Shown here piece by piece: positions 1-64,000 of a stretch of 64,000 nt of DNA (position 1 is the stretch's first letter; each line of letters starts with the position of its first letter). A model generated the notes under the pieces. That model was not told the DNA's origin, searched no databases, and saw only the letters and a list, made by a program, of their open reading frames with translations. Source of the DNA: Tubiluchus corallicola (lineage: Eukaryota > Animalia > Priapulida); the NCBI GenBank assembly GCA_030141605.1, contig JAQGDQ010001029.1, forward strand, positions 5,202 through 69,201, read 5' to 3'. The translations under genes were made by a program, and so were the position numbers.

Positions 1-173
1 TCATTAGCCATCATCTCCCTATAAAGATTATAATGTTTAGTTTATTCCCCATGGAAGTTTCGGACATAAAGTTGGTTAAAAATGAAAAAAATCTGTCTAG
101 TTAATTAGAATCACTCTATTGTGAGCGATTTAACATTGAGAATGCTAAATTTGGTGAGCCAGTTATAAAGGAT

Positions 174-295
174 GAACTTTAGACTGCCTTGACTCTTGAG
201 GAAGGCGACGGCCCTAGTGGTCTAAGGTGTCTACCTTGTAATCACCAGGCTCCTGGTTCAAATCCAGGCTGTATTTCAACCTTTTCCACATTTTT
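174..295 (+). repeat. tRNA(Thr-TGT)-like repeat arm, same family as the 42.6-42.9 kb palindrome
   Basis: A-box-like CTAGTGGTCTAAG, CTTGTAA loop and B-box GGTTCAAATCC. The upstream GAACTTTAGACTGCCTTGAC matches the reverse complement of the palindrome spacer at about 42765-42784. Confidence 0.65.
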
Positions 296-993
296 GTCGT
301 TCGCTTATTTCATTTCTCAATGTGCACATTTTAAAATTGACAGTTAAAGGAACATATTATAAAGAATATGTCACTTACTCGCTACCATTTTGTCATGATA
401 GGGTTAACCGGCAATAAAAAATTGTTGGCTTATTGTCTCTTTTTAGGTAAGTTTTTAACAGCAAACTTACAATTTCTTTTCTTAGATTTCTACTAATTCA
501 ACAAAATGTTTATGGAGTTTAGTTATTCGCAAAAGCAAAAAGTTTTTCACAGTGTTAATTTATTTATTTTTAATGTTTAAATTTTTTTAAAGTATTATGG
601 TAAATTTTACCAATAATATCTTATTTACTACAAAGGAGGAACTGTTACCATTTTTAAGCATCCGTCACCGTCATTGGTTTTACTAAATTTTACAGCTTAC
701 AGCATGGATAATGCGTTTTTATGCTTCTAATCTTGTCATTGTTCTCTGATTGTTTTCAGGATTTTATTTTGGTTAAAAGTTTTTGAAACATTTCAATTGT
801 TCACTTTTCCCTAGTAGTTAAGGCCCTGACCTTAGTCCGAGCTTGATGAAAACCCGATTTTAGATTTGACACCACGATTGCAAGATAGCAACAATTAATG
901 CTGTCATTTTCCAAAAATATGTGTTTCAAAAGGACCAATCAGGCTTGTAATTTCTTTGTAAGACTGATTTTTCGTGGCATTTATATTTTGCAG

Positions 994-1575
994 ATGACGT
1001 CTACTCGGGCCATTTTCACGATTTTGATTGGCACGTTGGTGGCGCAGACAGCATTTGCAAGATGGCAGAAAAAGAAACAATATAACAGGAAAGTTGACGA
1101 CACACACAATATACGTGATCGTAGTCTTGACTTCATTTACACTTTATTTAAACTTAATAATTGCTTCGACTTGCACATGAACGGCAGCAAACTAAACCAA
1201 CGGGGAAAAAACTGCGACACTTGCTTAGAAGGAAACAACGTTTTTTATTTTTACAAACCGGAAGCAGGCGAACTACTTTATACCGAGAATCGATATCAAG
1301 ATTGCTGCGCCAACGACGATCATTACGAAGAGTGTACACGTGCCTTAGCAACAGACGCATTTGTAGGTCAGTGTTTTACTGGTTCAAACGGGAACAAAGC
1401 GTTGAATGAACGAGGTAACGACTGTAAACAATGCATAAAAGGTGAGACAGTTAACGAGCTTCGTGCACAAGGAGAAGAACAAGTTGATAGAGTTCTTATT
1501 TACAAAGATTGCTGCAAGAGTGACGATCGTTACAGTTCTTGCAAAAATGTATTACAGCGCACAGTCACCAAATAA
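994..1575 (+). CDS. Secreted cysteine-rich protein, paralogue 1 (193 aa; signal peptide plus two 6-Cys domains)
   Basis: ATG at 994 follows a splice acceptor (ttatattttgcag|ATG). Hydrophobic leader MTSTRAIFTILIGTLVAQTAFA. Two copies of C-x16-C-x2-C-x25/26-CC-x8-C with CF and RG[KN][ND]C. Homologous to the ORFs at 6085 and 11080. Confidence 0.85.
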   Translation: MTSTRAIFTILIGTLVAQTAFARWQKKKQYNRKVDDTHNIRDRSLDFIYTLFKLNNCFDLHMNGSKLNQRGKNCDTCLEGNNVFYFYKPEAGELLYTENRYQDCCANDDHYEECTRALATDAFVGQCFTGSNGNKALNERGNDCKQCIKGETVNELRAQGEEQVDRVLIYKDCCKSDDRYSSCKNVLQRTVTK

Positions 1576-2769
1576 GCCTCCACCACCGGCGCCCCCACTT
1601 TTTAATAGCTGCAGTTCTGTATATCGTCGGGAGCTCATTACTACATTGACACTTGTGTGTACAATCAACTAATTGAAAATAATAACTTAATAATTCGTGA
1701 TATTTCCTGTTCAAAAGAAAATCACACAACAATCACTGCATGTATGTCTGTAAGATACAGGTGAAATGTGCATAATACTACTTCTAAGTCTAATAACTTC
1801 ATTTCCAAGGCTTGTATAAAATAATTGATTCGCTGCTTGCTGGAAAGTTTTAAAGATTGTTGCGACACTCTTTGTCAGTTATCTTTAAATAAAGTATAGG
1901 CGTATATGATCAAATGCTGTGTTTTTTATATCTCTTACATTCGAACTTGTATGTGCACCAGGTTGTACTTTTAACCCTAAATACGTAGAAAAAAACTTTA
2001 CTAGTAAAGATGGAACGCGTTTTGGTTTTGACGTTGTCGAAATATATAGTTAATTCTCTATGCGAACTCAGAATCTACCACACGAGTCCATGATTGACGA
2101 TACCTAATCTATAATTTTCCACCATCAAATGTTCAGTTCACAACATCCATTCAAAAATTCGAAATGCCCATTAAGTAGTTCCCAAATTCAAATTAATTGG
2201 TACGTCAAGTAAACCCAAATTTTCTTCCTATATTTTAAACAAATTTCATTCAAGTCTTTAGAAATTCCGAAAAAAATTTTGAATGCACGAGGAAAACAAA
2301 AACGATAGCCGCCAAACTTTCATTTAAGCAGAAGGTCTTGTAATGCCACGCTTGTTTGTTTTTTTAACTTCGTTGTGATCTCTAATCTTATGTTTGTTTT
2401 CTTCATTCATTAAAGTATTTTTTGCTCTTCGTTTTTGGATTTCTGTATTTAGAAGCTGGAATGTCAATGTGGACGAAGTAAAACCTAAAGTAACGAAATC
2501 CAACGGTGGATTCATATTATATACTAAAATTTGATTTGTACAATATCAATGCAATATATAAAGTATCAGGCACTTTGGCTTCCAAAATAGTGTTCACTCA
2601 ATATTGAAAAAGGGCTTCACAATGTGCACATTGGTCGTTTTACAACAGTTCCCGAAGGGAGTTTCACTTGTGATACTATCATCTGAGTCAACATTTCCTG
2701 CTTGTACTTAATGCAGCAGTTAACAATACAGAGGTGTAGTTTACAGCGACACATTTACTCGTTTTTTAA

Positions 2770-3124
2770 CCCTTTCATACCCGTTGTATCCCGTGGGATA
2801 CGAGAATATTTTCTGCCTTTAAAATTAATAAAATTTTAAAACTGACAGTTATTTGATCTGTTAATAGTTATTTTGATTTAAGCCAACAACGTTAGACTAA
2901 AACTGGTGATAAAATGGCAAACTAAAAAATCTACGTAGCACAAAAAACTGAGCAAAGTACAGTACTTTAGAGACGACTTTGTACAGATCAGCATAGCGTG
3001 CATACTAAATGTCTTAAATACTTTAAAAAATTATCAGCAGTCGCAAAATGAAGCACATTTTTTGCTTTTGTTGTGTTTTTAAAAAAGTTTTTCTTATTAA
3101 AAAAATAATTTGGGACTGAAAGGG
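2770..3124. mobile_element. piggyBac-like MITE
   Basis: TTAA|CCCTTTCA ... TGAAAGGG|TTAA: terminal inverted repeats with a TTAA target duplication; no coding capacity. Confidence 0.8.
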
Positions 3125-3399
3125 TTAACTGAAGTTAATGCAGTCCAGTAAGCAGAATTCATTTGTCCTGCAAAAAGCAGTGACATCATTAAAATGTAAA
3201 ACTGCGTTAGGTCTTAATGTAAAGTGTATTATGCCTACTGTGAACATTTAATGACCAGTGACGGTGAATGATCAGTACTGTTTTGCTACTAAGCCGTTTC
3301 TGTCTCTGATGCTGAACCTCAGCAAAGCAACAATCTGAGCTATCTGTGCAACTATAGGTACATTATACTTCTTCTTCAAAGTCTAATTCCATCTATTGT

Positions 3400-3830
3400 A
3401 GACATTGAGTCATTACTAATTATTAGAACTATTATCCACTCCTCCCTGCCTCTAACAGCGTAAGTTCTTCTACTCCTAAAGGTATATTTGGTTGTTAAAC
3501 ACCTTTATTTATCTTAGCCATCCAAGCTTTTTTTAGTTTGCCATGTGGTTTTTTGCAAAAGCTGCAAGCCTTTCTATAAAGCGATTCTTATTGGTGCTTC
3601 ATTTGGTACTCTGAGAAGGTACCCTAGACATCTTAATCTTCGTATCTTGGACTTTTTAACTCCAAGGAATTTCTTTCGTTCTAGTACATAAATCTTCATT
3701 TTTGATTATGTATGGCCATCTTATCTTTTCTTGAGCCATCGTTAAACCCCATGTTTCACTGTTGTACATAAATATGCTGGTAACGTAAGCATTAAATAAT
3801 CGATGCTTTAATGTAAGTACATTTATACAG
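3400..3830 (-). mobile_element. RTE-type LINE 3' fragment (degenerate)
   Basis: Minus strand reads RLFNAYVTSIFMYNSETWGLT and IRRLRCLGYLLRVPNEAPIRIA, typical of the RTE ORF C-terminal region. Confidence 0.7.
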
Positions 3831-4686
3831 CGTTGCTGTACACTTTATAGTGCTGTACACGTTTGCGCAATTTCGCGCGAAAAATTAAATGTGCCGTCAC
3901 GTTGTAACAGTGACGCAAGACGCCGCCATTGTTTCGTAGTTTGTTTCTGTGAACGTACAAGCTCAGAACGTAAAGCGATCAGCTGTGAGTGTGCGGAAAT
4001 CAATTAAAATACAGAGCTGAATTTAAGCATTTCCGTAGTATACAAGTTTTTAATTAGTGTATAAAACGAAGAAAGTTTATAAGCATCATCATCTAGCAAA
4101 ATTTGTTGCTGTTTAGCGACGCCATTACTGTAAGTTGTAGTTGGATTTGCTCAAATAAATTATAGAATTATGTAATGCTTAAATCTAATATCGAAATGTT
4201 TATAATGACAAAATTTTAACTTTGTCTAAGTAGTACTAGATTGGAATGAGTCGTTTTGAGTCTTATTAAGAATTTAGAAGTTATATGCCTCTTTGATGGC
4301 ATGCTCTGATGCAAAGTTGTTATCGTTAATCTACGTAAATCTACAAATTATTTCAAACATGTTTTAGTCAAGTAGCTAACTTCCCAACCTGCTCTGCAGT
4401 TCCATAATAATGTACAGATTTTAGAAAGTAGGTTTATATGAATCTATGCCTGTATGCCACAGTGTTTCTTTACATTCTTCTAAACATAAGGTCCTTTTGG
4501 GATTAAACTTTCTTTAAATGATCCAAGATGCTAAGCAAAAATCTAGAAAATGTAATGATTCTTGCAGTATTATCATTTTTTAGCTTCAGTTGACGCTGTA
4601 TGCGGATGCCATAATTCATATTATCTCAATCATATTAATAATTATTAATATTATTAATTACATATTAGCACTTGACTTTGACCAAA

Positions 4687-4947
4687 TGGTACAGCCTAGT
4701 GATAACGCGTCTGCTTTCCGTCTGGGTGATTGTGAGTTCCATTCTGTGGCCGGGTGACATCAAAGATTTTAAAATGGTACTTGCTAGCTAGCTGTTACCC
4801 CCTACTTGGAATGTGGTAGACTCTTTAAGTTCAATTGTTCATATAATTTTAGCAATGTTATTACAGTAGGCAAAAAGCTGTTTGAGCTTATGTTAATTGT
4901 TCATCCAGAAGCCGAATTGTTCATTTAAATAAACATTATTATTATTA
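4687..4947 (+). mobile_element. tRNA-headed SINE (Meta/MESC-like core), copy A
   Basis: Degenerate A/B boxes, core CATCAAAGATTTTAAAATGGTACTTGCT, 3' end GAGCTTATGTTAATTGTTCATCC...AATAAA then (TTA)n. Second copy at 29.0-29.36 kb on the minus strand. Confidence 0.7.
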
Positions 4948-5277
4948 CATTGAATTATTATAATTCATATTATTATTATTATTATTATCATCATCATCAT
5001 CATCATCATATTATATTATAATAAAAATAAATACGAAAAAAATAAAATTACGCAATTTATTAAAAACTACCTGTATTTATATCTAAATCAACAAATAACT
5101 GAAATTTATACAAACATGTTCGTGCAGATGTCATAAACCTTCAACAAAAATCAACTTTTCGTGCTTTGATGGCAGCAAAAAAGCGGTAGTGTCCTCTATT
5201 GTCTAAAATAGATGATACACGAGCTAGAAAACATTCATGGCCAAATAATGCACAAAATTCTCAAAAAAGGCGTGCGG

Positions 5278-5279
<2 letters not shown>

Positions 5280-5371
<92 letters not shown>
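5280..5371. repeat. (GA)n microsatellite, followed by an orphan hAT-like terminus (...GGCCGGCCCTG, about 5470-5481)
   Basis: About 45 perfect GA units seen directly. Confidence 0.95.
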
Positions 5372-5374
<3 letters not shown>

Positions 5375-6084
5375 GCAGTATGTTCGCATGAAGCAAAAAA
5401 ATGTTACCTCGGCGTGAGGCCCCCCTGGAGGGTGAGGCCCTAGGCAGTTGCCTAGTTTGCCTATGCTTAAGGCCGGCCCTGACAGGAGAGAACAGGGTCC
5501 CCAGATACCGAAGTCGGACAGCCTACAGTCTGCTGTTCACCATTAAGGTCCTTCATTGAAAGATAACAATTTGTGTACGAATCCCGTACAATTTTTAAAA
5601 TCAATTTTAAAACATTCACAATTCGCTTTTAAATTGCTTCTTCGTGGTTTCATGCTGGCATGTGTCTGGTAAGCGTAATTATGCATTAGAACTTCGTGAT
5701 TCTTCGCGGCTAAACTAGCTGACGGAGGAAACTCCAGCTGCAGGGTTTTCGCATGCGCAGTTACGCCACTGCTGTTCATACTGCAAAGGATAGGGTCCAT
5801 ATCGAGGTTTTTTGGAAAAAAAAACAAAAAAAGCGTTTGCATGTTCGCTTGATAGCTGTAATTTCCTTGCACATCGTGAAATAGAATAAAAGTTTTGAAT
5901 TTTTCCAGTTTTTGACTGAAAACTTCAAAGATTTGATGATGCTGAATAGTAGTTTGGAGTTAGATCAGGAGGTGGTGTGGTAGGAAGATATATAAATTTG
6001 TCAGAAAATCGTTAGCCGGCTAATAATTGACTAGCTACGTTTCTTTGGCAAAGTGGAAAATCAATACTTTTTTGTTTTTCACAG

Positions 6085-7032
6085 ATGACGTCTGCATCAT
6101 CAGTGTACGGGAGTCTAATTGGACTGCTGATCATACAGACAACACTAGCAAGATCACAGCATAGGAGACATCATCCTAGACAGGCGCAGGTACAGCAACA
6201 GGACCGGGTAACCGTACCTCTGATGCAGTCTCAAAAAGAGGGACAACAGTCGCAGAAAGAGGTAACCATATCCCCACAGCAACAGGAACGGGTAACCATA
6301 CCTCTGATGCAGTCTCAAAAAGAGGGACAACAGTCGCAGAAAGAGGTAACCATATCGCAGTCTCAAAAAGAGGGACAACAGTCACAAAAAGAGGTAACCA
6401 TATCTCAGTCTCAAAAAGAGGGACAACAGTCGCAGAAAGAGGTAACCATATCCCCACAGCAACAGGAACGGGTAACCATACCCCTGATGCAGTCTGAAAA
6501 GGAGGGACAGCAGTCGCAGAAAGAGGTAACCATATCGCAGTCTCAAACAGAGGGACAACAGTCACAAAAAGAGGTAACCATATCTCAGTCTCAAAAAGAG
6601 GGACAACAGTCGCAGAAAGATGTATCCATATCGCAGTCGCAGAAAGAGGGACAACAGTCGCAGAAGGAGGAGCAACAGTTGCAGGAACAGGAACTCGAAC
6701 TTCGACCAGGCACAACAGACAAAGATCTTGTTAAGGTCCTTTTCGGTTACGTTTTCGATGACAAGTCAGGTGCAAAATGCTTCAAGGCAAAAGGAATGAC
6801 CATCATTGGGCTCAGCAAACGAGGAAAAAATTGTCGAACATGTATAGAAGGTAATAATGATGCTTATTTCTACGAAGCTGAGGCTGGTGCACCACCACCA
6901 GGCCTGGATGAGATTTTCACTGCATGTTGTATCAACTCCTCTTTCTACGGCGTGTGCAAAAAAGTAGTAAAAAACCAAGAAGACGAGGACGAACAAAGTC
7001 AGGAGGCGGAGGATCAGCAGATGGAAGATTAA
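6085..7032 (+). CDS. Secreted protein, paralogue 2 (315 aa; signal peptide, Gln/Ser/Lys/Glu repeat region, one 6-Cys domain, acidic tail)
   Basis: tttttgtttttcacag|ATG. Leader MTSASSVYGSLIGLLIIQTTLA resembles paralogue 1. Domain CFKAKG...RGKNCRTCIEGNN...CCINSSFYGVC. AATAAA at about 7106. Confidence 0.85.
   Translation: MTSASSVYGSLIGLLIIQTTLARSQHRRHHPRQAQVQQQDRVTVPLMQSQKEGQQSQKEVTISPQQQERVTIPLMQSQKEGQQSQKEVTISQSQKEGQQSQKEVTISQSQKEGQQSQKEVTISPQQQERVTIPLMQSEKEGQQSQKEVTISQSQTEGQQSQKEVTISQSQKEGQQSQKDVSISQSQKEGQQSQKEEQQLQEQELELRPGTTDKDLVKVLFGYVFDDKSGAKCFKAKGMTIIGLSKRGKNCRTCIEGNNDAYFYEAEAGAPPPGLDEIFTACCINSSFYGVCKKVVKNQEDEDEQSQEAEDQQMED
6190..6690 (+). repeat. Coding tandem repeat (QSQKEGQ/QSQKEVTIS units; 180-bp higher-order period)
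   Basis: The 60-nt blocks starting at 6241 and 6421 are identical; all unit lengths preserve frame. Confidence 0.9.
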
Positions 7033-7526
7033 AGAAAACCAGCTAGAAACGCCACTAGTGTAGTTTGCAATAACTTACATGGCTACCTGTATATCATTAA
7101 CTATTAATAAAATTAAATATTATCATTTAGTAGTAATGTACACTATCCTGCATTTTGGTCACCAATTTAAAACAAATCAGTCGTCCACAATCTGCTTAAC
7201 ACTGAATTTGTGCCATTTTATTTATTATTTTGTATCATTTTTGCATCTTTATCAGATCTTAATTCCGTTGCGGCTACACGGTTGCTTTTTAGATAAGTTT
7301 ATTTATTCTAAATTTGAAATAAAATAATAATAATAAATAAATAAATCAATCATTCTTTTGTTGAATGAAGTTTCTATTCATTTTCTTACTGTGCTTAAAT
7401 TACCTTTACGGTAGTTGTAAAAAGCATGTAAGAGTTACAACTATCAATAGCCATACAGTAAATGATTTTTCACTACTAAGCACAATGCAATTTCAACAAG
7501 TCTTCACAGTTTCACCGATTGATAAT

Positions 7527-7860
7527 CGTCATCATCATCATCATCATCGTCATCATCTCTGATGTCGCACATGCTTTGACATGTACCTTGCTCTCACTTT
7601 AGTCCATGCTGCCCTGTCACCCGCAACCTCCCATGTCTCTGTCTGTTATTTTGATATCTAATGGTGTGTTGACAAGATATTTTTGGATGAAATTGATGCA
7701 AGTCAGCAGCTGTCCTCCCTTGCGGTTTGTTTTCTTTCTGCAGTGTTTCTTTGAAAGCTAATTTTAATGGCCTGTCATCTGGTAGTCGCATAACATATCC
7801 TATCCATCTTAATCTTCTCTTTTTGATTTTAACTGTCCATGATGATCGTGAACAGGTCAA
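7527..7860 (-). mobile_element. RTE-type LINE 3' end with (GAT)n tail
   Basis: IKKRRLRWIGYVMRLPDDRPLKLA followed on the minus strand by a (GAT)n tail. Confidence 0.7.
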
Positions 7861-8179
7861 AGGTTAAGTGTACTAGACAACGCATTTGTGTACTCTTGAC
7901 AATGCTTAGCAGCCCAAACTGTTGTAGTAAAGTAAAGTTAAGCAAAGTCCACGTAAAACAACTAAAACTACAGAACTGACACGGCAGATGACTTTGCTTT
8001 ACACGCATGTCACGTGACTGTTGAAGTTAAGACGTACTGCTAGGGTAAATTTAAACGTTGACCTACAGCAACTACGCACAACGAAACCGTGAAAATGCTT
8101 ATTTGGTTACAATTAAACTTGTCTATCAGTTCGCTTAACAGTAGTGGTAGCAAAAATTCATAAAGACCAAATATGGATA

Positions 8180-8390
8180 ATCATTCTGGTACATAACCCA
8201 CAAATGTAACAATTTTTATCACATTTTTTTGTTAAAAAAGCAGCGTTGCCACTGCACACTAGCAGCCATCTTCAGTTTTTACCCCAAGATGACTGTTAGT
8301 GTGCAGTGGAAACATATTTTCTTAATAAACGTTTTCTTAATAAAAATGTTATAAAATTTGTTATATTGTGGATTCTTCATCAAACTGACG
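8180..8390. repeat. Fold-back (palindromic) MITE-like element
   Basis: Central inverted repeat CCACTGCACACTAGCAGCCATCTT / AAGATGACTGTTAGTGTGCAGTGG with degenerate outer arms. Confidence 0.6.
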
Positions 8391-11079
8391 CTGTTCTTGT
8401 TATAAAGAATTTCAATATCAAAAAACTTATCAACAATCAATCATCAGACTTGTCAATAATCAATAATCAGTTCTGATATTAATTTGCTATTGGATAACAT
8501 CATTTTTATTACACAGTGCAGACTAAACTAATGCGCTCTGTAATGGGGTGAGGGCGAACAGTCGTGTGGTTGCTGTGTGTGATAAACGACTGAAGTTTAG
8601 TACGTAGGGGTTTACCAGTAAATGGATGGATGACCACCAGTTTCATCTGCTATATTACTGCCATAATTTATTGAGGGTGGATGTATACACACCCAAAGAC
8701 ACTGCTGCCGGTTCAGTAGTTCATCTTAGAGGAATGTAAACAATGGAAAAGAATATTGCTTGAAAATAAGTAAATATGTTATTGAAAAACTTTGTAAGAG
8801 CTTGTAATCATTCTTACACTCCCGATAACTTGTTTAATTTATTCTAAGCTAACACACAACATGCTGCTTGCATCAACGGCATCTTAGTTTGCTAGTAATT
8901 TGTAACATGTATTGATGCCCCATCAGTGCAAGCACCTGTTTCCACAAGCATATGTTGTTTTTGCTGGAAAAAGTGAGTGTGCCGAAATTTTGGTGATAAC
9001 AGAAATACAATTATAACACTAACATCAATTTTCTTCGAATACAACCGTGTTTCTCCACTCATTGGCAGTGTCTGCTCAATGAAGTCATCTGGCAAAACCA
9101 GAATCTTTATCAAGAAGAGACAGTGACGTGCTAGAAGTGTCTTAACTACGTTTGGATTTCTCGATGAAGATGAAGTCGTCTAGCTCACCAATTCACGTAC
9201 TGATCAGGTTCAGTGTGATACTTAGCTTTGATCCAAACATGTGATCAGCAGTGCTCTACTTGGCTTCTTCCCAAGCATTGGTGCTGTAGTAAGTGGAGAA
9301 TCATGAGTGGTAATTTCCAATCCATCTTAGCCAACGCTTCTCTATGACCCCACCCACTCTTTCTTAAATTACATAATACCTGATTTTAAATTTTCTTTGG
9401 CCATTTCATACCCAACATATTTTTATACAGATGTCTTATGAAGCAGTTGATTTCGTTTTTCGTTTGTGTACCGTTGACTGTCCACAGTTTAAATTACACC
9501 TATAAGATTGTACTCGTGATGACCAAATAACTTTTGCATTTTTCCAAAAAGTATGGCTTCCACGCTGTATTGTGTTGTTCTCTGTCTTGGACTCTTGGTG
9601 TCATCTTTTATTTTCAGACTGAAATTTCTCAGAGAGTTGGTTAAAAATAATGCATTTACCAAAATAACTTTGACGTCATTCTAGTGTACTATTGACGTAT
9701 TTGGTATAAATGACGCAAGATAATGGCGTTTCTATGGTTTTCTAGTTCGTTTCTTACAAGTTGTACAAACGTTGTTATGACAGTACGCTTACCAGAACTA
9801 GAAGATGGTGAATTCGAAAAAGGTTCAAATTCAAAATCGTCCTGTATATGAAGGCGAGGGTAGATAGATAGACAGTGCCAACCAATCAGAATCAGCCGAC
9901 GCCGTTGCCGTACGTAAACCGTTATGTTAGTTTTTGCAGTTTTGTCACTGTTAACCAAAGCTAAGACAGCAACCATACCTATTTCTGCATACCACTGGAA
10001 AAATTGCCTTTTGTTTTCAAGAAGATCTAATATAAAAATAAACCATAGATATACTGTGCTCAGTACTTTTGTACTCGCAACCATTTTATTATGTCAAATT
10101 TTTGTAGGCCTTGTGCAGATAGTACAATACTGAAAGGGCCCCTCTTTGAAGCCCTTTATTTGAAATATGGGACCCCCAACTATGCAAATGTTGCTAAAAT
10201 ATATCACAAGCAAAAAATGTTCAAGACGAGAGCGAGCAAATTAGAGTTTGCCTCCTCCTGTGGGACCCCATAATTTCATTAATCTAGGGGTCCCAAAAGG
10301 TCATGATCCGGCCCTGTTCATGCTAAAAATGACAGGGAAGCGACATCAGTAAAAACTGATGTTCACAAAGGCAAATGTGATGGACAAAGGTGTAAAAATC
10401 AGTCAAAAAACCTAAGAGAAACAGGTCAAGGATAACAAGATAATAGATAACGATGGGTTGAAGTCAAAAATTCCCAAATTAAAAGACAAAGGTGTTAAAG
10501 ACAAGCGGTAAAACGACACAGGTGAATAAGACTTGTAAAACTGAAAAAGCAATAATAAAAAAGCAAAGAAAAAAGTCGGTAAGTAAAAAACCAAATGAAG
10601 TAGAATGGGGTTCGATTCATAGAAACTACGCGGTCCGTATCCTTTGACCAGCAACTCTTGATAAAAGTTCTTGGCTTTTTTCCTCTTCGCAAATCTTTCG
10701 AGGACAAACCAAACGTGGCGTAAATCAGCCAACATAATTTTTCGAAAGATAACTAAAACCGAGGAGATAGAGGGACAAAATGAACACGTTTGTAGGGTCA
10801 AAGGTTACAGTGAAATACGTTTAACTGTGTCAATTTGTGTTCGAAATGCTTCAAACATTGATGTCGATGTTCATACGCTCTTTTGTGTTTTCTCTCGTCT
10901 TGATATGGAAACTGCTACCCTCACAGAAGTTGTTTCGTTTATTTGTGGCACGTAAGAAATGGTTAATAATGCAAGGCCAAACAGTGACTACTACACGGTC
11001 TATCAAAATAGACAACAAAGTTATAAAATACAGTGCAGTAGATTACTCCAGTACAATGCACTTTATTTTTCTATAGGTG

Positions 11080-11439
11080 ATGCCAGGCGCCACGTTTGAG
11101 GTGCTTATAGGTCTTCTGATCATTCATGGGATACTCCCAGCGTCGGAACCAAAAGTAGAGACAGGATCTCCTAACGAGAATCCCGGAATGGACTCCCTTT
11201 TTTCCTACTTTGTCGACGAAAATGAAGGTGGAAAGTGTTTCAAGCCGAGGACAGTGAGCGTATGGATGACCAACCGAGGGAAGGATTGTCGAAAGTGCGT
11301 GCAAGGTCCCAACGTGCGGTTTCTTCTAGGAGCAGAGGCGGCAGAAGAATCAATCGACAGGGGCGCGACGTTCAAGAAGTGTTGCGCTAATAACGAGTAT
11401 TACAGAACTTGCAAAATGTTATTGAAAATAAGCAAATGA
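11080..11439 (+). CDS. Secreted cysteine-rich protein, paralogue 3 (119 aa; signal peptide plus one 6-Cys domain)
   Basis: tttatttttctatag|GTGATG. Leader MPGATFEVLIGLLIIHGILPA shares LIGLLII with paralogue 2. LFSYFVDENEGGKCFK aligns to LFGYVFDDKSGAKCFK. RGKDCRKC...CCANNEYYRTC. Confidence 0.85.
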   Translation: MPGATFEVLIGLLIIHGILPASEPKVETGSPNENPGMDSLFSYFVDENEGGKCFKPRTVSVWMTNRGKDCRKCVQGPNVRFLLGAEAAEESIDRGATFKKCCANNEYYRTCKMLLKISK

Positions 11440-13575
11440 AACCACTTTCATGTGTTTCTAGTTAAACACAACTGCAAAGATTCACGATTATTACTAAAAT
11501 TGACTGTAGATGGCAGTACCATCACTTTGAAAAAAGATTTGATTACACATAGAGAAAAAAACTAAATCAAGTCTGCGCAAAACTACGGTAATGGATTCAA
11601 TACATCATGTCTGTACACTGTTTGCACTTGAATACACCTTACTTTTATTGTCTATAAAGTCAGGCAGTTTGATTCCGAATTTGCAAGTATCATGTTGTGT
11701 TAATTAAAGCCATTTTACCTATTATTGTCTGAATCAACTTTTAAAATACAAACAGCTATTCCTCAAATTTTAATATTTTTTGTTCGTTTATTGAGCATCT
11801 TATCAACTCTTGACATTCCAGCACTCTGCACAGCTGCCCGGGCAGCAGAAAAACCTGGGTTCAAGTCCCAGTGCAGATGAAAACCGTTTTCAGACTTTCT
11901 ATAATGTGATTATGCTGAAAGCGGTAAACTTCAGTAAAAGATCATCAGCCGTAAGCCACAGCAGGTGATTGTTACAAATTTTACGCATTTCATATTTTGA
12001 TTAATAACTGTTGCAACATCATTATAGCAAACAAAGGACCCACAAAAAGAACTCACAAACGAAGTACTCTATAATGGTCCGTTTACATGTTCAGTTTTTA
12101 AACTGTCAGTCTAAAAACTTGCACGTGTGTAGACATCAAACTTTACTCCGTCAAACACTGGTAATAACTATTCAAGGGGTGTCGGTCAAATTATGGTGCC
12201 AATATGCAGACGTTCTTTGTTGTCTATTGAGCTAGCTTCGGCTAGAAAGATAAAAAGGGAGAAACTGGAAAAGAAAGAGTTAAAAATTTGGAGAAGAAAA
12301 CAGCTAGGGCAAAAAGGGAGAAACTGGAAAGATTGAGAGCCAGTTAACAGCCTGATTTTCAAAAATTTAAATGATGAGGTGTCACTTGACTTTTTCAATT
12401 ATGTGTGTATGTCACACCCGCAATATTTGACTATTTATTGCAAGAAGTTCAATTTAACTAACGAACGACTGCATAACACACCTACAATACTGTCGCAAAT
12501 TTTGTTGATTGGCAGAAAGTACAGCAAAATAAGAAATTTCTTTTTCTAAGTAAAATCAAAATCTCCAATGTATTACCACTGTTTTTACCCTCCACGTACC
12601 GGTATCAACCAACATGCAACAATGCTGTTCGTCGAATATTTATACCAATTGCTGAATTAATAATGAAAAAATCCCCTTGCCCCCGCTAGAAAATGAAAAT
12701 CAGTGCTGTAACGATGGTTTCATACAATCAAACTTTATCTGTCAAACTAAAAGTTTGTCAGTTTCACTGTTTACACGATCAAACTAAAACTGACAAAACT
12801 AGTTTGAGGAAAAAACTGATCGTCTAAACGGGTTTTAAGCATACACAGCTGACCATATGTATAAGACTACTATATAGATAGGTAAGCACATGTTAACAAA
12901 AATGTGTAAATAATGTACAATGTGGGCATATAGAGGATGTAAGGTACTTTTAGAAGACGTTGTCAAGTATCAACTATGTTGCAGAATATATTGAAATTCG
13001 ATGAAAAGTATTTTCCGTGATTTTAGTAAACTATGATTTATAAAATGTTTCATATTAAATTGGATGTAAACGTTCAGTTTTAAATTTACATGACATGTTC
13101 AGAAAGCCAATAAGATACAAAAAAGGGTCAGTCAATGTTGCTTCCTCAAAATTTCAGTTTGTTCTTTGCATGAAATTTATCCGGTAGGATTCATCACTTG
13201 ATGAAACATCTCAGTAGTACACTGCCTGTGCAAGTGTATAACACAGCTGAGTACCAAGCTGCTGGACGACTCACTGTTTTTATACATGCATGCCAAAACA
13301 ACTTTTTGCAGTGCCAAGAATGACACGTTACATTTAACTCTAAATTAATTTGCAAATGGCTGAATCTGCAGTACGCTATATTCAAAGCTATTATACTACT
13401 TTATAGAATTTATAGTAGTTTGTGGTGTTCGCATTACCAGTGTAATGCAATAAACCACGACACGACAAAGCACATCACACACACACATAGCCTTCACATG
13501 TTTATTAAATAAACTTTTCAGTTTTTTACATAAATGTCTCCCCCACTTCCATCCGTATTGAAGCAGGTTATTTGT

Positions 13576-13609
13576 TTATGCAACAAGCGCAGAAGCAGTA
13601 CTCGATTCA
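13576..13609 (-). CDS. RPS13: 40S ribosomal protein S13 (uS15), exon 5
   Basis: ttctttttcag|T GAA TCG...=(Y)ESSTASALVA*. Minus-strand AATAAA at 13501-13506. Confidence 0.95.
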
Positions 13610-14031
13610 CTGAAAAAGAAGAAAAATTATGCTTACAAAAAGAACACAGAGAGAATGTCGCAATAATGATAAAATTAAGCTGCAAGACAAAGGTGTTATT
13701 GATGCTAAAAAAAAGTAAATTTTCCTCTAGAAGTTTTCTAAATACTGGTCAAAGTGTCACATTGGCTTATCTAGTAAAGCTTGTATGACTGCACTACATT
13801 ATCTTAAAGCGCCAGGAGTTAGTTGTTAACATCAACTGTCTCCATCTGTTGGTTACAATAGTGAAACAGTTTGCACAAACCTACAAAATGTCAGCTAGCA
13901 GAAGATGCTAAAAACAAGTATTAAAAAGTTATGAACTGGATAACACTGCTGCCATGCGACAACCACCAACCAGGACATTAGTGTAAACAAGCGTTTGCTC
14001 TATCAAGTTTATCTTTCCTCCTCTTATTTAA

Positions 14032-14564
14032 AAGAAGACCAGACAATTGTTTAGACTCAATCTCATTTTAACTGTCCAGAATATACATTTTCTTGCCTAT
14101 AAAAGTTAACAATTGTTTCTTATATTTAAATGATTAGCTTAGAAAGTTAATTAACAGTAACCGAACACAGCTGTTGCTTACGTCAGAAACTAACCACAAT
14201 TTGTGCAATGGCAGGCATCTTCCCTTGCGCATCAAGCACATTTGCATAAGTGTTACAGTATCGTTTAAACGCAATGATGTCACGAAAGATAGGCGTCATA
14301 TGATGTCAGAAACTAACACTGGGCAGTTCATATGATCATGCTCATCACAGTACCGCCTTCTATTTTTCGGCCACGCGAATGTGACAAAAGGCGTCTAGTA
14401 GATTCACTAAGCTGCGCGTCGTTTTGAAAGTTTAACAAAATTTGAGTATCCGAGGTAATTATTATTTAATCTAAGCTTTGATTTAAACAAAGCTATCGCA
14501 GTTCTCAATATTTTATAGCATTATTTATTCTGAACTAATGTTTACACAATCATCCGGTTTTCCT
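14032..14564. mobile_element. Non-autonomous TTAA-flanked DNA transposon (Kolobok-like), copy 1, in RPS13 intron 4
   Basis: TTAA|AAGAAGACC...GGTTTTCCT|TTAA; colinear homology with 50367-50859. Confidence 0.75.
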
Positions 14565-14775
14565 TTAATAATAGCATGTGAAAGTAAACTGTAAAACTCT
14601 GCTTCATGCTTTCAATTTAGTTTCAGCTCAAGCAAAAAAAGATATGCGTAGTGCCCATTTCTAAAATTTCAGCATCACTGACTAACAAAGACAGCTTCCC
14701 ACACGTGTGTTGATCATTTTTATTCACAAACTAACTTGTTCATGTTAGGTCAAAGACACAAATAAGGTTACTTAC

Positions 14776-14876
<101 letters not shown>

Positions 14877-15804
14877 CTAAAAAGACAGCAAAATGCACAT
14901 GCATACTGTCACATCGCCAAAATTTACCACCATTTAAATAAGTAACGCCATCAGAATCAGAATAATTTTGTTTGATTTCAAACGATCACTGGAAATTAGA
15001 TCCTTCTTCAACCTCAATGACCAACTGACCGTTGACAAAACCCCATTGACCAATAATCTCCATTAGTTTACATTGCATAACAATAAACACGCAAAAAATG
15101 CAAACGGACAAAGGAGAAAGAGCGGCAAAAAACAAAACAAAGGTTAACGAAACAGCCACCCTTTTCAGAAGACAGTAGCAAACAAATGACACTAATAACA
15201 GATGTCTTAGAATACAACTACAAAAAATACATTAGCATCCAAAAACAGAAAAAAAATACAAAAGCAGGTATTTTCAAAGACAAAATAAAGGTCAAAATTA
15301 AGGATAATAATATGGTTGAAACAAAAATCAGATTAAAATGAGAAAAGTGCTTAAATATCAAGAAAAAACATTCATTAAAGAAAAAATTTAACAGCAATCA
15401 AGATTTCAGATAATGAACAATTCAAGCAAATGAAATACAAATCTAACAAGCAAGAAAAGCCTGAAGCTCGACTGAGACCGCTGTAGTAGCATTTGTTAAA
15501 TTTCAAATCTGCTTAAAAGTTTCAGTTTCTGGTTCAGGTATGAGCTTCAGGCACTAAGGAAAAGGAAGCTGTTACCTCAAACATTTCTTCTATAAAATGG
15601 TTAAATTTGTTTCATAGATTATCAGGAATAAATAAAACATTTTTTACTATCGCTTTCTCCTGTATGGCAGTACGAAGTTTATGAACCACGATTAAAATTA
15701 AATCTTTGTCAAGACACAAGTATTTTATGCAGACTGACGCTGCCATCTAGTGGACGGAAAGCAAATGATGTTTAAACTATAACTCGCTCCATCACGAAAT
15801 GCAC

Positions 15805-16202
15805 CAGAGATGCGTGTGCCCACTTATTTTGGGTCCGCTATTCCACAGAGTCTGTAAAGCGTGATTTTGTGGCTCCACAAAATCTGCAGACTGAATGTAT
15901 AAAATAACTGGATCTGCAACTCTGGGGAGATCCATCATAAAGAATAATAATTTCCAAAACTAGGACACACGTTCAGCTCGATTAGGGAAAATAGGAGTTT
16001 CTTTTGTTGTGGGAAGCCGGCTACTGACTAACTAGTATTTGTGGTTTTGACTTGCGCGTTGGAAGAACTCAAAAAAGCTGGAAGACTTCGTGTTGGCTAA
16101 ACAGACAATAATTCAGAAATAAGCTGGATTCGTGGCTCCGCTGGCTCTGCAGATCCGCAAAAAAAGCTTGCGGACCTGTGTTCGCGAATCCGCACATCAC
16201 TG
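15805..16202. mobile_element. hAT-type MITE in RPS13 intron 3
   Basis: Imperfect TIRs CAGAGATGCGTG / CGCACATCACTG flanked by a near-perfect 8-bp TSD (AAATGCAC / AAATGCAT). Confidence 0.75.
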
Positions 16203-16407
16203 AAATGCATACTCAACTGCATACATAGACTTACAAATGAAACAAGGTTTAGTTAATGTAGAGAGGTAGTAAACGTGACAAGCATGGTTTACCAGCCACG
16301 GGGAACAGTATACCAACAACTTCTGCCTGTCCTCGGGCAGAGTTAATGAAATTTCCAGGATGACCGGCATTAAATTTCCATCCTGTTAATCGTCTCCTAG
16401 AACTCAC

Positions 16408-16577
16408 CTTCCTGTTTCTTTCCAAATGTTTCCTCATAGCTACGGCTTTCTTAATCAGGTAATACAAATCCTCGGGTATGGATGCTGCCAGGCCCTTTGA
16501 TTTGAGGATGCGGAGAATCTTGTTCCCCGTCACCCATCTAACCTGTGCAACTCCATGTGAATCCCGCAGGATGACTC
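16408..16577 (-). CDS. RPS13: 40S ribosomal protein S13, exon 3
   Basis: (G)[56 protein letters not shown]; cag / gtgag boundaries. Confidence 0.97.
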
Positions 16578-17453
16578 CTGTAAAAGACGAAACCTACGGG
16601 ATAGATTACTGTACACAGAAAATAATGTAAAAAGTATTCGGTTCCGATAACAATGCCAAGTCTGCGAAACCTACAGAATTTTACAGCAGTTACATGGGCC
16701 TGTAACAATACATCAGTACATCGTGACACCTTTTGTGATGATAAGTGTATCATCAAAGTGCACCAGTATCGTGATAATCTGTATCATTTAGCACAAGCTT
16801 GACTGTCCACTGATAAAAAGAGAATGCACCATAGATACACAATCAGTGCAGTGAGAGCAACATTAGCAGACACTAGCCAAATAATATATCAACAACTTAA
16901 TCTAGTTTCTTTATTAGGCAATGTTAATGCAATGTGCATCATGATTTGCAATGTGTATCTTATCGTCACCAATTTGTTTTATGGTTTTGTTGTGTATATT
17001 TCATAAATTATAAAATTAAACATGATTTTGCTCAAATAAATTCAAATATGCTTTGATATTTCAGTTATTTGGGCTTGGAGATCCTAAAACTTCACAGTGG
17101 TCAGCTCTGAAGATACACCGCACTGCTACGTAAACGAAATTTTCGCTTTATTTGAACTATTTTAGCCAAATTTCTCAGCATTTTTTTTGACATCTAGGAG
17201 AAAAGAAAGGGTAAAATCTAATGGATAAATACTAGTACAACCTCTGAAAATGCTACTGAAAATTATCCGAAATTTTGGCTACAAAACTTAATAAATTTTG
17301 CCAAAACCGAAACTTAACCAAAAGTGTAATTATCAGCAAATCGAACCAAAAATTTCGTGTCGCTAACATCCCTGTCAGTGGTATTTTGCATTGATTTTGC
17401 TATAAAGCTAAACCTAGTAAAGAAATACCACAGATTCACAGACAAGTTATTCA

Positions 17454-17636
<183 letters not shown>

Positions 17637-18339
17637 TCAAATGGTTTTTGTAGAGTAAAAATTTTTCCATAGAGGACACCATTATTGATTGTCTAGGTAT
17701 AAAGCAGGCAGTGAAATTGTTCAGATCTCATTTTTACGAAGATGTATTCATTGTTCCATTAACGATAAAAATTGTCTCATGTAGACATTGTTATTATCAG
17801 TAGCGTCCCGTAGTTAAAATTAGTGGAGGTGCTGCTTCAGAAGTTTTTTAGCTATTGTTTTGATACTGTGTAAAACCAAACAAACATACAAAAGTTTATA
17901 CATAAATTTAATAAAAAATTTTTTTGCTTACTAATAGCCTAAATTATCACAGTTTAAGCTTAGATCTATTCACGGTAAACACGAGACAACTAACAACAAA
18001 TTGTGTAAGCGACAGTACTTTCTTTACCTGGGATTAAACATGTACGCATAGCCGCATGCGCGCAACAGCTAAACACCACGCTGCTGAAGAGCACTGTGCT
18101 GGGCTGTGAAGCAAACAGTACTACCCTCACATGCTCTGTTTCTATTGAACTATGAACTATGAATTTTATTCCACACATCAAAATACATTATTATACACAT
18201 AAATAAACAATAAATAAAATAATTTGAGTAGTGTGAGGTGAGTGTACGACCATACGGTCATTAACACACTCACCTTACTTAAATGAAAAAATTAATAAAG
18301 TTATGCGTGCTTTTTTAGATGACTCAATGAAAAAGGAAA

Positions 18340-18640
18340 CATTAGAAAAACATAATATGTAATTACGATTTTGATATGAATATTGAAATAATTTTGAAAT
18401 AAAGTAAATGATGTAATAATAGCAAGGAAACATAAGAAAAAAATAATATGGAATTACGATTTAGATATGAATATTGAAATAATTTTGAAATAAAGTAAAT
18501 GATGTAATAATAGCAAGGAAACATAAGAAAAACATAATATGGAATTACGATTTTGATACGAATATTGAAATAATTTTGAAATAAAGTAAATGATATAATA
18601 ATAGCAAGGAAACATAATATGTAAAAACGATTTTGATATA
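18340..18640. repeat. 91-bp tandem repeat (about 3.3 copies) in the LINE 3' UTR
   Basis: AATTACGATT recurs at 18361, 18452 and 18543. Confidence 0.9.
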
Positions 18641-18769
18641 GACTGCGATGAATGAATAATTCATTTAAATTGATTTATACATTTTACTAATAAAGTAACA
18701 TTAGTAAAAGAAAAACATTAGTGCAAAAAGACACACGTGCACAAAAAGAGAAAAAAAAGCTCTAGTTTT

Positions 18770-21476
18770 CTACGCCAATGAATATTTACTAAGTAAAAAT
18801 ATCTTGTATTGTTTGGTAGCTATTTGTAAAGAAGGAGAGGAAATGATTGTATTGGGTACACTATTCCACAAAATAACTCCACTGTGCTGTAAGGTATTTA
18901 AGCCATACGCTGTGTTAAATCGTGTTTGAAAATAGTGTCCCATACTTGAGGACCTAGTATAGTGAGAGTGAACATCTTTGATTAAGGTAAAGTAGTTAGT
19001 ATATAATTCAGGCAACTGCCGGTTATTATACTTATACATGAATTTAAATAATTCAAGATTATAAATATCATCTATTTTCAATAAACTAAGGTGTATGTAT
19101 GAAGATGTTGCATGGTCTCTGTAATTGGCAAAAGTCATGTATTTAACTATTTTATTCTGAACTGTTATTAGTGGTTGTAATAAGTATTTTTTTGTTTGCC
19201 ACCATGACAACACACAGTATTGGAGGTACGGATAGACTAATGCATGGTAGATCATTTTCAAAACAGGCAAATTAATAAAATGTCTTAATTTTGCAAAAAT
19301 ACCAGCTGTTTTATTTAGTTTTGTTGCTGTAGAGGATATATGGGTAGACCACTTCATGTTGTTGTCAATATGCAACCCAAGGTATTTTATACTACTACTT
19401 TGTGTTAAAATTATGTCGCCAATTTTGAGTTCGAAAGTGGAAGAGTCTTGTTGTGAAAGGTTCCTACTGATTAACATATACTTAGTTTTTGTGTAATTGA
19501 CAGTTAATTTATTTGCTTTCATCCAGTCATCAATCTTTTTTAGTTCGTTGTTAGTGCGATGTTGTAAAGTTGAAAGGTTATTAGATGTAAGGAAGAGACT
19601 TGTATCATCAGCGAAAAGACGAGTGTTAAAATTAGTAGCAAGAGGAAGATCATTGATATAGATCAGGAAAAGCAGCGGCCCAAGAGTTGATCCTTGAGGT
19701 ACACCACAGTTTATATCTAGCAAATCAGAGCATGTATTGTTAATAGTGGTGAACTGTTGTCGGTTAGTTAAATAAGATTTAAGGAGTTCCAAGACAGGGC
19801 CTCTGATGCCATAAAAATGTAATTTATGTAGTAGAATATCATGCTGGACTGTGTCAAAAGCTTTAGATAAATCTAAGAATATTGCACAAGTGAAAAGTTT
19901 TTTGTCTAAATTTAGAAGCATATTTTCAACAAATTCTGAAGTAGCTAACGAAGTGGAGTAAGTTTTGCGAAAACCAAACTGAAATTTTGTTAGTATGTTA
20001 CATGAAGTGAGAAAATTGTTAATGCGATTACAAATAATATTTTCAAAAATTTTTGAAACTGGTGACAGTAGAGAAATTGGACGATAATTTGATAGGTTGT
20101 TTGGCGAATCATTTTTATAAAGTGGTTTGACTTTAGCTACTTTTAGACAATTAGGAAAGGTTCCTTCAGAAACTGCCATATTAAACAATCGACAAAGAAC
20201 TGGGACTATTAAATCAGTTGCTAATTTGTAAAATTTGACCGGGACATTTTCTGGGCCAGGTGATTTATTTTCTTTAAGTTTATTAAGAGACAACAATATT
20301 TCAAGTTCAGAGATAGGATAAAAGAAGACAGATTTATCATTTGGAGCATTTAAGAAAGATTGGTAGGTCTTCAAAGTGGGTGGGATTTTATTGGCCAGAT
20401 TACTACCTACAGACTGGAAGAATTTATTAAATGCATTAGCAATAGAGAGATCGTCACTTGTGGTATGACCATTGTTATCTAAATAGGAAGGGGCAACTTG
20501 TGTTTTACTTTTAATTTTCAGTAGGCTATTAATCGTACTCCATTGCTTCTTAATATTATTTTTGTTTACAGCAAATAAATGGTCATAATATTCTCTTTTG
20601 GATTTTTGCTTAGCGTGATTTAGTTTATTTGAATAAGTCTTATAATAAGTCTTTTTGTAAAGCGAATTAGAAAGTTTGTGAGATTTATAGAGTTTGCTTC
20701 TAGTTCTGATTGATTTTAAAATTCCGGGTGTTATCCAGGGTTTTCGAAAGGATATTGTTTCTCTTTTACTAAGTGTTCGAATCGGGGCATGTTTATTAAG
20801 GGTGGTTTCAAATGATTCCAAGAAATTGGAAAAAGTATTATTTACATTAAGTTGACTATTGAAAATGTTAGAAAGTGAATGTCCCAAATCGCTCAGAAAA
20901 TTTGCAGGAATAAATCTTTTAGTATCTCTTATTTGTACTTGAGACTTACTTTTGCATGCATAGGAAGAATTAACAATTGCAAAGATAGGCAGATGGTCAG
21001 CCAGTTCATACTGAATGATGCCAGCAGTGATGGGATTTTGAAACTCATTAGTATAAATATGATCAATTAAGGTTTGTGAGTTGTTAGTAATGCGAGTTGG
21101 TTGAGTTATAACTGGATGAAACCTATTTGAGAACAACATATTTATGTAGTTGGCAACTGAAGAAATGTCTTCATGTTGAAGTAAATTAATATTTATGTCC
21201 CCGCAAATAAAAGCTGTCCTACCTGACGAATTGATAAAGTTTAAGATCTTTTCCATTTCTTCATTAAAGTGACTGACAGATTTGTTGGGGTGCCTGTACA
21301 CGACGCCAAATAATATAGGTGCTTTATTTCTTGATGTTTTTATCTCGACCCATATATCCTCTACAGCTATTCTGCTAACAGTGTGAGGTAAGTTGGATGT
21401 ATATTTTTCGCAGTTAAACTGAATTTCATTAATAACTTTATATTCAAGATTTTTTTTAATATATAGACCTACCCGT
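18770..21476 (-). CDS. LINE ORF2: apurinic-type endonuclease (N-terminally truncated) plus reverse transcriptase
   Basis: EN motifs GVVYRHP, GDININLL, TLIDHIY, ADHLPI. RT motifs NYRPISLL, FLDLSKAFDTV, GVPQGSTLGPLLF, LFADDT. No stops over about 900 codons. Confidence 0.92.
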
Positions 21477-21925
21477 TTATATATAGTTAATATACCCTTT
21501 AATATATAGTTTCCGTACAAGTATAAAGAGAGTATATATATTGAGTATTATCGATGACACTGAATGAAAATAGGTGCTGCAGTTCCGCAGTACCTATACA
21601 CGAGCCACCACTGGTTATGTCAAAAAAAGTTAATGCAGAAACGTTGTGGTCCTAAAAGATATTGCAAGTAGATTATCCATCCGGTTAAGTGCTGTTAGAA
21701 TGAGAAACATGAAATGCGGGATATGCTTTCTTCTACATAGGTGACTAATAAAAACACAGTAATGCAAGGAAACTGTAAACTAAACGAATGCACTTTATTA
21801 CTGAAATACACCAAACGCAACAAACTTCTAACATTGTGAAAACCGATTTTTAATATACTAAAAGTAAAAATGTAAATTATAAAGCAAAGTTAATAAGCTA
21901 ATCGTTAAAATAATGATGATCATAC

Positions 21926-21948
21926 CCGGGAGCGTGCATACGACCCAT
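21926..21948 (-). CDS. RPS13: 40S ribosomal protein S13, exon 1
   Basis: ATG GGT CGT ATG CAC GCT CCC GG|gtatg = MGRMHAPG. The five exons sum to 456 nt (151 aa plus stop). Confidence 0.97.
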
Positions 21949-21962
21949 AATGGCGGTTTCGC

Positions 21963-21971
21963 AAAAGGAAG
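21963..21971 (-). promoter_or_regulatory. Polypyrimidine initiator / 5'-TOP motif of RPS13
   Basis: CTTCCTTTT about 15 nt upstream of the ATG, as typical of ribosomal protein genes. Confidence 0.75.
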
Positions 21972-22412
21972 CACGTTTGCAGAAGCGTGCGCCACCTGTC
22001 CACTGTAATTTCAACTATTTGGTTTCATGAATTGGATAATGTATAATTTAATAGCAAACTTTCATAATAATTGACATCAACGACGGGGGAAAATAAAATT
22101 TCGTTTCCCAACCTATTTTAATATTCTTTAAAATGAGTTTTCCCTGCATAATTTAACTACCCTAACCCTAGTCCTAATCGTAACCCCAACCCCAACACAA
22201 ATCCTAGTCCTAAGCTGATTCACAAACAATTTTTTTTGTGTAGGGAATTGTTTCAAATGATTTGTAATTTGATGTTAAGCATTCTGGAGTTTTGTTTTGT
22301 GTTTTTGAATGTGTCCTTTGTTAGATGCAAAATTTGCTAATGCACTATGTAACTGAAGCATTCGTGCAATAAACATGAATTAAATGATCTGAATCATTCT
22401 GACTTTATAATC

Positions 22413-22525
22413 CTGGGGCCGATTTCAAAAAACCGTCACCAAATTAACGAAGTTCGTTATTACATTCACTTTACTATTAATAACGACGTCATTAAGTTGG
22501 TGACGGCTTTATGAAGCTGAGGCCA
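22413..22525. mobile_element. Short palindromic PIF/Harbinger-like MITE
   Basis: GGGGCCGATTTCAAAAAACCGTCACCAAATTAA ... TTAAGTTGGTGACGGCTTTATGAAGCTGAGGCC inverted arms. Confidence 0.55.
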
Positions 22526-25500
22526 ACTTTCTAAAATTCCAAATTACACAAAGATAATGACAAAACATATGAATCCATTTGCATTTGAAACATATGCAAT
22601 GTAGAGTTAATAAATATACAATTATTTATTTATACAGTATGGTTATACACTAAACCAACAATTTCGTAAATTTGGAAATAACACAAACAACAACTTTTGA
22701 CAGAAAAAATATTTGGATATTTAACATTTCCAATTCGTAAGCTAATTGTGAACTTTCTAAAAACTGTTTGACGATAATCACTTCCCACAAAAATCCTACC
22801 ATATTGGTACAATGGTAGACAATTTATACTACATGCTAAATAAAATTATTTCTATGTACATGCCTCCATATGAAGGAAAATAACATTAATTCATTTATTA
22901 ATTACTGAATTAATTCATTTTGAACATAAGAATACAGAAAAAATTGTTCACAGACAAAATACGCTTATAAAAAAGTTACTAAATGATTTTATCAAAAAAA
23001 TTACTGGTGGGAACAGTTAATTGAATATTGATAATTTCTGATACTGAACACTACTGTCAATAATTTGCATTTGGCTTAAAGCACAAGAAAAGCCTTCATA
23101 AACACAAAGCTTAAAAAATTCGTTTTGAAATTTTATATCACTTACGTATTGTCTTTTTGCAATCAGGACTTCAATCGGTAGGCACGCTGTATAAAACATG
23201 TCAATTTAAACTCCCGCGAGAGACCGTTAGACGCAGCCATTTTCAGGACTGGTCATTTGAAACACGTTTAGATAACATTTTGTAAAGTTTGAAAAAATAA
23301 TCAGAGCATTCGAAGCGCACAAGTCACTAACCAAGTAAAATTTAAAATTACTGTATCTTGTCAATAAGGTTAAAAATACGTTTTTTGGTTAGTGAGTCAG
23401 CGATATTTTACCAATTGGTGAAAACATTTTAAATAATTAATAATTTTCTTTTCTAGATACATAAGTCTTTCTAGCAGGTAAGCGAAAATCTAAGTAATAT
23501 AGATTTGCACGGAGTCTTTTGAGTAACAGTATTGCGGGAGATTCAAAATGAATCTGACAGTAGTGCGAGTAAAATATACGCATAAAATTGCTATAAAGTA
23601 ATATAATTTTTAAGGCGATTTTTCTGAAACCTACTTCAGGTACCCCTTTTCTTGTCCTTTACAGAAGATGACATAACTGCCACCAAAACGTAGGTGGTTC
23701 AAACTACTGGTTCAATTTCAGTCTTTTGGCGTCAATGCAAGCCTGCCATTTTTTCCAACAGACTTAATCGTAATTACGATTAACGTTAAAAAACAGCAAA
23801 TTACTTCAACTTTTAAACTACAAAAAAATCCAATTAAAATCTAATAAGTAAACACCATTGCAAACTTTTTAGTTGGAAGCCTCATTTTCTCCATATAAGG
23901 GCTATTCTTAGACTCACATTTTGAACAACATGTTCTTGCTTTACACGTGGAATGCTTGACCCAAGTTTGATAAATAAAGTACATAAAATTCAGAAGTGAA
24001 AAACATATCACAAACTGTACTCTGCAGTTATAGACTCGTGTAATACGTATGTAATACTTGTGCAAAGGCAGCCATTCTGCACGCATACTAACAAATGATG
24101 CACCATAGGAAAGACATTCGTTTATATGACAAAAAAAGTTCAAGTTAAAAAAACAATTAATTCATAAAATTCAGATCGAAAACTAATAATTAATTATATA
24201 CTGAAAAATAATTTAAAATAAGAAACTTCTGTAATAAGATGGAATGTACATTTGAAAAACATTGAAAGCAAAATGCAGTTAACCGTCAGTGGAATGCAAC
24301 TTCATCAAAAGTTTGTTACCCCTATTTCAAACATTTAACTTATCTACCAGAAAAAAGAATACTATACAAAATATAATTTAGCACACCATATATGTATATA
24401 TACATATATATATATAGTCTAGACTATAAACCTAACATGTACTGTTTTAAATGTCTAACACAGTTAATATAGTCTAACTATATAGCGTCTGCAAATTAGG
24501 CTAAACTTTGTGCTCCACTTGGATTAAACTTAACGTAAGATAGCAGCCATACATCTCGCGTTTATAGCTAACTAGATCTAATGAAAAAAGCGATGTTTAT
24601 AATTTCAATTAACAGGTGGCAGCACAACTTGAATGCCATCAGCATTCAGTTAAATGCAAAATATCTGACGGCAAATAAGTTACGTAAATGTAAGAAACTT
24701 CACAGCAGCTTAGATTTCTTGTATAGCTTCACATCCTGCAAGCCAGTGTCTAGCACTCAATGAAAAGGCTGCTTATGATGCTGACAGTTGTGGGAAGACC
24801 GTAACCTGTCTCAAGAAAAGATGAATCAGCAGTGTTGTCTTTGTCATATGAGTACGCTCAACGTACATCCCCTGCTAAGCACACACCTTGACCATTGAGC
24901 TATTAGCCTAAATAGGAGTGTAAAAACCAACTTTCATACTTTTTCTTTCTGTTACAGAAACACTTCTCCACAATGAAGACAATCACAAGAAGACAGTTGT
25001 GTGATGCCACCTGGTGATAAACTAACCCAATAGATTTACACACTGCCAAAATTTTTTGTAAATTCCAATCATAAACTCTGGACAAAAATTCAACGGTTAT
25101 AATGATAATTTAATTTATTTCACAAGAAACTCCCACTCGTTGCATCTCACAACATCGTTTGCAATTAATGTAAATTAAAATGCCCACTTACAGACCCGTG
25201 CATGATAAATACGTTATCCACCTCCTACAACGTTCCCAACAGCTTTCAATCAACACAATTGCCAGATGAATTTTTAATGCTTTCCAATACCATCAAGCTA
25301 ACTTGCTTTGCAGCAATGGGAGCTGTATTTATGGGTTAGCTGTGAATTAACTTGCCGGGCATGGCATATTAGCATTTTCCGGTAGAAAACTGAACATTTA
25401 CGGCTTTAGTAATCAATTCAAGCAGGCAATTCACCTTCCACAGTTCTCTTAAAATACAATAGAACAGTGTACGGTACAGGGTGTCACTAAACGACTGACC

Positions 25501-25865
25501 AATGTAGAATATAGGCGAATGTTGCAAATTTTTGGCTAACTTTTTAACTGCTCTTGCATCGTAAACGTGTGCCTAAATCATAAGCAAATTTTCTGGTTTT
25601 TTATCACAAGAAATGTTATAAGCTGCTCAGGAATCACACAGCAACCTCACTGTGCAATAAATACTTCATCTTTATCACAAATTTTCCCTAAATTCAGCAA
25701 AGAATTTTCCCTCCGGAATGAAAAACGTTCAACTAAGCTGTACAAACGATCACATTCAAACTTCAATTTAGAAAGCTCACCCCATTTCAGTTTTAATGCT
25801 CAATCTGATACTAGAATGTTCAATTTAATATTCAGTATCAGAATGTTCAGCATCTTTTCTAACAT

Positions 25866-26211
25866 TCAATTCACAAAGTCGCCCGTTTCATCTGAATGCC
25901 CCTCAGCCCAGTTGCCGGTGACGCATGTGCCCTTACCCCTCCACCAAGTGTTGACGTCTTCGTAAGACTTGTGTAAATCCGTGTGCAACATGGCACACAG
26001 TCGACACCAGAAATATGTGTTGATGAACCTTCCAGTTCCCTTCCATTGGAAATATTCATTATAGAGGTCGTCGTTTTCATCTAGTTTCTTCAGATAGGCG
26101 CCAAGCTCTTTGGGTCCGGCAAAATCGTCCACGTGTATAAATGAGTGGTAGGGGGCAGCACGTTCGTAGTCTTCTTTCTTTGCACCCATCACTATTGGCA
26201 CAATATCGTTC
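25866..26211 (-). CDS. FucTA: Alpha-1,3-fucosyltransferase (GT10, FucTA-like), last coding exon
   Basis: cag|G AAC GAT ATT GTG CCA = (R)NDIVPIVMGA...SFIHVDDF...YNEYFQWK...FWCRLC; phase matches the upstream donor. Confidence 0.9.
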
Positions 26212-29000
26212 CTGAAAATGAATGGCATTAAATTAGCAAACAAGTACTTATGCGTTTAAGTCTTTCAAATAATACACGTCCCTATGTCACGAACACCAGC
26301 TGAGTTTTTTACAATAAAAGATACTATGGCTAGAGTTAGACTCCTTATCCACATGCCCATCTGCTAACTACATAAGCTCCCACTCAAAACAGAAAAAGGG
26401 AAGAACCGATCAGGTAACATGGGGCAAAGGTAATAAGGAAACGCTACTTACATACAAGAACATTATCATCATCATCAATTTATCAAAGCCCAATAAACAT
26501 GTAATGAGCTTATTGGAGTTTTGACCATAAAAAACAAAATGTAAACCAGTCAGGTTTGCGCTTTGATTTGAATCAGGATCCAGGGACTTTCGGATTACGA
26601 GTCCAACGGTTATGTTACCAAAGTAGACAGCATAAGGGACTAAGTGGTCCGGCGTCACAGCGTTAGTTTTGTAATCCAAGTGTACCTGGTTCAAACCAAG
26701 CTTGGCTCTGACATTTTCACGGTTGCTTCCTTTCGGTCGTCTGGTTTATATATACAACCGGTTTATAAATATATATATAACCAAGGAAGCAACCGTGAAT
26801 ATATATATATCGTATAAATTTTAAGTGCAAATTCGGCTAAATTGTATAAATTTTAAGTGTTTCTTTCCTTTTATTATTATCTTTCCCTAATATATATATA
26901 TATATATATATATCAATTTAGTTAACTGTTAGTTTGGAGATTATAGATATTTTTAATCAACTGTCCTTGACAACTCGACAAATCCGTATTCACTGACTAT
27001 TCACGGAACTTGAATTTATACAATTCAGCCGAACATGCATTATTCTCAGCTGCAAGAATACTCAAGACGCAGATCAATAAGCATTACACCTCAAGGCAGT
27101 AAAGAATGGTTTCATTTCCACAGTTCTTTACTTCACTCAGTCACCTCAAACAAGCCGCAAGGTTGCGCTATTGTTTGCTTGATCGATTGATTCACTTTAA
27201 TAAACTGCTCTTTCTACCGCCTTGCAAGTTGGAAGGCATCAATTAGGTGAAACCGATGCTGGCGTAAAAGCTCTGGACCTCTAATATACCGGAGTTTCGC
27301 CAAATTCAGCTTTTGATTCGCATTCGTGGCAAGACCGAAACCAGTGATGACCACGTGCAAGATTCGCACATTACTGAACAACAGTGCATACATAGTACCT
27401 ATATGGGGACGGGGGAATCAGGGCACTGGGGCTGTAGTAGATGTAGCTTGTAAACAGGCTTATAAATAAACACATAACTATGGAATTATTCAGTAAAGGA
27501 GCAAATAAAGCATTGCATTCAATTTCTATGTGTCATTGTGCAGCAAATACTGCATGTACAAGCCCAAAAATGGCCAAAAACTATCTTTTTGATTAAGTTA
27601 ACAAACCTATTAAAGAGGTTTTAGTGTATTCTTAACACGATAATTTCTTTTAAAGACGCCCAGTGAACTATTTTGTCAGTCGATGTCGTGAGCTAAACCA
27701 ATTTAAATCAACAATTTTTATAGCCCCGTTCCTTTTGTATTTCAGAATCTCTATGGTAGCCATCTTCAAATTAAAATGGCCACTCTCAATGTCCAAATTC
27801 TGGTCTTATCTCTCCCACCAAGTTGGGTAGAGTTGCATAAATAATTTCATTTAATGTCAGAATGTTATCAGTTTTAAGAAAGAGAGAGACACTATTTACA
27901 ATCAGAAAAAGTTTAGCACGAAGTAAGATTACTGCTATTGTTCAACATTGCAGATTGTTTTATCAGGGAATATCAGCGATGATATGATAAAAAATGATTA
28001 TTTGGAAATTGACATTTGAGAAACTAATATGATCGCCATGCTGATTTTGAAAAGAAAATGAAAATACAACTTTTAGGTTAAGACAGATCCTTAGTTTTCC
28101 AAAATGTACAGCAAAGTTCTATAGCTTATCTAAACTCAAAAAAGTTTGAACGCACCTTATTGTTTTGTTTTCATAAATGAAAAAGTTAAACAATTACTTG
28201 TAAATGGCAATAGTTATGGTAATAATAAATTCATTTAGCATCACAAATTCGGTAGTTAAGATGTTAGTGCATATTATATAGATAAATACGAGCAGAGGTG
28301 ACGAAACATCATACGGTCACCACAGCAAAGAGCTGTCAGGCAAAATGAATTTGCTCCAATCTTTCGTTTCTGGACAAGCACGTAGCTATTACTAAAGCTA
28401 AATTATAAAAAAAGAACACGCCTCAAGTCACCTATATCTATCTGCGCAAAGGTAAAAAAGACTGGTAACTGTTTAAGTACTGATCTTAAAAAGTTAAAAA
28501 TTGAAACTCATCACAAAAACAAATCAATTATTACGCGAACGTGTTTCAAATCGAAGCTAAAGCCGAGTAAACTGTCACAAACTAGGTTATATTCAACGAC
28601 CACCATCCTGATTCCCTAACATCATCCAGCCAAACGAGTTGCTATGGCAACCAGCCTGACGGTTAGCATCCCCTGAAGTATGTGACATATTATACTGACT
28701 AGGACATCTAAGTTGAAATATAAGGCTATAATGATAACCTAATAATGTAGAAGCCTTTGTAATAAGCTGTTAGCGTCATGACGTACGACACGCGAGGCGC
28801 TGTTTTGACAGAAATGCCACTAACTGTGTATAAAAGATGAGCGTCGTTTACAAATTACTGCTAAATGACGAAAATATAACACTTTTCAAAATTCAAACAT
28901 TATTTTGTTGAAATTCAGAGCAGCGAGAAGAGACGCATTTGAAATTATTCACTGATAAAGACAAAATTTTAATATTGAACACAACCTGAACACATGCGTT

Positions 29001-29360
29001 ATAATAACAACAACAACAACAACAACAACAACAATAATAATAATAACAATAATAATAATGACAATGACAATAACAATATTAATAATAACAACAACAACAA
29101 CAACAACAATAATAATAATCTTTATTTAAAGTCGCTTTTAGGATGAACAATTAACATAAGCTTCAAAGGGCTTTTTGACGACTGTAAATAAGAAATTTAC
29201 AACTATGCAACAGAGGCTATTATTATCCCACTTTTACCCTAAATACCACGCGCTAGGCAGGGCAACAGCAGGTACCATCTTTAAAGTCCTTGATATGACT
29301 CGTATCGAACTCACGACATTCCAGCTGAAAAGAGGACACTTTACCACTAGACTAAACTGT
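29001..29360 (-). mobile_element. tRNA-headed SINE (Meta/MESC-like core), copy B, with (TTA/TTG)n tail
   Basis: Reverse complement: TAGTCTAGTGGTAAAG...GAGTTCGATAC...GACTTTAAAGATGGTACCTGCTGTTGCCCTGCCTAGCGC...GAAGCTTATGTTAATTGTTCATCC...AATAAA. Homologous to 4687-4947. Confidence 0.75.
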
Positions 29361-30588
29361 CTGGAGTCAAGTAAGTCAGTTAGTTAGTGCACTTCCGTCA
29401 CGCATTAGTTAGCTATATTACTAGGTTTTCGCTAGTATTAACTCTATGCTTACACACTTCGCCATGACTGCACCATAATCATTGGAAAATGTTTCTCACT
29501 ATGTACAGTTTTAGCTATAGTAACGGTAGCAATATATTTAATTATGAAATTAATTTAATCTGAAATAATTTAACGAGTTGCTTAACCATATTTTTTCTGA
29601 GTTCTGTAACAATTCAAACTTGCGTGAAATTTTAAAAACGCCAGGACCGTGTCTGTTAACTTTGGCATGCATAACAGCAGTTGACAAACGACCTAATTAC
29701 ACGTCCAGCACAATTAGACAAAAGGCACTTAAACTCACTAACTCTCAATTCCAGAACTGCTTAATTGCTCAGGGGAAAGTAGTTTAATAGACTATGCGAC
29801 ACAAACAGAAACGTCTGGGTTTGGTAATACACACATGTCAGAGAATTCCACTTTCACTAGATGGTCTAATTCATTAGTTGATTCAAACTGTATTTATTAG
29901 TACAACATTAATTAGAATAAATACATACATGATCATTAAAGGAAGACAGGATATTTTTAATGCTGTTTTTAATACTAACGTGAAATAATTATTATCATAG
30001 AAACCTCTGCGCGGCTAGTTCTTCGCTGTTACACGCATTTTGCCATTTCCTAGTTAGATGGGTACTAGGGCCAGGGCCTGCCTCTACATTACTATAACTG
30101 TTAAAATATATACATTTTACCGGGCTTCAAACTGAGGTAGGATAGGAAAAATCCTCCTCCTCCATGTTTTCCTTTAAATTCTGCACATCTGACTATTAAA
30201 AGTGGATCGCATTTTATAACGTTCTTGAAATTTTACGGTAATCAATTCGCTTTATAATGTGAATCTCGTTAATTTCAGAGCAATGTGTGGATGTGTATGA
30301 CTATGGATAATGTCTTATGTACTGTAATATGCTCTTGAAAAATCAAAAATTATTTACAACAGAAGTCACAGAAAAAAGTTACAACTAATTTTGGCTATGG
30401 TTAGGATTATTTTTTTTCCAGTGACTTTCCCGCGACTTTTCTAACCGGTGTCTCTTTCACCTGTGGCTTTTTTACCTCTGCCTTCTTTACTTGCATTAGA
30501 AACATACACGTAAAGTGTACTATTTGAAACCAGTACGACGAATTTAAATTTATGACAGTACTACTGATTTTATGCTTTCTGCTACGAG

Positions 30589-30624
<36 letters not shown>

Positions 30625-31149
30625 GTTATTATTATTATTTATTAGGCACAAACAATAAATATATACATTTTATACATGAGTAAAAAGTAAACGGTAAAAT
30701 TATATAGCCATGATCAATACGAAGGTTGTGCCTACCACTGTGTGCCATGGATGACAGCAAGGAACTAAATCCTCAAACAGATCACTGCCTGTGATTCAAA
30801 ATGTTTATTCATACACCACTGTAATAGCTCTTAATTACATGTCCTTACGTAAGCGATTATGTTATGTTACGTAAGCGAAATAAAGGTTATTTCGTAATTT
30901 GCAATGCACACAGTATTTGTCAATATACACATTAAATCTTGCACAGTATAATTACTCTGCTGCCCGGATATACATGTACTATATTTAATGGTTTAATCAG
31001 GCTGACATAGATTTTAGCTTATATAACTAATGTGCACAAATACAAAAATAAGTAAAATTATATCTACGTTTTCCATTATCTGTCCTCCCCTTCAATGCAT
31101 CAAACAATCGGCAAAGTTGCCAACTCAAAGAGTGTAAAATTGCGATTTC

Positions 31150-32165
31150 ACAGTTAAGCGATTTCAAAAGGAGCCAGCCCTCGAACTCTAAATCAAAATC
31201 CTGATTAGTGTGGAGCAGACAAAGAACCAGTTGGTGAATTCAGACAAACACATTTGCAATTTACAAAGTCTTTGATATCTGAATGTGACTTTGAAAACTG
31301 TGGAAATTAATTTGAAGGTTTTATAGTAACGTATTCCTCCTGTTACTATTAATGGTGAAAGCGTTGAAAGAGTCAGTTCTGTCAAACTACTAGTTGTCAA
31401 CATCTCTGATAACTCTGATACATGGAATGTACATGTTGAAGAAATACACAAAAAAAAGCCTGCAAACGTACTTACTTAACATTTTTAAAGAGAGCAGGCA
31501 TTTCTCAGAAAGATATGATTACTGTTTATTGTACTTTAATAAGACCAGTATTGGAATATGCTTGTCCTGCATGGCATACTTCATTAACATCAGAACAGAC
31601 AAAGTTACTAGAGTCAATTCAAAAATGTATTTTAAAGTTAAATATCCCAGGCACATCTTACATAAATGCTTTGCAGCTATCAAAAACTGAAATTTATCAG
31701 ACCGTAGAAATGCATTTTGCATTTTGAAATGACCAACTGAATTTTTTTAAGTCAATCCAAAATCAAGACAGCAGACTACATTATTTATTACCTAAACACA
31801 ACCACCGTTAGCACAATCTTCGTAAACAACTGATGTACCCTTTGCCTCTCTGCTGTACTGAACGTTTTAAAAGTAGTTTTATACCATGCGCACTTTTTAA
31901 TTATCAGTAAGTTCATTACTACAGTGTACACTGTTTTCACGAGATATTATAATAATGGATTTTAATAAGATTAATCTTAACGAAAATTATTGTCTTTTAA
32001 ATGCAATTTAAACTTCAGCCTATTTTAATTGATGTTAGATAAAGTCGTTTTAACGTAATGTAATTTAATTGTAATTTTAAACCTCAGTGTATCTTAATTA
32101 ATGTAATGTAATTCAACCTTCAGGTTACCAGAGTTTTAATAATAATAAACTTTGAACTTTGAAAA
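31150..32165 (+). mobile_element. Degenerate CR1/L2-group LINE 3' fragment
   Basis: Frameshifted IPPVTINGESVERVSSVKLL and YCTLIRPVLEYACPAWH; ends in AATAAA plus (CTTTGAA)n. Confidence 0.75.
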
Positions 32166-33759
32166 AAATTGATTTATTTCTTTATACATACTGTACTGCA
32201 TTGTGTGTATTTGGCTTAGCCCTGTTTAAATGGTGAACATTACACAGAGCTCTGTAAATACCTAAAACATTTTAAAGTACATTTGTGTAAAGTGGGTTCA
32301 AAGACCATCAAGGAGACATTTATATTCTAAATACATCCACCTTCCTCCAACTACATAATATAATTTTTTAATACACGAGTAAAGGGCTTAACCAGTCACA
32401 CGCACCTCAGCTTGTACGGTTGGAGCCTCTAGCTGGAATGTTTAGAGATAACCACTAACCAGTCAATATTCAACCACCACCACTGCTTGCATGATCACAA
32501 AAACCATGTTGCAATAGTACCATCTTAAGATCCCCCTGAGTAGCTGCTGAAACAGCATTTACTAGCGGGTATAGCTAGAACCCTATAAATAATTATCATC
32601 GGCTGAAGAACATGTTTTTAGTCAAACACGAACCTGTCCGTCAAAAACAAGTCTATAATTTTAGAAGAACATGTTAGAACTTAGTACCAAGTACAAAATG
32701 CTTTCTGAAGATCTATGCCTCTTGCATCACTCACTGCAAGACAAATGCCAAAAGATAAGAAGACCAAAGCGTCAAAGATTTGTGACAAAGCACTTGAAGA
32801 ATGCACGCATGTCGCTGCAGCAATAACTTGTATAGGTATATCAAAATTTGGTGGAACATTACACGGAAAGCTTGCCCAAATCGGGTGGGTGATGCTCCCA
32901 ACTTATGGGGACTTTGTCCATTTACTAAGGTAGCAATAAAAGTTTTCCAATATGCACAGCCATCAAAGAAACTAAGGCTAAGAACAGAAATAAGAATTCC
33001 GTGACAAGTAACTACTATATGACGTCACAAAATGATGTCACAACAATGCTCTATTTTATGACTGGTCGTTAGAAAAAGTCCTTTGTTTAAAGTTTGAAAT
33101 TAAAATTTCCGAAAGTCTTAAGGTTAACTGGACGCACTCTTAAAGGATATCTCAAAACAATCAACCCTATCAAATATTGAAAAGGGAACATACTATTTTT
33201 TCAAGCATAGAATGACTTACGTGAAAGAATTATTACCACAGAATGGTAATTTTGCATTCGCACCACATGCATTTCGCCATTCGATAGTTAGATGGTTACT
33301 AGCACTTGTACCTCAGAAAAGCATTGTAGAAAAAAACAGGTGCTGTACCACACAGTTCAGAGGTGTGCAGGTGTGATGTAGCATACACAATCAAGAGCTC
33401 ATATGTGAGCACAGCGGTAAACTTGAAATTTGAATTTTAAACTTAAAAAAATTCAAGTTTTTATACAGTAGTGCTGTACTTCAATTTCGTTTTCGCAAAC
33501 ACGTGCAACATGCTCATGGAATATTCTTTCTTTTGAAAATTATGTTCAGTTCTGATGTCATCACTATATGGGCTCACCAGCCATCAAAAAAGTTTTTAAG
33601 TTATTATTTGATTATCAGAAACGCTTTGCCATTATTACAGGCATTGAAATGTATACTTTTTACCGTATTTCAAAATGGGATACGATATGAAAATTCGTCC
33701 TGTTTTCCTTCAAACTAAAAGGTAGCCAACTTATGCATCAATTTCAACAGAAGACTTAC

Positions 33760-34796
33760 CTTAAGCCAGTATCGAAGAATTTCTCTGTGATATAATCACG
33801 ACAGTTAGAGTTTTCAAAAGATAAATAGAATTTGTACTGCTTATTGAGCATCTTAGTGCACTGTTTATGTTGACTTCTCGGACAGCTAAGTGACCCGCAG
33901 CTTCCGTAAATGTCTACGGGAACATGATTTCCTAATTCATTTGCGTACTTTAGACGATCATTTCTGGATCCACAATTTGACACAAACCAAGCAACCATCT
34001 TAGTCTTACCCTCGGCGTAGTCTCTGTTTTGTGGCAATGTTCGCACTTTAGAATCGTAAAGTTCAAACCTTTCATACGGAGTCACAATGTCGGAATCGTG
34101 CCGATAGGTGGCAGTCCAGTTGAAAACATTACTGAATCCGCCTAACCACTGTGAGTGATACGGACACTCTAGCTGATACCAGATCCAAACCTGACTGGAC
34201 GGTCGATGCTGAGACGAAACTGAGCTCGAGCTGAAATAGTTCCGAAACAAGATGGCGTCTGCATTAGCACCGGGATTTTTGTGTTCCGTCAGTTCACAGG
34301 TGTCTATACGACACTTCTGCTGCTGGAATAGCAACCGTCCACTCGGTACGTTCCAAAATCTTAGCCCTGTTTGAACGTAAATGAGCTTGAGTGTTTCGGG
34401 ATTGGGCTTTTCCTTGGGAGAATAGTTCAACTGCTCTATGATACGATCACCCGCATCTTGATGTGGCCACAAGGGTAGCTTAGATACCACACTGGAAGCA
34501 TTGCTAAGACATGTAATGTCGTCTGGTACTGGTTTAACCTCATACAAGGTGACCGGGGCACTCGTATTTGGTTGAGAAATCATGTCACGGGGTACCATAT
34601 TTTCCTTTTTGGGTGTAGCTATGTTTTGTGGCGGGTTTTTCAGAAGAACCACTTGATCGCCGCTCCGCATCTCTCTGGCCATCTGCCAAACACTTTCAAG
34701 ACTATTGTTTGTCGAAAGCCTCAAATTTAGGAGCAAAACCATGACTAGCACAACACCCCCGAAGATCAAGATTGAACGCCGTACGGAGAACCTCAT
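33760..34796 (-). CDS. FucTA: Alpha-1,3-fucosyltransferase (glycoprotein 3-alpha-L-fucosyltransferase A-like), first coding exon; 460 aa after splicing
   Basis: Type II TM anchor near the N-terminus; FNWTATYRHDSDI, VAWFVSNC and the alpha-1,3-FucT motif YKFYLSFENSNCRDYITEKF. Donor AG|gtaag at 33760/33759. Confidence 0.92.
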
Positions 34797-35559
34797 GGTG
34801 AGTTAGCGTTCTACACAGCTATCTTCCCATTGAACTTGCTAACACCTCTAGATGTGTGAACTTAAAAAGGGACATCTTGGCAACGGCAAAGAGCTGATGG
34901 AATCCTGGCAGTGATGACGTACACGCTTTCTCTTCCTTACTCATTATCAGTCCTACAAAGGAAGAACAAATTATTAGTACTGCAAAGTTAGCAAAACATA
35001 TTACCAGTCCAGTAACTTGGATTGAGCACAAAGGTTTGTATCTAGAAGCAACCGCTAGAGTAGAAAGTTAGCAATTCTGCATTTAACCCACGTCAATGCG
35101 GTACTCACTACTGGGCAAATCAGACTTCATTTCGCTTGCAAATTTACTGAATCAAACGCCAGCTATTACACCCTAGTGCTGCAAAGTGAATTCCAGTCTA
35201 ATAAACAACGCGCGTGTAATCAAACGATCAATTTAAGCTTAACTACTGGCAAGTGCTAATTAATAATTTATAACTAGCTGAGCTGGGCCAGTAGAGAATC
35301 GCTCTATTGAGCAAACATGCAGTCAACGATTCTATGTGCAAAGCGTGAGAGCTCATACACATTGAGCAGGAAGGATTCTTAAGTTACAAAGAAAAACTAA
35401 TTATCTGTACGAAGCAACTTATTTTGAACAGTCAGTCTTGGCATGAATAAACTAACTGGCATGTTTGTCTGTCAATAATAATATTAATATATTAATTAGT
35501 AATGGCTCGCATGTAGTTTCGGCCTCAGATAGCGCTGATTTTTTATATAAAACTTTTTT

Positions 35560-37600
35560 ACTGGGAAACAATTGAACGCGGAAGAATTTGATGAAAATTG
35601 AAAAAAAATATATTGAGGGCTCATTATGAGTTATAGACTAGGAAGTTTTTGTCTGAAAAACTGGTTTAATTTAAAAGAATTAGAAAATGCAGTAAGTAAA
35701 GTGCGAAATGAAGGCAAGTCGCTTGACTCCGACGGGTTTCACCTAAATATAATCAAACATTTTGGGCCAACTACAAAAAATATTGTATAAGGTATTGCAA
35801 ATATGTGCTTAGAGAATCAATTATGGCCTTGGGCGAGCGGGAAAGTAATTCCACTAAAGAAGCCTAACAAAATTGATTATTCAAACGCCAGTAATTATCG
35901 CCCAATAACCATTTCTTCGTATGTAAGTAAACTTGTTGAGCGTTTAATTTCAAATAGACTTAAAAATAATTTGTTTCAGTTAAAGTGCATTGATACCAAG
36001 CAAGAATGCTTCATAAAAGGCAAAAAATTAGCGTTACTTAATCAGATTAGTTACTGATATGGAAGAAGACATTTTGAATAATGCATACGATATAACAATT
36101 TGCTGTGATTACGGAAAAGCTTTCGACAGTGTTTGGGTAGAAGGTTTATTATTTAAACTTATTGATGCAAATGTACGAGGGTCTACGTTGCGCCTTATGG
36201 CATGTAGATTACAAAATCGTGATATTGGGATAAAGGTAAATGATTGTATGCCCGATCAATATCAATGCAATTTAGGACTTCCACAGGGGTCAGTTATAGC
36301 CCCAATATTGTTTATATTTTTCATTACCGATATGTTTGATAACATGCATGACTCAGTTTAAAAGCACAAGTATGTTGAAGATGGATCTTTGCACGTGTCA
36401 AATACAGACCCGCAAACCTGTGCTGCGATATACTTCACAAATCGTGCCAGAAATGGCGTTTAAAGATAAATACGTTATATGATAAAGTAGAAGCCTTGTT
36501 TGTAGGGGCATGGAAAATAACCAGATAGTTTCAAAATTAGTAACAACAAAGTATTGTTTGTTGCAAGTCAGCAAAATATTAGATCTTACTGTTGAGTGGA
36601 AATTAACTTCTGCTAAACATGCGGGTAGTAATGTTCATAAAAAGGTATGGTATAGATGGCTGAAAGTAAAAACCAGTTGCAGTAAATATAAAGGTTTGCG
36701 ACTTGCTACCATTGTAAATATTTATAAAGCTACTACTTTGCCGATTATACTGTATGGTGCTACTGCATGGTTAGGAAAAAAAAACTTTGGGCATTTGAAG
36801 ATATAATCTATAATATGATGAAAATTGCTGCGGGGGGATCTGCTTTTAAATCAGATCGAACTAAATTGGAAATACTTTTTGGTCTTCTACCACCGTTAGA
36901 CATAGAATTAAATGTAATCGCTTATTAAACGTCTTGTCTCTGGACGTTATGTCAGAATGCTGATGATTTAGTTAAACAAAAGATTCTGCAGTACGGTAGT
37001 GCATAAAGGCATATTTATAGAAAATATTATGTATGCACATGCGCAGACTCTGAGACACTTTATAAAATTTGCGTGGAATGAAAACTTCCGTACCACAGAT
37101 CTCGAAGAAATTCCCGAAAATATGTTAAAGTACACTAAACGTCAAATCATGGATTATGTTTCTTGTGCCTGCACAAAAAAATATAGGCATGTTATTGCAT
37201 TTTCAAGGAGAAAATGTTGAATATAAAATGTAAACCATTGATCTTGCCCCTGGGAAATAGTGAAAGGAAACTAGAATCCATTGCCATGTTTTTTAACTGG
37301 GCAGGGGAATTTTAGTAGCTTTCCGTATAGACTTAATACGTGTGATAGTAGTTTATGTCCATGTGGAGAAGAACATATTCAGCACATTTTATTCAGATGC
37401 AATAAAGTCGATAACACAAAAAGAATGCGGTTCGTAGAAATAGCTGATGCCAATTATGCACGTAATATAATGCTTCAATCTGATAAAAATTTAATGTGTT
37501 TTACTAAGCTGATCAAAGATAGTTTTATACTAAATAATTGTTAATTTAGACCCGTTCCAGTATACTAAAATAAATCATATATCTGTATAAAGTTAATTCA
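35560..37600 (+). pseudogene. Decayed non-LTR retrotransposon (RT plus C-terminal CCHC; I/Nimb-like)
   Basis: Fragmented NYRPITISS, DYGKAFDSVW, GLPQGSVIAPILF and CPCGEEHIQHILFRC across several frames with stops. Confidence 0.8.
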
Positions 37601-40600
37601 TGTGTATAATACTTGTGAATCATTTGAAATTAAATCTGATTTAGGTATTATATGTCATTTGTTGTACATAGTGTGAAACTGGAAATATTTAAAATATTTG
37701 TTACATAAAAATGCAAATTGTTGGTCCGAGCCTGCAAAAAGAGGCACCTCTTTGTATATATGTTCCTTTTTGAATAAAGATTTATTATTATTATAAAAAT
37801 CTGTCTCTCTGTCTGTCTGTTTTCCATCCAGACTGAAGAACATGTACATTGCGATTATAACTGGACTAAACCATTACGCAAAAACAGCAAGGCTATACAT
37901 GTTTTGTAGGCTGTAACCGGTTTTTTTAAATCCAATAATCTATATTCCATTACATTTGAGATCATTTCACTATTTAGATAAAAACTCGGTTTGATGCACT
38001 TAATTTCACAGCAAGCTTTCGGGAAAACGACAAGTTATTAGAAATGGGTTACTCTGTATTTTTCGTTCACAGAATAGTAGGCTTATACAAGCCATTGCTT
38101 CTCTACCCCACTGCAGTACAATTATTCCTTTACGATAATGATAGTGCATGAAACATAATACTACATTATGAAGCAACAATTTTGATAGTTTGTCGCCATG
38201 TACTAAACACTTGAATTAATTATAACATATATATAAGTGTTATTTATTCTTCGTGTGCACTAAACGCTTGAATTAATTATAACTTATATATAACGTTATA
38301 AATTTTATTCTTCGTATTTAACACCAAACTTGTTTTAAAAATGTAATGAACGTGTGTTAATTTACTAATAAACTTGGAAATCATCTGATAAACCATATAA
38401 TTCAACCATTAGTTGCATTGAACATTAACATTCCTTATCTCCTTTACTGTTGTGAAAAGTCTTGGCAAATAATGTCTATTATTACTATATATATATATAT
38501 ATACTATTCACAATACGACTAGCACGCTGAAATTCCCAAACATCATGCATCAAAAATGAGCGTGTCTTACAAAAAAACCTGTAACTTTAAAAAACTCAAC
38601 TGTGATTTGCCTGACGATTTTGAAAGATCAAAAATACGACGTTCGAATCTTGCCTAGACAGAAATTTATTTATTTTAATAGTAACATGACACGATTTTTC
38701 CTTTATTGCATTAGTAATTCCCAAGATTTCATTGATTATGAAGCAAGAATTGGTAAGTTATTCAAGAGAAACGAGATTTTTTTAAAAATTTTATACACGT
38801 AAATATTTATTTTCTCTGATAATTTATCTGTAATTAATTTGTTACCTGACATTCAGAAGGATGTGTTAAAGTTATATACAGTCAAGTACACGTGCAAATA
38901 AAAAATTCACCTACAACCAATAACTACCTTTTGTGTCACAGTACAAAAAGTTTGCTGAAACAATTTTTTCGTTTAGGTTACATGCTACACTTTTGACCAC
39001 TTCCAAAACCTCACAACTGCTGCTCGCCAAGTCACCCCATAATGTAAATGAGCGTACAGTAGTTACTAGCAAGTCCAGAGCACAGTCAAATGTATACCTG
39101 TTACAGCAGCCTTCTCTGTACAATTTTTACCCTGTCCGACAGCCACACAAGAGAATATCATTATGCAATCAGAAAACACACGCTGTGCAGTTTCAATCCG
39201 TTTTCATCACAGCATGGATAAGGAAGATTGGATTGAGAATTTTTACAGAGAGAGACCGATCAATATAGGACGGAGAGGCGACGCATTGGGGACGGAGTAA
39301 CGTAAACACTATTAGCGTCTCCATTAGAGATGCGAGGTTTAAATAGAACATTAATACAGTGACGAAGTTATTCAAAGGATACTTTAATTTGTGCATCATA
39401 AATGATACCTATGTAACCACTACTTTGGTGGTGCCGTCTGGCAAATAAAAGGTCAAGGTCACATAAAGGTCAAGCTATTTGTTGTTTAATGTAAAAACAC
39501 TGAAAGAAGTTCGAACTATTAAGTCAATTTTGGCGGATCTTGAAATTTAAGCGCAAGTTTGTATAGCTTCTAATTAGCGGCTAATTTAATTTACCAATGA
39601 ATTTGAGTCAAAAGTCATTCAAGGTCATTTACATAAAAATACAAAAAATTAGCTGCACTGCAGACAAAAAAAGATTAATAAATGCAACTCTAAGTAACTA
39701 GACACAAACTCATTTGATGCACTATATAATATTAAAACGTAACACTGCTAATTCAGCCAGATTTAGCAATATATATAGTTATTCCAAATCACTGTGTTAT
39801 CACTGGCAATATATACAAAGTTTGCACAACATTATATCTAACTGGCTTCGTTATACCATGTAATCTTTCAAAGCAAAAACATGGTTTCTGGGCAAACCTA
39901 ATAATTAATAAGTCCCACGTGTGTATAAAAATAGATAACTATGGAAAAAGCACATTTACATTGTCAAATCAACAAGAAGGGATGTTATCAGGTCCAAAAC
40001 ACAAAAACACCTTTCCCTCAAGATCCACACAATATTCAATAGTAATATTTCCTGATAAGAATGAGCCAGACTGTATAGGGGATATACATGGGAAGAGGTG
40101 AAGTCTAGAAGAATCTCAGAACCTGCATTATATTCATGAAATGAGTCGAAACTGCACTGCTTAGCCTAGCACAAGTCGGCCTGGTTCGGGTTTTCCGGGT
40201 TGATTTCCATGGTTTGATTTGGCGTGACATTATTTTGTTCTATATACAATTTTCCACACACAATATTAATTTCAGAAATACAAATGCTTTATGTTTAGCG
40301 ATGCAGAAATTTGGTCGCATTAGATATTCGACAATTAAACGACAATTACTTTGGCAAACAGGTTCTTCTTTGGGAGAATTAAAGACGTATTCAATAGATG
40401 TAACACCACCAAATAGTCAAACTGAGATTTAACTATGCCTTCAAGGCCCAATTCATGAATAAAGTGAAAACATTTTTGGAGTTACGACTAGTCAAAAAAG
40501 AACACCACATACGTTTCTTCACCTTGTCTTACTGTTGCTATGTGACTTTCTTGTTACTTAATATTATTTATAAAATGCAAGTGCTTTAATTATCAAAGCT

Positions 40601-41943
40601 AAATTATTGAAAATTACTTTACGGTTTACGCTACACAATATGTATGCCGTACAGTACCTGCCGAGCTTCTACGTACTAGAAAAAACCGTTGAATGACACC
40701 ATTCTTGCACCTTGTACACAAAAACGCCAAAAACACAAAGAACTTTAAAAACACCTACACTACCCAGAATTACTTCATGTTATAGACGTTTGTGGAAATG
40801 ACATAGTTAAGCTTCACAAAATAGAAAATATGGTACATGACACAAACATCAATTGCATTCTCTCTCACAGACAATCTACTGTATGCGCGTACAAAAGTCA
40901 CTGTTCAGTGATTGCGACAGACAATTCGATTATTAGTCAGAGGGGTGGCCGGCATCGGGATTTCAAAGGAAATAGGAAATCAGAGCCCGGTATCTGAGGA
41001 AATAGCATGTTCGTTTCTGAGAAGTGACTCCTCTTGAAATTTATTTTTTCGGGGAAACAATTTTTAAAAGTCGACAAAAGAAATCAATATTTTTTCTTGG
41101 TATCGTATCTAAACCCAATTATTTTTTCCTCACATGTGGTTAGATTTGAACACGAATATCTTACAAAATTGTCAAATTAACGTTAAAAAGAAATTTGAGT
41201 TTCTGTTGTTAGACAATTTTTATAAATAGCAACTAGGGCAACTCCATGGATTAGAGGGACCAAACTAAACATTGAGTTAAAAGTAAAAGAGCGACTACCC
41301 CAAGCTCAACTAGAGGATTAATTTAATCTGCGAATCGGAATCTCGGGAGCGCAACTCAAGACCTACTTAATGTAGGTCTGTGGGGCAAGACTGGAATCTA
41401 TCTTATAAACAAGGAAAATCCTCTAAGGTAATATCCATATACATCGTTTCTCAAAGGAATAAATAGCCGGCGTCCTAGTGGCAGACGAAACCGCAGACAG
41501 CGAATTTTCCAGATAACCGCCAGTCCATTTGTTGGCCAGGTCGCCATGGTTAAACTTCGGCGTAGCCACAAGCAAACACTGCGTTTTTATAATCGTCATC
41601 GGTTAGACTTACCGGAACTTACTATCGTAGTTGTTTTTCATCATAATAGATGGCGGCACCTGAATAGTTATGTAGGCAGACGTACAGTAACTCACTGTGC
41701 TGTCAGCTGCAATGCAGCCAGCCACTTGCTTTCTGTATGTGAGTGTGTGAGGTTTGATTGCACATGTGTGGTTGTGACGTTCGGTGTATTGATTGTCTGC
41801 GTTCAATAACAAGGGCTTATTCAGAAGAGGACGAAGATTTTCTCTTAAAAATGGTTATTGATAATCGCATTTTAGTTGTAAACAAAGGCTGACAGAAGTG
41901 TGGCTGTGTTTGTACAATAGTTTAAAATTTAAACTAAAACACG

Positions 41944-41977
41944 ATGAGTAGTCCACGATTTTCTTCAAGATACGACG
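41944..41977 (+). CDS. Septin (SEPT2 group), putative coding exon 1
   Basis: acgATG AGT...GAC G|gtaagg = MSSPRFSSRYD(D); strong donor. In frame with the downstream exons only via the 5-nt microexon. Confidence 0.6.
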
Positions 41978-42353
41978 GTAAGGAAAAAATGTTTCTGTGT
42001 ATTTTGGTGCAGTTACCTTATATTAATCGAAATATTATGTTATGGTTATACATGAAATAATTTTATTACATGTATATGAAAAATTTGCAGAGAACATTAG
42101 GGCTGTAGTATTCAAATTACTATAGCAGTTAAGAAAAAGAGTAATTTTGAAGTGATTTTTCGTAAATCCGTTTAATGTAGGTTACCTTGTGTTGCTGTGC
42201 TGATGGCCACGGGCCTGCTTTTCACGAAAAAAATGAAAATTAACCAGAAACAATTTTTCTTTTTTTTTCTTAATCCCTGGACACTCCACTGCACGGTCAT
42301 ACATATCGATGCTTCGCTGGTTTCCATGGTAACAATGACTTGCTGTATTGCAG

Positions 42354-42358
42354 ATGAG
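42354..42358 (+). CDS. Septin, putative 5-nt microexon (ATGAG)
   Basis: ttgcag|ATGAG|gtaagt. About 105-nt AG-free zone with a distal polypyrimidine tract and TGC motifs. Converts the phase-1 donor to the phase-0 acceptor at 49619. Confidence 0.55.
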
Positions 42359-42632
42359 GTAAGTGTACTACCGTATTGTTACTTAACCTACTGTGCGCTT
42401 TGTAAAAATAATTGTTCTGCGTATGTGATAAAAGACTCTAATGTACCATAAAATTGCTTATTATGTGAGTAATGCATTGTGCCGTTAAGTGTTTTGTCTG
42501 CTCATTCTATTGTTTGAAGAGTTTTAACATGATGTGAGGTTATATATAAACCATATTTTTACATTAATTTTTATAGCAAAACCCTATAATCTTAATTTCA
42601 AGATTATTATTAATGTTCGACGAAGCTCTATG

Positions 42633-42905
42633 AATTAAATTTTTGATATAAAACTTGAAAAACGGCAAGTGTGAAAAAGTTGGGTGTACAGCCTGGATTT
42701 GAACCAGTGACCTTCTGCTTACAAGGCAGGCACCCTAAGCCACTGGCCGTGGTATCTCCCAGTGGTCAAGACAGTTCAAAGTTCCAGTGGCCTATTGGTC
42801 TAAGACATCTGCTTTGTAAGCAGAAGGTCACTGGTTCAAATCTAGGTGTATCACAACTTTCACATTTCTTATCTTTCAAGTTAGGTTGAGTATTAAAATT
42901 TAATT
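42633..42905. repeat. Palindromic element with two divergent tRNA(Thr-TGT)-like heads
   Basis: 29-bp perfect inverted repeat 42696-42724 / 42814-42842 containing B-box GGTTCAAATC and the TTGTAA loop; outer arms remain imperfectly inverted. Confidence 0.75.
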
Positions 42906-45849
42906 AATTATGGGTTGTTCCTTCATTAAACTGCACGTATTTGTTAGCTAAATACATTACAGACACAGTAACTCAAGAACAATGAAGACAAGCAAATCTG
43001 AGTACATTTTTAAGATCCCATTGATTTTATTTCCCATAATGATTCTGGCTGGTAGAGGAAGGATGTATAGATCCATCTGAACGTGTCTGAGACACCTCTT
43101 CTGGTTCACTGGCTTGGGTATAGAGGATTGGCCTAGGTAGTAAACCAACCTTTAGTCATACCGTAAAAATAGCATCGGGTAGGTCGTGTAGATTTACTGC
43201 TGGATTTTGACTTCCGGTGAGCCGAAGTGTTCCATTTAAAATAACAAAAATCTGTCTTTGACTAGCATCATTCATGACCCATGTACGTTGGTCTTTAGCA
43301 AAAATTTTATTTTTAAATGCGTATATCAGCTGGTTATGCCTGGTTGCTCACAAAAATCACAAAGTTATATTATTTAAGTTCAAAGTAAATGATATATGCA
43401 TAATTACTGAGAATAGTATCTATAGTATTCTCAGTATATAAAGTATTTAACTAGCAAAAGAACGAATATCCAATTTATGCAAGAATGTTCAGATCTGTTC
43501 TCTAGCACAGAGCCTTACTTTACGTCAGCGGGTGTCATAATAAAGTGGTAACATTACACAACTGTTGTAAACTTATGCCAGTTGGGTGACGTTACACGTC
43601 CAAGGATGTCTGCAGAATATTTCATTCTGCTGCCCCCTCCCACCTGGAAGTTTTAATACAATGTCTTCACGACGTATAAAAACGCAATAAAATTGATAAC
43701 ATTAATTGTTTAGAGGAACATGTTAAGGTCCCAATTTGAGCACATTTTGCTGATTCTTTGTATAAGTTTTTAAACTGTTCACACAAAATTTTTGAAAGTG
43801 CAGCGCAAGAGAGTCTCTCCAAATCAACATTTTTACCATGACATCAATCAACATTGTTTGCTGTAAGGCGATTTATAAAATAATAAAGTCATTTTAAGTC
43901 ACAAAAAGTTGGGAAAGCTGACAGCTGCATGTAATAAAATTCTGAACTTTCTTCCACGTAAATTTTCGGGCAATTTTCTAGGTTCAGGCCTAAACATCTG
44001 TCCATAAAAACAATTTCAAAAGATGTTCAGACTACACTGCAGTTAACTCAGTTTGTAAGCGATACGCTGGTTTAGCAAAGTGTGAGCTAAGCAGTTAATT
44101 CTCTCTTAAATCTGACACGGAGGAAGTCTAAAGTGCTAACATCTGTGTTTAATGAGGTTTCGGCCTGCTTTGTAGGCTTCATTTCTGGCTAATAAAATCA
44201 TTAAAATGGAGGCGTATCCATGATTAGGGCAGAAGTGATATGCCGGCAGGACATCGTTATTTGGGTTTGCAGTCTAAACAGTATTTTTTTGCTGGGTAGA
44301 ATGCTAAAACTGGTCCACGCGTCAAAGCATTACTGGATAACCGGAAAACCCGCAGCACTGGCACCGTATTTTATTACGTGGCTGTGATATTGATGTCGAA
44401 TGTAAACTTAATGAAATGAGAGCCTACTAAAAACTATGAAAATTAACATTTGCTTGTGTTTTCCAACGCACTCAAGCATAGATCGTAGAGATTCATAATC
44501 TATGCTTAGTGAGGCTAGTAATAAAAATTATTCAGCATTCGTTGGTTGTACTCCTTTCCTACGTACGTTAACCCTTTACCTGGAAACATTTTCACATTTG
44601 AAAATTACACCAAAACTGCCGTGCTTGAATGGTGTTTAATTGTTTGAGAAATTTGATACGGGCGGGCCACACGTAGATAAAACCTGAACCGTTTAACCAG
44701 TTCTTAGACCGTCCTTGAATCGTAATTCGTAAAACACACATTTCTCCTTTTCTTAATGGTGTCTCCCAAAAAAAACTCCATACAGAGTTATATTACTTAG
44801 CATTCGCTTAACTTGTTTGAAACACATATGTAACTGGAAAAGAAAATTCTTAATAAAATATTTGGATTATATTCCTGGTAAAATGGCACTGTATCGCCAC
44901 CCTAGTGTGCATCATTGGCTCACCAAAAACGCTTTATTGATCTTAATGACAATATAAAGTAATTACAATTGATTAGATTAGTTATTGAAGACTGTGCTAT
45001 GAATGCTCTGATTATTTTTTCAAACTTTCTGCGGTGTTTCTAAACTTGTTTCAAACGTTTTATCGCTAAAATGGTTGCGCCTTTGCGAGAGCCTAAATTT
45101 TAAAGTTTTACCTAGCATTGCTGTTAACGCAAGCCCTGTATGCAGTAAGGCATCAAGTACGTCATATAAAATTTCAAAGCAACTTTTTTAATGCAGAGTG
45201 TTTTTGTGTTTTAAGGAAGTGTAAGCGTTCTTTATTGAGCTTTCTTTATCGTATCATTCAACCACTGGCGTGAAAACATAATAAACGTGTTTATTACAAA
45301 ACAGTAAACACATAAAATGTTCTAGTTAATTATTTGGTGTAGATCAGTATCGAATGGGTTGTAATTTGAGTTTAGCTAACCGAGCCTTTTCTTCAAGTAG
45401 GAGTACATTACTTTTAATCAAGGAGCAAAGAGGATTAAGACTAGAGCAAGCAGGGGAACGGAGGTGACTTCTTTAACAGAGTACTAACTCGGACTTGGGT
45501 TCAAAACCGCGTTTGAACAGTTTTTAATTCGCTCTGCTCAATACTGTGTATTGTCATTCCGTCTTGTTTAGCCTTTCTTGTACAAAAGCTTTGGTTACAA
45601 AAAGAATTTAGGATTGTAGACCTTAGCTACTGTTTAGAAGTTGCACACTGTAAATTAACTTATAAGCAGGTACCTCACTGTTGAAATGACTATTTTATCA
45701 ATCACTGCCCGTCAGAATCTGGCAAGAACAAACGACGAGTTTAGATGTTTTTCTTCCCACATCCTGACAATTTACACTATAGATGCAACCCAGCTGACCG
45801 TCCCGAGTCAATAACCATTTCCTTTCTCACAGACCACATCAATAACTCT

Positions 45850-46490
45850 TGCACATGCCATGTGCATTCAGTATGTTACTGTATGTAATACACACAACGT
45901 ATATCCCATCCTATAATACTTAACAGTATACATCACACAGTGTATTCACCACGCATATGTATACAGCACATTGTTGCTCACATGACAGTACATTCAGTAT
46001 GTACATAATGCACATTGCTGTTATTGCGATATACATATACACATATACAGCACACGTCACAGTACATTCTGAAAATTCGCACACCACACATTACAGTGCA
46101 TTCTGTATGTATGTACAGCACACATCACAATGCATTATGTGAGTACGTACAGCACAGATCACAGTGGTTTCAGCAAATACATACATGATGCACCACATCA
46201 CAATGCATACTAGATTCACATGTATTACATCACAAAACATTTATTTTCTACATACATTACACATTCTAATGGATTTAATATGCACATAGATCACAATGCG
46301 TTAAGTGTGTACAGGCATCATACATCAAAATATATCAAAATATTCAATACGCGCATGCATCACATATCACAATGCATTCATTGCACACAGTAGCTCATAT
46401 GGCACACATCACAATATATTTATTGCCTACACGCAGCACACATCACAATGCATTCAGTCATACACAATCATACATGTAGTACGCATCACA
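45850..46490. repeat. Degenerate minisatellite (CACATCACAATGCATT-like units)
   Basis: Recurrent cacatcacaatgcatt / cacagtgcattc variants. Confidence 0.7.
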
Positions 46491-46492
46491 AT

Positions 46493-46690
46493 GTAAGATT
46501 GTCCGAAACAACCTTTTGCAAGACATACTTTTGTTATACAGCTGCACCGAGTTTTTTAGGGCAGTAGAAGATTTCTTATATTTGACTGTGGAGCCGAGTA
46601 AGATTGTCCGAAACAACCTTTTGTAAGACATATTTTTGTTATGCAGCTGCACCGAGTATTTTAGGGTAGTAGAAGATTTCTTATATTGAG
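46493..46690. repeat. Tandem duplication of about 105 bp
   Basis: GTAAGATTGTCCGAAACAACCTTTTG at 46493 and 46598. Confidence 0.85.
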
Positions 46691-49109
46691 TGAAAACTTA
46701 TACCTTCGTCTGTTATTGAACTGTATTTTGCTCATATGTAATTACTATACATTGTATTTATTTTTAATCTTTATGTGCACCAACATTTACGCACATAAGC
46801 TAGAATTACAATTGTAAGTTGCATTAAAATGTTGTAGCCACATAACTTAAATATAAATAGCAATGGTGATGGATTGGTAGTGGTAATGATGATGAATGAC
46901 GATGATCATGGGGATGATGATGATGGTTATGAGGACGACGACCATGATGATGATGATGATGATGATGATGATTAGCACTTCGACATTTCGTAATATTTCT
47001 AAGCTACCCTGAGACTATGACTGAACATTACTACTTCTCGCGCATTGAAAAGCTTTTTTTATGAAAGTTAAACGACTGATTTAAGTTAACCGATAATAAA
47101 TGTTAAACTTTGAAGTTTAAGCAAGTAAATTTAATTCTGTTACAAGTTACAATGCAAATTGGCAATGGATGTGACGTTTTCTGAAGGGATAACGCTGGCC
47201 TAGTTCATCATCACAGATAGTCAGAGATACGTTCCAACCGAGTCTGCTGCATTCAACGTTCGTCACAATGGACTTTTGTGAAATGTTCCCATTGTATTCT
47301 TTTTAGGTTATCAAAGTTAAATTATTTATGTCTTTCAACGACAGGCCCACGGTTAGCTCTCTGTTCTTGGGGAGACCTCGTACTCTTCTTTCATTGTTTC
47401 AAATCTTCTTTGTATTCCTCAGTCGTACGTTAAACTGCCATATAGGAATGTTGTTAACATTTTTACAACATGGGCGATGATTAATTACGATTGTGCTTAT
47501 GACGAGTAGCTCTTCAACTACCAAGCTTGAAAGCATTGCATTATAGTTATCGTCTTTAAACTTTTTCCATCATATCATTATCATTATTGTATCGCAAGAA
47601 AATTGCGTATTTTGCACTAGTAAATATGGTTCATGAACTTTATTTCACAACTGTAATGCTACTTAGAGCAAGTTCGTCGAGCTGTCAAAGTCGATTGAGT
47701 TGCTTCGTGAGTCTAACCACCCTCTCCCCGCTCTTACGTGCGTCGAAAATCGGCTAGGCAGTGTTTCGAACTGAAGTTTTCGAACTTAAGTTTCGATTTA
47801 AGTTGCCATGGACGCAGTACAAACTTATTTGCTACGTTAGAGATGGCCACGTGCTCAGAAGAAGCAAAACGCGTACGATATGCAGTACAGTATATATAAT
47901 GCGTGTCTACTGCACATGTCAAATACAGTCAGGCTGCAGGTGCTCAAGTACGGTATATTCTGCTGTAGCGCATCAATACAAATACCTAAAAAAATCGACT
48001 TGGTGAAATCATTTCACTCCTGGATTCTCTGACTATTTGCAGTATAAACTCACAACTGTTTGCTTAGAAAAGAACCGTATTTTGTGAGTGGCAATGGGGC
48101 GAATTCGTTACAAGCTTAGGGTTTACGGTTGCCACCCCGTCATGAACCGAAGTCAGGAGTCAAGGCCTAACTAAGGGTCTGTAAATTCCCCCAGTGGGGC
48201 GTGGGACTGAATCCCGGAAAACAAGCTTTTCTTTCATTTTAGATGTTTTATGAGATCTTTTTCAGATCTTGAAATCTAGAAAACTACTCTAAGCCTTAAA
48301 AGTGTAAAACTTACAAAATTGCAAGCAGTTGTACATCAGTTTTTGGAGTTTCTTCCCAGTCCCAATACAAGTTCTCGCGTTTCCTGAGGTTTCTGGGTAT
48401 CGGTTTAGTAATGAAATTATTAAGCATTTTACGTTATGTGAATTAAACTAACGTGAAAGAAAGCATTTTCTCTGCAGCAAAAACAGGTGAAAAATTTAGA
48501 CGGGGTGAAATGATGAAGCCATACAACCGATTAAACTTAATTTTATAAGTTTACTACCTTAGTTAACAAAAACAAAACTCGTCTGGTTTTTTTGGCATAT
48601 TTTTTGCAAAGTTTCAACAGCATGCAAGCTGTATTTCTGCCTTTTTCCACTTAAATTTCATTGTGATGGTCGAAATCAGGAGATTTCAGAAGTTTTCAAA
48701 AATCCGATCGAACTACGAACTATGGCTGAATTTCAGGAGTCTCCGGGCCAAATCAGGAGTGGTGGCACTCTAGCCACTTGCTGTCAAACGCTTAACAATT
48801 TCACGTTGGAATAATGAGCGTGATTTTGCTGTAACTGTAGCCTTCATTGGTGATTATAGCAATAGCGTGGCGGTTGATTGTGGAAATTTAATTTGCTTTT
48901 GCCCGCCTAGGAAGAAGGAAAGTTGATCATTAGCCAGAAACTGTGTCAGTAGTTGTTTCGGAAAATCGATTTTTTTTCATGGCTAAACGGCGTGACAATA
49001 GTGACATGTTGCCGTCAGTCAACGTGCTGTGAAAAATTAATGTTTCAAATTCGTAATGAGCTACTTTTACCTTGTATATATATCAATTTTTAGTTGACAA
49101 AGAAAGATC

Positions 49110-49400
<291 letters not shown>

Positions 49401-49618
49401 TTGACTTCTGTAATTTCCCGTGTCATCATTCGTCACTGTCACGCAAATGTTATAAATATATCTGCGCAGACTATCACTATTTTCTTCTGGCTTAACACTG
49501 TTGTACAATATTCTTTATGTTTTGTGTAGACTGTATTTTTTGCACCTCTTCCTGTGATGACTGTCATTTCTTGCACGAACCATTTATTTAAAGTTCATGG
49601 CAGTGCTTTTGTTTACAG

Positions 49619-49706
49619 TCTGGAGAGATTGGTTTTGCTAATTTGCCTGAGCAGATACACCGGAAGACACTCAAGCGTGGTTTTGACTTTACCCTGATGG
49701 TCGTCG
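49619..49706 (+). CDS. Septin (SEPT2 group), exon with the polybasic region
   Basis: tttacag|[29 protein letters not shown](G)|gtacgt. Confidence 0.93.
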
Positions 49707-50239
49707 GTACGTTCTTTCATTTACTGTAATGTTATAAAAAAGTTCTACTCACAATCAAAATTTTGACAATGATGAATCAGCTGAGTGTTGAGTACGGCTG
49801 CGCAGTCACCTGCTTTAATATAATCGATTTTCGATCACCACCCATGATGACGTCATTTATTACTTGAAAATAAAAAAAATTACCTTTATTGCCTATTTCC
49901 TTATTGTCGCTTGATTGTAGTATTTGTAGTAGCGAAGTCGTAACAGTTTGCGGTATGTTAGTGGAAATGCAAAGCGGATTACAGTTCAAATAAGCATGTT
50001 CCTTACAATTGCTTGTACGATTATTACACACAGTTTAATAAAATTCATAGTTTATGAGTGTACTTATATCCGTAAAAAAATCGATTTCCTTTCTTACAAA
50101 TATAAATGTAAATATGTTAAACTAGAGTAAGTTTCACGGCTGGTACAATCTGGTACCTCTGTTAGTTTAGTGAATTAACACCAGAGTATTCTTATCTTGC
50201 TGCATTGTTTTAAAACTGAATGCTTTTTTGTTTTTCTAG

Positions 50240-50326
50240 GCGAATCTGGTTTGGGAAAATCAACTTTGATTAATAGCTTGTTCCTCACGGATCTTTATAA
50301 GAACAGGGCTGTACCAAGTGTGGAAG
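50240..50326 (+). CDS. Septin (SEPT2 group), P-loop exon; the gene continues beyond the Polinton
   Basis: ttctag|(G)[28 protein letters not shown]|gtaag; G1 motif GxSGLGKS. Confidence 0.95.
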
Positions 50327-50366
50327 GTAAGTTGTTCAAATGACACAGCAGCGTGCACACTTTTAA

Positions 50367-50859
50367 AGGAAAACCGGGCGATTGACTAGACTCAATCTCA
50401 TTTTAATTTACTGTCAGAAATATACATAGACATGCCTATAAATGTTAGCAATTGTTTCTAATATTTGAATAATTAATTTTTGGAAAGTTAATTAATGGCA
50501 ACCGAACACAGCTATGGCTTATGTCACAAACTAACCAAGTTTGTGCAATGATAGGCATCCTCCCTGCACGTCTAGCAGGTTTGCGTAAGCGAAAACTGAC
50601 TAGCACCGCAGTTTATGATCATGCTTATCACAGTACGGCACCTATTTATTGGCCATGCAAATGTGACAAAAATATGCCATTGCCAGTCTTAGTGGATTCG
50701 CAGAAGTGCGCTTAGCTTTGAATATTTAATAAAATTTAACAAAATATCCCAAGGCAAATTATTATTTAATCTAAACATTGATTGAAAACAAGCTGTTGTA
50801 GTTTTCAATATTTTAGACTTTGTTTTGAACTAATGTTTAGATAATTGTTCTGTTTTCCT
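50367..50859. mobile_element. Non-autonomous TTAA-flanked DNA transposon (Kolobok-like), copy 2
   Basis: TTAA|AGGAAAACC...GTTTTCCT|TTAA; homologous to 14032-14564. Confidence 0.8.
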
Positions 50860-51434
50860 TTAACAGCACATTTAACGTAACATAATGTGGCAGATTGTTT
50901 CTTGACATCAAAAGGTTTTGTGTTTCAAAATATTTTTTATATCCTATGGTAAATGTGAACGCCAAACTCAGATATAATGTTTAGAAAGATTTACATCAGA
51001 AATAATTTGAAATATACAACAGCAATGCCAGGCTGCAACAAGCAATACAAAACTATAAAAGTAGATGTGCACAACACAGCAATCTTTCCAGTACATCAAG
51101 TGCTGCCATCTATAAAGTGAAAAACTTTGTATGCGTGTCAGACTATCACCACATCTTCAATTTATTGTACAAAAACCCTGGCAGCCACGTGTTACTCTTC
51201 AAAAACAAACTTTTTCACAGTTGCAGTAATTGAAGATGATTGTGAAAAGGTCAAAGGTTAAATGTCTTTTCCAGTCTCAACGTGTAAGTTTTAGATAATC
51301 TCACACTTATATGGCCGACCTGATTGAAGTGAGTCATCTGTTGGATTCATATTTCTAGCCATAGGCTGTAATAGCTCGATGATCCAACCTGCAAATTTTA
51401 CAAATGCATAATGTTCCTAGAAATAAATGGCGGT

Positions 51435-52175
51435 AGTAGGATAGATGTTACACCTCTGGCCGATTTCCCGGGGGGGGTGGGGATTTCCCCGGGGGGGTGG
51501 GGAAAAACACCCCTAAAAAAGTGCGAAAATCCGGGAAAACCCCTAAAAAAGTGTGAAAACCCGTGTGAAAGTGCGCACGTGACCGAAATCGACGAAAAAG
51601 CGCGAAAAACAAAGAAAAACGAAGAAAAGGCGTGTGAAACGAGGTAAAAATTTTCCATTTTTTCCCTCCCGCATGGCTTCATTTGGATCGAATGACCTTG
51701 AACTCTAGGTCACGTGACCAAAGTTCATTGACCCCTGGCCCCTGGATGGCTTCTTTTTTTGACGCCCCATTTTAAACCGCGCGAAAGCGCGCGAAAGCGT
51801 GCGAAAGTGTGTGAAAGCGCGTGAAAGCGCGTGAAAGTGCGCGAAAGCGTGTGAAAGTGTGTGAAACGAGGTAAAAAGCGCCTCAAACGAAGAAAAAGGG
51901 AGAAGTGGAGTTCCCGCCGAGGACTAATTAGTGCTAATTGGCGCTAATTGGCGCTAATTGGGGAGCCCCTGCCACCCCTCCGCCGCGTGCAAACGTCCGT
52001 CCCGGGGGTCGGGGACACCCCCCTGCAACCCACCCCTCCGTCGCATGGAATCGTCCACTGCAGGCAATGAGGGAAATCTTTTTCCCGCCACTCGCGCAGT
52101 GCCGGCCCTTTTCCGCGACCACTTCTCTCTCTCGGGTGCCCTCCCTTTTCCGCGACCACTTCTCTCGCGGGTTTA
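51435..52175. repeat. Putative left terminal inverted repeat region with internal 10-bp repeats and G/C runs
   Basis: Non-coding and GC-rich. Nine GYGAAAGYGY-type units at 51781-51866; four CTAATT(A/G)G units at 51924-51961. The partner TIR is not in the window, so the inner boundary is unknown. Confidence 0.6.
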
Positions 52176-52186
52176 GATGTGTGTGT

Positions 52187-52335
52187 GTGTGGAGATTTAT
52201 TTCAAATGCCAAAGTTCGATAAATGCATTTTCACAAATCTTTTTTATTGATGGATTACAGGTGTGGAGATTTATTTGAAACGCCAAATTTCGATAAATGC
52301 ATTTTCACAAATCTTTTTTTATTGATGGATTACAA
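52187..52335 (-). terminator. Duplicated block of about 74 bp carrying poly(A) signals for the minus-strand unit
   Basis: Two copies of GTGTGGAGATTTATTT...TTTTTATTGATGGATTAC, each with two minus-strand AATAAA, 140-280 nt after the TBP-like stop. Confidence 0.6.
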
Positions 52336-52471
52336 AAAATTTTTTTTACATTTTTTATGCAAAATACATACGTGCTAAAACTAGATTATTATTATTATTA
52401 TGGTGACATGATAGTTCTACATTTTACGTTTTTTTCGCAAATTACACAAATTACGCAAAATTACAGTAAAA

Positions 52472-53056
52472 CTACACTAATGACGACGAGCGAGTACATG
52501 GATTGTCGTCGTCGATGTGATACAGACAAACGTTATTGTTGTTAAAAACGAATTCGTTAAATTTGCGGAAAACGCGAGAGAAATCCTCGACCTTTGTCCC
52601 GCCCATCATTATTATGCTTCCGGTGTGAAAAATGTTCAGAGTAATTTGCTCGCATTTGCAAGTTAGTTTGGGAAATAGTTCCACTTCGTAAAACACTTCT
52701 CTAAAAGAATGCGTCGAAGGACGAACGAGTTCTTCGTACAGTGCACCCAGTTTCAATCTGCAGTGAATTTTGGCTCTGGCGGTGATGGTGCGAATTGCGA
52801 TCCCGTCGGCGGGCGTCAGTCCGAGACCTTTCGAGAGTTCTTCGATCGCATTGCGTAGTGCTTTTTCCTCCGAAAAACCGTTGGCCACCACGGAGCCGGA
52901 GGCAAAAATCATCAGCGTCCTGCCCAGTCGCTTTAGCAGAACCATTTGCGGTTTCCTTTCGTAGCGTCTTCCGCCCGTTCTCCGCCGGAGTTCGTTCAGA
53001 TCGAAGCGCTGCGAGAACGAAGCAGTGGCGACGATGTTGACCGTTTGGACTGACAC
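52472..53056 (-). CDS. Polinton-encoded TATA-box-binding protein (TBP)-like protein (about 194 aa; no ATG, candidate GTG start)
   Basis: Both TBP repeats: VNIVATASFSQRFDLNEL (cf. QNIVSTVNLGCKLDLKTI), TLMIFASGSVVANG (TALIFSSGKMVCTG), YEVELFPKL (YEPELFPGL), LNIFHTGSIIMMG (LLIFVSGKVVLTG). Confidence 0.85.
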   Translation of the reverse strand: MSVQTVNIVATASFSQRFDLNELRRRTGGRRYERKPQMVLLKRLGRTLMIFASGSVVANGFSEEKALRNAIEELSKGLGLTPADGIAIRTITARAKIHCRLKLGALYEELVRPSTHSFREVFYEVELFPKLTCKCEQITLNIFHTGSIIMMGGTKVEDFSRVFRKFNEFVFNNNNVCLYHIDDDNPCTRSSSLV

Positions 53057-53508
53057 GTTAGAACGTAGTTGGCAATCGTTTCGGACGCCCGAACCGCTCT
53101 GCCTCGCCCGTTGCTCTGCCAACGTATGGCGGGCGGCGGGTGCTCGCTTTCCAAATCTTCTACGCGTATGACCACGCGATTTTTGGGGAGATGTTTTTTG
53201 ACGAAATCGTACATCTCTGCTCCCTTGACGTAGGTGATCCTGCCTCTGGTGGTCTGTCGTAGAATGTTTTCCAATTCTGCATACTCGATCATTCCCTCCT
53301 CCCACGAGATGCCGTGTATGTGTCTGATTAGGTAGTTGTAGGTGGATCGCTTGTGCTGGGGAACGCGATTCCAGGGGTGGGGCGGTTTGAAGGTGTAGTT
53401 GTGATATATGCCGGTCTCTATTTCGCGAATTACCAAATTTTTGACCAGGTATTCTTCTTTTCCGCACTGGAAGGCATCTATGGTGAGAACTATGCTCGAT
53501 TCAGACAT
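52996..53508 (-). CDS. Maverick-type DEDD/DnaQ-like exonuclease-fold protein, probably catalytically degenerate
   Basis: Matches the recalled Maverick accessory pattern LVK.L..HxYxFKPP.W..HGI.W..G...Y..L..IL...YVKG.E...EDL. First acidic motif is altered (TIDAF; KNL rather than KEL). Confidence 0.65.
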   Translation of the reverse strand: MSESSIVLTIDAFQCGKEEYLVKNLVIREIETGIYHNYTFKPPHPWNRVPQHKRSTYNYLIRHIHGISWEEGMIEYAELENILRQTTRGRITYVKGAEMYDFVKKHLPKNRVVIRVEDLESEHPPPAIRWQSNGRGRAVRASETIANYVLTCQSKRSTSSPLLRSRSASI

Positions 53509-53731
53509 CTGTGACGATGGGGGGTCCTTCTACGCCGTCGGCAACGAGTTTTCCTTCGATGACGATTTGCTTGTGATTGTTCACAAATTCCAGAGACTTG
53601 ATTTTTTCGAAGGTGTATTTTTTTATGACCTTGTTGGGGGCACTCTTGCGTGCGTTGGCGCGCTTGCCGCCCCGCGTCCCCGCTTGTTGTTGTTGCTTGC
53701 GAGGAACGGTGGTTAGAGGTTGTTTGAAATC
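53501..53731 (-). CDS. Small unknown Polinton protein, exon 2 (leader-spliced; 105 aa in total)
   Basis: No ATG of its own. Preceded by a strong acceptor (tataactattgttcttcttcttctcttgcag|GAT TTC AAA) in phase with the leader exon. Its stop overlaps the next ATG. Confidence 0.55.
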   Translation of the reverse strand, partial: DFKQPLTTVPRKQQQQAGTRGGKRANARKSAPNKVIKKYTFEKIKSLEFVNNHKQIVIEGKLVADGVEGPPIVTDV

Positions 53732-53785
53732 CTGCAAGAGAAGAAGAAGAACAATAGTTATAGTATTGTTGTTCGCTAACGACAA

Positions 53786-54799
53786 CTAGGCATTTTTGAT
53801 GAGCCATTCTTTCAGATTTCTAGGTTTTTTGGGGGCAGTGGGGGTGAGCACCATCGGCGGCGATGGAGGGGGCGTCGCGGAAATTACGAGTTTGTCTTCT
53901 TCTTTATCATCATCTTTCTCCTCTTCCTCCTCCTCCTCTCGAAAGATGTCCATTCGTGTCCCTCTCTCGCGTCTGCTTTTACACGGAGGGGCGGAGGTGC
54001 CGACGTCGACGACATTGCCGGCAGACTTCTTTCCGTCCAGTTTGTCCAGTTCCTCGCGTACCCGTCTTCTCGTATCTGCTCCTTTCAATATTCTGCGTCC
54101 CATTCTACCGATGATGACGCACTGTCCATTTAGCAGACTTCCATCCCTAATGGACACTCCCTCGATGCAGAGGAAACCTTGCCAAACTGTCATTCTACGA
54201 CGCGGCGACAATTGACATTCGTAGTATTCGTCGTCGTCCTCTATTTTGTCTATCTCCCCCTGTAGTTTTTCGTATTCTTCCAGATGGAGGTTGATGCCGG
54301 GTTTGGTCGGAACGAGCGTGGCGACGCCGTCGCTGTCCTCGTATTTCCTCTTCACTTTTTCGACTGCCCGTCTGAGACCTATGCTGGGATGCGTTGCCCA
54401 TTTGCTGATCAACACGTAGGTCTGCCCACACAGAAAGATGGCACCCGGATGTCGTTGACGTTGATACTTTGCCCTCGTCCAGTAGTGTGACATTTTCACG
54501 GCTATGATCATCCTATCGATTAATTCCGATTCCAGCAGTGCCTGTACGGCCTCCTGACTCAACTCGAAATTTTGCTCGGGAAAGATGAAGAGCGGTCTAG
54601 AGTTTGCTATCATGAAAGACGTTCTGGCAGACAGTTGTATTTCAAAATCCGTATAAGATATCTCCTCGTTCAAGGCAGTCAGTATTTCTTCTCGTTTACG
54701 TACGAGTTTGCCATACTCCATCACCGTCAAAGACGCGTGCTTCCCCCTAGTGAGTTTTTCGGTAGCGGGATCGTAGTTAGATCGTCGCCGAAAGTGAAC
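53786..54799 (-). CDS. Multi-PC4 (Sub1/PC4 ssDNA-binding coactivator-like) protein, exon 2 (366 aa with the leader)
   Basis: ttgaccttttattcgtag|GTT CAC extends the ORF in frame. PC4-like motifs VHFRRR...RGKHASLTVMEYGKL and IGLRR...PTKPGINLHLEEYEKL (cf. PGRKGISLNPEQWSQL). Acidic and Pro-rich tail. Confidence 0.7.
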   Translation of the reverse strand, partial: VHFRRRSNYDPATEKLTRGKHASLTVMEYGKLVRKREEILTALNEEISYTDFEIQLSARTSFMIANSRPLFIFPEQNFELSQEAVQALLESELIDRMIIAVKMSHYWTRAKYQRQRHPGAIFLCGQTYVLISKWATHPSIGLRRAVEKVKRKYEDSDGVATLVPTKPGINLHLEEYEKLQGEIDKIEDDDEYYECQLSPRRRMTVWQGFLCIEGVSIRDGSLLNGQCVIIGRMGRRILKGADTRRRVREELDKLDGKKSAGNVVDVGTSAPPCKSRRERGTRMDIFREEEEEEEKDDDKEEDKLVISATPPPSPPMVLTPTAPKKPRNLKEWLIKNA

Positions 54800-54922
54800 C
54801 TACGAATAAAAGGTCAAAAATTTTTTTAACACGCTCCTGCCCCCTGATGCTAAATAAAACAGGAAAAAAACAACGTTTCGGTATTCGAAATGCTAGAAAA
54901 ATAATAATGAACATTTACTCAC

Positions 54923-55009
54923 CTGATACACCTCGTCTAAGGATGAAAGCGATGTTGACAAATCGTGTGTCAGCGGATACACCAAGGCATCATTCTCCAT
55001 CATTAACAT
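54923..55009 (-). CDS. Shared 29-codon leader exon of the Polinton minus-strand unit
   Basis: MLMMENDALVYPLTHDLSTSLSSLDEVYQ ending in a perfect donor CAG|gtgagt, phase 0, downstream of a TATA box. Confidence 0.65.
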
Positions 55010-55097
55010 ATAGCGATGTTTTTTCGTCGTCTGCGGATGTATGTGCTATCGCTGTGTCGCTCGAGACACTTGTGTCATCCCCCCGTCAAAACACCCC

Positions 55098-55345
55098 ATT
55101 ATATAGCCGCTCTCTTCCGGTTGACGTCACCCAACGGTCGTTTGCCGTTAACAATAGCTCAAGCGTGAATGACGCAGCGTCTGTTCACTCTACCGTTTTC
55201 CCGCCAAACCGTCACGATGCGTCACACTACACGGCATCTATTGTGAAAAAAACACGCTGTTTGAACACGTTCGAGTGGGCTAACCGTTTTTTTTCGTATG
55301 CATTGCGGTATTTTTATTCTTATTTTGATACAAAATTTATAAAGG
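55098..55345. promoter_or_regulatory. Divergent promoter region between the two Polinton gene blocks
   Basis: Minus-strand TATATAAT at 55098-55105; ETS-type CCGGAAG at 55114-55120; palindromic CRE TGACGTCA at 55122-55129; further TGACGCA/TGCGTCA sites; plus-strand TATAAA at 55338-55343 before the ATPase. Confidence 0.6.
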
Positions 55346-55374
55346 AAGGTAGATTAATTTATTTGGTAATTACG

Positions 55375-56010
55375 ATGGATCGAATTTATGATGCGAGATT
55401 GAAATTTGGCAGCACCATGTTGGTGGCCGGACCCACTCGCGCCGGGAAAACCACTTTTGTAAAAAATTTACTCCTTCATCGGAACGTGTTGTTCGATGCT
55501 AAACCGGACAGGGTGTTGTGGATTTCGCAAACACCCCCTCCACTAGCCTCCTCTCGCGAAGAATTACAAGAAGTGGAGTACAGCGAGGACATAAATGTCG
55601 GAATACGTGCGGGAGATCTGGTGGTGGTAGACGACATGATGACGGAACTAGCCACCTCCAAACGACTGACTGACATGTTCACAAAGCTAGCACACCACAA
55701 ACCGTGTTTCGTGGTTTTCATCACGCAAAATCTTTTTCAACAGAGCAAAGAATCGAGAACGCGCAGTCTAAACACCCACTACTTGGTGTTATTCAAAAAT
55801 CCGCGCGACAAGATGCAGGTGGAAGTGTTGGGTAGACAGATGTATCCGGGTAAAACGAAATCTTTTAGGGAGGCTTTCGAGCGCGCCACCGCAGCACCCT
55901 TTTCTTACGTGCTATTCGATTTGCGTCAGGAAACCGACGATGCCATTCGCATGAGAAGTAACATATTTCCTCACGAAGTACCACAATTGGTTTTTCTTCC
56001 TCAAAAATGA
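55375..56010 (+). CDS. Polinton genome-packaging ATPase (A32/FtsK-like)
   Basis: Walker A GPTRAGKTT, Walker B LVVVDDMM, FITQNLF and SLNTHYLVLFKNPRD. The start is probably the ATG at 55375 rather than 54847. Confidence 0.92.
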   Translation: MDRIYDARLKFGSTMLVAGPTRAGKTTFVKNLLLHRNVLFDAKPDRVLWISQTPPPLASSREELQEVEYSEDINVGIRAGDLVVVDDMMTELATSKRLTDMFTKLAHHKPCFVVFITQNLFQQSKESRTRSLNTHYLVLFKNPRDKMQVEVLGRQMYPGKTKSFREAFERATAAPFSYVLFDLRQETDDAIRMRSNIFPHEVPQLVFLPQK

Positions 56011-56070
56011 GATAAGCAAAATGGTGCGCGTTGCATGCGACATAGAATTATTAACGACAACCGCAAAAAA

Positions 56071-56448
56071 ATGTCTCAAGCGCGCATTAGACGACACAGA
56101 CCTTTTCTCAAGCAACTCGCTCGTGCCAAACCGCGCGATAGGAGGGAGATGTTAAAGTGGGCCGATGCCGATGCGATTAATTTTTTGGCAGAATGCGCTC
56201 TCAACATACTACGCGGTAATGTGAAGTTGAAAACCAAACAGATAAAGGTATTGAGGGGACATCGCAATGTGCTGAGAAAATTGGCACGCGCCGGTTCCAC
56301 GTTGAAGGCCAGAAGACGTGCGCTAGTGCAAAAAGGTGGTATATTTCCAATCATACCCCTCTTGGCGGGCATATTTGGCGCCACTTCGGCTGCTGCTAGC
56401 GTAGCCAGAACGGTGAAGACATTCCGCGATAAGAAGAAAAAGAAATAA
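56071..56448 (+). CDS. Conserved small basic Polinton protein with an adenain-type site and a hydrophobic/amphipathic C-terminus
   Basis: ECALNILRGNV...LRKLA...QKGG|IFPIIPLLAGIFG pattern typical of the ORF that follows the ATPase in group-1-type elements. Confidence 0.75.
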   Translation: MSQARIRRHRPFLKQLARAKPRDRREMLKWADADAINFLAECALNILRGNVKLKTKQIKVLRGHRNVLRKLARAGSTLKARRRALVQKGGIFPIIPLLAGIFGATSAAASVARTVKTFRDKKKKK

Positions 56449-56449
56449 A

Positions 56450-57247
56450 ATGTATTCTCAGATGGTTTTACTACCGCTGGCAGAGTATAACAGGTTAAAA
56501 CATACGCGCCTCGTTCTAGACACGCCCGTCGAGCAGAAAACTGTAGAAATTCAACAGAAAATGGCGGAATTGGCAGCTCGAGGATTGCCACCCGATGTGG
56601 AAAATAAGATGAGAAGCGAATTGATGCAGGAGATCAAAGATTTGAAAAAACCCTCCTCCACGGGCGAAGATGACGATGGAACCCGACTGAAAGACACTCA
56701 AATAATCGAGGCATTACCCACCAAGTACAAGAGTAGGGGACAAAAAATGCTCTCCTTTTTGAAGGCCCATCGAACGCGTTGGGATGAAATGGGGCGTTTC
56801 GTGCACGAGGGACGCGCAATGAGTGGCACGCACCTGGTGGACTTGATAAATTTTGCTACAACTAGCGAGAAGATGACTCCCCCTCGCGGTTGGTCCGACT
56901 TTTATCGTCATCTCAAAGAAATAAGTGTGCCCATGACTCTATTGGGTAAAACGGCTAAGACAGAACTCGAGAAGGGTCAACAGCAACAACAGCAGCGCGA
57001 AAGGTTGGGACTGACGACACCCCCATCCTCTCTAGCGCATCGACGCGTGGTGGCCGATGACGAAGCGAGGACAGCGACACCGACACCACCACCACCACCA
57101 GCCCCTCTACCTTCTAATAAACGAACCACGCGAAAACGTGGACCTCAACAACAACAACAACAGCAACAACAGCATCCTCGTCGCCGACGTCGACGACAAT
57201 CCTCACCCATAGTTAGAGAATGGGTGAGACTGGAGACAGAAGATTAG
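56450..57247 (+). CDS. Conserved uncharacterised Polinton protein (PW-like)
   Basis: MVLLP start, LP..YK.RG..ML.FL, WDE.G, G.HLVDLI, PRGW..F...L.....P..LLG; low-complexity C-terminus. Confidence 0.7.
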   Translation: MYSQMVLLPLAEYNRLKHTRLVLDTPVEQKTVEIQQKMAELAARGLPPDVENKMRSELMQEIKDLKKPSSTGEDDDGTRLKDTQIIEALPTKYKSRGQKMLSFLKAHRTRWDEMGRFVHEGRAMSGTHLVDLINFATTSEKMTPPRGWSDFYRHLKEISVPMTLLGKTAKTELEKGQQQQQQRERLGLTTPPSSLAHRRVVADDEARTATPTPPPPPAPLPSNKRTTRKRGPQQQQQQQQQHPRRRRRRQSSPIVREWVRLETED

Positions 57248-58314
57248 CCGAAATCTACTACGATTTGCGTCATCCTGCCGGTTATGCTAGCGCACGTGCA
57301 TTGAAACGCGCCTCTGGCGACACGATGCGTCGCGTGCGCGAATGGTTGAGTGCACAATCCGCCTACACCCTCCACAGGGGTGCCAGACGTAGTAGATATG
57401 ACACTCGCCCGACTTTGACGCGCGGTATCGATTATCAATGGCAAGCCGATTTGGTAATTATGGACGCGCTATCCAAATATAACGATGGCTACAAATACAT
57501 GTTAACCGTGGTGGATTGTTTTAGTCGTTATGCCTGGGCGAGAGCTTTGAAGAGTAAAGGTGGACGCGAAACTGCCGAGGCTCTACGCTCCATATTCGAA
57601 GAGGAGGGGCGCGCGCCCCTCAAATTACACACGGACAAGGGTAAAGAATTTCAAAATAGACATGTACAAAAATTGTTGAAAGACTATGGCATATATTTTT
57701 TCACCACGGAAAGTGTCTACAAGGCGGCCCTGGTGGAACGTTTTAACAGAACTTTAAAATCGAGATGCTACAAAGTTTTCACCCATCGCAACACCCTGAG
57801 ATGGATAGATTTTCTCCAAGATCTGGTGTACGGATACAATGGTGCCACACATCGCACCATAGGAATGGCACCGCGCGAGGTGAATGCACGAAACGAGATG
57901 CTTTTGTGGAGAAAATTATATGCCAAAGGAAGGAGGCGAAGAAAGAAAGATTTAAGAACACCTTCGAAATTAGTGGTGGGGGATTTGGTGCGTCTTTCCA
58001 AAGTCAAGGGACGTTTCGAAAAGTCTTACTTTCCCAACTGGACGGAAGAACTGTTCACGGTTAGTGCGGTGTCCGAAGGTGACGATTTCGCCACTTGGCC
58101 GCCCGCTTACCGCATATCCGATCACACCGGCGAAGAAGTGCGCGGTATATTTTATCGTGAAGAATTACAGAAAGTGATCAAGACGGACGACGTTTATCGC
58201 GTGGAAAAAGTACTCAAAACCAAAGGTAGAGGAAGACATAAGCGTTTCTTTGTAAAATGGTTGGGTTATCCCACAGAGTTTGCCAGCTGGATAACTGCAG
58301 AAGATTTTGTGTAG
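57220..58314 (+). CDS. Retroviral-like (c-)integrase with C-terminal chromodomain
   Basis: YYD..HPAGY; DDE triad WQADL / LHTDKGKEF / VERFNRTLK; chromodomain YRVEKVL...FFVKWLGYP.EFASWI. Confidence 0.93.
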   Translation: MGETGDRRLAEIYYDLRHPAGYASARALKRASGDTMRRVREWLSAQSAYTLHRGARRSRYDTRPTLTRGIDYQWQADLVIMDALSKYNDGYKYMLTVVDCFSRYAWARALKSKGGRETAEALRSIFEEEGRAPLKLHTDKGKEFQNRHVQKLLKDYGIYFFTTESVYKAALVERFNRTLKSRCYKVFTHRNTLRWIDFLQDLVYGYNGATHRTIGMAPREVNARNEMLLWRKLYAKGRRRRKKDLRTPSKLVVGDLVRLSKVKGRFEKSYFPNWTEELFTVSAVSEGDDFATWPPAYRISDHTGEEVRGIFYREELQKVIKTDDVYRVEKVLKTKGRGRHKRFFVKWLGYPTEFASWITAEDFV

Positions 58315-58321
58315 AAAAAAC

Positions 58322-59104
58322 ATGATACCGGGTAGTTTTTCCGTGTTATTGCCCTCTAATGCCTCTCCCAAAGTGTATCCGGAGAACAGGCCGGGCGCCT
58401 TTCGCGTACAACTGCTCGATCCGCTAGAGCTGAAGGGAAACTGGGAAGTGGGTCTGACAGAAATAGTCTATCCGCGCTCATTCTACAATTACGAGGACAA
58501 CGAGTCGGTGGCCTTTATGACCCACGAGCGTGCCGTCAAGCTACCAGTGCTAACCGAATTTGCCGCACACTCCAAAAGGTTTAAACACATAGAGCTACCA
58601 AATGGACATTATAGCGATGCAAAAGAGCTGATGCACTACATAAATCAACAACTTCCCAAAAAGTTTTTCAACGTCACCTTTCACCCCATATCTAGACACT
58701 CCCACTGGGCGGTTAAGGGAGAACTTTCCACTCTGGTCTTACGTAAACCGGTCACCGACATGATGGGTTTTTGGAACTTACCTTCGGCGATACTCACCAT
58801 AGGTGAACACGAATCCCCACACCCCTGCAAAGTGGATAGAGGACAACAGACGTTATACATCTATCTAGATTGCATCGAGCACTCCGTCGTGGGTCACACT
58901 TCTGTACCTCTCTTGCGTGCAATAACCATTGCGCGACAGCATGGCGACACTGTCACTCACGAATTTCAGCGCATCTACTACCGCAAAGTTAACAAGAGTC
59001 AGATAAAAAGTTTGGAGGTGTATGTTTGTGACGACACTGGTAAAAAAGTGAACTTTCATTGGGGCCACATGATTTTGAATCTACACTTTAGACCATCATT
59101 GTAA
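58322..59104 (+). CDS. Minor capsid protein (penton, PX)
   Basis: F.VLLPSNAS...YPEN...FRVQL...LELKGNWEVGLTEIVYP and C-terminal YIYLDCIE..VVG....PLLR...LHFR. Confidence 0.85.
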   Translation: MIPGSFSVLLPSNASPKVYPENRPGAFRVQLLDPLELKGNWEVGLTEIVYPRSFYNYEDNESVAFMTHERAVKLPVLTEFAAHSKRFKHIELPNGHYSDAKELMHYINQQLPKKFFNVTFHPISRHSHWAVKGELSTLVLRKPVTDMMGFWNLPSAILTIGEHESPHPCKVDRGQQTLYIYLDCIEHSVVGHTSVPLLRAITIARQHGDTVTHEFQRIYYRKVNKSQIKSLEVYVCDDTGKKVNFHWGHMILNLHFRPSL

Positions 59105-59177
59105 CACCGTTGCAACACCGCTAATAACTAATAAGCAAAAAAAGACACCCGCATCAGAACAAATTTACAGAAAGAGG

Positions 59178-59570
59178 ATGGTGGCCAACAGCGATCCCTA
59201 TTACAGCTATTATAGCAAACCTCAGATCGGGGGTGTGCTACCCGTATATGCCGGTGCAGGCTTACAGTCTGGCAGTGGCTTGTTTAGCCTTATAGCTCGC
59301 GTTGCCATACCGCTAATACGAAAAATTGCCAGTGTGGCTAAACCTGCGGGACGGCTAGCAATGGGTGCCGCTAAAAATATAGCCAAGTCGACTGCTAAGA
59401 GAGCAGCCGGCGGTTTAAAAGATGCTCTAGCGCAAGAGATAAGCAAAACCGTGTTGAGTGCAAAAAGACGTAAAGCAAAACCCGCTCAGCGCCGACGACG
59501 TCAGACTGGTACTGGTAGAAGAACGAGAACAAAGGCAAAAAGAAGAACAAAGCGCGATATTTTTTCCTGA
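59178..59570 (+). CDS. Basic core/membrane-active protein (PZ-like)
   Basis: YY..QIGG.LPVYAG...QSGSGLF followed by an amphipathic helix; Arg/Lys-rich C-terminus with QTGTG, ending DIFS. Confidence 0.75.
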   Translation: MVANSDPYYSYYSKPQIGGVLPVYAGAGLQSGSGLFSLIARVAIPLIRKIASVAKPAGRLAMGAAKNIAKSTAKRAAGGLKDALAQEISKTVLSAKRRKAKPAQRRRRQTGTGRRTRTKAKRRTKRDIFS

Positions 59571-59619
59571 ATTAGTAATCGGATTGCATAAAGAGGTAGA
59601 GAAGAAAAAAAGAAGAACA

Positions 59620-60924
59620 ATGGAAACACTGGCGGCTAAAAGTGAATTGGATTTGTTCACAGAAATGCCCACTCAGGTGGCCATTTCCGAAGGACAATAC
59701 GTGGATTTTCATCCCATAAACACCTACACGGAGAATGTGACTAGTCCCATCGAGTTTCACATAATTGGTAGTTCTGATGAATACTTAGATTGCGACGATG
59801 TGCATCTAGTTTTAGATGTGCGCATGTTAACCGCAGCAGGTCAACCCATTAGAGTGGGTGCAGGGGTAGAAGATCCCCTTCCACATGTGGCACCAGTCAA
59901 TTTGCCCGCCACTTCCATGTTTTCGGATTGCGAAGTCATTTTGGGGAATACCCAAATACAGGGAGGCTCGCACGACTATGCCTATAGAGCTTACCTGCAA
60001 ACCTTATTGGAGTACGAACCTGACACAAAAGATACACAATTGATCATAGCAGGATGGCAACCTGACCCCAGTAACAATCGAATCGATCAACCGGATCAAA
60101 ACAATTCCATACAAGATAGAGCGCGCCCGTTGCGCGATGGCGCAACGCATCAATACGTCACTAAACTGTTTGTAGATTTCTTTAGACAACCGCGTTTTTT
60201 GTTGCCGGGCGTGGACTTGCGCATAAGGTTGATTAGACAGCGTGCAGACTGGTACATGATGAGCGCCTATCCGGATCGCGAAGTCTATTTGCACGTACAA
60301 AGAGCCGTCTTGTATGCACGACGCGTGCGCGTGATGCCAAGCGTGCTTAAAGCACACCTTGATGGTCTGAGTCGCTATAATGCCATCTACCCTTACAATA
60401 AAGTAGAAATGACCAGTTTCACCATTGGACAGGGAGCACAAAGCATCGTGAAAGAGGATCTGTTCTCGGGTCGCGTACCAAAACTTTGCTTATTCGGACT
60501 CGTGAGAAATGACGCTTATAACGGTTCGCGAGCACTTAGTCCATACAACTTTCAACATTTCAACATCAATCACGTCACCATGTACGTGGGCTCGGAAGAA
60601 ATGCCACATCGCACCTTTCACCCGAATTTCCCGAGTGGAATCGTAGGACGCGAGTTTGTTGCTCTTTATCAGGCCTTTAATCTGTTTGGTAAAGATAAAG
60701 GAATCATCACACCTACAGAATTTAAACGGGGTACGACGCTCTTTGGATTTAACCTATCTCCAGATCAAAGCCTGGTTGGACATCGCCAAGGTGATAAAGG
60801 CGGTCAAGTACGTATCGAATTGAAATTTGCGCAAGCATTACCACACACCGTAAATGTGGTGGTCATGGCAGTATTTGATGCCAAAATCGAGATAACGAAA
60901 TTACTTGACGTCATAACACTATAA
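59620..60924 (+). CDS. Major capsid protein (double jelly-roll, PY)
   Basis: KSELDLF...PTQ..I..G.Y....PI, PIEF.I.G..DEYLD, YAYRAYLQTLL, AYNG....SPYNFQHF, G.TLFGFNLSPD, G.VRIELKFA.ALP.TVNVVV. Confidence 0.9.
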   Translation: METLAAKSELDLFTEMPTQVAISEGQYVDFHPINTYTENVTSPIEFHIIGSSDEYLDCDDVHLVLDVRMLTAAGQPIRVGAGVEDPLPHVAPVNLPATSMFSDCEVILGNTQIQGGSHDYAYRAYLQTLLEYEPDTKDTQLIIAGWQPDPSNNRIDQPDQNNSIQDRARPLRDGATHQYVTKLFVDFFRQPRFLLPGVDLRIRLIRQRADWYMMSAYPDREVYLHVQRAVLYARRVRVMPSVLKAHLDGLSRYNAIYPYNKVEMTSFTIGQGAQSIVKEDLFSGRVPKLCLFGLVRNDAYNGSRALSPYNFQHFNINHVTMYVGSEEMPHRTFHPNFPSGIVGREFVALYQAFNLFGKDKGIITPTEFKRGTTLFGFNLSPDQSLVGHRQGDKGGQVRIELKFAQALPHTVNVVVMAVFDAKIEITKLLDVITL

Positions 60925-61541
60925 TGTTAACGTTAACAGTACTCGTGTCGACGACGGCATCGGCAATAGCTGCAGCAGCGACACCGTTTTTATCTATGGT
61001 TAGTTCTTCAAGGACGATGACAGGAATGAACACCCTTCAATTGGAAGACTTCATGCAAAAACGCGCCCCTCCAGCAGCGAAACATCAATTTCGAGGGGTT
61101 TATTCGTCTTCTGAATTACTGGAGAGTGTCACAGTGAATGAACTCCCTGCTAGCTATATTGTCAACACTCAACCCAGCAATTTACCGGGCGAACACTGGG
61201 TGGCGCTCTATTTAGAGACCTCTGGTCGTGGAGAGTTATTCGATTCCTACGGATTGGCACCCACCTATAGAATTAGGAAATTTTTAAATAAAAATTGTAG
61301 AGGGAAATGGACTTACAACACGAAAGCGTTACAATCACCCATCCTTCCTACTTGCGGAGCATACGCTTTATGGTTTTGTTGTAGACGACCTTATTACGAC
61401 TCTCTACAGCAGCTGGTGTGTAATTTCCAGCCATTGTTCCTAGACAGAGAAGTGGTGTTGATGAAGCATCTATTTTCCGTCGATGACGCTGATGATGAGG
61501 ATGATGATGATGATGATCGCTATAAACCGCATCGCCGTTGA
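60924..61541 (+). CDS. Adenain-like cysteine protease (core from the ATG at 61026)
   Basis: IVNT.P...PGEHWVA (His), FDSYG (Asp), LQS....TCGAYA (Gln, Cys): catalytic residues intact. Confidence 0.9.
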   Translation: MLTLTVLVSTTASAIAAAATPFLSMVSSSRTMTGMNTLQLEDFMQKRAPPAAKHQFRGVYSSSELLESVTVNELPASYIVNTQPSNLPGEHWVALYLETSGRGELFDSYGLAPTYRIRKFLNKNCRGKWTYNTKALQSPILPTCGAYALWFCCRRPYYDSLQQLVCNFQPLFLDREVVLMKHLFSVDDADDEDDDDDDRYKPHRR

Positions 61542-62049
61542 TGGTGACGGCGACGAGAACGACAGCGGCGACGACGACGATGATGATGATGATAATGATT
61601 GAGATGATGATTACAATGAATTTAATCACGGTGGCGACATCGTGCATGCTTACATTTGTGTACGTTTCACTAATCTCTGTTTGTATATATCCCCCCTTGG
61701 GGTTATGTGTTGGCAAAGTAAGGTCTCACTTGCTCCTTTTGATGCTGCATATAGCTCCCCCTTGGGGAGGCTTGTGCTCCCCCCTGGGGGGGTTATGTTC
61801 CCTTTTAAATTTTAATTTGATAATGCTTATTATTTTTGTATTAGTCTTTTTTTATTAATGTTATTTCTAAACACGGATGTGAATGCAAAAAAACAAATTC
61901 TTCAGACTGTAATATACATTGCACACTGCCAATGAAAGCTTTAGCCATATATATTGTTCAAACGTTGATATGCTGTACGCTAGCGTCATCTAGCAGTGAA
62001 TGCGTGGCTAGTTCGCATAATGGCACTACTTGTTCATACTTTCCAGCGA

Positions 62050-62340
62050 AATTAATGCATGACGGCGCTATCTGTTCATTGAAATTGTTGTTCTGTAATG
62101 CACGATGGCGCTACCTGTTCATTGAATGTGTTTTTGTATGCGTATTATAATACATTAGTTGAAAAATAAAAATTTTAGATTACATTTTTTAATGTTAAAT
62201 ACTTTCCAGGGAAATATAATGCTCGTATGTTGTTCTGTAATGCATGACGGCGGTAGCTGTTCATTGAATGTGTTTTGTATGCGTATTATAATACATTAGT
62301 GGAAAAAATAAAAATTTTAGATTACATTTTTAATGTTAAT
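62050..62340. repeat. Tandem duplication (period about 142 bp) in the convergent intergenic region
   Basis: TTGTTCTGTAATGCA...CTGTTCATTGAATGTG...AATAAAAATTTTAGATTACATTTTT occurs twice. Confidence 0.8.
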
Positions 62341-62529
62341 TTCTTTTCAAGCTTGGTGCATTTGTGAAAAATAAAAATTAAATATATAAAGCCATGTGAA
62401 AGAATAAAAATTATTTTTAAAACACTTTATTAGCAACAACAACACTTTTTAAAACAACTTATTAAAAAATACTTTAAAACATCATAAGTAACAACAATAC
62501 ACTCTTAACAACAATACAGTCTTTTTATG

Positions 62530-62790
62530 ACATGGGAATGGTTGCATACTATATTTAACAGCATCACCAACATGGGAATGATTGCATACTATATTTAACA
62601 GCATCACCAACATGGGAATGATGCGTCTACTGTAAAACGGTATTCACCGAAGCAGAAAAAATACGTGAACACTGTCACTTAACAGTATATTTAACAGCAT
62701 CAGCAACATGGGAATGATTGCATACTATATTTAACAGCATCACCAACATGGGAATGATTGCATACTATATTTAACAGCATCAGCAACAGC
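62530..62790. repeat. 40-bp tandem repeat (about 5 copies, one interrupted)
   Basis: CATGGGAATGATTGCATACTATATTTAACAGCATCACCAA units at about 62531, 62571, 62611, 62707 and 62747. Confidence 0.85.
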
Positions 62791-63047
62791 ATTAAAACAT
62801 CATTTACTAACAACAATACTTTAAAACATCATATAGTGGCTTCATACAATGATGTATTAGGTATAGAATGGAGGAGGTGGGATTGCAACAGACAAACTGT
62901 TACACATATAATGGGGGTATAGCATTTATCAATTAAACATGTTCATATATTGTGTTCAATTCACAATTTCAAACAGACTACAGACTGTTACATAAATACA
63001 ATATTTAGTCGGTTCGGACCGTGCCCCTCCCTCTAACATATTTGTTG

Positions 63048-64000
63048 TCATAGAATAACACTATCATCATCGTCATCATCATCAACATCAACATCATCAT
63101 CACAGATATTGACAACAGTTACGTTAGGAGGTCCATGAAAAGGTCGATTTTCGACGGGAGGAGCGACAGTAGAAACAAAAGGTTTCGTCTGGTCTACTAA
63201 ATAATGTCCGTATGGAACGCTGAAATTTTTTGACAGCCAGCATCTTTTATCATCAAAAAAAGATAGCGATCTTTTGGAAGAATGTTTAGTGTATATGTGA
63301 TGTCGTTGCGATGTGAAGCGAATTGTCTCGTGCGTCATTTCCACCTGCTCTGTAAAGGCACGCTCAAAATCTTCGTGAGTTATTTGTTTTGAAATTGTGC
63401 GCCTATCGACACCTTTGGCGCGCTTTTTGCTTTGTCGAAAATCAACGCTCTTCATGCTGTATAATTTGGGCTTAAGTAAAATCCATTGTTGGTGAAGCGA
63501 GCCTTGTGACTCATCTTTGAAACAACCTAAGCGTGCCCGATTTTCCTCCCGATAAAAAACGTGATCTTTAGGATAATTCGAGGTATCGATCACGTTTCCT
63601 TTCTGTAGAAAATGGGGGATTAAAATCTCGGGCACACTCAGATTTTTTACTTGGAGAAAAAATGAATCCGTGTCCGAACCGACAATTTTCACATCAGCTT
63701 CAGGAGATAAAATTTTCATTTCGTCATCACTGAATGTTTCGTAGCGAAGGCGATACATTATCAATTTAGAAAGGTCAAGAACGGTCTGACCTATATATAT
63801 TGGCCTATCTAAGAAAACGTTGGTTTTGCGCAGTCTGTGAGCACTCACAGTATTATTAAAAATGTTAAAATCTTGGTGGTCCGGTCGCCTCAAAAATTGT
63901 TCGCACGCTTTTTGACTAGTGGCCAATTTTAAAGAGCAACGTTTGCGAACGTTTTCCATACTTTTGCCAAATAAACTGTTATTGAACAGCTTAAAAAGAT
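63048..64000 (-). CDS. Protein-primed family B DNA polymerase (pPolB), C-terminal part; runs off the window
   Basis: Motif B KLFNNSLFGKSMENVRKR, RPIYIGQTVLDLSKL.MY, motif C GSDTDS, DTSNYP, LGCFKDE, KPKLYS, KRAKGV, DDKR. Confidence 0.93.
   Translation of the reverse strand, partial: LFKLFNNSLFGKSMENVRKRCSLKLATSQKACEQFLRRPDHQDFNIFNNTVSAHRLRKTNVFLDRPIYIGQTVLDLSKLIMYRLRYETFSDDEMKILSPEADVKIVGSDTDSFFLQVKNLSVPEILIPHFLQKGNVIDTSNYPKDHVFYREENRARLGCFKDESQGSLHQQWILLKPKLYSMKSVDFRQSKKRAKGVDRRTISKQITHEDFERAFTEQVEMTHETIRFTSQRHHIYTKHSSKRSLSFFDDKRCWLSKNFSVPYGHYLVDQTKPFVSTVAPPVENRPFHGPPNVTVVNICDDDVDVDDDDDDDSVIL

Follow-up and report, generated by a model that had tools for sequence, protein, structure and literature searches.

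The window analysed here, a 64-kb stretch of Tubiluchus corallicola DNA, carries a multi-copy Polinton in which a minus-strand early block is divergent from a plus-strand virion cassette. A gene for an altered TBP stands at the end of the early block, which is likely a spliced early gene unit, judging from sequence signals. Our main reading, with a probability of roughly 0.55, is that this TBP binds ATAA boxes in front of the late genes and, as predicted, recruits host TFIIB and RNA polymerase II, making an early-to-late switch. A dedicated late factor with matching boxes is needed by a virus but not by a plain transposon, and it therefore bears directly on the question whether such elements are viruses or transposons. 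To our knowledge, no free particle or regulated cycle has been established for most animal Polintons.

The ORF layout bears out the divergent arrangement of TBP block and virion genes described in the first-pass annotation. The Polinton gene set is present, with an rve integrase, an ATPase, a protease and two capsid genes, the capsids being recognised by synteny and similarity to the Polinton contig L007. Outside the early block the features are:

51435..52200, unstranded: likely left terminal inverted repeat, beginning AGTAG; terminus at 51435, inner limit approximate
55375..56010, plus strand: packaging ATPase, weak FtsK/AAA Pfam matches, 37% to the L007 ATPase
56071-56448, plus strand: basic core-like ORF
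56450-57247, plus strand: ORF
57220..58314, plus strand: integrase with chromodomain, above the Pfam cut-off (rve)
58322-59104, plus strand: predicted minor capsid gene, from gene order and similarity to L007
59178-59570, plus strand: ORF
59620-60924, plus strand: predicted major capsid gene, no Pfam match, E 3e-46 to the syntenic L007 gene
60924-61541, plus strand: cysteine protease gene, weak Pfam match (Peptidase_C5, E 0.0067)
63048..64000, minus strand: likely protein-primed DNA polymerase, C-terminal part, running off the window

The AGTAG start at 51435 is presumably a Polinton-type end, and the 51001-52000 bin around it has a GC content of 0.45, up from 0.33; this left end alone is visible, the right end and the partner repeat lying outside the window. 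The fragment at 63048..64000 has no Pfam match, and we take it to be a polymerase from its motifs. A longer, 387-aa start of the ATPase was rejected, as the ATPase alignment begins at 55375. Neither a TFIIB-type zinc ribbon pattern nor an RNA polymerase was found in the visible part of the element.

The element is under purifying selection. Of the 25 coding differences listed among its copies, 24 are synonymous, where 34% would be expected; the differences come from the 40 listed of 155 matches. All six listed in the early block are synonymous (1/1 in exon 1, 3/3 in the PC4-like exon 2 and 2/2 in the DEDD-like ORF). None of the 25 falls within the TBP core, and the signal thus concerns the element, not the TBP itself.

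The early block looks like one spliced unit, with one TATA, one strong donor, several acceptors and one poly(A) cluster:

55098..55224, minus strand: predicted early promoter, canonical TATATAAT at 55105
55129-55122, minus strand: palindromic CRE, with three more CRE half-sites and an ETS-like site
54923..55003, minus strand: predicted common coding exon 1, 27 codons, phase 0
54800..54922, minus strand: predicted 123-nt intron, CAG/GTGAGT donor and T-rich acceptor
53786..54799, minus strand: PC4-like protein, predicted exon 2, up to four beta-rich repeats by eye and an acidic tail
53501-53731, minus strand: small basic protein, predicted exon in phase with exon 1, acceptor 16/16 pyrimidines
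52996..53508, minus strand: DEDD/Maelstrom-like 170-aa protein of a widespread unnamed family, the fold being a lead only
53063..53500, minus strand: TBP frame open for a further 146 codons, lying at -1 with respect to the DEDD-like ORF
52472..53062, minus strand: divergent two-repeat TBP core (Pfam, AlphaFold, Foldseek)
52243..52323, minus strand: predicted poly(A) cluster, sites 52323, 52275 and 52248

What we take to be TATA, CRE and ETS-like motifs in 55098..55224 had been named in the first reading of the sequence, and they are present at 55098-55130. The donor is the sole 9-of-9 donor in the early block, and no further poly(A) site was found between 55105 and the TBP stop. A single spliced early unit in a Polinton TBP block would be new.

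That the last gene encodes a two-repeat TBP homologue, as first proposed, is confirmed. Pfam PF00352 (TBP) scores 80.3 bits in two stretches, with a cut-off of 22.9. The structure prediction suggested at that stage returned the two-repeat fold as well: the AlphaFold model, from a 30-row alignment (A1), has a pLDDT of 92.5 (87-98 over residues 1-180), and the top Foldseek match of this saddle is yeast TBP 1tbp (E 8e-11, TM 0.76, rmsd 2.3).

Residues were compared with plant TBP P0005 as reference, in Arabidopsis numbering after PMC10005294. Both stirrup Glu, which contact TFIIB according to the available text of that paper, are retained (E128 in all 30 rows of A1, E126 in 26 of them). Three of the four DNA-kinking intercalating Phe are also kept: the C-terminal pair is found in 30/30 and 29/30 rows and the second N-terminal Phe is retained in the element TBP, while the first has become Pro in a P-x-M motif, seen in 16 of the 30 rows. 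Three central Asn/Thr DNA-contact positions differ, the first Asn is kept, and the basic face of helix 2 is by eye less basic. In general, the stirrup is the best-kept part of the divergent TBP clade and the N-terminal DNA face is variable.

In the tree the element TBP lies within a starred clade (97/94) of 25 short divergent TBPs, and a starred clade (99/99) of 11 cellular-type eukaryotic TBPs stands apart from it. Joining the element TBP with the latter is rejected (p-AU 0.0016); these 11 cellular rows are non-animal, with animal TBP, TRF2 and TRF3 left out, and long branches can attract. The sequences thus support the view that none of the sampled cellular TBPs was recently captured to give the element TBP; nesting among these 11 was not found. 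Fold model and tree position together bear out a true divergent TBP on a Polinton.

The TBP gene is found just past the protease in all three Polinton contigs that reach this region, L007 (= L009), L015 and L016, which come from one sample and include two close kin. The two complete TBPs among them keep all four Phe. Contigs L008, L010-L014 and L017-L025 have no TBP match, and they count neither way because major capsid and protease matches are lacking too. L006 contains no Polinton gene, the viral-contig scans gave four loci that resemble giant-virus DNA by their ORFs and match none of the Polinton genes of the window, and one genome-contig scan had no match. One match in the metagenome scan was rejected as false. 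The survey for co-occurrence of TBP and PC4 that had been called for thus gave TBP in three contigs, but neighbours without a PC4 match.

Starrett et al. 2021 (PMC8502044) use TBP as a gene label for related viruses in the legend of their Fig. 5. The available text of that paper does not specify which element bears the gene and gives no mechanism, and a text search of its supplement gave 0 TBP matches. The claim of an undescribed system has to be toned down, as the label was already there. The available texts of 10.1101/2022.05.25.493380, 10.1101/2023.08.22.554363, 10.64898/2026.06.19.733378 and PMC11131425 have 0 matches for TBP, TATA and PC4. No paper dealing with a TBP, a late box or a PC4 in Polintons was found in the literature searched, a scope outside which bioRxiv supplements, figures and subscription journals fall.

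An ATAA box is found 21-59 nt before seven of the eight plus-strand virion and integration genes:

55339..55342, plus strand: ATAA box at -36 of the ATPase ATG, inside a canonical TATAAAG
56012..56015, plus strand: ATAA box at -59 of the basic core-like ORF 56071-56448
56429..56432, plus strand: ATAA box at -21 of ORF 56450-57247
58291..58294, plus strand: ATAA box at -31 of the predicted minor capsid gene
59124..59134, plus strand: two ATAA boxes at -54 and -47 of ORF 59178-59570
59588..59591, plus strand: ATAA box at -32 of the predicted major capsid gene
60892..60895, plus strand: ATAA box at -32 of the cysteine protease gene

Only the integrase has none. The spacing is -36, -31, -32 and -32 for ATPase, minor capsid, major capsid and protease, and the candidate box form is N-ATAA-(G/C/A), mostly without the first T of a TATA box. 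At -20 to -60, ATAA is present for 7/8 genes against 18/107 other ATGs (Fisher p 7e-5), and it is absent from all four early-block ATGs. When the sequence was shuffled locally, 0 of 2000 shuffles reached seven for ATAA and 86 of 2000 did so for any 4-mer, giving a family-wise p of about 0.04 for n=8 and a range chosen post hoc. The earlier idea of late promoters thereby gains a candidate late box before the virion genes. Such a box would be new, as none was found for Polintons in the literature searched.

In the L007, L015 and L016 elements TATAA is enriched upstream (8/20 against 3.4 expected), with a nominal p of 0.009 that is uncorrected for eight motifs tried, and ATAA is not (11/20 against 10.5 expected). 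Box form and Phe count co-vary in the two element groups examined, where two groups prove little.

Boxes at about -32 would give 5' leaders of only a few bases, which counts against a switch. The box of the ATPase is a canonical TATA and the integrase is boxless, and both of these count against it too. The kept C-terminal Phe/Pro would be expected to prefer T as the first base of the box; this T is missing in most boxes, against the ATAA reading.

The TBP is accompanied by a common ATAA box before seven of the eight late genes, and we therefore think that it likely switches on these genes via host RNA polymerase. In such a scheme, host TBP and CREB/ATF-type factors would fire the one canonical promoter at 55105, and the early transcript would be spliced from one donor to alternative acceptors, yielding the PC4-like and the small basic protein, and probably the DEDD-like one as well. 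The TBP, last in the unit, would be made in a non-standard way, by a weak acceptor, a -1 frameshift, read-through or a near-cognate start, and would hence stay scarce. It would then bind the N-ATAA-(G/C/A) boxes, mostly devoid of the first TATA T, and recruit host TFIIB and RNA polymerase II to the late genes.

The TBP might instead be a decoy or adaptor whose stirrup binds host TFIIB (or Brf1) with little DNA specificity, the ATAA being host-factor, initiator or leader elements. The well-kept stirrup and variable DNA face of the clade agree with this, and, going by the available text of the respective papers, TRF2 loses TATA binding with loss of an intercalating Phe (PMC10005294), EBV BcRF1 does not distinguish TATA from TATT in vitro (PMC4893493) and poxvirus VITF-3 is inert to DNA without its polymerase (PMC12917281). 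However, retained minor-groove binding is suggested by the three Phe and the first Asn still present, and box form goes together with Phe count in the two, admittedly few, element groups. We consider a decoy unlikely.

For the PC4-like protein, at least two and perhaps four PC4-like repeats had been proposed. One repeat alone reaches 17.2 bits (E 0.0037) on Pfam PC4/Sub1 (PF02229) and the whole protein 13.3 bits, both below the cut-off of 25. None of the four other pieces (three repeats and exon 1) matches any Pfam family, and the repeats are not significantly alike (p>=0.09 in 8 of 8 pairings). The single-sequence fold has a pLDDT of only 33.7, and all 50 structural rows for this model, with Whirly on top (Z 3.7, rmsd 3.3, 53 aligned) and MRP1/2 and Pur-alpha among them, are within noise. 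The homologue search gave no homologue and the Atlas nothing.

In L007, L015 and L016 the gene adjoining the TBP belongs to a conserved family (two paralogues compare at z 13; profile matches E 2e-29 and 2.5e-14) whose N-terminus is PC4-like by eye. These neighbours have no PC4 and no PDB match, and their profile compares to the window protein with a probability of 0.6%, one of four local pairings having p 0.01. An ORF of L024 scores 19.1 bits on PC4, below the cut-off. Kinship with the window protein was not supported for the PC4-like candidates in L007, L014, L015, L016 and L024.

A viral pre-initiation complex of TBP and PC4-like protein, the latter being a coactivator or promoter-melting aid for late genes, would fit the two genes in one predicted early unit, the PC4-like-by-eye neighbour in three contigs and the one scoring repeat. 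However, that score is below the cut-off, the neighbours match neither PC4, PDB nor the window-protein profile, and PC4-like folds, a phage T5 homologue among them, are found in replication and not just in transcription (PMC7549692, available text), which makes such a complex quite improbable in our view. The same points, and the fact that nothing ties the DEDD-like protein to transcription, go against the first-pass proposal that TBP, PC4-like and nuclease-fold proteins form one transcription module.

In our view the genes next to TBP in the early block likely encode early helpers expressed alongside it rather than partners in a single complex. A role as coactivator is less likely for the PC4-like protein than one in replication, where it would bind single-stranded DNA during strand displacement. 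The DEDD-like protein would be a nucleic-acid binder. Its Atlas neighbours are unnamed, mostly eukaryotic clusters (0.95-0.96), and its label rests on the Atlas leads Maelstrom (0.86) and Rv2179c-like exoribonuclease (0.78), but not on any Pfam, PHROG or PDB match, nor did the search give a homologue.

Two frames are open for the small protein, of which 53501-53731 is in phase with the splice donor. The 105-aa ATG ORF 53490-53807 was rejected because it is not. The predicted exon lies in the same frame as the TBP, one TGA apart, and carries PRKQ and ARKSAP (53636-53653), of which ARKSAP is H3K27-like. This motif is unique in the six-frame translation of the window and expected 4e-6 to 2e-5 times per shuffle, figures for a motif noticed post hoc. 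No homologue of the ORF was retrieved, PDB searches did not retrieve histone H3, and ARKSAP is absent from the other Polinton contigs searched. The protein would act as a decoy that diverts writers or readers of H3K27; the motif suggests a means for an integrated copy to counter silencing. An H3K27-like motif in a Polinton early unit would be new, none having been found in the literature searched.

The first ATG of the TBP frame is found only at 52945, and the two-repeat fold needs about 40 codons upstream of it, which overlap the end of the DEDD-like ORF. Across 185 codons upstream the frame has no ATG. The open stretch of 146 codons has P 0.0002-0.005 under four synonymous nulls, contains one XXXYYYZ heptamer, at 53440, and has no Pfam match. 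The best in-phase acceptor is 53008; if it were used, the first TBP strand would be dropped. That the gene is a 5'-defective remnant, giving at most an internal-ATG fragment while late genes use host TBP, would agree with the absence of a strong in-phase acceptor and of an ATG upstream of the first strand, against an upstream Met in 25 of 29 TBP relatives in A1, but is very unlikely given that the whole fold is predicted to be intact, that a deep X1 contig over 52458-53202 has no frameshift and only an in-frame 6-base insertion, that the call for P0001, a relative with 58% identity, starts at the same internal Met, that no stop interrupts the frame over the 146 extra codons, and that a diverged family matches 52992-53050 with 7 differences in 59 bases, though double coding could account for this likeness.

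A wider form of the ATAA switch, possible but doubtful, is that animal Polintons run a full viral cascade: a spliced early unit would lead to a replication single-stranded-DNA binder, an H3K27 decoy blunting Polycomb silencing and a scarce TBP, recoded through the 146-codon overlapping frame and changed in specificity, that licenses capsid genes at ATAA. If true, no viral TBP switch smaller than this would be known, it would have evolved independently of that in herpesviruses, and box and DNA-binding face would change together across element families.

Among known systems, SARS-CoV-2 ORF8, a viral H3 mimic, has the same ARKSAP in a basic, likely disordered stretch (10.1101/2021.11.10.468057), a claim disputed in PMC10833455, as the available texts have it; the protein of the window differs in being predicted from sequence, with the motif absent from the other Polinton contigs searched. 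In the PC4-like fold superfamily (PC4/Sub1, Whirly, PUR, phage T5 homologue), one window repeat resembles Pfam PC4 and the tandem repeats would fit a type I intramolecular dimer, as described in the text available of PMC7549692, but below the Pfam cut-off the fold is a candidate here.

The element shares integrase-chromodomain, ATPase, protease, predicted capsids, polymerase and the L007 gene order with Polintons/Mavericks/adintoviruses (Polintoviricetes) and MELD viruses, and also the TBP label of PMC8502044. For coral polintoviruses, the available text of PMC11131425 reports VLTF3 and capsid genes forming their own expression cluster. In contrast, the literature searched yielded for these groups neither a spliced early unit nor a late box or H3K27-like motif.

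Nucleocytoviricota TBP-like factors, including poxvirus VITF-3, likewise use a viral TBP fold in stage-specific transcription, and many giant-virus TBPs are among the structural matches to the element TBP model. VITF-3, however, is a TBP/TFIIB pair loaded by the viral polymerase (PMC12917281, available text), and the visible part of the element is without the zinc ribbon pattern or polymerase for this.

The vTBP of beta/gamma-herpesviruses (EBV BcRF1, KSHV/MHV68 ORF24, HCMV UL87) is also a TBP-fold viral protein, and BcRF1 (rank 48) and U58 (rank 28) are among the structural matches. According to the accessible part of PMC4893493, there is no viral RNA polymerase and a non-canonical box, TATT, lies before the late genes. 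The element differs in its box, putatively ATAA, and in that its TBP consists of the core alone, about 180 aa long and 21-27% identical to cellular TBP, whereas the herpesvirus protein is large, multi-domain and about 10% identical. Further, profile searches aside, there is no sign of the five other proteins of the six-protein vPIC in the visible part of the element.

With the cellular TBP/TRF family (PF00352) the element TBP shares the two-repeat saddle (TM about 0.7-0.77), the stirrup Glu pair and three of the four Phe, but it has lost the first Phe, differs at three central contacts, is by eye less basic in helix 2 and lies outside the sampled cellular clade. If the ATAA reading is true, it would be a TBP of naturally altered specificity, from which one could learn how the saddle reads DNA.

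The composition of the window changes from a GC of about 0.35, in AT-rich host DNA, to about 0.46 from about position 51435, where the left part of a Polinton follows, its terminus starting AGTAG. A minus-strand block is succeeded by a plus-strand cassette and then by the end of a likely polymerase.

Features of the Polinton, in window coordinates
52472-53500, minus strand: TBP frame, complete two-repeat core from about 53060
52996-53508, minus strand: DEDD-like ORF
Predicted exon from acceptor 53731, minus strand: small basic protein, carrying PRKQ and ARKSAP
53636-53653 and 53693-53704, minus strand: ARKSAP and PRKQ, H3-tail-like motifs in that protein
53786-54799, minus strand: predicted exon 2 of the PC4-like gene
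55375-61541, plus strand: cassette of ATPase, two basic ORFs, integrase-chromodomain, predicted minor capsid, 130-aa ORF, predicted major capsid and protease

Tandem repeats of 40 nt lie between protease and polymerase (62490-62828), and repeats of 10 nt and 74 nt lie within and beside the terminal repeat (51764-51876, 52187-52319); these arrays are possibly origins or enhancers. About 170 nt outside the terminus there is a short host repeat (51207-51265), found in all runs compared and with many loose ends.

Four runs from two studies contain 69-78% of the sampled window words. Thousands of near-identical contigs are spread over the length of the element, which fits a multi-copy Polinton family; an identically labelled sample yielded far fewer. 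Among the coding differences listed, taken from 40 of 155 rows, 24 of 25 in the window's family are synonymous, where 34% would be expected; in a diverged family the count is 9 of 10. None of those listed falls in the TBP core.

The first-pass annotation had recognized a TBP here, and this observation stands. The core scores 80.3 bits against Pfam, its predicted structure has a pLDDT of 92.5 and a TM of 0.76 against yeast TBP, and all 35 PDB sequences that match the frame at E<=1 are TBPs. Compared with plant TBP, three central Asn/Thr positions are changed, which we take to be DNA contacts. Both stirrup glutamates and three of the four intercalating Phe, residues whose roles are described in PMC10005294, are retained; the first Phe has given way to a P-x-M motif common to 16 of 30 alignment rows. 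Searching 1.84 billion representatives for homologues yielded 136 matches, of which a single one is close (P0001, 59%). In a tree of 46 rows that we picked from these matches, animal TBPs not being among them, the Polinton protein lies within a clade (starred) of 25 short divergent TBPs. The AU test rejects its grouping with the 11 cellular-type eukaryotic TBPs (p-AU 0.0016). Names were sought for 15 further members of the divergent clade, and only one bears any.

The first ATG of the TBP frame, 52945, lies about 40 codons inside the fold, and the gene call of P0001 begins at the same Met. The 185 codons upstream contain no ATG and 11 near-cognate codons. Further, the frame is stop-free for 146 codons (53063-53500, minus strand), all the way across the DEDD-like ORF. 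Under four synonymous nulls this openness has P values of 0.0002, 0.0009, 0.002 and 0.005, and the corresponding frame in the other genes of the element reaches at most 118 open codons. Recoding is possible for this stop-free frame leading into TBP. The first strand of the fold could be reached by splicing (weak acceptors are present in the frame), by frameshift (the frame is -1 relative to the DEDD-like ORF, with one slippery-type heptamer at 53440), by read-through (it continues the frame of the small ORF beyond one TGA) or by near-cognate initiation. Alternatively, the 5' end of the gene may be defective. In the overlap, both listed differences are synonymous in the DEDD-like frame and nonsynonymous in the TBP frame.

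The minus-strand block has one canonical TATA (55105), accompanied by CRE sites, and one 9-of-9 donor, at 54923. The two strong acceptors, 54799 and 53731, both keep the phase of a 27-codon exon 1. An AG stands immediately 5' of the start codon of the DEDD-like ORF, and poly(A) signals occur exclusively downstream of TBP. From its signals, the block reads as one unit with alternative 3' splicing. ARKSAP, a motif noticed post hoc, occurs once in the six frames of the window, with 4e-6 to 2e-5 expected per shuffle; for the small ORF itself no relative was found. H3K9 and H3K27 both lie in ARKS sites, and SARS-CoV-2 ORF8 carries the same ARKSAP, for which mimicry has been claimed (10.1101/2021.11.10.468057) and disputed in print (PMC10833455). 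The predicted small basic protein could possibly act as a Polycomb decoy.

The proposal that TBP, a multi-PC4 protein and a nuclease-fold protein form one transcription module finds no support. One repeat of the PC4-like protein scores 17.2 bits on PC4, under the cut-off of 25, and the internal repeats are not significantly alike. Fold prediction failed for the PC4-like protein, the best structural match of that model being Whirly (Z 3.7). In the light of PMC7549692, a PC4-like fold would be no less fitting for a replication SSB than for a coactivator. By its features, the neighbouring DEDD-like ORF groups with clusters that are unnamed and mostly eukaryotic; Maelstrom is a lead. Both genes look constrained, five of five listed differences being synonymous.

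In the cassette, ATAA is the top 4-mer at -20 to -60, a range set after looking, and is present in seven of the eight plus-strand genes, compared with 18 of the 107 other ATGs; integrase is the gene that lacks it. Out of 2000 local shuffles, 0 reached this for ATAA and 86 did so when any 4-mer was allowed. ATAA lies at -36, -31, -32 and -32 in four morphogenesis genes. Stop codons do not explain the boxes, because three of them sit within upstream coding sequence. Boxes missing the initial T of TATA precede six of the seven genes: one of the pair at 59124-59134, and those of five other genes.

The genome-contig scans contained Polinton contigs mis-binned in bacterial MAGs. Three of these, L007 (identical to L009), L015 and L016, come from one MAG and share the cassette order of the window, with TBP just past the protease. 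All four Phe are retained in both of their complete TBPs. Their 20 upstream regions have no enrichment of ATAA (11 against 10.5 expected) but are enriched in TATAA, present in 8 against 3.4 expected (nominal p 0.009 for this motif among 8 tried). This one comparison fits a box and a TBP that change together across element groups. TBP is flanked by a conserved unnamed gene family, with two paralogues in L007, one on either side.

Members of the family flanking TBP
L007: 3-545 and 1140-1898
L015: 11206-11997
L016: 5171-5992

Likeness of these neighbours to PC4 was seen by eye only, and every test of it failed. Beyond the TBP region, L015:12009-12428 is, judging by motifs, presumably a dUTPase-like gene. 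Eukaryotic Polinton-type contigs were mis-binned in several bacterial MAGs (L007-L009, L011, L015-L017, L022; also L010, L012-L014, L018-L021, L023, L024). PC4-like ORFs lie near the integrases at L024:2514-2861 (19.1 bits) and L014:2039-2668 (no score), and each of these contigs also has a zinc-finger-like Cys-rich ORF.

Introns and gene fragments in the host DNA suggest that the host is an animal. Elsewhere in the window, three plus-strand host ORFs (889-1575, 6031-7032, 11077-11439) have signal-peptide-like starts and share a Cys-rich pattern at the C-terminus, and one of them contains Gln-rich repeats; they are likely a secreted paralogue cluster. On the minus strand we assume the following.

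Host features, minus strand
16249-16593: ribosomal protein S13-like exon
18770-21547: endonuclease/reverse-transcriptase ORF, 925 aa, intact-looking
25866-26255 and 33756-34802: exons of one alpha-1,3-fucosyltransferase-like gene

To the first reading the analysis adds the early unit with its predicted splicing, the open frame that overlaps the DEDD-like ORF, and a motif resembling H3K27. In the literature searched, no study dealt with a TBP or a late box in Polintons. Among MELD viruses, TBP appears as a gene label, given without mechanism in PMC8502044 and its preprint. Poxvirus VITF-3 is a TBP/TFIIB pair (PMC12917281), and the working precedent is herpesvirus vTBP with its TATT boxes (PMC4893493). 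We put the probability that the Polinton TBP works like the vTBP late switch at roughly 0.55; it is not itself part of the herpesvirus late system.

Follow-up and report, generated by a model that had tools for sequence, protein, structure and literature searches.

The window analyzed here is a 64,000-nt stretch of Tubiluchus corallicola DNA. It includes a Polinton/Maverick element whose left end lies near 51434 (first letters AGTAG), GC content passing there from about 35% outside to 47–49% inside. Outside the element the DNA is that of an animal, where spliced genes for RPS13 and a fucosyltransferase-like protein are present. RPS13 occupies 21948-14780 (minus strand), and its intron 1 holds a 925-codon reverse-transcriptase-like ORF (18773-21547); the other gene (34802-25869, minus strand) has two exons and, judging from its motifs, presumably encodes an alpha-1,3-fucosyltransferase-like protein. 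Three related tandem ORFs on the plus strand (889-1572, 6031-7029, and 11077-11436), with signal-peptide-like starts and a cysteine-rich motif, and in one case a Gln-rich repeat, look like a secreted family.

The core of the element is a module of eight continuous plus-strand ORFs, in keeping with the intronless core ORFs of Polintons. The integrase matches PF00665 (63.9 bits, cut-off 32.6) and carries a chromodomain, as expected for a retroviral-type integrase, while the ATPase (FtsK, E = 0.0097) and the protease (Peptidase_C5, E = 0.0071) fall below the Pfam cut-offs and are strongly matched by syntenic ORFs of other Polinton-like loci. The penton-like and capsid-like ORFs are putative, being named from synteny. 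With an ATPase, capsid-like proteins (putative, by synteny), and an adenain-like protease, the locus has the gene content of a Polinton/Maverick. The ORF at the right edge, which we assume to encode a pPolB from its motifs and from its matches to long ORFs of other Polinton-like loci, is matched over its C-terminal 316 codons by long ORFs in 13 of 112 ATPase-bearing loci; because the 3′ end of this gene enters from the right, the right end of the element lies beyond the window. In the 6.2 kb of the core plus strand, the best sense-strand acceptor and donor reach only 5.6 and 3.4 with a generic splice matrix, and the introns that we predict are in the accessory unit. Several minor features were also noted. 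The left terminal region (51435-52200), with 10-nt tandem repeats and two GCGGGAA sites, is probably a terminal inverted repeat, and an AT-rich repeat block (62043-62828) between the converging protease and pPolB genes likely serves as the poly(A) region of both. ATAAG motifs (mostly ATAAGCAAA) at 56012, 56429, 59131, and 59439 (plus strand) lie ahead of several plus-strand genes and could be a late-promoter box. Antisense to the penton-like and capsid-like genes (58781-60019, minus strand), strong donor-like (58781, 59994) and acceptor-like sites occur, which may be due to chance, the sense strands being purine-rich.

Between the left end and this core lies a 2.7-kb accessory unit on the minus strand (table 1). 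The original prediction had described its TATA box, its 29-codon exon with a phase-0 donor, and a shared poly(A) block, and all of these are present. The putative CRE, ETS-type, and E2F-type sites, absent from the original prediction, stand within 110 nt of the TATA box, and together with five TGACG half-sites they all fall in about 140 nt around it, a motif set that would suit a host-driven early promoter. The codon use of the 29-codon exon, hereafter the leader, exceeds that of 98% of 3,588 stop-free off-frame windows, the leader and ORF2 having been left out of the training set. At the other end of the unit, AATAAA occurs at 52323, 52275, 52248, and 52201 (minus strand), and neither AATAAA nor ATTAAA is found between 55075 and 52330 (2.7 expected, P = 0.06). 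The leader, the PC4-like exon, ORF2, and the TBP-like ORF were all seen to share a single genomic frame.

Table 1. Features of the Polinton element and of its accessory unit (positions in the window).
Feature	Position	Strand	Remarks
E2F-type site	55197..55208	-	Upstream of the TATA box; 2 matches in the window versus 0.09 expected
CRE and ETS-type site	55114..55129	-	Perfect CRE palindrome (55129-55122) and adjoining ETS-type site (55120-55114)
TATA box	55098..55105	-	TATATAAT; the range 52100 to 55500 has a single other TATAWAW on the minus strand
Leader exon (predicted)	54923..55009	-	29 codons (87 nt), coding; ends CAG/GTGAGT, phase-0 donor at 54922
Intron 1 (predicted)	54800..54922	-	123 nt, 33% GC, 42% T; branch-point-like TTGAC at -15; competing AGs at 54892, 54849, 54843
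PC4-like exon	53786..54799	-	About four tandem PC4-like repeats, acidic proline-rich tail; no N-terminal half of repeat 1; leader brings it to 366 aa
Spacer	53732..53785	-	54 nt; holds the strongest acceptor of the window
ORF2	53501..53731	-	76 codons, no ATG; basic then beta-rich; 105 aa with leader
Maelstrom/DEDD-like nuclease-fold ORF	52996..53508	-	170 aa; own ATG overlaps the ORF2 stop; weak acceptor right before the ATG
TBP-like ORF	52472..53065	-	Domain start near 53065, first in-frame ATG at 52945; absent from the original prediction
Weak candidate acceptors into TBP-like ORF	53113, 53323	-	Phase 0
Candidate acceptor into TBP-like ORF	53049	-	Phase 1; paired only with weak donor 54918
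Poly(A) block	52187..52335	-	Four AATAAA in or beside two 59-nt direct repeats
Divergent core module	55375..61541	+	Packaging ATPase, two small ORFs, integrase-chromodomain, penton-like, small ORF, major capsid-like, adenain-like protease
Protein-primed DNA polymerase B (pPolB-like)	63048..63998	-	C-terminal part, 316 codons; runs past the window edge

Splice sites were scored with a generic matrix that was not trained on this DNA; on this scale, host sites of the flank placed by protein homology range from 4.8 to 9.7 (four acceptors) and from 2.1 to 8.8 (four donors). The leader donor scores 8.1, the top value among 135 GTs in the unit (runner-up 2.1), and only two of the 1,510 GTs in the element score as high, the other being antisense within the penton-like gene. 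A ladder of three acceptors in phase 0 with this donor had been proposed, and 54799, 53731, and 53508 are indeed all in phase 0, with introns of 123, 1191, and 1414 nt, respectively. Two of its rungs are strong: at 14.1, 53731 outscores every other AG in the window (6,900 on the two strands), and 54799 (8.1) ranks third of 157 in the unit. The third, 53508, is weak (−2.1, rank 18 of 157). Only 53731, 54849, and 54799 reach 8.1 or more among the 1,258 AGs of the element, and all three are inside the two T-rich gaps of the unit. Such gaps inflate acceptor scores, and 17 AGs in the 51 kb of flank attain 8.1; both points would favor a decaying copy that has lost start codons and displays splice-like motifs by chance, as would the TBP-like ORF, without a start where distant relatives have one. 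However, no interruption breaks any of the 12 ORFs of the element or the pPolB end, the donor, phase, and codon use are mutually consistent, and an in-phase acceptor as strong as 53731 arose in none of 8,000 composition-preserving shuffles of the 54-nt spacer, the strength of 54799 being matched in 46 of 8,000 shuffles of intron 1. We give little credence to decay.

The acceptor at 54799 doubles as an in-frame TAG directly before the PC4-like ORF, whose first ATG is codon 27. Repeat 3 of this ORF matches PF02229 at 16.9 bits (cut-off 25; E = 0.0046), repeat 1 is undetected by Pfam, and the atlas leads at 0.86 to PC4-bearing clusters. Its sole relative among 1.84 billion representatives (P0001; 42% identity over 259 residues) is identical at 11 of the 24 residues that precede the first Met and has an Ile in place of that Met; the PC4-like coding region is therefore conserved upstream of this position and lacks a start of its own. 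The P0001 sequence itself opens with a Met at the equivalent of residue 3 of the PC4-like ORF; this may be a genuine start in P0001, which would count against the need for a leader, or the choice of a gene caller. When compared with six other repeats, residues 1–40 of the ORF look like the second half of a PC4-like domain (P about 0.01); the ORF therefore lacks the first half, and the leader has a length suited to this missing part of repeat 1. The original prediction went further in suggesting that the leader appears to complete the domain. In its favor, ungapped comparison with eight PC4 N-terminal halves placed the exact register best of 8, with 387 of 20,000 shuffles and 190 of 11,073 element 21-mers scoring as well (P about 0.02), and ranked the leader second of 92 candidate phase-0 donors, whereas a gapped test against six N-terminal halves was not significant (0.32 of background and 0.22 of shuffles). 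That the leader completes repeat 1 is plausible, the tests being equivocal. Single-sequence AlphaFold2 models were unusable (pLDDT 36 and 37), and folding the leader and exon 2 as two chains gave an uninformative score of 0.01. A competing acceptor absent from the original prediction, 54849, scores slightly higher (9.1) than 54799 and would lead to a stop after seven codons, and such a non-productive outcome at a stronger-scoring AG counts against the leader model; 54849 is without a branch-point-like motif, in contrast to 54799 with its TTGAC.

ORF2, the second target, was described as having no ATG of its own, and we confirmed that none occurs from stop to stop; its codon use equals the median of true element genes and is more coding-like than in any of 516 stop-free off-frame windows. 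Neither Pfam nor PHROGs contains a match to it. An ATG-bearing alternative frame over ORF2 was considered as the actual gene and rejected, its codon use being non-coding. The only strong donor upstream of ORF2 is that of the leader, and their junction would put half a PC4 domain on the ORF2 N-terminus, which makes no obvious structural sense and counts against the model. ORF2 would be spared this half-domain if it were an alternative last exon of an ordinary two-exon PC4-like gene, reached from a weak donor within the PC4 exon and replacing an acidic tail by a basic one, with no ladder involved. Phase-0 GTs do exist in this exon at 53887 and at 54061, the latter being the second best of the unit (2.1) and lying just after repeat 4, and one host donor scores just 2.1. 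Nevertheless, the donors in the PC4 exon are at least 6 units below 54922, and 54061 sits in coding sequence and may be incidental, all of which leads us to regard this arrangement as unlikely.

Several features together make a shared leader likely: two ORFs lack a usable ATG, the signals are strong, codon use looks coding, and the one relative shows conservation ahead of the first Met. The DNA itself displays the splice signals and the phases in which they stand, the lack of ATGs, and a poly(A) block that is the only one of the unit. The reading that we favor, with a probability of roughly 0.6 and predicted from sequence, is that one leader is spliced to two alternative acceptors, 54799 and 53731. 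In this scheme, a single TATA promoter would direct one transcript of a host RNA-polymerase-II early unit, the 29-codon first exon would supply a start codon to at least two downstream exons via alternative 3′ splice sites, and splicing to 54799 would yield a 366-aa tandem PC4-like nucleic-acid-binding protein, that to 53731 a 105-aa basic protein. We infer both that splicing occurs and that the unit is early. The proposal of a single unit with alternative 3′ splice choice is hence supported in part: as far as sequence goes, it is well supported for the leader, 54799, and 53731, in view of the signals, the ATG-less ORFs, the codon use, and P0001, and is only suggestive for 53508. If the unit is spliced as predicted, ORF-based annotation would miss or truncate Polinton proteins: ORF2 would be invisible, and the PC4-like protein would be deprived of its N-terminus.

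The third acceptor as a leader target is suggestive, given that its pyrimidine tract is weak and is preceded within 21 nt by two AGs, all within the ORF2 coding sequence. In its favor, a YAG abutting an ATG is rare: only 3 of the 153 ATG triplets within genes have one, and none of the eight plus-strand gene starts does. The nuclease-fold ORF that follows resembles unnamed eukaryotic clusters of 155–181 aa (0.95–0.96) and Maelstrom (0.86), and had no match in a word-indexed protein search, nor had the PC4-like ORF. Two distant relatives begin with a Met at the equivalent position, so the nuclease-fold ORF needs no leader. We see somewhat less than an even chance that it is reached via 53508, and a similar one that it is reached by a restart at its own ATG after the end of ORF2. 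A CAG directly followed by ATG, as at 53508, is also the pattern expected if the unit were an operon whose acceptors receive a spliced leader of the host in trans. But a usable ATG is lacking in both ORF2 and the PC4 exon, and only a spliced leader ending in AUG, which is of the flatworm type, would work for them; moreover, a cis donor is present, in phase with a coding-like exon. Trans-splicing thus seems improbable. As for a restart, the ORF2/nuclease overlap consists of the same AUGucUGA octamer as in the calicivirus RHDV, according to passages in PMC3542737 and PMC6393290. It differs in that the UGGGA motif, expected 40–90 nt upstream of the stop in a TURBS, is absent from the 110 nt upstream of the overlap, and in that start/stop overlaps are also present elsewhere in the element. 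The fold of this upstream sequence is not unusual (z = 0.37).

A fourth gene of the unit encodes a TBP-like protein with two TBP repeats (PF00352, 80.6 bits, cut-off 22.9; 17 PDB TBP sequences at E ≤ 1e-5). Its first in-frame ATG comes about 40 codons into the domain; three distant TBP-like relatives, by contrast, open with a Met that precedes the first strand by a few residues. A close relative (P0002; 58%) is likewise called from the homologous internal Met, which weakly suggests that the missing start is not peculiar to this copy. A further splice, recoding or read-through, a non-AUG start, and a 5′ break in this copy are candidate explanations of how this ORF is, or was, expressed. An acceptor at 53008 (4.3, phase 0) was set aside since it would remove the first TBP strand, and the nuclease frame contains no canonical slippery heptamer. 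The frame common to ORF2 and the TBP-like ORF has one TGA and then no further stop over 147 codons, a stretch that runs under the nuclease ORF (53500-53060, minus strand). This open frame was examined as an overprinted gene (P = 0.003 and 0.0006 under two nulls) and rejected as unproven, because the TBP, integrase, and ATPase genes display a like stop depletion and its codon use is not coding-like. It is possible, though less likely than not, that the 29-codon exon starts all four proteins, TBP being reached via a fourth, distal acceptor. If this were true, the choice of 3′ splice site would time the viral TBP and the switch to late genes, amounting to an adenovirus-grade splicing programme in a Polinton.

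Adenovirus E4 is oriented inward-to-end at the genome terminus and has one poly(A) region, ATF-type promoter sites, and a non-coding leader. It is the closest analogue of the unit in mode of action. The unit resembles it in its terminal inward-to-end orientation, its single poly(A) region, and its ATF-type promoter sites, and differs in that the Polinton leader is predicted to be coding, with the start codon coming from it. By sequence alone, a single promoter and a single poly(A) region can be recognized, as in an E4-type unit. The likeness would extend to splicing, as a passage in PMC7851563 describes a common 5′ leader exon of E4 joined to different 3′ splice sites, an arrangement that is here predicted. 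No ORF matched an E4 protein in Pfam; we would view this as a Polinton early unit that is like adenovirus E4 but has a coding leader. In the adomavirus late unit, as outlined in part of bioRxiv 10.1101/341131, acceptors immediately before ATGs are fed by a common leader, much as proposed for 53508, but the leader there has three exons and serves virion genes, whereas here it has one coding exon and serves regulatory-type genes. If the prediction is correct, integrating relatives of adenoviruses would likewise use alternative 3′ splicing of this style, driven by a host early promoter.

Among Polintons/Mavericks (adintoviruses), the locus is typical in its core gene set and in the variable region between the left end and the core, and TBP-like genes are labelled in related viruses. 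Polintons are annotated as plain ORF sets. Vertebrate Mavericks are reported as intronless in a passage of PMC8097293, and nematode Mavericks, in a passage of bioRxiv 10.1101/2022.07.12.499685, as having core genes that are free of introns, with intron-bearing cargo lying close to the left repeat. Since descriptions of Polintons give their core genes as intron-free, a shared spliced leader was unexpected. Unlike such cargo, the splice signals here appear to belong to accessory genes of the element itself, with Polinton-type relatives, and not to recent host cargo. The passages on animal elements in these two sources and in PMC8502044 describe no alternative splicing; the part of PMC8502044 concerned labels a TBP gene and contains neither "splic" nor "PC4". 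In protist Polinton-like viruses, both group I introns and introners have been described, according to passages in PMC12220804 and PMC12166617, and PMC10748475 had nothing on point. In the open-access papers and preprint texts searched, we found no Polinton described with a leader that several alternative acceptors share, and almost nothing published on Polinton transcription.

Sister DNA was sought in viral contigs, metagenomes, and genomes by scans with the capsid (MCP), TBP, PC4-like, and integrase sequences and with a PC4 alignment, and none was found. An ATPase pattern had no match in viral contigs. It retrieved 16 loci from genomes and 112 from metagenomes, the latter from 5 of 64 collection parts and out of an estimated total of about 1,600; a close cassette was absent from all 128 of these ATPase-bearing loci. 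Protein relatives were limited to P0001 for the PC4-like ORF and P0002 for the TBP-like ORF, and profile searches of Rfam, PHROGs, and PDB gave weak matches or none. Distant Polinton-like loci provided 14 accessory ORFs (PC4-like, TBP-like, nuclease-like, and neighbors) for comparison, and near their first ATGs no acceptor scores above 3.0; the splice design, if real, is therefore lineage-specific. Two observations were made in passing at other loci: a distant Polinton TBP-like gene (L117:2446-2997, minus strand) has an acceptor-like CAG one base 5′ of its ATG (score 3.0), and in another Polinton-like locus, a Bcl-2-like ORF (L013:6081-6602, minus strand; PF00452, E = 8e-7) lies upstream of the ATPase.
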